Shown one piece after another: positions 1-64,000 of a stretch of DNA of 64,000 nt. A model generated the notes under the pieces. It saw only the letters and a program-made list of their open reading frames with translations. It searched no databases and had not been told where the DNA came from. This DNA is from Podarcis vaucheri (Eukaryota): assembly GCA_965113315.1 (NCBI GenBank), contig OZ220375.1; one strand, 5' to 3'. Made by a program: the position numbers and the translations under genes. Every line of letters begins with the position of its first letter. Position 1 is the first letter of the stretch.

Positions 1-2377
1 AAAGCTAAACAACTTTGAGGTAAACATCAATTCTAAGAAAGCTCAACAACTTTGGGGTAAAATTGTAAAGAAAGCTAAACAAATAAAGCTCAACAACTTT
101 GGTCGGCCCTCACACATGTTCACTTCATCAAACCTGGCCCTCTCTGAAAAAAGTTTGGGCACCCCGCTAGGTGCTGCTGGTCTCCAGCTTCCATCAGCCT
201 TGGCCAGCACAGACCACAATCGAGGATGAGGGTGGTTATCATGCGGCAACGGCATACAGAAGGCTACAGCTTCCTCACCCTTGGAAAGGCAGTCCGATAC
301 AACTCTTGCCATCACCGGGAAGACTGCAACCAGGTGGCCTGTTCGCCAGCTCAGTCTGCTGCCCAGGTACAAGTTGGTACAGCTCCTGCTCTCACTTAAG
401 AGTTCTTTGCCCTTTGAAATAGAGGACTTCTTCAAACAGATTTGCAAAGTAGGATACTCTGCCACTTCAGAGTTCTTCACCACTGGAGAGGAATGAAAAG
501 CCTGTGGGGTGGAGGTTGTCTAGAAAGAGGGGACAGGATGAGGATTGTGTTCACCTTGGAAAAGGTGAGGTGGTTCATGAAGTTATAGAGGACCAGAGCT
601 GACACTGTTCACCCCGGCTAATAGGATCTGGCTGTAAGGACGCTGAGCAGATTGATCCCATTAGTAAGGAGAAGAGATCAAGAAGCCCTTCACAGCCTCG
701 CCAGAAGGCAGCAGAAGAGCTCAGGGGCACTTTAAAGGACAAACACATTAACTTATGACCTGGATTTTCATAAACATCCTGAAAGGTGCAAAGCAATCTG
801 CAAAAGTGGTGACTGGGATGAGATTTGAATCAAGGGCTTCCTCGGGATCAGCTACACTAGTTGGGAGTTGCAGGCCACAACATCTGGAAGACTAAATGAT
901 TGTGTTATAAACTTATGAATCCACTTTATTTTCAGGCAGTCTGTACTGGTCTAGCAATGCACAGCAAGCTCTTATATTGTCCACCATGACTGACAGCAGC
1001 TTTCCAATTTTTGGGAGGTGGGGGGCAGCATTCCCAGCCGTACCTAGAGATCCTGGGCATTGGACCCAGGATCTTCTGCCTGCAAAGCGAATGCTCTATC
1101 ACTAAACTACAGCCCTCCCCACAGTTGAAAGTGCAGAGTCTTTTGACATTCTGCTACCACAATTCGTTTTTGGAGATGCTACTTGCGCCACTAAGCTTCC
1201 TTCTTGGTCTTTCACACACTACTCGTTGGAAGTGAGTTGTGTGTTGTTGTTTTTTGAAGCAGACACGTGAAGTGCATTTAAGACACACTGCCATTTGTGT
1301 GCATGCAATCACCCCTTACCAAGTAGAAGGAAAGGCTTTCTTTGAGGCAGAAACTTTCAGTTCTGGCCACCAGGTGTCAGCAGAGGGCCAGCTGCAAACC
1401 ATGCATTTGCAATGAGGGTAATAAAAGATGTGTAATCACCACATTTCCTATGAGGGAAGGGGAAAGTGTCAGTTGGGGTCGAAGGGACAAGATGCTCAGA
1501 GGCAATGAGGCTGAAAGAAGGATGAGGAGTAGGCAATAGACTGAGAAACAGATACCAGAAGGTAGCGCAAGTAAAAAACAAGACAGGACAACGAGGCAGG
1601 GAACTGGGATGACATGGTCTGATCAAAGGATGATGGAAGCATCAATTAAGAAACCTCAACATACACTTTCAGCTCTTCTTATAGTCTTACGTTCAGAGCA
1701 ATCAGGGATATGCGTTTAAGTAAATGGGATTGAGAGGTAAAAAGACAGGTCCTAGGACAGACCCCTGAGGGAGCACGTAGGCTGAAAAGGAAGAAGATTG
1801 GTCTGACACAAATCCATAAAGAAACTTATCACATCTTGGGTTGCAAAATCACCCCTAATTTCATCTGCAAATCACATTTTCTCTCGGGGTGTGTGCATGC
1901 TATACCACTAAAGCACGTTCAAAATGCATCCCCCCTCCAGCCTTAAGGAATTATGGGCCCTGTTAGGGGTTTTCTGAGAATGGTAACCGGGGGGGGGGGG
2001 GTAAAACTACAATGCCCAGAATTTGTGAGGGAAAGAATGTGCTTCAAATGTGCCTTGAAGGTATAGTCAGTGGTTTAGTGGTCTGGGGTTGTGGGTAGGT
2101 CGAAGATGCCTTGCTCTTTCCACAGAAAGGTCCTTATCTTCCACATCCTAGAACTGCCCAATCAGTGCAAAAGGGAAGCTTTTTACCCACTGCGGCCTCT
2201 AAAGCAAAGCATTTAGCAAAACTGAAAACACACAGTGTTTCTGTTTTAAAAAAACACACCCAAAAAACGGGGGCAAGTTCTGTTAAGTACAATGGAACTT
2301 CATGGTAAACACCAATTGAGATTGCGACTAAACATCAGGAGAAACTGTCTGATTGTAAGAGTTGTTTGACTCTTTCA

Positions 2378-2531
2378 GGAGGTGGTGGACTCTCCTTCCT
2401 TGGAGGTTTTTAAGCAGAGACCAAATGTCCATGGATGATTTAGCTGTGATTCCTGCATTCCTGTATTGCAGGGGGTTGGACTAGATGACCCTCGGGGTCC
2501 CTTCCAACTCTACATTTCTATGATTCTATGA
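2378..2531 (+). mobile_element. CR1 LINE 3' end fragment
   Basis: GGACTAGATGACCCTC..GGTCCCTTCCAACTCTAC..TTCTATGATTCTATG tail. Confidence 0.75.
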
Positions 2532-3318
2532 ACCACGAAAGAGGCAGTCCAGATCATTTGCCCGTCTATGTGCATGGAAAATAGATCTAGCTGAAAGGTA
2601 CACACGGATACCTGCACAGATAGCTGCAATACATCCTGATTATTATTACTGTATTATAAGATTACCATATTATCTTATAGGATTGTATAATTTGAGAAGG
2701 GACGTGGCAGTGAGGGGCCGTGGCTGTGACTTTCGCGAAGGTACCCTGAGCTTCTGAATTTGCCAATAGACCCCTGTGTCTACACAAAGCCTCGAGGGCA
2801 AGAAAGAAGGGGTTAATCGGGAGAGGTGGAAGGAGAATGGGAAGAGGCTCCACTCCCTCCCTGTTTTTGTTTTTCTTTCTCTCCTCTTTTTTCCAGCCCC
2901 CTCTGTGGCCAGGGTCCCATCCCATCCGCAGCAGGAAGCAGGTGATAACAAGTATTCTTGGCCCCAGGCCACCAGCCTCTCCCCCACCACACTAGAGTGG
3001 ACGCCACTGCAAGCCCCTGGGCACATCCCATCTGAGCAGAGCCCAAAGCATAAGGAGAGAGAGAAAGAAAAGGACTTATTTCTTACTAGAGAAACAAAGC
3101 TGCTCCCTTTGCCGCTTGAGATTCAGAGCCACCCAACCTCTTGGTCTGCATGCTCTCCAACTCATCCTTTCACCTGTCAAAACAAGCTACAAGATCCAAG
3201 GTTTATATCCAAGAGACTATGTCAACTTTGCAACCATTTGCAACACATCCCGTTAATGGGTAGAAACAATCCACTTAACAGTGATAGGTGCCATATGACG
3301 TCATCCTGCAACTATAAA

Positions 3319-3700
3319 GGGACGCGGGTGGTGCTGTGGTCTAAACCACTGAGCCTCTTGCGCTTGCCGATCGGAAGGTTCGCGGTTCAAATCCCCACGA
3401 CAGTGGTGAGCTCCCGTTGCTCTGTCCCAGCCACTGCCAACCTAGCAGTTCAAAAGCATGCCAGTGCAAGTAGATAAATAGGTACTGCTGTGACGGGAAG
3501 GTAAACGGCGTTTCTGTGCGCTCTGGTTTCCGTCACAGTGTTCCAATTGCGCCAGAAGCGGTTTAGTCATGCTGGCCACACAACCCTGAAAGCTGTCTGT
3601 GGACAAACGCCAGCTCCCTTGGTCTGAAAGTGAGATGAGCGCTGTACCCCACAGTCACCTTTGACTGGATTTAACCGTCCAGGGGTCCTTTACTTTTACC
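3319..3700 (+). mobile_element. Sauria-type SINE, near full length
   Basis: GGGACGCGGGTGG..CTGTGGTCTAAACCACTGAG head and ...GGGGTCCTTTAC tail; several related copies in the window. Confidence 0.8.
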
Positions 3701-5001
3701 TAGCTATCCTGCAACAGACAGTTCTTTCCCCTCATCAGTCAGCTAGGGCTTAATATTTTCAAGGGCTCAGACATCCCAAGAGCAGGCCGTAAGACACTGC
3801 GGCCTCTGAGCAAGTGCAACATGGCTCCCCAAGAGACTTTCTCCTCAGGTGCCGTCGCTGCCTCCATTTTGACACCTGATGAAAACATTTCTGTTTCAGT
3901 TGAGCCCATCCGGGCACGCCATTTGATTACATCTGGTCTTAAATTTGCTTTGAGCATTTTAACGTTTTCAGCTGTGTGGTTTTTTCAGTTTTAAAATGTT
4001 TTAAATCCTTTTTTGTTTTATTTTTAACTGCAGTTTTGGTCATATAAGTGTTTGCCGCCCTGGGGTTGTTTGGGAGGGAGGGATATCTGTTTTATTAATG
4101 CCTTTCCAAGAAGCATTCTGATAAGGTTAAGCCCCTCTACACGATCCTCATCAAGGAACTGATGGATCTTTATCATTCTGGTTTCTGTCCGATTCTTTAT
4201 TTTCCCAGTTTTGTGTCCACTTCTCTACCTTTCCACATAGGTTTGCATGTTTTAAAGTCCTCATGAAGATTCAAACTTCTCCTAATGTGCACAATATACA
4301 CATTATTGCAAAGTAATCCCCACTAATACAGTGTTGTTGTGTGTGGTATTTTCACAGTTATATGCATTTTTAAGCACACTTTACCCTAGTATATGCAGTT
4401 TTGCACACCTTACTTGGCTAGAGAACTGCACGGCAAAATCCACAGTAATGGTTTTGTTCACAAGATTCAGGTCTAAATATGAACTGAATTGAAATTTTCC
4501 TCTCTTCCTTCACTCATCCACATCATTTTGTGGGTTGTTGTTTTTTTGTTTTTTTAAAAAGAGGCAGTGGATTCCTCGCCCAAAGGACAGCAGCAAACTA
4601 AGCTCTAAGACAAGCTTGATGCCTTCATACACCTGAGAGTTTAAAGGCTTCAGAGAGGGTTCCTGGGGTGCTCAGAGATCCCGAGTTCCTGGAGACTGCA
4701 CAGGCTGAGACTTGGGTCTCAGACAGAGGAAACTATATTGAATCTCCAGTGGTGGAGTTACTGTTATAACGGGGGAATTCTCTACTTCAAAAACAATTGG
4801 ACAGGGAAATATGGTCCCAAGGGAGGAGGAGGAGGAGGAGGAGGAACATTTGCCATGGGAAATGTTAAAAATAGTCTGGATAAAAATCTTTCCGGGCAGG
4901 GAGAGGGTTTTGATGCAACACACCCAAGGGTTTTGGCTCCAGGGACATCTCTCTGTCTGGTGGGAGCCATACTTACTTCTGGTAACGTTAACACTTTATG
5001 T

Positions 5002-5090
5002 CATAGCTGTCAACTTTTCCCTTTTCTTGCGAGGAATCCTATTCGGAATAAGGGAATTTCCCTTAAAAAAGGGAAACGTTGACAGCTATG
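5002..5090. mobile_element. 89-bp hAT-type MITE
   Basis: TIRs CATAGCTGTCAAC and GTTGACAGCTATG; perfect 8-bp TSD CTTTATGT. Confidence 0.85.
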
Positions 5091-5110
5091 CTTTATGTGA
5101 AAGCCTGCTA

Positions 5111-5361
5111 GGTAAAGGTAAAAGTAAAGGGACCCCTGACCATTAGGTCCAGTCGTGACCGACTCAGGGGTTGCAGCGCTCATCTCGCTTTATTGGCCGA
5201 GGGAGCCGGCGTACAGCTTCCGGGTTATGTGGCCAGCATGACTAAGCTGCTTCTGGCGAACCAGAGCAGCGCACGGAAACGCCGTTTACCTTTCTGCTGG
5301 AGTGGTACCTATTTATCTACTTGCAGTTTGATGTGCTTTCGAACTTCTAGGTTGGCAGGAG
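5111..5361 (-). mobile_element. Sauria-type SINE, 5'-truncated
   Basis: GGTAAAGG..GGACCCCT tail in reverse; core shared with 3319-3700. Confidence 0.75.
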
Positions 5362-6277
5362 GAAAGCCTGCTAGCAGGATATAAATATCCATTTGACACT
5401 ATACTTTGCAGGGCAGCAGGGCAGAACCTTTTCAGCCGAGGGTCGTGTTCTCTTCTGGGCAGCTTTCTTGGTGACACATGTCAATGGTGGGTGGGGCCAG
5501 CGGCTAGGGTGGGTGGAGCAATGAATGTAAATTTTACCTTTGTACAGTAGTATAGCTTCTGTACACCATGCCTCTATTCCCTGCCCAGGCAAGCAAGAGG
5601 CATTAACAGAAATCAAGGGCACATTCCAGCCAGGCAAAAAAACACACCCAAGGAGGGTGTGAATCAGGGCCAATGAGGGATGTGGCTGGGGAGGAGGTGT
5701 GGCTTGGGAAGAAACTCAAGAGCCAGGTGGAGAGACTTGGAGGGCCTGAGGTTCCCCACCCCCAATTTTAGACCACACTTTTCTATCTTTCTGATGTCTG
5801 GTTCTGTTGGGATAGCTCATTCTGCCTGGCCAAATGGGATGGAAAGTTATTTAATGCTAAAGACACTGGCAATCTCCTGGAAGACGGAAGACAGAAGCAC
5901 AACTTATGGAGGTACGGTTCTTAAGTCGCATGACTATCCCACCTTTTGCTCTGGCACAGCAAAGGACCCACCACCTGACGACTGCCTCTTTCCTGGAAGG
6001 CATAACATCCCTACCCTGTGTGAGCGACCGTAAAAATGCCAGCTATCCCACCTCTTGCTTCAACAGAATGCCCTGGGGACAGTCTCCTGAATGGATCAAT
6101 TCTTCCTAGAAAGAGGTTTACAGACCCTCCTGGCCTCAAGAGCTGCATCCCAGCCAAATCAATGTACCTGGCGTTTATCTAATTGTTTTCAACTAACTAA
6201 AACCAAGTTCTTTTCCTTCTTTCAGAACACACAGTGGCTCAATGGTACACCATCTTAACAAGAAAAAGGAATCCCCT

Positions 6278-6283
6278 TTTATT
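6278..6283 (-). terminator. Candidate poly(A) signal AATAAA for GJD3
   Basis: Plus-strand tttatt about 730 nt downstream of the GJD3 stop codon. Confidence 0.45.
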
Positions 6284-6522
6284 GCAATTTCCCTGCCGCC
6301 AACAATCGCAGCATCTCCAATTGCATCTGACATCACACTTCTGTATAGCCAGGTTTGCTGCCAAATCTTTAGCCCATTCAAGCAGGAGTTGCTCATCTGG
6401 ACAAGCGTTTTGTGCATTGTTGGAAAAGTCATTGTCTCCCCACTTCCACTCCTTCCGATGCATGTTGCTTCCTGACTCATTTCTTAGGGGTTTCAAGCCT
6501 ATGCATTCTTTGGAACACACTA

Positions 6523-6767
6523 CAGTCATACCTCAGGTAACAGACGGTTCAGGATGTGTTTTTTCGGGTTATGGACGCGCTGAAACCTGGAAGTACTGGA
6601 ATGGGTTACTTCTGGGTTTCGGCAGTCGCACATGCGCAGAAGCACTAGATCGTTCTTTATGCATGCGCAGAAGCGCCAAATCACAACCCACGTGTGCGCA
6701 GATGAGGCGCTGTGGGTTGCGAACGTGCCTCCCGCACAGATCACATTCGCAACCCGAGCGTCCACTG
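6523..6767. mobile_element. Tc1/pogo (Tigger)-like MITE in probable GJD3 3'UTR
   Basis: CAGT..TACCTC and GAG.GTCCACTG termini, TA flanks. Confidence 0.7.
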
Positions 6768-7010
6768 TATAAATGAAAGATGCCAGCCCACCCCACCCCA
6801 ATTCCCCCAAACATACATGAAAGCAAAGCATGAATACCCAAGGATTGCAGCAGGTCTCCTTTACAAGCTAGACCAGATGATCCAATATCAGTGCTATTAA
6901 TTTGGGTCAGGCTGCAAACACAGTTCACGGGTGCGATTATTCCAGCCGGAGGAGTCCAGCTCATCCAGGGAACAACCAGCGAGGCAGAGAAGAGAGGGAG
7001 CTCCCTGGCC

Positions 7011-7928
7011 TCACACGGTCAAGTCAGCTCTGGCAGAAGAAGAGCGAGAGGAACGGCTGCTCTTCGTGGAACTCTTATGGTGGAAGTGAGCCTTGGGCTC
7101 ATAGTGACTGGGAATCCCGCCATGAGAAGGCATCCCATTGGCGCCTCCCTCTGCCGGGGCCAGGAAGTGCTGCGATTTCTTCTCTTGCTTCTGATTGGAC
7201 CAGTTGTCCTGCTGTTCGTAAGAGGCAGTGGTGGGCGGGGCAATCATGCGGCGCCTCCTGCAGCGGTTCTTGAACAGGAGGTGGGCCAGCTCCACCAGGC
7301 TGAGCAAGGCTGAAACCAGCCCCACCATGAAGTAGAACTGGATGAAGATGGTCTTCTCGGTTGGCCGAGAGACAAAGCAGTCAATGAGGTGAGGGCACAG
7401 GTGATGCTTGCAGATGTACTGATACCCCACCTGGAAGCCGTACAACATCCACTGTCCGACCAGGAAGCCCATCTCGGCCAAGATCCTCACCACCACGTTG
7501 ACAATGTAGAAGGTCTTGATGTTTTGGCTGCGCTGGCTGGGCTGAGGCCCAAATTTTGCAGGGGCCTTTCCCCCCACCCGGCTGGCTTCCTCCTCTCCCG
7601 TTTCCATCTCCTTCTGGTTGATCTTCGTGGTCTGGTGCATGGAGTAGATGACAAAGAGGACCGCCGGGGCAGAGAGCACCACAATGTGGAAGACCCAGAA
7701 GCGGTAGTGGGAGATGGGGAAGGCCAAGTCGTAGCAGATCTGCTTGCAGCCAACCTGCCGCGTGTTGCACTCAAACTCCTCCTGCTCGTCGTCGAAGACG
7801 TCGCTGCCCACCGTGGCCAGGATCAGGATGCGGAAGATGAGCATCACCACCAGCCAGAAGCGGCCCACCATGGGAGAGTGCTCCTGCACTGCGTCCAGAA
7901 GGGAGCTCAAGAACCCCCACTCACCCAT
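7011..7928 (-). CDS. GJD3: Gap junction delta-3 connexin (Cx31.9/Cx30.2 ortholog), single coding exon, 305 aa
   Basis: Starts MGEWGFLSSLLDAVQEHSPMVGRFWLVVMLIFRIL. Extracellular Cys patterns are C-x6-C-x3-C (CNTRQVGCKQIC) and C-x4-C-x5-C (CKHHLCPHLIDC), followed by SRPTEK. Kozak GCAGCCATGG at 7928 directly follows a polypyrimidine/CAG acceptor. Same position and orientation next to TOP2A as human GJD3. Confidence 0.93.
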   Translation of the reverse strand: MGEWGFLSSLLDAVQEHSPMVGRFWLVVMLIFRILILATVGSDVFDDEQEEFECNTRQVGCKQICYDLAFPISHYRFWVFHIVVLSAPAVLFVIYSMHQTTKINQKEMETGEEEASRVGGKAPAKFGPQPSQRSQNIKTFYIVNVVVRILAEMGFLVGQWMLYGFQVGYQYICKHHLCPHLIDCFVSRPTEKTIFIQFYFMVGLVSALLSLVELAHLLFKNRCRRRRMIAPPTTASYEQQDNWSNQKQEKKSQHFLAPAEGGANGMPSHGGIPSHYEPKAHFHHKSSTKSSRSSRSSSARADLTV

Positions 7929-10179
7929 GGCTGCTGCAGCAGGGAGGAGAGGAAGGGAAATAAATTGAGAGGTCAGCTTCACGGGAGATCCTTCCCGGGA
8001 CTGGCGATCTTGCTAAGGGTTGACACATGCAGCTACTCCATGAGTCTGGGGAGGTGATGAAAGCATTCACTTTTAAAGGCCAGCCACTAAGTGGGGGAAG
8101 ATTGGGAAGCCTGGCTGACAAAGGGCAGCTGCTGGAACAAGGTAGGGAAAGAACAAGGTTGGGGAAGAACCTGGAAGGTTGGTGGTAGAACATCTGCTTT
8201 GCATGCAAAAGGTTGCAGGTTCATCCCCCAACATCTCTGTATAATATAAGGCTGTCCCCTCTGTCTGAAACCTGTTTGCAGTCAACGTCAACAGTACTAA
8301 GCTAGACAGGCCAATGATTGGAAGCTTTGATCATCTAGTAAAACCCTCTGCAATGCAGAAATAACAACTAAAGAATCCCTGAGAGATAACCACCCAACCT
8401 CTCTTTAAAAAAACTCCAAATCATCGGTCCATCTGGCTCAGGACTGTTGACGCTGACTGCAAACAGGTCCATAGGGTTTCAGATAGGGGATCAAACCTGC
8501 AACCTTGGTGTTATCAGTACCACACTGCAACTGACTGAGCTATCCAGAGCATCTACTTGGCATGCAGAAAGCCCCGAGCACAATCCCGAACATATCCAGA
8601 CCGGACCACTGTCTGAAATCCTGGAGAGCTGCTGCCAGTCTGTGCAGACCAAAGCTGTGGTCCTCTGGGTGTTGGTGGACTACAACTTCCATCATCCCTG
8701 ACTGCTGGCAATGATCTCTGGGACCGATGGGAGTTCGAGTCCAACAATTACCATGGTGGATGGAGCAGTGGTTTGACTCAGCACAAGGCTGTCCCCATGG
8801 TGACTTCTATTCCTATGGCGCACTGAGCCTCAATCAGCAAGCGCAGAGCATCTATACTGGAGAGGTCTCCCTGCCCCCATGTATCAAAGCAAGGCTATTT
8901 TAATTCTGTGAAAGGGGTATGACCTTGGCAACACCGAGAGAGCTTGGGGGTTTGCTGGTGGATGTTTTATATCTGTTGCCAAGTTATCTGGAGAGGGGAG
9001 AAGATAAAACCAGACAGCTCAAACTGGTCCAGGCCAGCTGGAGTGTGCAGACTTCTAGGGCGACAGATTGGTATACCAGCCAGGGAAGGTCCTTTCCGCT
9101 GGGGATTGGGAAGAAAGACACAGCCCTTAAAGAAAATGAATATACTGTCTTGCAATATTTGTCAAATGCCTAATAACTTAAGGACCCTTAACTTCAGAAC
9201 TAAACTCTTGCACCTGGGATGACTTGCTTTTAGAACCATGTAAAAATTGCACAATCTTGGAAGATTGTGTTCTGCGTGAGTATGCCACCTGTTTGGAATG
9301 AGCCATACAGGGAACAGTAACTCATTCAGAGATAAAACAGGCAGCCTCCTCTGAAAGTGGGTGACTCTGCTATGTCTCTGCATAGCACATGATCTGTTGT
9401 AGGGAAGCAGGGAAATTATCCACTGCCACCTAACAAACAAAACACCAGAGATGCAACAGTGATCTTGGCACACCGTTTGAGAACTGCTGATACAGGACTA
9501 AGTACAGTACAGCATCTGTTTTATTAATTAATCTGTTTTGGAAATAGGGGAAATGCCATAGTTGCATGGATGGGGGAAGTGTGTATGTGAGCGAGTGTGT
9601 GTGTGTGTGTAGGGGAAGAGAAAGTTGCCACTTTCTGGTTGCACTGCTGGTTTTTTAATAGCTATTTGACACGCAGAAACTCAACAGATCTATGCTCTTC
9701 CCCAGCACTGAGATGCAACGATCAAGAAAGCTCCATGTGTTGAATTGTCAGCTGTTGTCTTGTTTTTAAAGGGAGAGGGAAGGTGAACATTCTCTTGCAA
9801 ATTTCTTTCCCCTTCCTTGATAGAAATAAGAAATGCATTCTAGATTCCTACCACCTTCGTTCTCTTGATCCCCCCCAAACACCCCATAATACTTTACAGA
9901 ACCAAGGCTGCAACTTTACTAATTTAAAATCAGTACTAGTCAATTAAAAATCCTTGTTGCAGATTAAAACCCACCACTGACACTAATACTTAGTGGCACA
10001 GGCTGCACAAACTGTTCCCCTTCCCGGTGCCAATTTTACATCATTCTCCCCCACTACTACAACAACAAACAACCCAATACTTTATAAAGATGGCTCCAAT
10101 ACCTATATTCAAATCCCTATTTAGCCACGAAACTCACTGAGGGACCTTGGACCAAGTAACTATGTCTGAGTCTAGCCTA

Positions 10180-10571
10180 TAGAACTCTAGAGTTGCAAGG
10201 GAGGGGGGTGGCATCTCATCCAACCCCTCCAATGCAAGAATTTTTTGCCCAAGCTGGGTCTTGAACCCACAACCCTGAGATTAAGATGCTCTAGCGCAGG
10301 GGTAGGCAACCTAAGGCCCAGGGGCCGGATGCAGTCCAATTGCCTTCTCAATCCGGCCCGTGGATGGTCTAGGAATCAGCTGTTTTTACATGAGTAGAAT
10401 GTGTCCTTTTATTTAAAATGCATCTCTGGGTTATTTGTGGGGCATAGGAATTCATGCATTTTTTAATTTTTATTTTCATAATATAGTCTGGCCCACCACA
10501 TGGTCTGAGGGACGGTGAACCAGCCCACAGCTGAAGAAGGTTGCTGACCCCTCCTCTAGCGACGGAGCTAT
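10180..10571 (-). mobile_element. tRNA-Lys-derived SINE with CR1-like tail, split by the hAT MITE
   Basis: GAACCCACAACCCTGAGATTAAG..ATGCTCTA/ACGGAGCTA is the reverse complement of a degenerate tRNA-Lys(CUU). Confidence 0.6.
10297..10553. mobile_element. hAT-type MITE
   Basis: CAGGGGTAGGCAAC...GTTGCTGACCCCT termini; 8-bp TSD CTCTAGCG. Confidence 0.82.
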
Positions 10572-10833
10572 CATTGGGATCCTTGTTGCAAAGATAAACT
10601 AGGTCATAAACCGGGAAGGGGAAGAACCATGGAGGTGGGATAGTAAAATCAGGCAGGCAGGCAGGTATCAACTAGAGTTTCCCTTCTTGCAATCAAAATC
10701 ACTGACCACAAAAAGAGGATGGCAGTCAGCCAAAATCAGTGCACACACATATATATATATATATTAAACCTTGATCTTAAGCATCTCACCCTACTAAAAC
10801 TTTAAAGGCCTGTTGCTCTTTGTTACTCTCATA

Positions 10834-10969
10834 CAGGCATAGGCAAACTCGGCCCTCCAGATGTTTTGAGACTACAATTCCCATCATCCCTGACCACTGG
10901 TCCTGTTAGCTAGGGATGATGGGAGTTGTGGTCCCCAAACATCTGGAGGGCCGAGTTTGCCTATGTCTG
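10834..10969. mobile_element. Palindromic hAT-type MITE (136 bp hairpin)
   Basis: Near-perfect inverted arms; TSD CTCTCATA/CTCTAATA. Confidence 0.82.
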
Positions 10970-13008
10970 CTCTAATAGGAGATGTTTCACATCCAAGATT
11001 CTTAAACGGATGATTAAAGGCACACACCATTCCTTCTTTTGTTCATTAAATTGCATATTATTGCATACTATGAAGGATGCCCTTCTGTGGGGCTAGAAAA
11101 GGGCAGTTAATCTGACTTTAACTACTGATTCATTAAGGCTGCAATCACACCTGTACATGGAAGTACGTTTCATCAAATCCACACTATTATTTCACTAAGG
11201 ATACAAGTGTCAGTTTGCCCTGTAAGGCAAATGATTAGTCAGCTAGCAGTTGATTGCTTATGCAGAAGCAAGTCTCCTTTAGTTCTGCAGGACTCACTGT
11301 CAGCTGACTGTGTATAGGATGGCAGCTTTAAAATCTTAGGATAGCTGGCAGGCCTAGTGGATATATCATGACACAGCTAAGCTACATTTAGATCAAAGCA
11401 TGCATTACACATTCATGTAAAGTCACAAGCTGCCTTATCTTCTTAAGCAAAAACACTCTTATTAGAAATTCTGGAATAATTAAATATTTACTTTTTTATA
11501 TTAAAATAAAAAACAGAAAGGCAAAGAATGGAGGCCTCTCCTGGACTATTTGAAAAAAATACTTTAGTCAAATGAAATCGCGGGCAGGGTTCAAGATAAA
11601 AGCAGCGTTAGAAAAAAATATAAAATAACAGAAACTTTTGTGATAGGTAGAGATATAATGCAGTAGAAAAGATCTGAGTAAAAACGCCGTGGAGTTGGGA
11701 AGTCAACTTATGAAACAATGTAATAATTCCATAGGATTGTGAAAATGTTTGGAAAATGTAATAAAAAAATTATACAGCAAAAAACAACAACAGAAAAGCT
11801 ACCGGGTTTTGTTTTTGTTTATTAGAGGTTTCCATCAGAAACCTCATTTAAGTGTGTAAACTTATATGAAGGTGGTGATCATTATACACATTGATTCTTA
11901 CTCATTTGCACAGCACATATTTTGCAGTTATTTTCCTATTTAGCTAGCCCCCTTCCCCATGCAGCGCTCAGTCTCCTAGAAGCTAACCTCCCCACAGGGT
12001 TCCAGTCTCTCCAGCCCCAGCACCAGATGTTCCCTTCCTCTGGATAGTTCCCCGGTCCCTTATTTGTCTACCCTGCCAATGCCAGTGGCTGCAGAACAGG
12101 GCAAGGGAAGCTCCCCTGAGGCCATGGAATAAACAATTGCCTGAAATCCATTGTGTGGGCAGCAGAATGGGATTGGAAGCTAGCAAGCTGCCTTACAGCC
12201 AAGTCCACCTGATTCAGTTCTGCCCACACTGACCAGCAGCTGCTCTCCAAGGTTCCAGGCAGGACTCTCTCGCAGCCCTTCCTGGAAATGCAGGTGTTCC
12301 GTCCCTGAGCTATGGCCCTTCCCCCCAGGTCTCCTTTGCTAACCTTAGCTGTGCCTCTGATAATCTCCGTCAGGGAGGAAGATGCAGAAGGGGCCACAGG
12401 CCTAGTAACGCCTATGCGCCCAGGTGAGCGCATGGAGGGTCACAGTCCAGGTGGAGAGATGCTCCTTACCCCAAGGTAGTGCCCTGCCTACAGACTCTCC
12501 ATCGCAGCTCCCCTCTCTTCTTCCGAGCATAGGCATAATTTAACATGCATTTTCCCCTCCTCCTTTGTGTCTTCTCTTACTCTGTGCACCTGTAATTATG
12601 TACTTTTTCTTTTTCAATAAAGACTATTAAAATAAAAAAAACACCATGCAAATCCACCCCTGACTTTTAGGTAGGTGCATTTTCAACAGGTTGTCCCTCC
12701 TGCCAGCCGTCTGCCTCATATTTTGGGTCCCCACGCCTCCTGCAGGGCCCAGAGACATCACCTCCTCCTGCCTGCCACCTGTAATGGCGCCTACCTCTCC
12801 TCCTGCTCTTCTAAGGCAGCTTAGCTGGCATCCCCTTCGCTCTGCTCTCCTCCCTGGACTGGGCTGGCTTCAGCTCTGCCTAGGAGAGGGGCATAGGGAC
12901 AGAGGGAGGGAGAGGCAGGGCTTCCCCCTGTAGCTCAGCCGGGAAGCTTTTAAAGCGACAGGCCTGCCCTGCCTACTTCTGTGCCAGGATCCCCCTCCCA
13001 GGGCTCAG

Positions 13009-13009
<1 letters not shown>

Positions 13010-13061
<52 letters not shown>
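13010..13061. repeat. (GA)n microsatellite
   Basis: About 25 GA units. Confidence 0.95.
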
Positions 13062-13062
<1 letters not shown>

Positions 13063-13254
13063 CCTACCCAATCCCACTGGCTCTCTGAGGAGAAGCTGGG
13101 GGCAAAGGCAGTGGTTCAGGCGTAAGGGACAAGGGGGAGGCCTGCAGTCATTTGACACACCCAGTTTTTTAAAACACACACACAAAGGTTTCAAATTTAT
13201 CAATATAATAATCCCAATTTATTTACAGTTCAACTGAACAGCTAAATGCTCCAG

Positions 13255-13470
13255 GTCAAAGCTAAGGGGAACCAGGCAGAAGACCTTCTTGGCAGTGGCA
13301 CCTGCCCTGTGGAACGCCCTCCTGTCAGAAGTCAAAGAAATAAACGACGACCTGGCTTTTAGAATACATCTGAAGGCCGCCCTGTATAGGGAAGCCTTTA
13401 ATGTTTGATGTTTTGCTGTAGTTTTATAAATTGTTGGAAGCCGCCCAGAGTAGCTGAGGCAACCCAGTTT
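13255..13470 (+). mobile_element. LINE (L2-like) 3' fragment
   Basis: GTGGCACCTGCCCTGTGGAACGCCCTCC core, related to 63650-64000. Confidence 0.55.
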
Positions 13471-14200
13471 GTGTTTCTATACAGTATTGTGATTTTATGC
13501 TGCGAACCATCATGAGACCTGCAGGTATAGGGCAGTATATAAAATTAACAACAATGACAACAACACAGAGCACTTTCTCAACTTCCAGTTTTGTACGTTG
13601 CATTCATAGCTCAGACAGACTCATCCACTAGGCTCTTTTTTTTTGTAGTAACAGCCTTTAAATAGCACAGCACACGAGAGTATAAAGTGTTGGCTGAGTC
13701 TGTGCAGAGTCCCCCATCTCCATCCCCACCCCAGTGGAAAATCTGACAGCTCTTTCGACACTTGACTGCTTTCCAATAAACACTTTGGTCTAACTGATAC
13801 GGGGCCCTGGAATGTCATTTTGATGTTTGGCGCTGGGCGGAGGGCAAGGGGGCCACACCAACTGGCCTTGTCAGAAAGCATCAACACTCTAAAGCCACAC
13901 ACTCTAAAATGGTGAAATATCCATGTAAGCCGAAGAGAAATCAAAGTATATCTACAGTAAAAGTGCAGGCCCTGCCTCTTTCCCCAAAGGCACCCACACA
14001 AGAGAAGAGCAAGAGCTTTTCCTTCCCCTATTCCCAATGGAGACATATTCCAGCCCCATTATTCCTGTACTACGTGCTGTGAATGATGTACATTCATATT
14101 TGCATGTGAAGGGAGTCTCCTTGCTGTGTCTCTGCATACTTCCTTGCTCTGCCCTTGTTCCTTCCAACTTGCTTCCACAGAAGGTGGGTAGTAACCCATA

Positions 14201-14429
14201 CAGTGGTACCTCAGGTAACAGACACTTCAGGTTACAGATTCTGCTAACCCAGAAATAGTACCTCGGGTTAAGAACTTTACCTCAGGATGAGAACAAAAAT
14301 TGTGCGGCGGCAGCGGGAGGCCCCATTAGCTAAAGTGGTACCTCAGGTTAAGAATGGTTTCAGGTTAAGAATGGACCTCCAGAACGAATTACGAAGAACA
14401 AAGAAAGTTCTTAACCCAAGGTACCACTG
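14201..14429. mobile_element. Tigger-like MITE
   Basis: TA-CAGTGGTACCTC...AGGTACCACTG-TA. Confidence 0.8.
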
Positions 14430-16645
14430 TAGTTTTATTCTATAACAAAAATAGGTGCCAGTACTGCGTATCCTTGAGTAGAAAAAAAAGCACTAGTAGT
14501 AACTGTGACAATTTGTAGCGTTGGGTACGATCAATCAGTCCCAGTGAAGACTGTAGAGCTTTGTACCATCAAGAGTTGCCTGCTGTGTCCCTGCTCTGAG
14601 CTAGCTTGCTTCTAATCAGGAGGCACGCTTACAAGTGCAATTTACACATGGGCAGGAGAAGGGCAGAAAGACTGTTCTGCAAACAGGTAACCCTCTTTCA
14701 TATGAGAGGTATGAAAGACTTGTAGCTCAGTGGCAGAGCATTTGTTTTTGCATCTACAAGATCCCGGCTTCAGTTTCCAGAACCTCCAGAAAGGACTGGG
14801 TGAGATTGTTGTGAAGTTCTGGAGTGTCATGGACAGACATATGTAGACAACAGAGGAACAAATGACTCATTGTAAGTCAACATCTAACGTTCCCCTCAAA
14901 GGATTAATTTTTGGAGAGCGAAAAATGTGAAGCGTGTCTATCAGACATTTGGGAAGCAACTGCTTAAAGTAGATGCGAATGGCAAGGCTATCGCTTGACA
15001 GTGGAGCATGGAATTCACCTACAGATAATAGTTCTGGAGCGGCAGGTTTTGTGTATCCCACACCATTTCTTTCCCACCAAAGACCTTATTCAAAGCACTC
15101 CTCTTTCTCTTTCTATTCTAGGACCTCTAGGAAGATGCCATACTTAATAAAATCACTGCAGATAACAGTAAGGAAATGTGCACTTAAAATACATTTTACT
15201 GTTTCAGCCAGCCACACAGAGAGGAGAGGGAAAATTTGGAGAACTATTGTTTGGTTTAATTTTAACTGCCCATCACAATAGATCAAATAAAAGCAAGTTT
15301 GTTCACATGGCTATTCAACTTGTTTGTTGGTATTACAAAATTAAAAGTGTCCAATTATTTCTAAATACATTGCTTTTCCTTGAGACACCCTCTGATTTTT
15401 GCATTTGTCACTCATATCTGGCACGCCTATTAAAAGTTAGAGAACTATCATCTCTAGAGTCGAATTGTACAGTAACGTTTCCATTTTATCTCTTTTTCCA
15501 GTATTTGTTGGCTCACGAGCAACTCTACCACAGACAGTAAAAAAAACACTTTTTATGCCCTGACATTTCCAGCAGTTTGAACAAAACACTTTTATTTATG
15601 TTACACTTATCAGTAGTGGACTAACAGAGCACCTGATAAACCATTTTGACACATTTTCTCTTAATTACCATGCATGAAGAAAGAGTATGGCTGATCTTCC
15701 AAAGGTGTTTCCATACATACTTGGAGAGGTATATTAACTTCCACACCTAGAGTCCACTTTCATTACTGTATATCTTTCATTTTGCCAGTTCACCCTGCTA
15801 CTCCCAGGATTTTATTGTCAAAATCTGATATTCCAGAACTAGAATGACTCTCAAACAGTGTTGCAAGGAACCAGAAAAAGCAACATACAAGTATGGTATT
15901 CCTTCCTCGACACCTTCCCTTTTCCACCCTCGAGAACTGGAGCCAAGTGCTTTGCCAAACAAAGGCAAAGGGGTTCTTTGTTAAGGATTGAAAAACTAGT
16001 AAGTGAAAAAAGCCTGGAATTTATTCAGCAGCAGACTTCTCATATACAAGGATAGAGAACCACTCCTTTACACAAGAGTAAACACAATAGAATAGACCAG
16101 TGGTTCCCAGTGGGCAGTGCTTTTTTCCTTGGGGTGCAGTTTTCCTCCCCCCCCCAAAAATGCTAAAAAGTGTGGCACTTACTGCAACACCTTCATGGTG
16201 AGTACTGACACCTTCTTTCTATAAAAAAGCACTGTCAATTGGTGGCACCATTCACATAATAAAAACTACCAGATACCAAAGGTTTCAAAAGTAGGGGGTC
16301 CATGGTTTGGCTTTTGAAAAACAGGGGGTTTGCAGTACTTAGCCAACTGGGAAGCAGTGGAATAAAGCAGGACACAGGAATAGGACAGACTAACATACCA
16401 GGCCCTCCTTTTTACACAAGGATACCAGGCAAAAAATCCCTTCTTTAAACAAGGACAGAACATACCTGGCAAATGTTTCTTCTTCCAGCTGCTGGGACCC
16501 CCAGGGATACAGTAGCACCTCAGTTGACCTCATTCTGGCCAGGCTATGCAACACCTACATCAGTTTAGGCCTGCATCAAAAATCCCCCATCCCTTGCTTA
16601 AGCCCTATGGCTTTTGTCTGCCCCAGTCATGAGGCTTAATTGATG

Positions 16646-16716
16646 AGCTCCCTTCACCTGGCTTGATTGTTAAGCTCCCTTCACCTGGCTTGATTGTTAA
16701 GCTCCCTTCACCTGGC
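16646..16716. repeat. 27-bp tandem repeat, about 2.6 copies
   Basis: AGCTCCCTTCACCTGGCTTGATTGTTA unit. Confidence 0.9.
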
Positions 16717-18079
16717 ATTTGGCAGGGGGTGTCTCATGGCCTAGGCCAAAAGTAATTAGCCTACAGCTGTGCTATGTGTGCACAAGGAGCACCCCTGCAA
16801 GCAACTTGAGTCATTACTACTGGGCTTAGGAGAGCAGGGAAGTCCTGCTTCCATAGTGACATGGAGGGTTAATTGTGCAAGGCCACAGACACCTCCTCGG
16901 ATTAACAATTAATCTTCCTCATTCCCAGGACACCAAGCAAAAGCCAGAGAAGTTTCGTCCTCCTACCTGCAATGTTCTGTTCCTAGTCGGGAGCAAGGCA
17001 GCCTCAGTTACTGGGAACCCCCTTTCTTGGACAACAGGACAAAGGAACAGTGTCACTTCCCCCCAGGGAGGGGCTTCCTCATTGAAGCCTTTGTGGCAAG
17101 CAGAACATTCAATAGTCTAGATTGGAGTCACCCATAAGGGGCAGTGAGAGCTCAGAAGCTAAGTGGGTGCCAGGAGGAAATATTGAGAGTATTGTGCCCA
17201 TGGGCAGCACGCTCGCAATTCTTGCTCTATACCACATCATTTTCCCATTAGAAAAATAGGAGTAAAATACTTGGATAAGGATATTGTTAATAAGCTCAGC
17301 TCAGGCTACCAATAAGTGTAGCTTATTGCAAACCACTGTCCTAAGGAATGTTACCTTAGAAAGCTGAAGTGGCAGTTTTCCAGAAAGAGATGCTCAGGCA
17401 TCTGTTTCCCTTGATGTGCAATTATGAATCAATATTGGCTGCAATAAGCTAAATTTCAAAAATCCAAGAAAAGACTTGGCTCCCTTAGAGATTTCTGACA
17501 CAAGAGAAGACACATTTGAGGTCCTGAAACTCTTTGGCACAATTAGGGTAACATTTGAGGGCTCTCCTGGTCTGGAGCAAAGGATGACAAAGTTTCTACA
17601 ACAAAATTCCATTTTTTTGGAATGCAGGAAGTGCCAGAATGCAGCACAGCCTAATTTCTATTGAAAACACAGTACACCTTAAATACCAATGGGAGAATGT
17701 TCAGCTTTAATATGGATCTAGGTAAATACCATCAGAAGTGACTGCCTCATGTTTAATAATGTGCATTAAGGCCCTGACCCAAATGGGCAAAACTAGAACA
17801 TGGGGCACTTTTGCATACATGAACCTTTTGCACTGGGGAAATACAGTCGCTGGCCTGAAGTCTCTGCATCCCTGCTTGGACTGGGGATAATGGGAGTTGT
17901 AGTCTAACAATTCTAGAGTCATGGGATCCCATCTCTGGCTTAGTGTTACAAGAACATGCTACAGTGAACTTGTACACTCCACCTCCCCACAATGTATTTT
18001 TCTTTAGTACACACAAAAAAACATGGCGATTCAGAAGTAGCAGAATTTCTAAGTAACGACTTCCAACAGAAATAAAATG

Positions 18080-18085
18080 TTTATT
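18080..18085 (-). terminator. Candidate proximal poly(A) signal AATAAA for TOP2A
   Basis: Plus-strand tttatt about 100 nt downstream of the stop codon. Confidence 0.5.
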
Positions 18086-18185
18086 AAGATGAAAATGATA
18101 GTGAACAGTGTCAAATATTTACAGGGACAGACATGTTAAAACATCAAAAGGCAGACACCCCATTTTTGAACAAGGTGCTTTCAGT

Positions 18186-18329
18186 TCACAGTAGCTCGTC
18201 GTCCGATTCCTCAAGGTACTGGACAGCTTTCCTGGGCCGACCCAACCTTTCACGTGCGACAGTTGGAAAAGGTGAATCCTCACCTGAGCTTATTTCAAGG
18301 GAAAATGACTCATCAACATTCTTGGATTT
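18186..18329 (-). CDS. TOP2A: TOP2A exon 35 (coding part, with stop)
   Basis: [12 protein letters not shown]...[22 protein letters not shown] (chromatin-tether-like C-terminus). Confidence 0.92.
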   Translation of the reverse strand, partial: KSKNVDESFSLEISSGEDSPFPTVARERLGRPRKAVQYLEESDDELL

Positions 18330-21300
18330 CTGCAAAGGAAAAAAAAAAGTGGGCCTGGTAAGCTCTCATAGGTATTATGTGGGCTCAGGAATGGCCACAA
18401 CTAGCCCCTCCTTATGGAACATGGATGCATTAATGCATCAGTTGTGGGGAAGAAGAACTTTTAAGTGCTCTACAAGCACTCTGAGAGATAGAGTGATATT
18501 CCTGGTTTATGTAGGAGAAACCACTTCAGCCACAGGCCCTAGGGCACTTCATTCCACAGCACACCAGAAATAAAACGCTACATATTTTATTAAGGGCGTG
18601 GTTTCCTTGCAGAGCACTGCAGGCTTGCCCCATGTTAACTTGTTTAGGGCACTCATAACCAGTCACCAACATATACAGATGCACTTTTAGCTAGGACTTC
18701 AAGGTGAACAAGATGGTGCGAGGCCCATGTATGGTTGATAAGAATGTTTAGAATTTGTTACAGGTTATGGAGAACACCCATACCTGGCCATATGCCAAAA
18801 TCGACCTCAGTGGCGCCCTAAAACTATGGCACTCCACCCCCGTTGCTCTTTCAATTCTGGCCTTTAGGTATGCCTTAAAGACACTATCCTTCTATACTTA
18901 ACAAAAAAGATGGAGAACAAAAATGGGGGCAAACAAACCTTAATTGCTGTAGTTTTTTTAAGAGCTGGGCCAAAGTCAGAATCAGAGTCGTCAGAGCTAG
19001 AAACCTTCCTTTTGGCAGTTTTTTTCAACTTGGGAGGTGCACACTTTTGGGAGGCTGCTTCATCCGTGCTGGACTCCGAACTCTTAGCTGCTGTTGCCTT
19101 TCTGGGTTTTGCGGTTGCCTTCTTCTTAGAGAAAGCATCCATAATAGAAGGCTGATTGCCTAAGAGCAAAAGAATCAGTGAAATCTCTGCTGTTTCTTTC
19201 CCACAAAACCCTGGATCTACCACAACGTTTTCAAGCCATTGCTTCAGAAACTCATTCCGGTAACTGTTAAGGCAGTGTTAATTGCCAACAAAGGGCTAAA
19301 CTACAGTAGATAAAACTGAAGTATAGCCACCATTTTCAAATGTCAGTCGAGGCTGGAAACAACCATGTGCTTCAACGACAGGAAAGTAACATGGCTATTT
19401 AATTGTGTGAGCAACTCCACAATGGAACAGGCTCTACTAAAAAACCTATGGAATCTTGGCTTGTTCACATTTCGGCTTATTAAGATAAGACATGTTCAGC
19501 CCAAAATGGTCACTAACTCTCCAAGAAAAAAAATATGTTGTGTTAACTTCCAGGGGCTGAAGAAATGTTCAATAGAGATTTGATGGATTTCAGAATATCC
19601 CTTTTCAAGGTAACAGTTACTACTTCATTTATTTCATGAGAATTAACCATAGATAAAGGTAAGTAAAGGTACCCTTGACCATTAGGTCCAGTCATGGACA
19701 ACTCTTTACTGGCCAAGGGAGCTGGCGTTTGTCCACAGACAGCTTCCGGGTCATCTGGCCAGCATGGCGAACCAGAGCAGCGCACGGAAACGCTGTTTAC
19801 CTTCCCACCAGAGCGGTACCTATTGATCTATTTGCACTTTGACGTGCTTTCGAACTGCTAGGTGGGCAGGAGAACTAACTACAGAACTAGAGTAATTGAT
19901 TTGACTTTCTATTTTCCAAACCCTTAATTTCTAAGCTTATCAGTGAAACTGAACCTCCATCATGCAGTTTCTGCTTCCACCTATGTAGTAAGCCAGAACA
20001 AAACACCTTTTGGGGCACTTATAGTAATGTCACTGAATACTCACCTTTTAACATACAGACCATCAGTAGTAATCTTACCTTCAGCTACCTTTGCTGTTTT
20101 CTTGGCTGGAGCTCTCTTTTTGGGAGCAGGCTTGGCTGGCACATCAAGGGTAGCAGGCAGAGAAGAGGCTGCTGCAACTGGTTTGCCTGCATCATAGTCC
20201 TCAATGTGAACTTGAATAAAGAAAAGTCCCCACTAAGCTAACATGTAGTAAACATCGTGAATTCTATACTGAAAAATTCAGTATAGATTTTTTTTTGCAC
20301 AGAGAACAAACCAAGCCACTTTTAAAAGATTGCAAACATCCATGGGCAAGGATATGAATCTCTTTAGCTCTGAAACAGGGAAGGGGAAAGACAATGCAAA
20401 CATTGTAACATGATCCCAATACCAGGCCTGCACAGCATAAGACCCATGGACTGACTGACTGACTGCAGTCCTCTTGCTATCTCTGCACCCCCCTAAGGGA
20501 ATTCCAATTACAGCCACACTGTTGGATACAAATATTGTAGTCCACGGCAATGCACCAATATAAAAATCTCATGCTAATATAATGATGGAAGCAGAGAAAA
20601 AAGTATCTGCCAGCTAGAAGTATAGCAGTTAAAAGCAGGTGCACTATAGAAAATGGCAGTTAAAATGGTAACAAAAATGGCCCCTCTGCAGAAATATGGT
20701 CCTCTTGAGTTAATAAAAATGTAAAAGTAGCCCTCAGAGTGATTTAAGATGAACATGTAGATGAACATATTCACTGCTTCCTTACAAGGGAGTAAGCCAG
20801 AACTTTCCAAACTTTTCATGTTGGTGATGCACTTTTTAGACATGCCTCATTTCATGACACAGTAATTCAGTCTTACTAGCAAACTAGAAGTTATTAAACC
20901 CCTTTCAAGCCCCAGGACAAGTTGTGACACACCTACACACTGCAGCCAACATACTAACATGTCGTGATAAACAGTTTGGAAAGCTCTGGAGTAAGCAAAA
21001 CTACCAAATGTTCCAAAACAATGTAGCAAGATATACCTCAAGGCTTCAAAATCCTTTTGTTTACAGAACTTGCAAAGAAAAGAGACCATGCAGGGAAATA
21101 TCAGCACAAACATAAATATGAATGTATTAGGTAGTTCTTTTGTATGCAGATGGGATTTCCTTCTCATTTTTTAAGCCCTTGCAATCTGTCATATTACAGT
21201 AATGACCGCTGCTCTTAACCTAGGACTGCAGTGTTTTTGGCAGCTTCATACACTACAAAATCCCATTAAAACTAAAAATTAAAAGTATGCTTTTTTTCAA

Positions 21301-24300
21301 ATTCTGGTGATTCCGCACTTTAATTCTATACAATTTGAGGCTTTTAAAAAATCTTGCAGGAATTGGCCAGCAGATGCTTCTTGCATGAAGTGAGGAACAG
21401 TAAACCATGGATAGTCGAAGTAAGGCCCGGGGGCCGGATCCAGCTCAATCGCCTTCTAAAGCCAGCCCGCAGACAGTCCGGGAATCAGCATGTTTTTACA
21501 TGAGTAGAATGTGTCCTTATGTTTTAAATGCACCTCTGGGTTATTTGTGGGGCATAGGAATTTGTTCATCCCCCCCAAAAAAATATAATCCGCCCTCCCA
21601 CAAGGTCTGAGGGACAGTGGACCGGCCCCCTGCTGAAAAAGTTTGCTGACCCCTGCAGTAAGCTATCTACTTTCAGCTGGGGGTGGAGATACAAAAATGA
21701 GAAAGTCACTTAACGGCAGTCCCATATTGCTGGTAGTCATGGTAACACCGATTTAATCACATGCAGCTATGGTGTGATCTTGTTACTTTTACGCATCAGA
21801 ACATTAATTTTTTAATAAAGACTGATGCCTGGCTGCGTTAACAATAGATGTTAAACTTGAGTGGTACTTACTGGAGATGGTGCTCTGTACCCCTTGTGGT
21901 TTGATGGCTTCTTTGCCTTTACGTCCCTTGGCTTTCCTAGAACACATAATACATACTATGGAGCAAATTCTCCCCATTTCCATGTGTTTGCTCCCTACGG
22001 TACAGAAATAAACTATATAGGACTGAATGGACAAATAGCATGGACTGTGTTCTTGGTATTGAAGTGACAACGCACGCTACACACCAGACACCTCTCACTT
22101 TTTCATTTCTGTTTGCTTCACCCCATTATGAAGAGCTTTGTGGTAACATGAGGTTAGTGCAAGTAGCTTGCCACCTTTTTGGTATATTTTTTATTATAAT
22201 CTAACGAGATGGGAAGTGGGTGGCGCTGTGGTCTAAACCACTGAACCTAGGGCTTGCCAATTGGAATCCCCGCGACAAGGTGAGCTCCTGTTGCTTGGTC
22301 CCAGGTCCTGCCAACCCAGCAGTTCAAAAGCACACCAAAGTGCAAGGTGGAGGGAAGGTAAATGGTGTTTCCATGCACTGCTCTGGTTTTGTCAAAAGCG
22401 GCTTAGTCATGCTGGCCACACGACCCAGAAAAACATCAGCTCCCTTGGCCAGTAAAGTGCAACCCCAGAGTTGTCCGCGACTGAACTGTCAGGAGTCCTT
22501 TACCTTTAACAAGAGTTACATTTTGTGTGTATTTGTGTGTACTTCACTCACATGGAAATAGTATTCTGTTCATCAGATGCAGCATTCTCAACCAATTCTT
22601 GGATGTCACCACCAGTGTCACTGAGGTTTGAATCTGACACACACTTTGCTTTTGCTGAAAGAAACGGAAGAAAATTAGGCTGCAACCTTACACATGCCAG
22701 CTCAGTACATGCTGCGGAGTTTGGCGGGACTTACTACTAGATAAATGTGTGTAGGACTGTAGCCTTAGAAAATGCTGTCAAGTAGAATCAACATTCTTAA
22801 TCGCTTTTGCAAAGCTCCAAACTTTCCTTTTTTTAAAAAAATACAATTAAACCAAGGATATTTAACAAAGGCAATTTAATTATACCAAGAGTACAGCAGC
22901 AAGCAAAAGTTCCCACATCATTTTTAACCATAAACCTACCTTTTGCTAGGCAGCTTGACATGTTTTCAGGAGACAGCAGAACCTCCATATCACCACCACC
23001 ACCACCACCGTTGTCTGTTTCCGAGTCAGACCAAGAGTTTTTCTTTGTTTCTTTTACTGGCTTGAATGGCAGTGTGGATTGTTTCTTGGTACCTTAAGTT
23101 AAACAAATTGGCTAAATTTTAAGACAATGCATGCTCTGTCCAAAAGAAAAAAGTATTGAGCACTTAGACGATGCATCTACACCTATGCACATTATTTTTT
23201 GCTCAATACAAACATCCAAACAATCTTAAAAACCTAAATGAAGCTTAATCTACTAAAGAAAAGCTACCAAAGAAAATGAATGACACTTGTGAGCAGGTGT
23301 TACCTGGTTCTGTTTTAAATTTCTTTGCCAATCTTTGTTTAAGAGTCAATGGTTCCTTATCGCATGCTGATCCATCTTCTTCTTGAATCCCATTAGGCTC
23401 AGTTGTTTCACTCTACAGGTAAGCAAAGGGGGAAATTGGTCACTATACATACAATGGATGACAGGACAAAGGTATCAAAGAAAGTGGGAATATATACATA
23501 TGCATAATACACTTTAATAGTGTGCGCACGCACACATACCCCTTAACAGAGGCTAATATTATGTTACCTTGATTTTCCTTTTTACTTTCTTCTCTGCACC
23601 TGCTTTCATCTCCTCAGTCACACGGGGGATGACCCTCCTGCCATGTGGAGAGGGCATAATCTCCTGCAGCTGCTGCTTCTGTACTTTCAGCCTTCCTCCT
23701 TTCCCTTTGGCGGCCTTGCCTGCAGTTCCAGCCAACTCATCCTGTTTTTCCTTGTTTTCTTGCTCCTAGACGGGGTAGGTAGGTAGGTAGAAAGTGGGAT
23801 AAAGAACCAGAAGCAAGAATGAGCAGCATGGGGATTTTAAATCTTGGTGTAACCAAAGCCCAGTCCACCCCCCAAAGGAAGCAAGCAAGCAAAATTGCTC
23901 ATATCAGCATAGGCCAGAGGGCAACTGCCACTGGGGCAGCACTTGGCCACCGTCAGCCTCAGCAGCATTCTTTCTTGTGGGGTTTCAGATTCTTTGAGAT
24001 GGCAGAACTCTGCTGAATGCTTACATTCTTCCCACCCTTAAGAGAGATTACTGCTATGATGGATCAAAACAGGCTGCAAACTGAATAACTGGCCAGCTAC
24101 TCTTCCCCCAGAGTTACTTACTTCAAGAGCTTCAACAAAGGCAGCAAGATCTTCTCTCCATAAGTCATTAGGAGCCTTTCGTTTCAGGTTTTCCAGCTCC
24201 ATTTCCTAATAAGAACCAGTGAGGAGGAAGAAATATTTAGGAGAAACAGCTGAATGCGTGTTTGAGTCTTCAACAATGTCATCTCTCAAGTTTCTCCATA

Positions 24301-27300
24301 ACAGCTCTTTCACCTACTTTGTCACCCCTTTGCTTGCAGAGCTCATCCTTTTTTTCCTTCGTCAGGTACCAGAGAGGCATGTTCAGAAGGTAGTTAAAAT
24401 CTGGTCCAGAGGCTGCAGCAGATGCAGTTTCCTTATCACTGTCTCCCTCTTCTTCATCAATCTCTTCATTGCCCTAGAATGGAGAAAGTTGATTTGTTTG
24501 CTGAGGCTGCTCGCTATCCATGGCAATGTACCTCTTGCCCAACACTTTATTTTGGACTGAGGAAAGCAGCAGTAATTGCCTGCTCTCTGAAGGGGATACT
24601 GAACTCAATAGCACCCCCCCGGGCAAAGATAGAATTACCTGCCACTACATCAGCCATGTCTACTGCAATAGGGCTGCCTTTCTGCCTTAAAAAGGCCAGT
24701 CATTCTTAAGACAGTGTGAAATTCAGGATGAAGATTTATTTGGGATATTTATAAAGCACTCAGGGCAATATGCAACAGGGGAAAAACATCACACATAACT
24801 ATAAACATTAATAGATATTAAAATCCTGAATTAAATATTGCCTTTTATGACTCAATATTGTAAATTTGGGATTTTTACTGTAATCTGCCCTGTGATCTTT
24901 GGCTGAAGAGCAGCGCAAAAAATTAATGATACTCTCATTATTTTTGTGCTGCAGCACCTGCCATGGCAGTAGGGTTGGTGGAATCCCCTTCAAAGGACAT
25001 AGAACCTGGAGAACAGATAAATTAAAAGGAAGAGATTGAAGATACACTACCTTCTGTTGAGACTCTTTCCATTTCTTTACTGGATCAGAATCATAACCCC
25101 TCTGGATAAGGACCTGTATCAATTCTTTCTTGGGTTTATTCTCTAGAAAAAAACCACACACACATTTTCAGGTCACCACATGGAATGAAACCAGTTGAAC
25201 AAGCAACCAAAAATCAATGGGTATACCAATTTAGCAATCTGGGCACTCTATTAGGAAGGAGCAAGGTCAATTTGCACACCACGTAGAGAAAATCAAAATC
25301 AAATTGACTTAACTTCATTCTCCTGTCCCATTTTCAACTGCCTTATTCTCAAGGCATAGTTCATGTTTTATCACTTCAGGATTAATTTGGTTTTATTTCA
25401 TATTTTTTTTTGGGGGGGGTGTCCACAAATAAACATTAGTATACGGTTTATTTCAAGGTGCATCTTTTGAAAATGAAGCTTGCCTCTCTATCTGAAGCAG
25501 GTTTGAATTCTGGAAGGAGAGCCTTTTCTTCCAGTGAAAATGAATTTGCGTTTGCCTGCCCCAGCCTCAGAAGAGGAACCAGCTGCCCTACCATCTTCAA
25601 GATAAGAAGCTGCTCATGGTAAGCTCTGGCAATACCTACTTACCAATCACTATTTGGCCTTCTATTTTTTCGAGGATAAAGCGAGCCTGGTTGTTCAGTT
25701 TTGCAGATTCTGCACTCAACATCCCAACAAGCCAGTCTTTCCTTAAGCCATAATAGCGCAGCCTGAGCTCATAGAATTCCCGCAGAATATCCTCTGCAGT
25801 CTCATATTTCTTCAGGCACCCAACGTGGTCAAAGAGTACCTGGAGCAAATAGCAAAAACCCAGAAGTCTGTAACCTGCAAACCTATATGGATCATGGCTC
25901 AGAAGGCTGCATGGAGCCCCTTTGATACTTGCACTTCCCTACCCACTTATCACATACCATGTTGTTGCAGGAAAGAGAAGTCTGAAGTTTGAAGACCTTG
26001 TGTAGACCAGCAGCCTCTGCCTCCATCAGATTCTTCTCACTCATTTTTACAATGAATTTGACTGTGGTATCGGTGTGATACTCTTTGTAGTCTGTTATTA
26101 GGGGGGGAGTCTTCTCTGTGCCATTCAGCATAGGCTCCAGAACCTGTTCTTTATATACCTAAGGGTGGGGAAAGCAAGCAAGAGGTCAGTACTTTGTTTG
26201 TACCTTTCCCCCACCTCACCAGGAAGGCTCTAGGAGCATAGTAGAAAATTAAACATCTCACCTGGGTCCATGTCCGAACAGGAAGTTCAGAAATTTCAAT
26301 GGTGGTCGAATCAAGAATAGACACCTCCCCGTTGACAAGGTACTGGTTTTGTCCCAGCGTATCTATTGTCCCCTTGAAATTTTTGTAACTTGGAAGCTTT
26401 AAAAAAAGAGAGGGAATTGTAACAGAGTAAGCCAAACAGCACTCAATTTTGCAGTTTATACAGTGTGCTCTGACTCCAATTCAGCAAGACCAGCTCAACT
26501 CCTTTGCAAATTTGGCCAGACAAGAGCAGCGTTGTAGGAAAAGCAGACAAGAGCAGAATTGCTGCTGGAGGGTTGTACTTGTACAGTGGACACTCGGGCT
26601 TGGGTTGGTTATGAAAGCGGCAAACCCGGAAGTATTTTTCCAGGTTTCGCTGCTCGCGCATGTGCAGAAGCGGTCCTCCAGTTGCAAATTCCTTGGGATG
26701 CAGCCACTTCCGGAACGGATCCTGTTTGCAACTGGAGGTACCACTGTAGGGAGAAAAGAGCAGGCACTGGATTTTAATGAAGAACAAGAGGGATGTCTTC
26801 AGAATGTGTGTCACTAAAACTTTCATCAAAAGGAGTAAACATTCACTGTCAACTTGCAAGGGCTGAAATCTCATGGCCCACAAATTGAGATGCTGAAGTA
26901 TCATGCTAGAAAGCAGCAATCTGCCCTTGCCCCCACACATGCCAATTAGCATTTCTCTTATGATCAGTCCTATTTCACCTAGCCATCAATACATTTGCAT
27001 TACCATTGGAAGTGGCTCATCTCCATCTAGCATGCGCCGAATGTTATTCACCACTTCTCGGACATCATAGTTGGGAATCTTGCATGACCAGCCAGTTCCA
27101 ATGCCCTCAGCACCATTGATTAGCACCATGGGAATGATTGGAATGTACCATTCCGGCTCAACCCGTTGGTTGTCATCATACAGAAATTTCAGCACACTGT
27201 CATCCGCTGGTGGGAAAGCCAAACGTGCCAACGAGCTAGAAAAGAAAGTGGCTTGTGCTTAAAACAGTTCTGAGATAGGAATCCTGGAAACAGGAAAAGT

Positions 27301-30300
27301 GCCATCTTGGGAAGGATAGAGGACCATCTTGCTAAACCTCCTGCTGTAGGGCATGCTACATCAAGATTATCATGCTACATCAAGATTATCATAGTGATTA
27401 GATTTAGGAACATGTTAAAACCACCATTATATGTTTCAAAACAACCCAGCCAAAGCCAAGAAAGCAGAAGTTGGACAGTGAGTTGCTAACCTGAGCATTG
27501 TGAAGATGTATCGAGGGCTGGCACAGTCTTTCCCACCATGCAGCCTGGTGCCAAACTGGCCAATGGGCTGAAGCAGATTGAGGTTGTTGCTGCCCACAAA
27601 ATTCTGAGCCAAATTGATGATGGTCATCATCAGTGAGGTCTGAAACCAAAACATAACAAACTGAAGCTGAAAGCATCTCCTTTTAAAAAGGGACAAGGCC
27701 ACCATCCTGGGACTGAAGAAATAGTGCTGCAAAGGCAAGATTACACTGGCCACAAACATCGGCCAGAAGAACACAAACTGACAGAAGCTTTAAGCATTTG
27801 TGCATGCTGCTCAGACCATTTGGGACAGAGCAGGGTTGACATTTAATAACATCAATATCATTATAATCATAAAGCAACAACAAATACAAGTTTGATTATG
27901 TAAACACTGTTTGAGCAGTAGTACTGCTTCCTTGGCAGCTCATGGTTATTACTTGCCCAATCCCCACCCACATTTTAACTACCTCTCCATGGTGGTAAGA
28001 CGACATCTCAGCTATTGATCCAGCCAACTGGGCAACCTTCACTTCCCGCTTGTCATTTCGTTTGAAGCATGTGAACAGAACTTTCCTCTGACCTGGTTTC
28101 AGTCCTGAAAAGAACGACAAGCAGGTTGCTTCAAGTCAAGCAATGGGCTTCTTTCCTTCGATAACCAGCACCTCTCAGTTAAGGCAAGGATGCCAGTTCA
28201 GCACTCAACAGATTCCCTGGAAACTTTCTTGATAGTTTGGTGCCTATAGACAAATGCTGCTCCCACATTTTAGTGGTTATTGATATATATATATTTTAAT
28301 TTTATTTTTATTCCTATGATGAATTTTGTTTTTTACTGTACAGGCTGCTTGGATAAATTAGTAGAAAACTAGGATAAAAAACCCCAAACTCCCTCCAATG
28401 CTGCATCACTTTGAATACTTAGGTGCAAACAGAAGTGCAATAAGCTATTTTTGTTCTCTTACCACTGGTTTTCTATACACCCACCCACCTTATATCACAG
28501 CAAATAATTAAAGTAGTTTACATTTTCAAATACTGTACTCTGAATTCTGCTTCAAGCAGAAGTGTTCAAAATAAAATTATTATACTTTTACACCTGCTGT
28601 TATTATAATGTCCCCACCTGCTCAACCTGCCCTTGTTGCCTGGGTCTGCTAATAAAATAATGACAGCTATGTTTATAAGGGGAACTATGTTTGAAATAAC
28701 AGGAAACTTGATCTAGATTATGAAGAAGTATAACAGATAACTTACCATCAACTAGTGAAGGGATGGATCTCTCATTGTCAGAATTTGAGAAGAGGACAAG
28801 TTCTTTGTTGATAAAATCATTGTAGGTCAGGTAATTTGTACTTTTGCCATATAAGTAAACCTACGAGTGACAAAGCAAGATTAAGTTATCAAACCTTCCA
28901 AACTGCTGCCTCTACTATAGTAGCCTTCAAGTGTCATCCCCATCATAGCACAAAGGAAACAATATACTCTGATGCAAACATATATAGGTACTGAGAACTG
29001 CTAGCAAAGGGCAGATCCAGAAATGCAGTCATCATTTGAGCTCATCACTGCTGACTCCCAAGTCAAAATGTTAACTGCCTGCATTGAGGTCTTATGTTTA
29101 ATATGACAACCGCTGTGAAAAGCTTGGTCTGTGTTTAGCCCTGGCAACTGGGTATTTGTTGTTGTACAGTGATGAACATGCATGCAACAAACTCTGAGCT
29201 CAAGAGGGCACAGGAAGAAATTGCAGGAAACTTCAATTGTTATACGCTAGTGACACTTTAGCTCTTCCTCCTTTACTTTCATTCTAATCCATTATCACAC
29301 CATAAAACAAGCTTCTTCCTCCTTACCGTTTCACGGAGGGGCAAAGCAACACATGGTGTTAAATGTGATAGTTTTTAAAGCAAAAACACAGATGGATCTG
29401 ATCAGGGCTATGGTGACATAATTCAACCCTCCGTCCCTTTAACCAGCTGCAATCTTAAGGAAAATCACCCCCCCCAACTGTTATTTGCGTTTGGAAGCAA
29501 ACTTTCATTAGCTCCAAAGCAGTGGAAAAAAAAGTGACTGCTCTATTGTCCTGCATTTTACCCACAATGCATTAACCCCCTGGCCAACTACTGAAATAAT
29601 GCTTGACTGTCAAAAACCTTAGCCTTTTAAGAAGGTGCCTTATATCTAGTCTGTTCCCTCTAACCAGCAGCAGCTCTCCAGGGATCCAGACAGAAATCTC
29701 TCTCAAGTTTCCTGCAACCTGCCAATGCTAGGGATTCATCCTGGACCTTCTGCATGTGAAGCATGTTTTGCCATTGAACTAGTCCTTCCCCAAACCATGT
29801 AGTGAGAATCCCATGCTGCTCTAATGGGAACTCACGTCTGGAAGGCCATGAAGCTTCCTCTCCCTTCGATCTTGCATGAAGTTTGTCAGCCACTCCTTTC
29901 GGTCATCAACCTTTTTTTTGCTAAAGGCCTAGGACATTAACAAAATGATTAACTCAGACTAGTCTGGGATGGAGTGAGAAAAAAATTGACACTTACTGAA
30001 GCCGTTTAAATTCTTCTCAGTTTCCACTAAATTACCCACAGGCTTAGGCTGCCAGTCTAGAACTCTCTCTCAGAACTGGACAGTACCAAAGTCCACTAAG
30101 AGAAGTTAGTAAAGTCAAATTAATGACTGGGTCCAGCTTAAATCAAGAGACATTCAAGATCAGGAATTCAGGAATATGGACAAATACAGTCAGACACCCT
30201 GGAAGGCTGTTGAGTCAGAGGGCTTATCTACATTGCAGCCAACCATAATGCAAATATGTACAGCTGTGGTAATTGATGGGGTTTCCCTTCACTTCACTGT

Positions 30301-33300
30301 CAATTTAACTGCCATAAAATCTTGAAGTCGATCCCCTGCCCCCCCCCCAATGCTGTGCTATCACATGCCAGAAAGACATTCTCCAAACTTTGTTAAGTCA
30401 AGCACCACCAAGCTTTGCTGGTGTTTAATGATGGGAAATGGCCAGATTCAGATACCAGAAGTTTCTGAACATTTGTTTCCAGGCTATCTAAAGTGTAGTG
30501 CTCTTGTTTCTTCTAATTGACTCTGCAAGCTTCTCTGCATGAGAACTCTTCTAGTTGACATGCAAGTTTCTATTCTGCCTAGAAACAAGCAGAAGGCTCC
30601 TGATGTTTGCGATATTCCTTCAGAGAAGCTGAACAGCTGGTTTAAACTCGTTCTGTTATTCACTCAAGGTCATGCTGACCATAGTAATAGGCCAGAAGGA
30701 GCCCGGGTTTCGCCCTTTCTCTTTCCTTCTGGTGTGGTGTTCTTTACATAGCATGCTTAGTGTTAAGGTTTTAGTTTTATTATAAGTTATTGTAAGTTTA
30801 AGTTAAACCTGCTGCAACTTAACTCATGGATAGTGCTAATCCAGATGTATCTGATTTGTGACCATTATGCACATTTGCCTTCAGTAGCAGGAAAGCTCTG
30901 ATGGATGAAATATTAATTGCCTCTGGTCTTTTTTCTTCTTTTTGAAATCCTGCAACGTGTCTAAGTCTTTTTTACTCTATGTTAGAATCTGCTCTGGATC
31001 AATATTGAGCAGAATTCTTGATACATTTGTCCAGGGACATTTATGGATATATCAGATAGTTCCAACTTTAAAAAAGAGAAAGGCTTATTTCTGGTAGGAT
31101 CACTCAACATTTTAAAAGCAGATAATGATTACTGCCTAACTATTTTGCAGGTGTAATCCCCAAGCAACAGAGGATAGAAGCAATTTTGTTACCAGAGTAA
31201 TCGCAGCATCATCTTCAGGGCCAGAATACTTGAAAGGTATTCGGTGCCTTGTCATCTCTGCAAAGTACTCTTTCGCTTCCTTTGCTGTGCTGGTACCCAG
31301 ACCTAGAGAGATTAAGGACAGATAACACCACTAAGATCCACAAATAAAACCTAGGCAACTTAAGATATCCTCCACTGCATGTACAAGTCTCTCTCTATAT
31401 ATATCTTGAAGCAAAGCACATTTACATAAATCTGGGGTGGCTAACCTTTTGCACATATTGTTGGATTCCAAACTCACATCATCCTGAGCAATGCTGGTTT
31501 GGGTTGATGGGAAACCAACATCAATTGGAGGATGACAGGTTAGCCACCCCTGAGATAAAAAAACAAACCAAAGGCTTCAGAGTTAGTATCCCATAGCTAT
31601 TAGGTGCCATGCTATGCAGTTTATTTTCTTTGTATCATCTACAACTGCAGTCCAAGTCCAATATTAAAACAGTGCATCAACCCAATATGGAACACTACAA
31701 AGAGGAAGAAGAAAGCTGTTTCGAAAGAATTGCAGCAGGGAAAGTGGTTTAAGTACAATAGTGGGATTCCTTATTCAGGTATGTCTAGTGTAAGCTTATC
31801 ATAGCTCTCTCCAGCAGACACAAAAGTGTTAGGTAAGTACCTTATTTGTTGAAACTTTGGCAATCAAAATGCCAGTCCATACAATATATAAAAATATATT
31901 AGGTTTCTGGTAGACCCCCACCCCCAGGATAAGGGAGTTCCAAACAGAACACCAACTGTTTATGTTACTACAGGCGAAGACTATTTTGGATGAATCCAAT
32001 TGTTGCATGACCAGCAATGTGCGGGTCCTTTTGGACAAAATGGAGGGCGAAATGGGGCAGGCTTATGTGTGCTTAGCTGACATGTGGGGGAACCCCCTCG
32101 CAAAATGGTCACTGCCTGTATAGCAAAGGTATTGCCAAGAGTACTTTCAGCTGACCTTGGGGTTGCTTAGGGTAAGTTAAGTGCTCCAAGATATCCCTTT
32201 CACATTCTCCGCCTTTTCTACATAGAAACTGGAAATGTGGTTATAGATAAAGCCCTTCAATTGCTTTTTCTGCCAGAGTTTACATGGAATATTTAATGTT
32301 TCCTCGGAGGCTGTTTACTAGTCTTAACTATCTAGCAGACACCCAACAGTTCTCATATGATTCAAGTTAGCTGTGTTAAAAATAGTTTTAACCAAACCTT
32401 TGTAGTACTTGATCTTCCAGTTTTTGTGGTTAGGAGTGCTGGCTTTCCATTCTTCATATTCAGGAATGCTATAGAAAGAAATCTCCTCTTTGTTTTTGGA
32501 AACCTAGTTTGAAGTAAAAAGTAACAACGGGAAAGCATTTTAAGACCTAAGATTCTAAACAGTGGAATTTAGGGGAAATGTTCTCAACTGGCTCAAGTGG
32601 TCACTCAGGAAGGGGGTGGAGGAAGAGCAAGCTTACCTTTACAATGGGAGTAATGAACTCTTCCAGGAAACGGTGTCTCAAAAGAGATGGCCAATTATGG
32701 TGTATGAAGTTAATAAGCAAGCCTTTGATGTGAGAACCATCTTGATCCTAAAGTGTTTCAGAAGACAAATTTTAGCCACTGGCAACGTGAAAGTAGAACT
32801 CAAGAGCATGGAGCACCCATCTTTTCAGTGACCAATGCTAGCCAACAACTCATTACGATACCAGTATGATCAAACACTTGGCCCTAGACTAGTTCTAACT
32901 TACTATGGTTTAGTCAAGGGACCTTCTTACATATTCAGTTGGATCTGTACATGGAAAGGATTAAATAAAGGATAGCAGGTCCAACATAGCAAAAGGTGGG
33001 CTACATGATGGAACAACTCCATTGATAGGTGTTTAAAACACTCCCTTAAAGGGACCACCTCCAGTCTTTCTTCAGGTTTCTTTTAAAGGTGCTCCATCAG
33101 ACATTTGGGATGTAACTAGAAGTGTGCATTTACTGTTGCTTCATTTTTTAATTTTCATAATAAAATTAACAATTAAAATTTGTTTTATTCAGAAATTTTG
33201 AGTTACAAAGCAATACAGAGGTGTGGTAACTAAAGATAAGTACTGTTCCATGCTGATAGCTTTCACCTGTGGTTCTTAGAAGCTGAGTGCAGGGTAGGGA

Positions 33301-36300
33301 CCAAAGGTGGACAAAACTACCCCAGGAGGAGCACGACATGTCCCCCACCAGTGGTACTACCCCTCCACTAACACCTCATATACCCCCAACCCTCATAGTT
33401 TAACTATTTTATCAGCCCCGCATGCAAACAAAATATTTGTTTCACGGTACTGTTACTGTTGGCAGGAGATACGCTTGCCCATGAGAAAAAGACTGACCTG
33501 ATCTGTCATTATCATTATTCTCCCATAACGCAGAGTCTTTAGTGATTCTTCATCATCATAGCTCTTCTTATATTGCAGACCAACTATCTTGATAATGTTG
33601 TTGATTTCAGCATTCTCCATTATCTGAAAATGATCAGTTTTTCTCTTTATTCAGCGTTATTCCAGGTCATGTGGCCAGCATGACTAAGCCGCTTGTGGTG
33701 CAATGGAACACTGAAGCCAGAGCAGCGCACAGAAACGCTGTTTACCTTCCTGCCAGAGTGGTACCTATTTATCTACTTTCACTTTTTGGTGTGCTTTCGA
33801 ACTGCTATGTTGGCAGGAGCTGGGACCGATCGGCAAGCCCAAGAGGCTCAGTGGTTTAGACCACAGCGACACCCACGTCCCTAAGATTCAGTGTACAAAC
33901 TATCAACTTATGGATCCTGCCTATTTAGACAGATATTGATATCTTGCTTTTAAACTTGGCTCAACCCCTTTTTGTCTAGAAGACTGATCTACAACGGGCA
34001 AGTTGGGATCCACTAGTGGGTTGTAATAGGAGCACCACTACCAGGCAAATATATAGTAAAATATTTAAAAAATGGGCCCCCAAATGTATGCTTAGTTTAA
34101 AAGTGGGTCCTGAGTCTGAAATGGTTGGAGATACCTGGTCTAGACTGCCATGGGTTACTAGCCTCAAAGTGCTTAACACATCTTAAAAGCACTTTAACCA
34201 AGCAGATTTTGCACCTCACAGCCCACTGAGTATCCACTGAGCAGAGCAGAAGTTGTCCTTGTCAACAGCTTCCATTGTGACAAGGTTTGGAAACGCAATC
34301 TCTTTCCTGTTACAATTTAGAAAACAGTTGACAGCTTTTATATACAATACCTAAAGCAAATTAAAGCCAAGTAAGATCCATGATGGAGTTTGCAAAGTAC
34401 TGCCAACTCACCTGTTTGTGGGAGGCTTCCCGAACATTCAGCAGCTTTCCACGCAGAGGAAACACTCCAAATTTGTCCCTGCCCACAACTCCAAGACCAG
34501 AAACAGCTAGAGTTTTAGCTGAATCACCTTCTGTCAGAATAAGGGTACAGCTGGTAGAATTCTTGCTCCCTGGAATGAGAATTGAGCACCTTAATCCAGA
34601 CAACTCCATTTACCTACATGCTCATCCTGTTTAATCAGGACTGGCTGTCAAGTTTCTGATTGCAAGAGTAGATCTGTCTCATGTTTCAGTCAGGCACAAT
34701 TAGCAAAAGCATAGAGTATTGGGCAAGACAACAGACAGCAGCTTTACCCATGATGAAAGAAAGCTCTATATGCACAGAAGAAAGGATTTAGCTCTTTTCC
34801 AAACTGCAGCTTATGTGTAAGCAAAGCTGTTAGTCCTTTCTCTCTCTAAGTCCTTAATCATCAATCAGGCCAGTTGCTACCACTGGTCAGGAATCTGGGT
34901 CCCTGTACAGAAGGGTATTTAACTTCTTAAAAGTATCAAAAGGCTTTTATGTTTGTAACCATACTGCGATACATACCAGCATCATTGGCATCATCTAGTT
35001 TAGGTATCCCTTTAATTCTGCTGTATTTTACAGAAGAACATTTCTTGTTCAGCTGAGCCTGGGCTTTAAATCTGACCCAGTTCAAAATGTTATCCACTAT
35101 GCCACAACTGCTTACCTAGAAAGAAAGAAAAAGCTGTCTGCTAGAAGCAAATATGATACAGAACATAAGGCTGAAGTCTTTTTTGCTTCTCAGTTTGTTT
35201 TGCACCCAATTCCAGCTCAAGACAACTCCAAAACAATTAAACAATGACAACACAATGCACCCTACAGCACTTACCCCCTTGATAAACTTTTCGCTCAACT
35301 TGCATGTTGAGCCAAAACTCTTTGCTTGAAGGGTCATGTTCTCCTTTGTTTGGGAGTCAAAAGTTGGATTTTCAATCAAGCAGTTTACAAAGACCCACAT
35401 GTGATTCTTCACCTAGAATTAAAGGGAGGTGTTATAAACTACTAATGTTTAGTTTATTGGACAACCTCATCTCTCAAACTTCCCCAGCTGGAAATGTGAT
35501 ATGTACCCATGTTGTTAATTAAGTTGACGAACTTGGCATTTAGTAGAATCTATTCCCAGGTTATGGAAATTGTTTTCCAAAAGAAGAATAATCAAGTTTA
35601 TTTAAAAAGTGATGGTGGGGAGGGGTGTGTGAAGCAAGATGCCTTCAAACAAGATGAAGAACATGACAGAAATAACTAGCATGTAGAAAGCAGCATTTTT
35701 ACCAAGTTGAGCTTCTCAGGCACAGGTAACAAAAGCTGTATCAGGTAAGTTTTATATAACAATGTTCCATTTTCTATATAACAATTAAAGGTAGTACAAG
35801 AGGTCCATCTACCTTAGCATCTAGTCATGCTTTTATTTAAGGAATTTTTCTGTTAAAACTATCGCCTAATCTGCAACTAGAATTGTAGAGTGCTGTAAGA
35901 CAGCAAAGAGGCAAACTTTTGAAATGAGGTCTAAGAAGCCTAAACTTAAACAGGGAAATCTGAGATTTATACCTGGAAAGGCTTCACTGACACTCCAAGT
36001 TTGTTCTTTTTCTTTACCATATCAATGAGTTTGGTGACAAGCTGGTCAGCAACATAGTCTACGTGTCTACCACCCTATAACGAAAAGAAAATCCAAGAAT
36101 TAATGAACGTTTAAAGGAAAGCCTACCACAACATATCATGAGTTTGGTGAGTCTTAGAGTGTGTGCCTTGGCAAGCAGGATTTGTATTCAGCACATTTGA
36201 AATTAGAGCTCCTGGATGGAGCCAATTCCTGTTGATCAGCCTGACTTGAGTTCAAGCTGGACTGCAAAAGAAGGAAATGATTGGAACATACTCCAAATCC

Positions 36301-39300
36301 TTTCCTTTGAAGGTCACTCATCTGACTTCATGGCCATGCAACAGTCACGTGACTGACAAGCGGACAGCCTCGTTAACTTGTCAAAATGGCCTAAGGGGGA
36401 AGCTCAGGATCTGGTCCACAGGTTCTCCACCCCTGCTATATTTAATTAGATAGAGGTAGATTGGCTGAGGAATAAAAGCTCCAAACTAGCTTCAAGAATG
36501 GATCTGGCCTGTAAGCTGATGGCCCCAATAATATTATGTATTTACTGTATTATGTAATACAGTAAAAACATTTACAATGCTTCTATAATAAATCAAGGAG
36601 ACTTGTTAGGTTTAAGGTCTCATTTCCAAATCCAATAGCTACCATATTAGATTCTCTCCCCCCTTAAACGGATGATTTGTTTTCCTATAATTTAGCAATA
36701 CTGTAACTGTTTCGCCATAAACAAGACAGATTAAACATATTCAGACTACAGAGCTGTAGCTGGTTACCTTTGTTGTAGCAATGCTATTGACGAAGCTGAC
36801 TTGCTGGAAGCCCTTTTCACTCATTGTTACACAGACTTCCCACCGATCATTCACTTCTTCATAGACTACTTTCAGTAGATTGCCAGTTTCATCCACCTTG
36901 TCCTTTATATACAGATCTACATAACTGCGGAATCCGTCGATCTGTAAATGACATAGGTATGTTGCAATGTTTGCAGAAAGCTTTTACCTCATTTTTAACG
37001 TTTTAGGTGAAGATGGGTATAGCCATCCAATTAACTCTAAAACATTTTAAGACTGGTTTCCCCAAATCCCAATCCAACACCTCATTGCCAAAAAGGGGAA
37101 GAAAAACAGTGAAAGTCATTCACTCACGAGTAGATTCTTTCCATTCAAGAAAACTTTGACACCTTTACTTGATCCTGCAATATCATAAGCTCTCCGAGAC
37201 ATTAGAGCCACAATATCTTTGTCCAGTGTGGTCATTTTAAATTTTGACAGATCGGGCTGGAAGGTGATGCATGTGAAGTCCTCACCATTAAAGTGCTTCA
37301 ATTTCATCTCTCCAGCCGTAGACATATTATCAGTCCAAGTCTGAGGAAGAAAACAGTTTACAATTTTATGTACAGAAACGACTAGATTAATTTCTTTAGC
37401 TACAGCTGATAGTTCCTAATCAAAGAACAGCATATTTTTTGTGGGCTCTACTTTTAGCTTAGTCACTTTTGCAATTTTCAGTTAGGTACTGAAGATGTAC
37501 AAGCACAACAGTTTAAAATGCTGACCAGCTGATGCCTGAACCTTTACAATACAGTGGTACCTCGGGTTAAGGACTTAATTCGTTCCAGAGGTCCGTTCTT
37601 AACCTGAAGCACCACTTTAGCTAATGGGGCCTCCTGCTGCTGCACCGCCGGAACCCGATTTCTCTTCTCATCCTGAAGCAAAGTTCTTAACCCGAGGTAC
37701 TATTTCTGGGTTAGAGGAGTCTGTAACCTGAAGCGTATGTAACCCACGGTACCACTGTATGTGGAGTAAATTTAGAAGTTGGTTTAATGTGCACATGCGC
37801 ATGTGTCCATGTATGTACCCAAATAACATTTGGGCCCAGGATCTTAAAAGCGCACAATACCTATCATTACAAGGTTCCATGTACCTGCTTAAAGTGCTTC
37901 TTATATTCTCTGCATGCAGTTTCCACAGTAAATTTGGTACTGAAGATGTTGCAGAGTTTTGCTCCATAACCATTTCGGCCACCTAAAACAATGTATAAAA
38001 CAAATCAAGTTACTTACACCCCATGAAGCTTTGCAGAGTTTAGGAGGTATACAGCCCAATCCTAGGCATGTTTACTCAGAAATAAGTCCCAATGAGGGCA
38101 CTAGACACTTACTCCCAAGCAGGCATACACAAGGCTGCAATCTTGAAGATTTGCTTGTTGTTTCAAGTGGGATTAAAACTCAGCATTCAAACCTTAAATG
38201 GAGTGTTCCCATCTTCCAACAAGAAAGCCCATATATGTGGCCCATTTCTATATCCTTCCCTGTAATATCAGTATTGTTCTATGCCGCTAAGGCTTGGTAC
38301 CATGAGGCACTTTGAAACTTCAGTTCCCTCATCTATACCTCAACTCTTGCCTTTAGCTCAACAGTAGGAAGTTAGCATAACTTGTCCAGTATACTGATTT
38401 CAGAAAACAGGGTAACTATAAAACATGGGTTACATATTTTTAAATAATGCATATTAAATCAACTATTCTTTACCCTTCAACCACTCTTCTGCACATAATG
38501 AAAGAGACAAAGCTGTAGTGAAGAGACATGTTTTTCAAAAGGGCTAGTCCCTTAAGACATAATTTCCCAGCTGGTTAATTTTTTCTATTAAGGTTTTCCT
38601 CTACCTGTGACTTTCTTCTCATCATCATCGTAATTGCTGGAGGTCAAAAGCTGTCCAAAAATAAGAGCCGGCACATAGACTTTCTCTACTTTGTGCTCTA
38701 CAACAGGAATCCCTTTTCCGTTGTTCCACACAGAGATTGTGTTATTCTCTCTAGAAAAAGAAACCAAACTCTTTATGAATCAGGAACACAAAAAAACCTC
38801 CATTAATGGAATTAGCTCCCTATTCTACACAAGTGTTAGTAAGCAATGACCACCTGTCCACTGCTCCAGAAATTTCTCATTTCTAAAGACAAGATTCTTA
38901 TTCACCTTATGATTTTCAGCTGCAAACCCACTATTGGGTTTGTTTACAAATACAGAATTCAAAACTAAGCCCATCATAAATAACTGACATAAAAGTCATA
39001 TTTATATACAAATTCTGCAAAAATGAGCAACAGACAACAGGGGGCAATCTAAGCCTGCAATTCTTAAAATAGTTTACTACAAAGGTTTTGAATAGGACTT
39101 ACGGGTCAATCATAACTTTGATACATGACATGTTCTTATCTCTCTGCTTGTTATCAGCAGCATTGACTGGAAAAAAATGAAAACACGAACAAAGCTTATT
39201 AGTAAAAAATGAAGTACTTAATGATATTTCTTAGCTTGGCATTAAGAACCAGTCCCAGTAATCACAAGTTAACTGCATTTGTCGTTGTGCCATTCACTAC

Positions 39301-41750
39301 AGTACTGCAATTCCCATTTTATGGCCATGGTAGCAACTTGCTGAAGTACTGAGCTTGTGGATAAGCCAGAAAATTCCCCAAGCCAATTTAACATCAATTG
39401 CAATTCCTCTGTAATTCAATCCACTGGGACTAAAAGATGTTGCTCTCACCATACCTAGGATTTCGTCAAATATTTTATAAAGGCCAGGTACGAAGGTAAC
39501 ATCCCTGCAGTTCAGTCCAACATCTTCATCAAACACCCACATTTGCTGAAAAGTTAATTAAAAATAAGAAGATATTCAGTAAAAAGCAGACACTTTTACT
39601 CTGCTCATTCAGTGAGCACAAGGTCAGCATTGTCCAGTGATTCCCATAAGCCATGTGGCCTGACTGGAAGTGTCCTAAGATGCCATGACCTTGGAATACA
39701 GTTGTGGAAAAATCACCCTCTCAACTTCCCAAATTAGAACAGTCTAAGCTCTGCTTTGATACTAGAACTTTATTTGCAATTAGCAAAACAAAGAAATCAG
39801 AAAAGCTTCCTCTCATTCAATCCCTACCTTAACTCCCCAAACAAAAAGCTTTTTACCTGGGTCACTTGTTCCACAGAGCCAATGTAGGTATCAGGCCGAA
39901 GCAATATATGCTCCAGCTGGCTTTTCTTCTGGTATATTCTTTCAACAGATAGCCTCTTTTTTGAATCTCCATCTGTGATCTTACCCACTTTAGGGTTTGC
40001 ATCTACTGGCTGAATGGAAGCAAAATGAAAACATCATAAGTCACTGCATAAATGAGCTAACTTTGTGGGTTTCTGTAACAACAATGCTAGGATGGAAATA
40101 AAAACACACAAGACATGAATTTACCACCAAGCTAGTTTTGAAAGAAGGACTACATCAGATACTGTAGGCATCTGTCTCAAGAGACAATGGACTGCACATT
40201 TGGGGGGTGAAGTCAAGCTGCTCCGTTAGAAGCACTGAAGTGACCACCGCAGGGAGCAAATCTGGTCAGTGTTTATGGAGGTCCTGGGCTGCCCAGATCA
40301 CCATCACCATTTTATTTGTATGCTGCCTTTCCACAGTTAAAACAATGCTCGAGGCGGCTTACGATATGAAAAGATTTACATAATTTCAAATAAAGCAAAG
40401 TAGTCATAAAAATAAATAAAACACATTAAAAACTACATAAGCAAACTGAACAATTTCCACATAAAAATATGACTAGACCCCTCTTGGTCTTGCTGATGTG
40501 GTCCAAAGGAAAACACCTGCTTGGCTGCAGGAGTTGCTGGAAGGAGACAGACAAGGCACCATCCAGATTCCTTGGGGACTTGTGCAGGGTTTACTCCTTA
40601 GCCTTTTTGTCTCCCCAAAATATCCCGCAAGGCAGCAGAGGTTTAGGATCAGTTTTCCGTCTCCTAGAGGGGCCTCATTCCCACGCTGAGAAGCCCCATC
40701 TACCCCTCACTTCCTTCTACAGCACATGCAGAAACCATCTTCCTCCTGAGCCTGTCCTGTCTACATGCAGGCGAAGTCCCCCTCACCTAGTTTAGCCAGC
40801 CCACCAAAGGTGCAAGCCCTCTCCTAACACCCCATACACCTGAAACTGAGATGAGAAAGGGGATAAAAGATTGTGCTCGCCTTTTACAGACAAAAGCCTG
40901 AGATTCAAGTCATCTATCTCTGAACGTCAGACTGTTTAGACAAAGAAGTTGTCGCCATGTCACGCCTGTGACATTTGGCTGGCCACTCTTAAAAAGATGA
41001 AGCTAGAATAAATGGATCTCTGAAATCCAGCAGAGCCATTAACAGTCTTACGTTTTGGGATGCTAATCCCCACATTCAAACGAGTTTATATTTTCTGTCT
41101 AGAAAGAAAACCTATTACGTCCAGCATCAGCAATATACTGAAGCTACAAAAACACCCACAATCAAACGTTGTTGTGAATTTGGGTAGGAATTTGCCCTCC
41201 TAGATCCACAAAAATTATTGAAAAGCTCCATGAACCTCAATGAATTGAGGTTCTGCACCCCCTCCCATGAGAAGCCTGTCCCCATCGTAATGTCTCTGTA
41301 GCATAGACCTCCAAACCAGTACGCATTTTTTTGAGGGTTTTTTTTTTTTTTGAGAGATAAGAAGGAACCGCGGGTCATGATAGGATTGTTGTAACACATA
41401 TTAAGCTAAAATAAACAATTTTTTTTTTTAAAAAAAAAACAGGAAACAAGGGAATTGGAGGCATCTATGCGGACGGTGGGTTTTTTTTTTAAAGATAGAG
41501 AAGTAGTAAGATGGCTGGGATTAAGAATGAATTAGAAGGGTCCAACGCTCGAGGGCAGAGGTTAAAGGTCGCCACTAATTAGGGCCCGTTTAATTTCAAT
41601 GGCGCTGTCCTGAATGAAAACCCCTCAGTCGATATTGAGTTACGTGGAGCTGGGAAGACGGTAAGAAGGCGGGTGTGTGAAATAACGGTGTGGGGGTTTT
41701 TTGGGGGGGAGACTCACCTTGAGCGGGGAAAAGGAGTCTTCTAAGTCCAT
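18186..41750 (-). CDS. TOP2A: DNA topoisomerase II alpha, complete 35-exon CDS (4662 nt, about 1553 aa)
   Basis: The 35 GT-AG exons (listed separately) join in one frame. Motifs: GHKL ATPase ([18 protein letters not shown]), TOPRIM (EGDSA, PLRGK, MTDQDQDGSH), catalytic ASPRY, and C-terminal [10 protein letters not shown] typical of the alpha isoform. Adjacent to GJD3. Confidence 0.97.
18939..19159 (-). CDS. TOP2A: TOP2A exon 34
   Basis: [16 protein letters not shown]...[25 protein letters not shown]. Confidence 0.88.
19656..19872 (-). mobile_element. Sauria-type SINE fragment in TOP2A intron 33
   Basis: Shared core GAGCAGCGCACGGAAACGC..TTTACCTTCCC. Confidence 0.75.
20079..20210 (-). CDS. 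TOP2A: TOP2A exon 33
   Basis: [43 protein letters not shown]; GTAAG donor. Confidence 0.8.
21406..21655. mobile_element. hAT-type MITE (family of 10297-10553)
   Basis: Shared internal sequence; TSD CAGTAAAC/CAGTAAGC. Confidence 0.78.
21872..21936 (-). CDS. TOP2A: TOP2A exon 32
   Basis: [21 protein letters not shown]; TAG and GTAAGT sites; phase 2 to 1 restores the frame. Confidence 0.72.
22206..22507 (+). mobile_element. Sauria-type SINE in TOP2A intron 31
   Basis: GGTGGCGCTGTGGTCTAAACCACTGA head and CCTTTACCTTT tail. Confidence 0.75.
22552..22654 (-). CDS. TOP2A: TOP2A exon 31
   Basis: [34 protein letters not shown]; CAG and GTGAGT sites; phase 1 to 2. Confidence 0.75.
22940..23092 (-). 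CDS. TOP2A: TOP2A exon 30
   Basis: [25 protein letters not shown]... Confidence 0.88.
23304..23412 (-). CDS. TOP2A: TOP2A exon 29
   Basis: [14 protein letters not shown]...[15 protein letters not shown]. Confidence 0.88.
23568..23765 (-). CDS. TOP2A: TOP2A exon 28
   Basis: [10 protein letters not shown]...[32 protein letters not shown]. Confidence 0.9.
24122..24205 (-). CDS. TOP2A: TOP2A exon 27
   Basis: [28 protein letters not shown]. Confidence 0.93.
24318..24473 (-). CDS. TOP2A: TOP2A exon 26
   Basis: [10 protein letters not shown]...[31 protein letters not shown]. Confidence 0.92.
25051..25142 (-). CDS. TOP2A: TOP2A exon 25
   Basis: [31 protein letters not shown]. Confidence 0.95.
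25644..25839 (-). CDS. TOP2A: TOP2A exon 24
   Basis: [13 protein letters not shown]...[23 protein letters not shown]. Confidence 0.95.
25958..26158 (-). CDS. TOP2A: TOP2A exon 23
   Basis: [35 protein letters not shown]...[12 protein letters not shown]. Confidence 0.95.
26262..26396 (-). CDS. TOP2A: TOP2A exon 22
   Basis: [45 protein letters not shown] (AAG acceptor). Confidence 0.93.
26584..26746. mobile_element. Tigger-like MITE in TOP2A intron 21
   Basis: TA-CAGTGG...GAGGTACCACTG-TA. Confidence 0.72.
27004..27235 (-). CDS. TOP2A: TOP2A exon 21
   Basis: [12 protein letters not shown]...[32 protein letters not shown]...EPLPM. Confidence 0.95.
27491..27639 (-). CDS. TOP2A: TOP2A exon 20 (catalytic Tyr codon at 27508-27510)
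   Basis: [49 protein letters not shown]. Confidence 0.95.
27983..28104 (-). CDS. TOP2A: TOP2A exon 19
   Basis: [41 protein letters not shown]. Confidence 0.95.
28746..28860 (-). CDS. TOP2A: TOP2A exon 18
   Basis: [38 protein letters not shown]. Confidence 0.95.
29836..29928 (-). CDS. TOP2A: TOP2A exon 17
   Basis: [31 protein letters not shown]. Confidence 0.95.
31193..31302 (-). CDS. TOP2A: TOP2A exon 16
   Basis: [37 protein letters not shown]. Confidence 0.95.
32398..32503 (-). CDS. TOP2A: TOP2A exon 15
   Basis: [35 protein letters not shown]. Confidence 0.95.
32637..32747 (-). CDS. TOP2A: TOP2A exon 14
   Basis: [37 protein letters not shown]. Confidence 0.95.
33498..33623 (-). CDS. 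TOP2A: TOP2A exon 13
   Basis: [42 protein letters not shown]. Confidence 0.95.
33661..33882 (-). mobile_element. Sauria-type SINE fragment in TOP2A intron 12
   Basis: Reverse head CAGTGGTTTAGACCACAGCG..CACCCACGTCCC. Confidence 0.75.
34412..34569 (-). CDS. TOP2A: TOP2A exon 12
   Basis: [46 protein letters not shown]. Confidence 0.95.
34977..35115 (-). CDS. TOP2A: TOP2A exon 11
   Basis: [46 protein letters not shown]. Confidence 0.93.
35275..35412 (-). CDS. TOP2A: TOP2A exon 10
   Basis: [46 protein letters not shown] (QTK loop). Confidence 0.95.
35973..36074 (-). CDS. TOP2A: TOP2A exon 9
   Basis: [34 protein letters not shown]. Confidence 0.95.
36768..36941 (-). CDS. TOP2A: TOP2A exon 8
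   Basis: [11 protein letters not shown]...[26 protein letters not shown]. Confidence 0.95.
37128..37340 (-). CDS. TOP2A: TOP2A exon 7
   Basis: TWTDNM...[11 protein letters not shown]...[23 protein letters not shown]. Confidence 0.95.
37552..37757. mobile_element. Tigger-like MITE in TOP2A intron 6
   Basis: TA-CAGTGGTACCTCGGGTT...GGTACCACTG-TA; same family as 14201-14429 in the opposite orientation. Confidence 0.8.
37885..37982 (-). CDS. TOP2A: TOP2A exon 6
   Basis: [33 protein letters not shown] (ATP lid). Confidence 0.95.
38605..38750 (-). CDS. TOP2A: TOP2A exon 5
   Basis: [48 protein letters not shown]. Confidence 0.95.
39103..39166 (-). CDS. TOP2A: TOP2A exon 4
   Basis: [22 protein letters not shown], 64 nt. 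Confidence 0.95.
39455..39545 (-). CDS. TOP2A: TOP2A exon 3
   Basis: [30 protein letters not shown], 91 nt. Confidence 0.95.
39857..40009 (-). CDS. TOP2A: TOP2A exon 2
   Basis: PVDANPK...[35 protein letters not shown]. Confidence 0.95.
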
Positions 41751-42340
41751 GGTGGACCCGGTCGGAGCGAGAGGTGTAGAGGAAACAACAGAGCTAGCGG
41801 GGATTGTGGGGGTGGGAAGCGGCCGTTGAGAGGGGCGCAGCGGCCTAGTGCCTCAGACTTGCAGTCACCGAGCGCTGTGAACAGAGCCAACCACCTTCCC
41901 TCAGCCAAGCGGCTGCGAATGAGGCTGGACAAAGGCGGCAGGAAACGCTTCACAGAGAGAGAGAGAGAGCGCTTTCGAAAAGCGTCGCCTCAGCCCGCTC
42001 AAACGGCCGCGACCAATCCCCGCCGGCCTGCTTTAGCTGCCGGGCCAATCGCCGTTCGGCACAGGGAAATACGGGTTAAGGAGGCGGGGAAGGAGAGTTC
42101 GCGCAGCCAATCGGAACGAAAGTCTGAGAGTTCGAACAAATGAACAAAAAAAAAGAAGCCGAAAAACAGCACACCGCTCTTCAAAAGCACAAACTGTTAT
42201 CTCCCAGGTTTAAAAGCGAGGGCGGGCGCACCGCTCAGTTCCACCAATAGACGTGAGGAATGGCGTTGATGGGCGTGGTGCTGGGCCAATGAACCCGACG
42301 CCAGCGCGGAATTGAATTGCACGTTTTGTTTTGTAGGCGC
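41700..42340 (-). promoter_or_regulatory. TOP2A CpG-island promoter/5'UTR with five inverted CCAAT boxes, a GC box and CHR-like elements
   Basis: CpG-rich. Plus-strand CCAAT at 42013, 42045, 42107, 42244 and 42286, inverted relative to TOP2A. TTCGAA near 41974 and 42131; TTTGAA (minus) near 42180; GGGCGG near 42220. Confidence 0.85.
41718..41750 (-). CDS. TOP2A: TOP2A exon 1 (coding part)
   Basis: CCACCATGG Kozak; [11 protein letters not shown] then GTGAGT donor. Confidence 0.88.
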
Positions 42341-43412
42341 TTGTTAAATGTTATCGTTCTTCTTCGTTAATCGTTTGTTAGATGTTTGCTGGCACTCAGC
42401 ATGTAACAGTGCAACGATTTTTTCCCCTTTTCTCCCTCATGCATTTAAAGTCAGTGTGGCGTAGTGGACATGGAACCTGACTTGGGCCACAGTTACCTGA
42501 GGCGAACCACAAAATGGCGCCCACCGCCCTCCCCCCCCACCTCAAAGGAAGAAGGGGGGAAGGCGGAAAACGGAGGGAGGAGACGAACAGTGTCTCCTAT
42601 TGATCAAAAGGGAACTGTAGAGGCGGCATGGAGGGGGAGCAAATCTGGCCTTCAATGTGTGCGCCACAGCAGCAGTGGGTGATGCATTTCTTGGAGGCTT
42701 GCTCTGGTGCCCCTGTGGATCCTGCTGTCTGAGGCAGTCGCCTCACCTTGCCTCATGGGTGGGTCGGCCCTGGCCCATTATTGCCTTTTGGCCTAACTTC
42801 CTGAACACCATGCATATAAACTTAAGGCAAATCATTCCCACCATCATCATGGCTTATGTCATGATGGACATTTTCATGCCGTTCTGAAGTCAGTTACTGT
42901 TTTTTCCAGCTCCTTATTCACCAGTAAAGTTTGAAGCAGCCTCATTGTTAAACTTGGTAGGAAACTAAAGGTGCACCACAAAATTTGCTTTGTATGATTC
43001 GTCTTCGTGACTGGGAAGCTGCCCTGTTGACTTCAACGAAGGAATCCTCTCCGTTCAAAACCACTGTAGTTTTCGTTTTGGAAACGCTCATTAATGTGTG
43101 GTGACCAAAAAATGAGTAACTCTGGGTATGCTAAGCTTTGGGTCATCACAAATGCACATGCATCAGGAAAGCGTCCTCTAAGTTGCCTTCAACCTGTTCG
43201 AATTCAGGACCCCCCTTCAAGCCAAACGTGCATTTGAGGACCCATTTCTTACAGCTTTTTTTGGCCATATATTTGCATGATGGTAACACTGCTGTTGTGA
43301 CCCACCTTAGATCATGCCTAATATTGGGTCCTCCTGACCCACCAGTTTAAGACCACTGCTCTAGGAGATTTGTGTCTTGCCCAATGTTTCCTTCCTTTTG
43401 GTGTAAGACACT

Positions 43413-43613
43413 GGACTTGTCCACACTTTGCTTGTCTCACGCCTATAAAGCACGAGACCAAGTGGTTTTCTGTTTGCCCCACCACTTCCCCTGGGAAAAC
43501 TCACTCTTTATCGCTGAATCAGAGGATACATCAATGTACGAAAAGCCCAACTGATGTGTGCTCTGATTCAGCAGTAAAGAGTGGGTTTTCCCAAGGAAAG
43601 TGTGGACAAGCCC
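43413..43613. mobile_element. Hairpin MITE between the multiplexin 3' end and the TOP2A promoter
   Basis: Termini CTTGTCCACACTTT and AAAGTGTGGACAAG, plus an internal inverted repeat of about 50 bp (43483-43602). Confidence 0.6.
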
Positions 43614-43894
43614 ATTGCCAAGCATGGCTGCTTCATGCCAATAATTTCTAAAATAGATAGAAAATAAAGAATAAGAAACTGGAGGTATGCACACCCCACA
43701 ATAATCTCTGGGCTACCACAAATTCCCAGGAGAGACCCATCTGTGAGACTCCATTGAACAGTATTTTTATGCTGTTTTATGGTTGTGTTATGCTGATTAG
43801 CTTTGTTTATTGTGCGCTATAAAAGTCCACAAGCAGTTGGATGCTGACAGTTGAAAAGACATGACACAGAAGCAAAAGAGAATGACAAACAATT

Positions 43895-43900
43895 TTTATT
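43895..43900 (-). terminator. Candidate distal poly(A) signal of the multiplexin gene
   Basis: AATAAA (minus) at the end of an AU-rich, TGTA-containing stretch typical of 3'UTR ends (43890-44110). Confidence 0.4.
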
Positions 43901-45876
43901 TCACATCGGACCTTCTCCATCATGGAGCCTTATTACAGTGTGAAGAAACATGTCAAAAGATGGATGTGATTAAAAACCCCTCTAACCAACTAAGCTATCC
44001 TTAAAAAAAAAACTTGTTGAAAAATATATTGTGCTAACATAAATTAATTTATTTTGATACAGTATATTGTAAACAAATGTACAGTCTGTAAAATGACTTA
44101 ATACAGGAGTGAGGAAACAAGGAATAGATTCAAAAGTTGAAGGTGAGAGGAAATAGGATTGTAGGGAGGAAATTATAGGACAATGAGGATCTGTTTTTCA
44201 TAATAAAATAAGTAACTGCATTGCAACTAATCAAAGGGGGGATTAAAGTGTTACATGAATGGCACCTTTCACCAGTTAAGTTTAATAGATGTAATGGAAT
44301 GATTCCAGATTCCACCGGTGGTGTTCAGAGTCCAGGACAAATGAATTCCACATTGCTAGAATGAGAACCTTGTAGCAATTAGGGAATTTTCTATATATAT
44401 TGATCCTCTTGTCACTCTTGGGAGTATTTTGGGTTTAGCTGGGCTATCTGATCCCAGTAGATCATAAAGAGCTTCTCATTCATTTCTTTATCATTGTCAT
44501 AACTGATGTTCCATATGCGCAAATCAACCAATTTTTTTAGGTTTAGGGAAAGCTGGAGAAGGTTATTCAAAAGAGCATCTTTATTAAACTGGAATCAGTT
44601 TTTAAAAAGAAACAAGCAACCAAACTTTCTCCCATGGGGGGGCGGCATTTTGAAGTTAAAAGAACACTCTCGCAACATTTCAGATCAAGAAGTGCAAGAA
44701 CTTCTAATGTCATGTGTGAAGGTGACTGTATGATAGGGTTGCCATATATTGAAGAGCAAAAAAGAGGGCAGCCCGAGCCGCTGCCAGCCTGAGCCGGGGA
44801 AAGAGACACGTGGGTGCACAAAGCCTCTGCTGCTCCCTGTGTGCCTCTTTGCCCGGTTTGGGCTAGCAGTGGCTGCGGTGTGCAGAGCAGCTTGAGTCCA
44901 AGCTGCCTGAGCCTGAGACCCCCCCCCCAACTCAGACATTTCCTTTAAAATTTAAAAATTTGCCTGGATTGGTATGTCCAGGTTTTCCCTGAGGTATGAC
45001 AACCTTACTGTATGGGTTTTCCTTACTAGTATTTGTGATATGTAACAGTGTAGTATCAGCCTTATAAACACAGTATAGGAACAGATCAAGCTGCCTAGAA
45101 AGGTATCTGTTGCAGTTCTTTGGGCTGTTTTCAAGAGGATGCTCGACCTGCCCGAAATGCTTTGGTTGCTGGTCATTTTGCTAGTGCAGGAGTGTGCAGG
45201 AGCTGTCCCACAGATGTTAACACCTCCCTGCTGTATAATTCAATAGTTCCAAAAATGTAAATGTGTCTGCAACCTAGATGCTGCCTTTTCTTTGTGAGAT
45301 CTATGTTTACCCATGCAGGAACACTGTGGGGGGAAAAGCCACAACATTCCATAAAAATTCCTGTGCACAATACATCCCTTCTGCCACCATTTTTTGCTAA
45401 ACAGAGAACAGGTTGTAAATCTATGTGCATGCACACCTATCTCTGTGAGTGCGTGCACACAAATGCATGCACACACACATATCTTCTGAGAGATGTGCCA
45501 AAGCTGTAAAGAGGGGTGTGGGAATCTGAATTTATGGTGTGGTTTATCTCTGTAGATCATGGCATAAAGGTATTTTAAAAACCTAGATTCAAAGGCCTGT
45601 TAGCTCTCACAGCTCCAACAGGACAGCACTTAACCCAGAGATATTTAGGACTCTGCACACGTCCGCTTTGCTTTAGAGACAGGTATGCTTTCCTCCCCGC
45701 CCCCCTTCTAGTGTGGGTTTATGACAAAATTGTCATGCCCATGCTTCTGTAGGCCTTTAGAATAGTTAGGGAATCTCTAATCAAAGTGTGTATGTATTGT
45801 AATTTGCTACCTGCTTAGACTGTAACTTTGCCGTCTAAAGCAGCATTTTTATATATTCTGTTGCTCTTGTTTTATA

Positions 45877-46688
45877 CAAGGTGTGACCAGAAAGTAAGGT
45901 GAATCACTCCTGTTTGCAATAATGGGAACTGCTGGATTCGCGGAGACATGTGGGAGGCATTCATCCATATTTCAGCTAACATATGTGCACGTGTCTCAGC
46001 ATTTGTTAACAGGCCTATGTTCATGTGGTAGCGTTTAGTAGCTGTTAATAGTGCAGTGCATTGTGATTGAAAATGGAGCAGAGAGTCAATATGAAATTCT
46101 GTTTCAAATTGGGTAAATCGGCATCGGAAACCCACAAAATGCTCACAATTGTTTACGGATATGAAGCGGTAACTCGAAAGACAGTGTATGAGTGGTTTAA
46201 GTGTTTCCGTGAAGGGCAGCAAACCATCGAAGATGACCCTCAGTGTGGCAGATTGTCAACGAGCAGAACGGCGGCAAATGTCGACAAAGGTTGGGCGTTA
46301 TTGATGTGGGATTGGCGTTTGTCCATCTGAATGATGGTGGAAGAATTGCATATTCCGTGTGAAATCATTACTGAGGTTACTGAGTTGTCCCATCCTCCAT
46401 ATTCTCCTAATCTTGTCCCACCAGATTTCTTTCTTTTTCCAAAACTGAAATTTGCACTGAAAGGGCACAGATTTTTCAACATTTCACACTTCCAAGGTGC
46501 AAGGGAACCGAAAGCAGTACGAAAAGATGACTTCTCCAGACGTTTCCAATAGTTCTACTGTACTAATGTTGTCAATGGTGCATTCTATCAGAGGGGCCTA
46601 CTTTGAAGGCCTGTAAGGTATGTATGTTTGAATATTTCTCGCTGTCCGATTTCTGTGACCATTCACCGAATATTCCGGTCACACCTTG
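45877..46688 (+). mobile_element. Internally deleted mariner DNA transposon (about 810 bp)
   Basis: TIRs CAAGGTGTGACCAGAAAGTAAGGTGAAT and ATTCACCGAATATTCCGGTCACACCTTG with TA flanks. Remnant transposase: HTH region (QRVNMKFCFKLGKSASETHKML...VYEWFK) and HPPYSPNLVPPDFFLFPKLK motif. Confidence 0.9.
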
Positions 46689-47141
46689 TATAATAAACCA
46701 AGCTTTCTTTGTTTCTTCATGTGAGAGCTTCTTGTGGGCATAAGGGTTAACACACATCCATAACAAGCACACGTCATAACTCCAGCAAAAGTTCCTAAAC
46801 CTCTCAGCAGTGTGTATATGAGCATACTGTACATGAGTGCTGGTGGTGCACATGTAAGTCCAGGTACACACATGGTAACAAAGCAGAAGCCCCTTTTTCA
46901 CCTGCCTGTGTGAGGTGCTGGTTCTACACATCAGCACACATGACAGCTTGCTGAGGTGCAGGCGATGCATGGTTTTCTTTCCTCTCAAACATTCTTTCCC
47001 AGCTGGGGTGGAAGGATGGGTACCTGCATTTTCCACCTCATGTGTCTTAAGGCTCAAAGGCTTACTTCATTCATCCTGATCCAGCCTTTGTAGCAACTGG
47101 CTCCTTCTACTGTTCCTTGCTGATCTGAAGCTGCACTCGTC

Positions 47142-47337
47142 TCAGAAGGCATTTTCCACGCACAGAACAATCAGGAAGTCTGAGCAGCTATGTGTGTCCG
47201 CTGTGAGGAACTTGCCTCCGGCTGGAGGTGAGGCAAGACCTTTGGACTGGTTGGAGGCTGTTCGCCACTCCTGACAGTCTTGATTTTCGGCCTGGCCTCC
47301 CAGTTGTTTGACACCATGCCAGACTGCCTTTTGTCTC
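47142..47337 (-). CDS. Endostatin-domain exon 3 with stop
   Basis: [64 protein letters not shown]. Confidence 0.92.
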
Positions 47338-50300
47338 CTGAACATACAAACAGCAGGGACATACAAAAGTGGATAGCTGAAGTCAACTGCATGGCACAAA
47401 AAAGTACCCATCCTATCTTGTCTCAATCCATTATTCCCAAGGGCCAAACTAGACACAATGGCTGTGGCTGCATGTGTTTAAATGTGGAACTATCATCCCA
47501 ATAGCATAGAAAGAGGTTGGATCTGAATTTAACAGCAAAAGGGAAGCACAGCCCAGTGTTTCCTGCAGATTCCATTTACACCTCCCAGCAGCTCCTCTGC
47601 CCAGGTATTTTTCATAGATAGGTGGAATCTACACACATATTTAAAAAAACGCTGTGAAAATGCTTTTTTTAAAAAAAAGTTCTGAAAAATATATTGAATG
47701 TGCCATAGCTCATGGTCGCCATCTAGTGTCACATTTGTGTATTGTACTTTACAGCACACTTAAAACGTTTTATTTGCAGCTGTATAGCTGAGTCCATGGT
47801 CATGGTTCCTTCCATTACTCGTGGTAAGTGGAGAAGAAAAGCACATGGAGAGACAAGCTGTGGAGCAGGGGAGGTATGCAATAGGCAAGATGTAGGTTCT
47901 GAACTCCTCACCTGTGTGCTTCAAAAACCTTCCCCAGAAATCTAATATGCTGGACCTCATTACCCATTAATTTTCCCCTTCTGGGCCTCCTGAATATTTT
48001 CCTCACCTAGATATTCCCCAATTAGGTACAGTCCCACTTATGGGGGAACTGGTGAATATAGTTTGGGATGCCCTGCTTGTACCTCCCATATGGTCACGTA
48101 TCCCTACAGATGCTTTCTTTCCCCACATGTTACTCACCACATAGGATCTGTCATGACATTGCGCCCATTGAATGTGTAGATGGGGGACTTTGGGGAATTG
48201 AAACGAGCAGCACTACTGAAGAGGGAATTCCAACTCTTTGCCAGCAGCTGGCCCTGCAACAGAAACAATGCTTTTCAAGCTAGAAAACAGTCAACAGAGG
48301 CTGTAGGCCCCACAAAATTATTCTACAACCCAAGTGCCTCAGCCATAGCAGCGGAAGGCACAAGAATCCTGCCCTTCCCAAAAGCATAGGAGTGCCTGCT
48401 AGGGTCATCACTTATCATGAGAATTAGTTGGGCAGTTGCTAGGCAAGCACCACATGCCTTTTTCATCAGGTACCAGTGCTTTCCTCAGAAAAGATGTCTG
48501 CATCAAATCAAGAATTCAACAGGATGTTGCTACTAGCCTTAAGGTTGACAATAGGCAGGTTCCTGTCAGTTCTCTTTACGATGGAGACTAGGCTTTGAGT
48601 GGATGATGACAGGAAGGCCCGGAAAGTTCCACGCAGCTTCGCCTCCTGTGACTGCCGATAGCACCGCAGGTCAACGCCACCAATCCCATTCATGCTACCA
48701 GTCAGGGGGATGTTGAGGGCCACTAGGCGGAGCTAGAAAAATTGAGGGATTTTAGTTAAACACCTGACACCTAAGGAGGACAACAGGGTGGAGTAGATCA
48801 ACCAGAGGAGTGGTGTCAATTAACCAGTCAGGTTCTTGTTATGGCCTTGCCAGGTTTTGCACCATTATCTTCAAGGGGGCCTCCAGAAAGAAGAGGTTGG
48901 TACAGCAAGGTCTATTAAAAAAGGTAAAGGTAAAGGACCCCTGGATGGTTAAGTCCAGTTAAAGGCAACTATGGGGTTGTGGCGCTCATCTTGCTTTTCA
49001 GGCCGAGGGAGCTGGCGTTTGTCCACAGACAGCTTTCCGGGTCATGTGGCCAGCATGACTAAACTGCTTCTGGCGCAACGGAACACCATGACGGAAACTA
49101 GGAAACCAGAGTGCACAGAAATGCCGTTTACCTTCCCACTGCAGAAGTACCTATATATCTACAGTGGTCCCTTGCTGTTAAATGGCTTGGCCCCCAAACA
49201 AATCAGCTCCCAAATGCTGCAAACCTGGAAGTGAGTGTTCTGGTTTGTGAACTTTTTTTCGGAAGCCAAACGTCTGACACGGCTTCCGATTGAGTGCAGG
49301 AAGCTCCTGCAGCCAATGAGAAGCCGCGCCTTGGTTTTCGAATGGTTTCGGGAGTCAAACAGACTTCCGGAACAGATTAAGTTTGAGAACCAAGGTCCCA
49401 CTGTACTTGCACTTGTATGCCTTCAAACTGCTAGGTTGGCAGGAGCTGGGACAGAGCAATGGGAGCTCACCCTGTAGTGGGTATTTGAACTGTTGACCTG
49501 ATCAGCAAGCCCAAGAGGCTCAGTGGTTTTGACCACAGCGCCACCCGTGTCCCTCCCTCCCCACCCACTGCTGCTAAATTCTTTGCCTGAGACAACACTC
49601 AAAAAGAAGAAGAAAAGGCAAGTTGTTGTGCCAGCAGCTTGACTGCCTTACACTCCTCTCCTGTTGAACTTACTGAAGGGATCCTCTGGGGGATGCTAGG
49701 TGGTACAGTCTCGACAGTTGCTTGGCTCTTGTCGTTTTGGACCTAGGAAGACAGGATACACGGTGAAACAAAACCATTTTTTAATGTGACTCAGCTTAAA
49801 CTCAAATACTGCATGCACACATAAACTGCAGCAAATATTGCCACCCCCAGACACCATCTGCCCCTCCTACTAGCTATGCACGGAGTGCAAGAGAACTAGG
49901 AAGGTGATGAAGGCGCTAGCAGCAGCAGTGCATGCAGCCTGTTCCCAGTAAGAGTTTTCTGCCTGTCCGTAGCTGTGGTGGGGCAGTTGTTGAGAAGAAT
50001 TAAATAGGCCTGCTGAGGCTGGAGTAAGGAGTTGTTGGAGTGTAGACGAGGTGCTTTACAAATAGATGAAATTTATGACTCAAAGGGGTTTATATCACTT
50101 AATTTCATCATTACTTTATCCAGCAGTTAACTATGTTCTTCTGCAAGTGTGCCACCCAAATGGGTGTAATATTTTATGGGCTTTCGGTTTCTTTGCTCTC
50201 CCCACTTTCAGCCCTTTAACTTAAGCCACAGCAAAACCCAGGAGACCTGCTGAACAGGCAATGGCAAAGCATTACAAGCTGGAAGAAGTCCACACCTGAT

Positions 50301-52328
50301 TTCTGTCTGTAGACACTGAAGGGTCATCTCCAACCAGTAAAGACTCTGAATCCTCCAGCTGATCAAGAGACAATAGAAACACAACAGGGATAAGGCTGGA
50401 CCGAAATGTGTAAAAAAACGAGCATTTGTTCTCATGCGCGAAAAGTTTTTTTAAAAATGCCATCAGGGCAAGCATTGCCCAGGTAGCTCAAGCAAGTCAG
50501 CCACAAAAGCATAAGTTAATCTCATCCTGATTTTTAAAAATAAGGAGAGCAACTGAGCAGCCCTCTTGGATCAGGGCAAAGGGTCTAAACAGTCCAGGGA
50601 ATCGTAGAGCAGTCCTACCTCCTGTTGATGCAGTAAACCCACTACAACATCATACAAGTGGCTGTCCATTCTCCTGTTTCATATAGTGGCCAACCAGATG
50701 CTTTTGTATCAGATATTGAGCGAGTCTGAGTGCTGCACATCTACAGAGTCATGCACATCAGTGTCCCAATGTTTTCCTACCAGAAGCCTGCTCCATCCCT
50801 TGGGGGTTCGGAAGAAAGCTTCATTCCCTTCACTGACGTAGACCAAGCTGCCTTCAGGAATGGAGGAGGCCGATTTGAACATCAGCTCTTTTGACTTGAA
50901 GATCCACGTGGAGTGCTGGAAAGTAAAGGAAGAGCAGGTGCCTTTATTAAAAGCACACTTATCCTCAACTGGTGGAAGGCTTTGCAATTCAGCGATCAAG
51001 AGACCTTTCGGTTAAGGCTGACCAGAGTTAAGGCTATCATAGGCTGCCTCTCAAGGTCCACAAAGCCAGGAAATAGGATGCTAAGGCTGATGCTTTGAGA
51101 AACATGCTGCGACAACAGTTGTGCCACATCACAAGCTGGGCTTGCTTAAAAGTTGCCATCCGTGCAAATTTTTCTTTGGTCTCTCAGGCCTCAGTGAAGT
51201 GCCTGGACCTGCAAAGATGCTCCACATTGTTTTGGCCCTGTAATGACTTATGAAACACCTGAGCCTTGCCGTATTGCTACAGGAATTCTTCAGTGAGTAA
51301 ACTGTTTATGCCTGGGTGGAGTGTCTGTGGTGTGCGTGTTTCTGTGTATGTGCTGGGATGTGTCGGGTAGCAATGTGTGTGTGTTTTAGGGTGTGTGTGG
51401 CTGTGGAATGTGCACATCATGTTCTTGGGGGATCTGTGTGGTGCCCACAGTAACTTATCAGGCTTCCAAATGTGACCACAGCCCCACGGCTGGTGTCTCC
51501 TGGTCGGTCCCACAACTAAAACAACAGGCATTACACATCCTATTCGCTAGGTGGCTCCCTCTGCAAACACTGAAGAACGGTCCATGAATATTGCTTCAGT
51601 ATTTATATGGCACACACATCATATTATTTTGCCAACAGTGGCTATTATAGGCCTTAATGGGGCAATAAAACCATAATAACGTTTGAAGTGCTCCTCAGAA
51701 CGTCATGAAACCAATGAAAACATGTCTTCAAGGAGCTTGAATTACTCCATAGCTTCCCACCCAAATTGGAAACAAATATATGACAAGATTGTATAAAAAT
51801 TGGAGTAAAAAGGGTCAATGTGTCAATTTTCAGCACTTTTTAACTTACTGTATTGTTGGCAATTTTCAGTGGATCATTTTGAAATTTGGCACAAGACTAG
51901 ACTTCATCAGGGGGATGATTTATGCCATGCTTTACATTTTTAGTTCAACTATTGTCATTTTGATAAGTTACAGAAGTTTTAGGTTTATACTAGCAAAATG
52001 TATTTGTTTGGTTTTTGCTACTCACCTTAACGAAAGGGGTACTCCCGAGCCGCTTCAGTGATCCTTAGATTATTATTGTAGAATTTAGTGGCTACTAGCC
52101 TAACACTTAGTAGCTGTGTATTGTTTGAACAGAATTTATAACTTTTGTTCCACCTGCAACCCCTGGCTTTCAGATAAGAAGCATGTTGTCTCAGGACAGA
52201 GAAAAACATTTCTCTGATAACCAAGAAATGAGATAGCTGAAGGAGATTTCATTGAGGGTGTGAAGAAATCCAGATTATTTGAAGTGAATTTCTAAATCTC
52301 ATGTGTAGAGGAGCTGGTGGTGGAGGAA

Positions 52329-52383
<55 letters not shown>

Positions 52384-53701
52384 TACCCCACCCATCTGGC
52401 TGGTTTTCCCCAGCCACTCCAGGTGGCTCCCAACAGAAAAAACAGAATAAAACATCAAACATTAAAAACTGAGAAGGCCCTTTGCCTGGTTCCCTCTACT
52501 TGAACTTGTTCAGCTCTTTACCTTGGACTAACTATTGGAGGGAGTATCAGAAAGGAGAAGAATGAAGGTGACATACCTTAAACCCATACTGGTTTTCATT
52601 GGAAGAATCCTTCAAAGACAGCCCATCATCTGCACAGCAGAAAAACGACAGAATGAACAAACCAGCCACCATCCATCCCTTTGTGGCAGGAAGCAAATAT
52701 TCCATCAACTGTACAAGAAAAAGCTCCCCACCCCAAAAGAGGAGAGTCTGTAAATAACATCCTGAAGCGCTGCTTATTAATGGTTCTAAATTAGAATGGC
52801 TGGCAGACAACAATTCTTCCTTACTTACTGACTTGGCAACACACTCACAGTTCAAATTCCAAGACCAGTATACTGCCAGTGGTGGCAAGGAAGACTGTGG
52901 GAAAACACCCAAACAGGGCACATTGCATGCATTTCCACAAGTTTCTCTTCCCTTGTAAAGGTGGTGAAGAAGGGACTGGCTAGGGCTAAACGTCTACTAG
53001 AAGCGTATATGCAAGTCCTGGGCTAATATTGTGTCATTCACAGGCTGCATTCATCAAAGAACCGGTGGAACAACAGATTGCAGAGTCAGAGAAAAACCCT
53101 CTGCAGACTATATCCTTGCGCCCTCCCAAAGTGGCTGCCGATTGGCCGTATGCTGGATAGATATGCAAGCCACATCAAACCGCAGTAGAGCAGATACACA
53201 AGAGAAGTCGCACATTATTAGCCAGAGAGAAAACGACTCGCACCTGAATCCAAAGATGGGTCCTGGCTCAACTGGAAGAAAACAAAAAGAGCACAGAGAT
53301 GAGCACCACATTAGCCAAGTTATAGAGACGAATGGGCTGTGCAGAAAACACCATGCCAGGTTGGGGGTGGGACTCAGTGAAAAATGGAATCAAAAGATTT
53401 TTAAATCGGTCTCCTTGCTGAGCAAGGGACCCTTAACCCACAGGGCTGTGTCTTATGTGTGGGGAGCTTCTACCAAGTTCAGGGGCCAGCAGCATTAATT
53501 TTGTCTGCAGACTAGCACTGCCTGCTTACACATCGTCTGTTGTACCCAACCATTTCTGTAAATTTTGGTTGTGGTTCATCTTATGGTACTTTGTATTTTA
53601 AATTATTGCAAGTTGCTTTGAGACCTTTTTTTATTTTGTAAAGAGCAATTAATTAATGAAATGCATTTGCCAATTATGTAATAAATACCACCACCACCAC
53701 C

Positions 53702-53738
<37 letters not shown>

Positions 53739-56560
53739 ATATTTCAGCCAAGGCTGCTGCTACACCAGAACCAAACATTTCTGTTTGTTCCGCACAGGAA
53801 ATATTCCTTTGGCCTGTCCTCTCATGCAACAGAGGCTTGGATTGCTGAACAATGCTTTTGGTGGTGCCTGGCGCTACTTGTCTTTGCAAGGCGTATTAGA
53901 GAGCAGCGGAAAAGCCGCCATTTGGCCCTGCCAACTCACCGGTTGCTTGCAATGCCTCCTGGGTGGGATAGGGATCACCCTCTGGAAATAGACAGATGGG
54001 AGGTGGGGGAAGGAAAAAATACAGGTTAAAGAGGAAAGGCTTTCAGTATTAGATACAAAATCCCACAAAGCAAGAAAAAGCCCATCCCATGTATGTGATG
54101 TTTAAAAAACAGCTGAAGAGACAGATCCCTAGCTTTCCACAAGTCACTCTTCTAAATACCATGTGGCTGCTCCATCTCCCCTAATATTGAGGTGGGGTTT
54201 TTTTGGGTGGGGGATGAGGATCACTTACATTAAGGTAAATAACTCCCGGTGGTCCAGGAGGGCCTGGGGGCCCAGGCATGCCAGGATTTCCTGCGGGGCC
54301 TGGAGGACCCTAGAAGAAGCAGAGAAGGGAACAGAGACACTGGGTGTTATCTGCATTCTGAAACTGGACTTTGCAAACACCATTACATTTCACACCTTGA
54401 CATCTGAATGGGCTGGCGAATAGCTTGCCTGCTTGCACAGCTGTTTCTCGTGCAAGACTCAGGTGGACTCCAGTGCTCTAAGGAAGTCAGCCTGGGATCT
54501 TTGGTTCCATACAATGCTCATTTAGTCTGGGGTGGTGGGTGGAAACTGGGGTCAAGAGGTCAAATGCAGAGCCCTCTGGGGCTCTCTACCTGCATCCCAT
54601 CACCAAGCCCTTCTCCAGTGCTTTCGCCTGGCTGGACTGTGCCTTGAACTGTGATTACGCCTCCTGCTAGCAGGACCAGCCTACCCATGAGGCAAGATGA
54701 AGCAGTCTCAGGGCAGCAAGCTCTGGACAGCTGGGAGGGGCAGCAGATCTGGCCTCTGATGAGCACACCGTACACTCGCAGCTGCATGCCCATGCGTGCA
54801 TGCGACAGCGGGTGCATGCCAGGCAGGTGTGTGGTGGGTGAACAGTAGCATGCAAGCATGCAGCAGAGGGGACAAGGGCAGCAATTTGTGTTTTGCCTCT
54901 AGTGTCCTGGGCTGGCCCTGCCTGCTAGCCTGGATGGAGGGATGGTTTGTATGCGTGTCTGAAACTTGTGACTTTTGCATGGCTGGAATGTATCCTCCTA
55001 TTCAAAGGTAGGAGTCGCATCCATTGCTCCACCTACTTTTGCCTCTGGCCACCCCCACCATATGGACCCCATAAGGCTGCTACGAGGGAAGCCAGCCCTC
55101 AGACTGAAAAAGGTTCCCTACTCCCAATTTAGGCAAAAGTGCTTCTTTTTATCTGTTCTGTTCTGTTTTTGTTTTTTTTAAGGAAAAGGCCAAGATTGGG
55201 AAGACAGCACATTCTGAAGGCAAGATACAATTTTTTCAAAAAAAACAACCAAAACCAAACCAAGGTTTGTTGGAGAAGATGAAATGGCTGGCTTACACGG
55301 CTGGCAATCGAGCCATATATCTCAAGGTCTCCTTTGCCATTCTGGAGGAGGAGGAGAAGAAAAAGACGCCAACTTAATGTCCTGGTATTGCTCATGGGCA
55401 CATCTTGCCCACCCATGTCATTTTTACTTAATACATAATCCACACACACCCCTGCCTCCTTTCCTATTGACTGCAGAAATTCAGGATGTTTACACCCATG
55501 GCAGGGCACACTTTGGAACACAACCACCGTTAGCAAAGGCTGGGAGAGTCTCCTGACACTGCACTTTTGGCTCTTTTTATAAACTGCTTTGAGGCTTTGT
55601 TACAGTCAACCGGCGTATAAATCTTGTGACATGAAATAGTAAATAAATAAATAGGCCAGGAACGGTGGCAACATTATTTCTTTTTACTAAGCCATGCCTA
55701 AATATTAATATTGGCATCGCTTTGGAACATGCGTGTATCAATAAGATGGAACTCTTGGGGATGAGGAGAAGCAGTGGGACACGTTCAAGAATTGTTGGTT
55801 GATTTTTGGGGGTGTTTTTTCTACAACCTGCGTGCACCCTAAGAGGAGATACTGGGGAAACGCCTCCTCCAATATGGCCCATGACATGGGTAGGCAAACT
55901 AAGGCCCAGGGGCCGGATGTGGCCCAATCGCCTTCTAAATCCGGCCTGCGGATGGTCCGGGAATCAGCATGTTTTTACATGAGTGGAATGTGTGCTTTTA
56001 TTTAAAAGGCATCTCTGGGTTATTTGTGGGGCCTGCCTGGTGTTTTTACATGAGTAGAATGTGTGCTTTTATTTAAAATGCATCTCTGGGTTATTTGTGG
56101 GGTATAGGAATTCGTTCATCTCCCCCCCCCCAATATAGTCTGGCCCCCCACAAGGTCTGAGGGACAGTGGACTGGCCCCCTGCTGATAAAGTTTGCTGAC
56201 CCCTGGCTCATGACAATTCAGGCTTGCACTGAAAGCCCACTAAAATACCTTTCGCCCTACATTGGCTTCCGCTTTTGTTTTTTGTTGCTCCACAGACAAA
56301 GGCTTGTAGCAGACACCAAACACAAGTTTCCCCTTAGCTGATCCTTGGAGGGAACACTGCCCCGTGCACTCAGCGTTAAGACCACCAATCCTAAATGGCA
56401 GGGTGGGGGAAAACATATTTCAGTGTACCTCTTGGTAGGTAAAAGGTGTCCAGGAGTCCGAGTCAGCTTTTGTTGCTTCAGGGCAGTTGCAGCAATCCTG
56501 GGTAAGAAAACACAATGAAGGGCCTTAGAACAAGTTGAAGAAGAAGAAGAAGAAGAAGAA

Positions 56561-56591
<31 letters not shown>

Positions 56592-59500
56592 GGGAATGAA
56601 TCACAGTGCTTTGAAGATGTGGGTCCTCTTTGCACAACTACATACCCGTTCTCCAGGTTCTCCTTTTTCACCCTGCAAGGGGGAAGAAAAGAAACCAAAA
56701 ACGGGAGGTCAAATCACCATGACACACTTATAGGTACAGCCAGGGACACAGCGACAAGCCTATTCATAAGCTTATGATACAACCAGGATCAGGAGCTCTC
56801 AAGTTAGAGAATGACATTCCTGGGGATGGTCCTTCCCCCGCCACACACCCAATTTCGGGAAGAAGACAGGGTGGCTCGCCGACTCAAAGGACACTTCAAT
56901 GAACATGTGAGCAGCACTGCCTGAAGCTGATGGTTCGTGAGGACTCTAAATCACCCCGTATTTAGAGTCTCTAGATTCAAAACAGGCCTTTTTTCACAGC
57001 AGCTTCTCCTGCCCAGCGTACAAACATGCGCTGCTAATTCTGTTCGGGGTGTGATGAGGCTAACCGGGTTATTAACTGCTGCTTTGTCCCCTAGGTTTCA
57101 TTGCAGCTCTTTGCTTCTGAAAAGATTGCAGGGGAATACATGGCTGGAGTAGTAAACGGGCTTTTGCCACAACTCAGCAAAGCAGATCTAAAGTTGCAGG
57201 CAGCTTCCCTGCACCTTAAAGTATGAATTCAGGAAGTCTGTGGCCTTGTAGTCAAACATACACACAAATTCATGCTGATACCCAAAAGTTCTTACAATTG
57301 GCTATTTTGCACTGCTCTTTGCAAGGAGAGAACTCTCCTTCCTTGGAGGTTTTTAAGCAGATGTTGGATGGCCACCTTGCATGTTTGCAAGATTCCTGCA
57401 TTGCAGGGGGTTGGACTAGATGACCCTCAGGGTCCCTTCCAGCTCTACAATTCCAGGATTAATCCACGATTAACTGATTAGACAGGCCCCTGCGAGCATG
57501 AAACTAAGGGCTTAGCTATACATCCTTTTGCACTGCACTCTGCAGGCACAGGTCCGTGCTTCAGAACTACACGTAGGAGCAGGGATTTTTTTTTTGTCCC
57601 GGCACTTTTCCATTTTACAGCTGAATTGGAGCAAACCTTGTTGTGTTTTAAAGCACTGATGCGAACATACGCAAGCGGCAAGGCAGAAGCAGAGGAAGGT
57701 GGAGGGAAAGGGAGAGAGAGCTGGACAGAAATCCAAAGTTTGTAAGTACTAATTTTTTATTTTTAAAGAAAAATGTATGCTTGGAGTCCCTCAACTCTGA
57801 CTCACAGCCACTCTGCTTTTGATACAAGGCAAAACAGAGACCAGAGAAGCAGGGAGAAGATAAGATGGCAAGAATGCTGAAGAGACACACAAAAGGATTT
57901 TTTTTCCCGGGAGGAAGAGACACATATCATGAGAGGATATGAGCAAAAATAAACACAGATACGAACAAGGATGAATAGAATTCGCGATCATGGGTTTTCT
58001 GGGTTTCCCACTTTTCCCATCCTTTCAGCTCATGATGAAAACTTTGAGGTGGGCTCAGTGAGCGAGGGCTCCTACCGCATCCTTCTGAAGAAGGGGCATC
58101 ACCCAAAGAGAAAGGAAGGAGAGGCAGCCCACCACCCATCTCTCCACTCTTCCCCTTGTAACGGGGGGCAGGGGGAGGTGAAAGTGAGGAAGAAAAAGAA
58201 TTTCCAGGGTATCCAAAGTCAGCTCTAGTCCACAACCTAACTACACGCCATTGTCTTTGCGGTGGTTGCCCCCACACAGAGATTTTGGATGCCCTTCCTG
58301 CACCACCTTGTTTCTCCTGCTGGTATAACAGGGATGGGGGGAAAGGGTGGCGCTGTGGTCTAAACCACTGAGCTTCTTGGGCTTGCTGATCGGAAGGTCA
58401 GCGGTTCGAATCCCCGTGACGGGGTCAGCTCCTATTGCTCTGTCCCAGCTCCTGCCAACCCAGCAGTTCGAAAGCATGCCAGTACAAGTAGGGCTGGGGA
58501 ACCTTCAGCCCTGCAGATGTCAGGTTACAACCCCCATCATCCCTCACCATTGACTTTGCTGGCTGGGACTGAAGGGAGCTGGAGCCCAAGAACATCTGGA
58601 AGGGCACTGCTTCCCCCCATCTCTGCCATGTTGCTTGATAGGCTTCATACTCACCTTAGGACCTGGAGGCCCAGGAACTCTTGCACGAGTGTTGCACTAC
58701 AAAGAGAGAAGAGAAGGGCATTGATGCAACCCATAAGGAACACTCCCCAACAACTGCCCATGCACAAGTGACAGATCCTTTGGACCTGTGTTCTTGGCAG
58801 ACTTTGGTGTTTATGTGCCAATTAAGAACAATTTTTGCACATGCCTATTTACCGTATTTTTTGCTCTATAAGACTCACTTTTTCCCTCCTAAAAAGTAAG
58901 GGAAAATGTGTGTGCGTCTTATGGAGTGAATGCAGGCTGCACAGCTATCCCAGAAGTCAGAACAGCAAGAGGGATTGATGCTTTCACTGCGCAGCGATCC
59001 CTCTTGTTGTTCTGGCTTCTGAGATTCAGAATATTTTTTTTCTTGTTTTCCTCCTCCAAAAACTAGGTGCGTCTTGTGGTCTGGTGCGTCTTATAGAGCG
59101 AAAAATACGGTATATTTATAAAACATATGTATAGTTTTCAACGTCTATTCATTTTCCCTTAAGAAGAAAAAAAAGGAATTTCTCCTCTCTTTTTTGTAAC
59201 AACTGGGGGAGTGGAAGGCGGAAATGGAAAGGGCAAGGAAGAATAAAAAGCAGTCCCGCATGGAGGGGCAAGGGCCCAAGGATAAATAGGAAGCAACGGA
59301 AGCCTCGTAACTATCACAATTCCAGGTTCCATTTAGCTTCTAAAATGTAACCAGGATCACCCTATGCTTTGGCAGGCTCGTGTCTGTGGTCATAATGTCT
59401 TGAAAGTTTCGATGAAAGTAAGTTATACACTAGCTTGCCTTTGGGGCCATCTTACCCCACTTCTGTGGAATAAGCAGCCTCATATAACCAGCATGCTTAA

Positions 59501-62500
59501 GTCTAATTAATGCATGAAGGCTTTAAGACCACAGAGCAAGCTGTCTTGCCAGGCTTGGCCAGGTCACTCCTCCTTACCTTGGGTGGAAGGATTATCATGT
59601 GAAGCCTACCTGTAAGGAGGTCTAAGTTGGATGCTTCAAGCTAAGGCTGTGTGGCTTAAGCAAGCTATCTTTGTGTTTCTATATAAATAATTCAGAAGCA
59701 TTCACCACTTTGGAACCTAAGTTTTACTGCCTGTGTTTTCTTGCTGGTGTATGGAAAAACACATGAATATGACTGTTGAAGGGATTGTAAGTAAACCACT
59801 TACATGTGGTCTCTTTCTATGCTAAGGGAAGAGGGAACAGAAGTGGTTTAAGGGTAGCATGACCGGTATGGTCACACTGGGCCCCGCATTGCAGGGAGTG
59901 CTAAAACAATGCTTTAGAATGGAGTGCAAGAGGCAGGGTGCGTGCAGAATTTTAGTGTTGCACATGGTGCTACTGAAATTTGAGAGCCCAAAGTCTGCCA
60001 CTGAGGGGAATTTTGGAAGCAATTTAGAAGGGATTATTTTTAAGATCTAATAGCCTATATTTCCACTCTTTACTTTGCTGCATATTTTGAGATTTTAAAT
60101 CTCTGCTGGGGTTCCTCTAACCAAAGAGTACTTGCCCTAAACCTGGATCTAGGCATCCATGGAATACTCCTTTTTATTTATTTATTTGATGTTCTGAGGG
60201 AGGCCCCTGGTGGATCATGGAGACGGAAGTTAATTGGGAGAGGGGAGAGGAGAGAGGAGAAGGAAGGCAGATCGCTCAGAGTGTCTATGCTATAATTTGC
60301 AGTCAGCTCCTGCTGGGCTAGAGCCTTCAAGCTGAATGCACAGTTCTGTTAATAATAATAATTTTTATTATTAAAGGCACTCCCATCCACCTGGACATTC
60401 AAACCCTCCTCCTGCCACCTGGATGGAGGGCAGGCAAACCTGAGGACTTTGGGTCAGACCTGGAGGTCAGGCAACCCTCATGCTTTCATATGGCTCTCAT
60501 GATCAGATGGAAGCTGGTTTGTGGGAGGAAAACACGTCAGAATGCAACGTTCCTCAAGACACTACAGGACAGGTGTGGATTGTGGTTAGTGTCGTGTGTA
60601 TATGTCTTCCCAAACCAGCGGTGGGAGAGCACTGGATGCAGAGTAAGCGGGAATGTGTACACGGCCTTAGTGTGCCATAAGTAAGCAATCCCAGATGGGT
60701 ATCAGAGAGCATGCTAACTCAGAGCAAAGCGCATTTCCACTCACCTGACTCTCACCAGGAGGACCCATGGGCCCAGGTGCACCCTGAGGCCCCATTTCAC
60801 CTTTCACACCCGGATTGCCAGGAGGGCCCTGTAGACCAAACTCACCCTTCTCACCCTGCAAGAATAAACCACAAACATTATCACAAGTCCTAAAACAGAA
60901 ACCCAAGGTTTGTAAGTACAGTGGTACCTCGGTTTCCGAGCATCTCAGAAGCCGAATGTTTAGTTTTTCGAACGCCGAAAACCCAGGAGTAATTGCTTCT
61001 GTTTTCGAACACACCTTGGAAGCTGAACGGCTTCTGCGGTGTGTTTTTCACTTTTCTCAATGGAAATTGCAGGCGGCCCTTTGCGCCTGGGTTGTGGAAT
61101 GTTTTGGAAGTCGAACGGTCTTCCGGAACAGATGACGTTTGACAACCGAGGTACCACTGCACCAACATTACTATTACTATTATTATTATTATTATTAGAG
61201 AAATGTAGGCTTGGTGTTCCTCAGTGGCGTAGCGTGGGTTGTCAGCACCCGGGGCAAGGCAAGTAATTTGCGCCCCCTAACCCGTGGGTTTGCACCCCCT
61301 AACCTGTGGATTTGCGCCCCCTAACCCTAACCCCCAGATGTTGTGCCCGGTGCGGCCGGCCCCCCCTGCACCCCCCACGCTACGCCACTGGTGTTCCTTG
61401 CCTCTGATTCACACCCACCCACCCACTCTGCTTCAAGGCAAGCAGAGACCCACCCAAATTGCTTTGGAAATTCAGGCATTTATCTACCAGCTAGCAAAAC
61501 ACCTGTCATTGTTACAGGGCGTAGGTAGGAGGAGGCCTGCAAGTTTGTGACCCTGTTCCTGCCCGTCTTATTTAGCTCTCCTCTCCCTTCCATCCTGCCT
61601 TCCTGCTATTAGGCCGCCCACCTCTGACAGTTCACCCATGGCCCCACTTTCAGCACTGCTTACCTTTGGCCCGTCCTTCCCTGGAAGCCCTTCTCGTCCT
61701 GGAGGCCCTTTCTGCCCAGGGGTGCCTGGTGGTCCTGGTGGCCCCATGTGGCCTGGAAGTCCTGGATGCCCTTCAGGGCCCATGGCTCCGGGAATTCCCT
61801 CTGCCCCCACTGGCCCTGGAATGCCTGAAGGCCCTGTGGATCCTGGTGGGCCAGGCTGGCCTGGTGTGCCAGGGAGGCCTGGAGTACCTTGCTGACCTTC
61901 GTGCCCTGGAAGGCCAGGGGGCCCTTGGGGTCCTTCCTGACCAGGGTATCCTGGAGGTCCAGGAAGACCTGGGTAGCCCATTGGACCAGGGGGCCCTTCC
62001 ATGATGCTGACCCCCTAGGAAAAATGACAAAAGAAGCACGAGGTGTATTGTTGATCTTTTAAGAGGCAGAAAAAATATCGTTCAGCGTCTTTGGGAAGTT
62101 GCTAATGCATTTGTCAAGATGTCTGACTTAATAGGAAACCAAAGCTAAGATCTAGTTTTTCCTGAGAGTATATACCTGGGTCTGAGTTGGATCACTTCAG
62201 ATGGGAGGTGGGAGCAACGCGATAATATTTCCCTCCACAAAAAACCCCAAATGCAGAAAGCTAGCATGTAAGGGAAAAGAGTGGCGCAGTGTGCAGGGAA
62301 TTTCTTTGTATTCAACCATGCGAGCTCCTACCCACAATCCGTAGTCCTGATAAAAGCTTATCGCTTCAGTAAGAACTAGGTTTAAAAGATAAACAAGACA
62401 TGACAGGGCTGCAATTCCATGTCTACCTTGTGCTGATATAATGCATGTTTGAGTGTCTTAGGGCCAAAGCAGAAGAGAAGCTGTTCCCAAAAAATAGCAG

Positions 62501-63345
62501 CTGCATGAATGGCTTTTAAAAAATAAATAAATGGCAGGCATTGGGAACCTGGCAGGGAGGACTTTAATACTTCCCCCTGCTGCAGTCCCAATCTGGATTG
62601 GACATCTCTCCTATGCCTGGAAGAAAAGCTTCAGTTAACACAAATGGAAACTTTTCTTTCCATGCAAATAACCGGTGCTGCCTCCGCCAATCCAGATTGG
62701 GACTGTAGCATGGGCCAAAGGGTTAGAAATTTCCCTGAAAGCCTGAAAACATTTGCTCATAAAGTTGATGATACTTCAAAGCACTGGAATTTTTTTTTAA
62801 CGCACATAGCCCGGAACCCGCCCCCCCGCCTCTGTGCTTCCAAAGTGTTGCTATCTTCCGCTGTGGATCAATCACATATTGGCACATTCCGGTTGCCCAA
62901 TTAAAGTTGATTTGGTGCTGTTGCACAACACACACACACTCCCTCCACAAAGCAGTCTTTTCTTTTTGTGATAACCAAAGTGATGGGAAAACACACAGGA
63001 AGGTGTGTGTTGATAGCTTCTTGATGTGACGTCATAACCCCCACCCCCCAAATAAATCAAAATGAGTGCTCAGAGCTGTCTAACCTCTCCACAAACTTTG
63101 TGGAAGCCAATCGGGATGAATGCTCAACAAACAACTCATCAGGAAGTGACCTCAGTTCTCTCCCCCAGGCCCAGTCTCACCTTTTCATTTCCACCATTGG
63201 CACCACCACATTCTGGAGCTCCTGGAAGGGACTGGCCTGGGGGTCCCGGGGGTCCTGCAGGTCCAGGTTGGCCTGGGTTGCCTGCTAGCCCTCTTTCCCC
63301 AGGAAGTCCTCTTTCTCCTGGAGGACCCTGGTCACCTTTGTCTCC
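47142..63345 (-). CDS. Multiplexin (collagen XV/XVIII-like) gene, 3' part: interrupted Gly-X-Y, trimerization domain, hinge and endostatin domain; 5' end outside window
   Basis: 17 exons join in frame (1788 nt, about 595 aa). Endostatin motifs [57 protein letters not shown]. Trimerization motif IPEGSLVYV...[14 protein letters not shown]15-like [11 protein letters not shown] motif. Confidence 0.92.
48138..48253 (-). CDS. Endostatin-domain exon 2
   Basis: [38 protein letters not shown](W), 116 nt. Confidence 0.92.
48538..48732 (-). CDS. Endostatin-domain exon 1 (GC donor)
   Basis: [65 protein letters not shown]. Confidence 0.92.
48920..49554 (-). mobile_element. Sauria-type SINE interrupted by a MITE (49162-49403)
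   Basis: Head and tail both present; the MITE sits in a TA within the GTACCTAT.TATCTA/CTTGCAC core. Confidence 0.8.
49162..49403. mobile_element. Tigger-like MITE nested in a SINE
   Basis: TA-CAGTGGTCCCTTG...CAAGGTCCCACTG-TA. Confidence 0.75.
49674..49742 (-). CDS. Multiplexin hinge exon
   Basis: [23 protein letters not shown]; GTAAGT donor. Confidence 0.8.
50296..50358 (-). CDS. Multiplexin hinge exon
   Basis: [21 protein letters not shown]; phase 0-0. Confidence 0.75.
50781..50915 (-). CDS. Multiplexin trimerization-domain exon
   Basis: [45 protein letters not shown]. Confidence 0.9.
52330..52383. repeat. (TAA)n microsatellite (LINE tail)
   Basis: Pure TAA run. Confidence 0.95.
52577..52629 (-). 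CDS. Multiplexin exon, 53 nt
   Basis: [18 protein letters not shown]; phase 1 to 0; GTATGT donor. Confidence 0.68.
53244..53271 (-). CDS. Multiplexin microexon, 28 nt
   Basis: LSQDPSLDS; phase 0 to 1, needed to frame the next exon. Confidence 0.65.
53687..53737. repeat. Compound (CAC)n(TAC)n microsatellite
   Basis: Direct reading. Confidence 0.9.
53940..53981 (-). CDS. Multiplexin exon with COL15-like motif
   Basis: [14 protein letters not shown] (compare COL15A1 IFPIPVRPHCKMP). Confidence 0.85.
54229..54309 (-). CDS. Multiplexin exon (last Gly-X-Y segment found)
   Basis: [27 protein letters not shown]. Confidence 0.9.
55297..55341 (-). CDS. Multiplexin exon, 45 nt
   Basis: [15 protein letters not shown]; strong pyrimidine tract and GTAAGC donor. 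Confidence 0.72.
55885..56205. mobile_element. hAT-type MITE with an internal duplication of about 70 bp
   Basis: Same family; TGTTTTTACATGAGT...TTTGTGGGG occurs twice; TSD GCCCATGA/GCTCATGA. Confidence 0.8.
56429..56497 (-). CDS. Multiplexin exon, Cys-rich interruption
   Basis: [23 protein letters not shown]; phase 0-0; CAG and GTACAC sites. Confidence 0.65.
56537..56590. repeat. (GAA)n microsatellite in a short multiplexin intron
   Basis: Pure GAA run between exons 56646-56672 and 56429-56497. Confidence 0.95.
56646..56672 (-). CDS. Multiplexin microexon, 27 nt
   Basis: GEKGEPGER; CAG and GTATGT sites. Confidence 0.82.
57331..57458 (+). mobile_element. CR1 LINE 3' end fragment
   Basis: Same CR1 tail as 2378-2531. 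Confidence 0.7.
58346..58491 (+). mobile_element. Sauria-type SINE 5' portion
   Basis: GGTGGCGCTGTGGTCTAAACCACTGAGC head. Confidence 0.7.
58655..58696 (-). CDS. Multiplexin exon, 42 nt
   Basis: [14 protein letters not shown]; TAG and GTGAGT sites. Confidence 0.82.
58852..59110. mobile_element. Tc1/mariner-superfamily MITE
   Basis: TA-CCGTATTTTTTGCTCTATAAGAC...GTCTTATAGAGCGAAAAATACGG-TA. Confidence 0.8.
60745..60855 (-). CDS. Multiplexin exon (Gly-X-Y)
   Basis: [37 protein letters not shown]; GTGAGT donor. Confidence 0.88.
60919..61159. mobile_element. Tigger-like MITE
   Basis: CAGTGGTACCTCGGTT...AACCGAGGTACCACTG TIRs. Confidence 0.8.
61222..61390. mobile_element. hAT-type MITE with internal CCCTAA-containing repeats
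   Basis: 17-bp TIR CAGTGGCGTAGCGTGGG; perfect 8-bp TSD GTGTTCCT. Confidence 0.85.
61664..62014 (-). CDS. Multiplexin exon, 351 nt, 37 Gly-X-Y triplets
   Basis: [16 protein letters not shown]...[12 protein letters not shown]; TAG and GTAAGC sites. Confidence 0.92.
63181..63345 (-). CDS. Multiplexin exon (Gly-X-Y plus interruption)
   Basis: [55 protein letters not shown]. Confidence 0.9.
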
Positions 63346-63649
63346 CTGCCATAGGAAAGAACATGGGATGAGAGGCGTGCGCTGTGGATTCAGGCAACAG
63401 TCAATATCTACAGCAAAGGTCTGTGCTCAATCTCCTGCTGTGCAAAGCGCTTCCCTTCTCTCTTAGAAACCTCTGGAGTCTTGGACTTCCTTAGACAGGC
63501 AGAGTGGAGCCAATGCCAGCAGGCAACTCATGGTCTACTTTTGGCACACTTATTTTGAATGGCTTCTGGGAGAAGCTTATGCACACATATTTTGGGGAAA
63601 CTTAAATGTATGGCTGGAGATGGGGCCATGATTGCTCCTTTAGGGACAA

Positions 63650-64000
63650 GTAATAATAATAATAATGGTTTCCTCATCTACTCTGGGAGGCTTCCAACAG
63701 AATATTAAAATACAAAAACTTATTAAACATTAAAAGCTTCCCTGAACAGGGCTGCCTTCAGATGTCTTCTAAAATTCTGGCAGTTTCCCCCCCTCTTTGA
63801 CATCTGGTGGGAGGGCGTTCCACAGGGCGGGTGCCACTACCGAGAAGGCCCTCTGCCTGGTTCCCTGTAACTTGGCTTCTCGCAGTGAGGGAACCGCCAG
63901 AAGGCCCTTGGCACTGGACCTCAGTGTCCAGGCAGAATGATGGGGGTGGAGACACTCCTTCAGGTATACTGGACCGAGGCCGTTTAGGGCTTTAAAGTCA
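63650..64000 (-). mobile_element. LINE (L2-like) 3' fragment with (TAA)n tail, runs off the window
   Basis: GGAGGGCGTTCCACAGGGCGGGTGCCAC core; TAA repeat tail. Confidence 0.6.

What the first reader, a model, noticed from the sequence alone, without database searches (positions are those of the whole stretch)
47142..63345. Intact third multiplexin (collagen XV/XVIII-family) gene next to TOP2A, where humans have no collagen
Seen: 17 exons splice into one open frame of about 595 aa, with interrupted Gly-X-Y, a trimerization domain, a hinge and a four-Cys endostatin domain, and no frameshifts or internal stops. Known: mammals have two multiplexins (COL15A1, COL18A1); neither lies in the RARA-GJD3-TOP2A-IGFBP4 block, where human TOP2A is followed by IGFBP4. 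The protein is a mosaic. It has the COL15-type [11 protein letters not shown] motif but the longer COL18-type endostatin loop ([10 protein letters not shown] vs COL18 GGMRGIRGAD and COL15 GDIRAD), and it is divergent from both. Inference: a separate paralog, plausibly a whole-genome-duplication ohnolog on the HOXB/RARA-linked paralogon, retained in reptiles and lost in mammals. It would encode an uncharacterised basement-membrane collagen and a new endostatin-like fragment.
Basis: partly seen in the sequence, partly recalled or inferred. Interest (0 to 1): 0.88.

Follow-up and report, generated by a model that had tools for sequence, protein, structure and literature searches.

The report
Third multiplexin collagen gene beside TOP2A
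This lizard-type genome carries an intact, transcribed collagen gene of the collagen XV/XVIII (endostatin-bearing) family. It is neither COL15A1 nor COL18A1 but an ancient third sister gene, kept from sharks to birds and platypus and, as far as sampled, missing in therian mammals and teleosts.

Summary
On the minus strand, 17 exons (63345 to 47142) read as one open frame of 595 codons plus TGA. They encode interrupted Gly-X-Y, a Collagen_trimer domain, a hinge and a complete four-Cys endostatin domain. Sixteen donors are GT and one is GC. The six 3'-most junctions, including the GC-AG intron, appear exactly as modelled in spliced contigs of four public runs from three studies.

On NC1 maximum-likelihood trees, the orthologues of this gene form a clade with chondrichthyan, coelacanth, bichir, amphibian, turtle, bird, squamate and platypus proteins (100/99-100 support). 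That clade is separate from COL18A1 (100/99) and COL15A1 (92/78). AU tests reject grouping it with tetrapod COL15A1 (p=0.006) or COL18A1 (p=5e-29).

- The gene was lost in therians, not in all mammals.
- Tetrapod orthologues have no TSPN domain.
- The "mosaic" features are ancestral states.
- RefSeq already holds unnamed "XV/XVIII-like" models in dozens of species.

I found no paper describing a third multiplexin.

The parts
63181..63345 (-). E1 (first exon inside the window; phase 0): GDKGDQ...[25 protein letters not shown], collagen triplets plus an interruption
   Evidence: Acceptor ctatggcag|GGA and donor AAG|gtgaga. Aligns to Rhineura P0185 residues 178-241.
61664..62014 (-). E2, 351 nt: the longest collagenous exon (37 uninterrupted Gly-X-Y)
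   Evidence: Pfam Collagen 7.4e-21.
60745..60855 (-). E3, 111 nt collagenous exon
   Evidence: Acceptor cttgcag|GGT and donor CAG|gtgagt.
58655..58696 (-). E4, 42 nt: [14 protein letters not shown] (interruption with Cys)
   Evidence: Smith-Waterman match to P0185 CNTHTRLPGPSGPK. Splice sites.
56646..56672 (-). E5, 27 nt: GEKGEPGER
56429..56497 (-). E6, 69 nt: [23 protein letters not shown] (non-collagenous, Cys-rich interruption)
55297..55341 (-). E7, 45 nt: [15 protein letters not shown]
54229..54309 (-). E8, 81 nt: last collagen run, [27 protein letters not shown]
53940..53981 (-). E9, 42 nt: [14 protein letters not shown]. This motif directly follows the last triple helix in shark and most tetrapod members of the clade.
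53244..53271 (-). E10, 28 nt: LSQDPSLDS plus 1 nt (phase 1 out)
52577..52629 (-). E11, 53 nt: (D)[17 protein letters not shown] (phase 2 in)
   Evidence: The 3' junction to E12 is seen in spliced contigs. The 5' acceptor is inferred from the sequence and the Anolis alignment.
50781..50915 (-). E12, 135 nt: trimerization domain
   Evidence: Pfam Collagen_trimer 1.3e-8. Joints 50915>52577 and 50358>50781 in 3-4 runs.
50296..50358 (-). E13, 63 nt: start of the hinge, [21 protein letters not shown]
49674..49742 (-). E14, 69 nt: hinge, ...[11 protein letters not shown]
   Evidence: Joints 49742>50296 and 48732>49674.
48538..48732 (-). E15, 195 nt: endostatin domain part 1. Its donor is GC (48537-48536).
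   Evidence: PDB: 67 bits to collagen XVIII endostatin and 43 bits to collagen XV. Pfam Endostatin positions 1-66. A 284-nt intron is skipped in 4 runs.
48138..48253 (-). E16, 116 nt: endostatin part 2
   Evidence: Pfam Endostatin positions 68-103. Joints.
47142..47337 (-). E17, 196 nt: endostatin part 3, ending ...LCVENAF, with stop TGA at 47144-47142
   Evidence: Pfam Endostatin positions 107-169.. Joint 47337>48138.
46645..47141 (-). 3' UTR (approximate lower bound). Transcript contigs run about 450-460 nt beyond 47100.
   Evidence: Record coordinates of X1 record 1 and X5 record 12. The end point was not seen directly.

Best explanation
This is the 3' two-thirds, from the first collagenous exon to the stop, of an expressed protein-coding gene. 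The gene is the squamate orthologue of a third, ancient gnathostome multiplexin, here called M3. M3 is a sister gene of COL15A1 and COL18A1. It lies tail-to-head 5 kb upstream of TOP2A.

Shown:
- The gene has 17 spliced exons and an intact frame.
- It has the multiplexin C-terminal architecture: interrupted triple helix, trimerization domain, hinge, four-Cys endostatin domain.
- It is transcribed with exactly the predicted junctions.
- It belongs to a separate clade that runs from sharks to platypus.

Inferred from the family:
- The chain is secreted; orthologues carry a signal peptide followed by a conserved QW motif and an acidic, Thr/Pro-rich stretch.
- It trimerises through the NC1 trimerization domain and folds an interrupted triple helix stabilised by Cys in the interruptions.
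- It sits in or near basement membranes.
- Proteolysis in the hinge could release an endostatin-like fragment.

From the alignment, that fragment lacks His at the aligned His11 position (LRL instead of LHL). It has G where collagen XVIII has the Asp ligand (NLK-G). In this species it has N and G in place of the two arginines of GMRGIRGAD. It is therefore expected to behave more like collagen XV endostatin (no zinc site, weak heparin binding) than like collagen XVIII endostatin.
For: - Exon model and frame.
- Domains on single exons.
- Spliced contigs: four runs from three studies carry joints at E17/E16, E16/E15 (GC-AG), E15/E14, E14/E13, E13/E12 and E12/E11. Record arithmetic matches the exon lengths, and the contigs are 2414 and 2914 nt long.
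- Orthologues: 70-91% identity per exon to squamate proteins, and all best hits are members of the same group.
- Trees: the 90-row tree gives M3 plus chondrichthyan members 100/100, COL18 100/99 and COL15 92/78. The 66-row tree places coelacanth, bichir, caecilian and platypus inside M3 at 100/99.
- AU tests: p=0.0063 and p=4.9e-29 against union with tetrapod COL15A1 or COL18A1.
- Same-species triplets: skates and sharks hold the three genes on different chromosome-size contigs. Examples are Heterodontus P0296 and P0216, and Leucoraja P0314 and P0020.
- Clade signatures: the PVPPRPHCK motif follows directly after the last triple helix, a spacer precedes the trimerization domain, and an FPYxHMW tail occurs in bony-vertebrate members.
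Against: - The 5' end (signal peptide, N-terminal region) is outside the window, so completeness of the gene in this genome is not shown.
- The runs are labelled 'RNA?' by guess. Their RNA nature rests on the spliced contigs themselves, and they come from a coded organism that differs at about 1-3% of exon positions.
- Constraint looks moderate. There are 7 non-synonymous and 5 synonymous differences in about 830 coding nt, and NC1 path lengths are about twice those of COL15/COL18 for comparable taxa.
- No protein-level, localisation or functional data exist.
- Zinc and heparin statements rest on recalled ligand positions.
- The order of branching among the three clades is unresolved (36/56).
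Confidence: 0.88

Rival explanations
1. Hidden paralogy, or reciprocal loss. M3 is a distinct ohnologue, but sauropsids (or at least squamates) have lost true COL15A1. On this reading the genome holds two multiplexins, not three, and what reptile and bird annotations call COL15A1 or 'XV-like' is M3.
For: NCBI names the Anolis carolinensis member 'collagen alpha-1(XV) chain' without '-like' (P0189). Two NC1 searches, with teleost col15a1b and with frog COL15A1, returned amphibian, mammalian, shark and teleost COL15A1 but no sauropsid COL15A1. The same searches did return sauropsid M3 proteins at much lower scores.
Against: Those searches are word-indexed and patchy. They also missed bird and squamate COL18A1, finding only tuatara, although chick collagen XVIII is well known. 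So absence from the list is not evidence. Most squamate M3 models are named '-like', which is what one expects if another gene holds the COL15A1 name. A chicken proteomics paper reports both COL15A1 and COL18A1 (PMC13052084), without saying which locus is meant.
Confidence: 0.2
2. The locus is the species' own COL15A1 or COL18A1 orthologue moved next to TOP2A, or a recent lineage-specific duplicate of one of them.
For: The endostatin exon scores higher to collagen XVIII than to XV in PDB. Database names are 'XV-like' or 'XVIII-like'.
Against: The clade is separate at 100/100 and contains chondrichthyan, coelacanth and bichir members. AU tests reject both unions. The higher similarity to XVIII is explained by a derived deletion in tetrapod COL15A1.
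Confidence: 0.02
3. It is a decaying or non-functional gene: transcribed, but no longer under protein-level selection in this lineage.
For: The NC1 evolves fast and the tetrapod stem branch is long (0.62). The non-synonymous to synonymous count is 7:5. Non-gecko squamates have lost the C-terminal FPYxHMW tail. The platypus copy has an almost vestigial collagen domain.
Against: The 595-codon frame is intact over 17 exons with correct splice sites. The four Cys and the trimerization core are conserved. Intact orthologues occur in every squamate, turtle and bird family sampled, over more than 250 My. Spliced transcripts reach contig depths of 20-100.
Confidence: 0.05

Closest known systems
Collagen XVIII (COL18A1) and its endostatin fragment
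   Same: Both have an interrupted triple helix, the PF20010 trimerization domain, a hinge and a PF06482 endostatin domain with four Cys. The long GxMxGIxGxD loop is shared. The endostatin exon is about 60% identical (67 bits).
   Different: It is a separate clade (100/99) and union is rejected (p=5e-29). Tetrapod orthologues lack TSPN, frizzled and DUF959 N-terminal modules. An extra PVPPRPHCK motif and a spacer lie between the helix and the trimerization domain. The aligned zinc-ligand positions are not His/Asp. In this species the two loop arginines are N and G.
Collagen XV (COL15A1) and restin
   Same: It has the same NC1 architecture. A PxPPRPHCK-type motif also occurs in some COL15-clade proteins (frog, teleost col15a1a). 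It probably lacks a zinc site. It groups weakly with the COL15 clade (36/56, unresolved).
   Different: It is a separate clade and the AU test gives p=0.006 against union with tetrapod COL15A1. It keeps the ancestral long loop where tetrapod COL15A1 has GDIRAD. It is much shorter (about 800 aa against about 1350). Tetrapod members have no TSPN.
Unnamed RefSeq/UniProt models of the same gene. Examples: Paroedura picta LOC143825852 (P0018), Rhineura floridana 'XVIII chain-like' (P0185), Anolis carolinensis 'collagen alpha-1(XV) chain' (P0189), Leucoraja erinacea LOC129710187 (P0020), platypus XP_028931569.1 (P0415).
   Same: These are orthologues. They share exon-level collinearity, 60-91% identity per NC1 exon for squamates, and the same motifs.
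   Different: These are automatic predictions under inconsistent names. None is described as a distinct collagen type. Shark members keep a TSPN domain and are about 1250-1400 aa long.
Invertebrate multiplexins (C. elegans CLE-1, Drosophila Mp, Ciona and amphioxus homologues)
   Same: These are the single pre-duplication genes with the same NC1. They were used as outgroups.
   Different: They fall outside all three vertebrate clades.

Membership tests
Multiplexin collagens (collagen XV/XVIII family) | Collagenous region made of several Gly-X-Y runs with non-collagenous interruptions | tested here: met
   E1-E8 hold runs of 13, 37, 12 and 8 triplets separated by Cys-containing interruptions. 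Pfam Collagen 7e-21 on E2.
Multiplexin collagens (collagen XV/XVIII family) | NC1 trimerization domain (Pfam PF20010) | tested here: met
   E12 alone scores 35.2 bits against a cut-off of 23.8, E=1.3e-8.
Multiplexin collagens (collagen XV/XVIII family) | C-terminal endostatin domain (PF06482) with four conserved cysteines | tested here: met
   E15-E17 cover profile positions 1-169 of 170. There are PDB hits to the endostatins of XVIII and XV. The four Cys appear in the translations.
Multiplexin collagens (collagen XV/XVIII family) | N-terminal thrombospondin-like (TSPN/LamG) domain. This is typical of the long forms and is not present in every isoform of invertebrate multiplexins (from knowledge). 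| tested here: inconclusive
   The 5' exons lie outside the window. In orthologues, TSPN is present in chondrichthyan members (E about 1e-40 to COL15 TSPN) and not detectable in any frog, turtle, bird or squamate member.
COL15A1 orthologue | NC1 nests within the COL15A1 clade | tested here: not met
   It forms a separate clade. Union with tetrapod COL15A1 costs 30.2 lnL, AU p=0.0063.
COL18A1 orthologue | NC1 nests within the COL18A1 clade | tested here: not met
   It forms a separate clade. Union with tetrapod COL18A1 costs 67.6 lnL, AU p=4.9e-29.
Ohnologue from the vertebrate whole-genome duplications (HOXB/RARA paralogon) | The paralogues lie in paralogous chromosome blocks, and the duplication dates to 1R/2R | not testable with these tools
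   Only the timing is constrained: each of the three clades holds chondrichthyans and bony vertebrates. The single lamprey sequence is unresolved.

The most novel reading that the evidence does not exclude
Vertebrates ancestrally had three multiplexin collagens, and lineages then sorted them differently. Therians and teleosts dropped M3. Sauropsids may have dropped true COL15A1 and use the TSPN-less M3 in its place. If so, 'collagen XV' biology in birds and reptiles would concern a different gene from mammalian COL15A1. M3 would also be an unnumbered collagen type with its own endostatin-like matrikine.
Probability: 0.2. Interest if true: 0.75.

Novelty: new member of a known kind. Interest (0 to 1): 0.64.

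Why it matters
Reviews of the field treat vertebrate multiplexins as two genes, COL15A1 and COL18A1, plus fish duplicates (PMC7852327). A third paralogue that is as old as the other two changes several things. It is still expressed in reptiles and has intact gene models in birds, amphibians, sharks and platypus.

- It changes the family history.
- It gives a natural test case for gene loss in therians and teleosts.
- It warns that '-like' or even 'COL15A1' labels in non-mammalian data sets may point to a different gene.
- It supplies a new endostatin-type domain with different predicted zinc and heparin properties. This domain could be tested directly in chick, Xenopus or lizard models.

Tried and rejected
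- **Synteny in other species:** Contig sizes of bird models (5-9 Mb) only fit a microchromosome. That is too weak to use.
- **Joined product:** Exons were searched singly by reference. Annotated orthologues stood in for the window's product in the trees. One script translated exon by exon, completing the two split codons, and nothing joined was saved or sent.
- **Teleost col15a1a as the orthologue:** rejected. It is sister to col15a1b inside the COL15 clade (97/85).
- **ESM Atlas:** it returned only generic chordate clusters, which were no help on sauropsid COL15A1.
- **Supplement searches:** two gene-loss papers gave nothing on COL15A1.
- **The search of earlier findings:** it returned only this same stretch and an unrelated collagen XIII note.
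- **Rfam on 46000-64000:** no matches.
- **5' exon in 63346-64000:** only chance-level matches.
- **Poly(A) signal:** no AATAAA or ATTAAA between the stop and 46000 on the minus strand.
- **Literature:** nine literature searches found no description of a third multiplexin (on that question; 48 and 70 on COL15A1 in sauropsids). The library excludes most subscription journals.
Full report
**Layout of the window.** All genes seen lie on the minus strand.
- A single-exon connexin ORF lies at 7014-7934 (Pfam Connexin, 4e-81).
- Many topoisomerase II exons lie between about 18.9 and 41.9 kb. One of them scores 156.7 bits to human TOP2A against 145.6 to TOP2B.
- The collagen gene under study has its stop codon (47144-47142) about 5 kb upstream of the TOP2A 5' end.
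- Between the two genes lies a Mos1-type mariner remnant (HTH_48, 8e-14).

That human has IGFBP4 at this position is from general knowledge and was not tested here.

**Checking the observation.** I began from stop-free segments with Gly-X-Y runs and the endostatin-like segments. I aligned squamate orthologues collinearly to the window and found three short exons by local alignment. I then chose splice sites by a phase-consistent search and fixed exon 11 by eye.

The result is 17 exons from 63345 to 47142, totalling 1788 nt, that is 595 codons plus TGA. There are no internal stops. All acceptors are AG, sixteen donors are GT and one is GC (exon 15, AAG|GCTAGT).

Single exons give these Pfam matches:
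- Collagen on E2.
- Collagen_trimer on E12.
- Endostatin profile positions 1-66, 68-103 and 107-169 of 170 on E15-E17.

Exon 15 hits the solved endostatins of collagen XVIII (67 bits) and XV (43 bits). No further exon lies in 63346-64000. Orthologues have 170-250 more residues at the N-terminus, so the 5' part lies outside the window.

**Transcription.** One run search found no run on record as RNA. It did find eight runs of one coded organism holding 10-17% of the sampled words, which equals the exonic share of the stretch. I laid four of them, from three studies, on 47100-52700.

The contigs skip exactly the predicted introns:
- 47337|48138
- 48253|48538, which is the GC-AG intron
- 48732|49674
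- 49742|50296
- 50358|50781
- 50915|52577

In one 2414-nt contig the record coordinates of the pieces match the exon lengths: 135, then 132 for E13 plus E14, then 196, 116 and 237. A 2914-nt contig leaves about 630 nt upstream of exon 1, enough for the missing N-terminal coding part.

The spliced form shows that the gene is transcribed and processed as modelled, in the same species or a very close relative. Twelve exon differences were seen, seven non-synonymous and five synonymous. This sample is too small for a rate estimate, but it suggests only moderate constraint.

**What the gene is.** A search of 1.8 billion representatives with exon 15 gave a top group at 69-80% identity. A clear step down to 66% and below followed, where known collagen XVIII and invertebrate multiplexins start.

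Cluster look-ups and a word-indexed search with the gecko protein named the top group. These proteins are RefSeq/UniProt models called 'collagen alpha-1(XV) chain-like', 'collagen alpha-1(XVIII) chain-like' or 'uncharacterized LOC'. They come from geckos, lizards, snakes, an amphisbaenian, turtles, birds and frogs. All best hits of the window's NC1 exons are squamate members of this group (63-91% identity).

Further searches supplied named COL15A1, COL18A1, teleost col15a1a/b and col18a1a, chondrichthyan genes and invertebrate outgroups.

**Phylogeny.** The first careful maximum-likelihood tree used 90 rows and 277 columns of the NC1 region, under LG+C20+F+G4. It gives three gnathostome clades:

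| Clade | Support |
|---|---|
| COL18A1 | 100/99 |
| COL15A1, including both teleost col15a1 genes as sisters | 92/78 |
| Third clade: nine chondrichthyan proteins joined to 29 tetrapod proteins | 100/100 |

The branching order of the three clades is unresolved (36/56).

AU tests reject a clade of tetrapod M3 with tetrapod COL15A1 (delta lnL 30.2, p=0.0063). They also reject a clade with tetrapod COL18A1 (delta lnL 67.6, p=4.9e-29).

Sharks and skates carry members of different clades on different chromosome-size contigs in the same species. These are therefore separate loci.

A last cluster look-up identified further members. They are a platypus protein (XP_028931569.1), bichir proteins (Polypterus, Erpetoichthys), a coelacanth fragment and Xenopus/Hymenochirus models.

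In a second careful tree (66 rows) all of these fall inside the third clade (100/99). Platypus sits within the tetrapod part (98/94), on a long branch. No therian and no teleost sequence fell in the clade. The searches are not exhaustive, so this is absence as far as sampled.

**Anatomy of the clade.**
- All members tested have Collagen, Collagen_trimer and Endostatin domains.
- Chondrichthyan members keep a TSPN domain (E about 1e-40 to COL15 TSPN). Frog, turtle, bird and squamate members have none. Their signal peptide is followed by a conserved QW motif, an acidic Thr/Pro-rich stretch and then the first collagen run.
- The motif (V/L)Y(L/V)NR(V/F)(Y/F)PVPPRPHCK follows the last triple helix directly in shark and most tetrapod members (it is not apparent in the platypus or kiwi models). 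A 30-50-residue spacer comes next, before the trimerization domain. In COL15, COL18 and amphioxus the trimerization domain follows the helix within about ten residues.
- Members in bony vertebrates often end in FPYxHMW. Non-gecko squamates, including this window, stop at CVEN(A/T)F.
The long loop GxMxGIRGAD is ancestral, being present in amphioxus, shark COL15-like, COL18 and M3. The short GDIRAD loop of tetrapod COL15A1 is a derived deletion. This also explains why the exon scores closer to collagen XVIII in PDB.

**Likely mechanism.** By homology, the chain should be secreted and should trimerise through NC1. It should form an interrupted triple helix cross-linked through the Cys residues in the interruptions (E1, E4, E6, E9). 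Its endostatin-like domain, behind a hinge (E13-E14), could be released by proteolysis.

These steps are inferred, not shown. The alignment to collagen XVIII endostatin shows three differences:
- R in place of the His of LHLVALN.
- G after NLK where collagen XVIII has the Asp that I recall as the fourth zinc ligand.
- N and G in place of the two arginines of GMRGIRGAD.

If my recollection of the ligand and heparin residues is right, the fragment lacks the zinc site and part of the heparin site. In that respect it would resemble collagen XV endostatin.

NC1 path lengths are roughly twice those of COL15/COL18 for comparable taxa, and the tetrapod stem is long (0.62 changes per column in the first tree; the path lengths are). 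The paralogue has therefore evolved fast, and the change coincides with the loss of TSPN.

**Open points.**
2. Whether the three genes are ohnologues is compatible with the timing but not shown. From memory, 9q22 and 21q22 share gene families with the HOX-bearing regions. That is a lead, not a test.
3. Whether this genome also has COL15A1 is unknown. Two searches found no sauropsid COL15A1, and NCBI names the Anolis M3 'collagen alpha-1(XV) chain'. The same searches also missed bird and squamate COL18A1, so absence from those lists proves nothing. I keep reciprocal loss as a 20% rival.

**Novelty.** Nine literature searches and a reading of the collagen XV review found no description of a third multiplexin (searches; review PMC7852327). 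The review speaks of two human genes, zebrafish paralogues and one invertebrate gene.

The gene itself is already predicted in dozens of genomes under inconsistent names. What would be new is the recognition of a third, ancient paralogue with a distinctive architecture and loss pattern. I class it as a new member of a known kind, of solid but not exceptional interest.

Noticed in passing
window 48536-48537 (minus strand), intron 48254-48537: The intron after exon 15 is a GC-AG intron (AAG|GCTAGT). Spliced contigs in all four runs laid use it.
   Followed up: yes
window 46067-46549 (+): A mariner/Mos1-type transposase remnant (Pfam HTH_48, 8e-14) sits between the collagen gene's 3' UTR and TOP2A.
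   Followed up: partly
window 48783-49717 and 52336-52522: Intronic stretches reach contig depths of 1,000-100,000 in the runs, with many loose ends and joints. These are high-copy, probably SINE-like repeats that are transcribed elsewhere. One loose-end consensus looks tRNA-derived.
   Followed up: no
window 7014-7934 (-): A single-exon connexin ORF (Pfam Connexin, 4e-81) lies downstream of TOP2A, in the position of GJD3.
   Followed up: partly
window about 18900-41900 (-): TOP2A exons. One exon scores 156.7 bits to TOP2A against 145.6 to TOP2B. The C-terminal exon is near 18.9-19.3 kb and the 5' end near 41.9 kb.
   Followed up: partly
protein P0415 (platypus XP_028931569.1); no locus fetched: Platypus keeps a 464-aa member of the third clade. 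Its collagenous region is almost vestigial, but its trimerization and endostatin domains are intact. No therian member was seen.
   Followed up: partly
proteins P0412 and P0411 (Erpetoichthys, Polypterus); P0022 (coelacanth): Bichir models of the third clade are short (241-327 aa) and consist of NC1 only, with no collagen run. This is either a real truncation or incomplete gene models.
   Followed up: no
proteins: Teleost col15a1a and col15a1b are sister groups inside the COL15 clade. The short GDIRAD endostatin loop is confined to tetrapod COL15A1. No sauropsid COL15A1 appeared in two searches.
   Followed up: partly
window 52300-52400 and 56535-56600: There are long simple repeats in introns: a trinucleotide run reading poly-Y, poly-I or poly-L, and a purine-rich run reading poly-K, poly-E or poly-S.
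   Followed up: no
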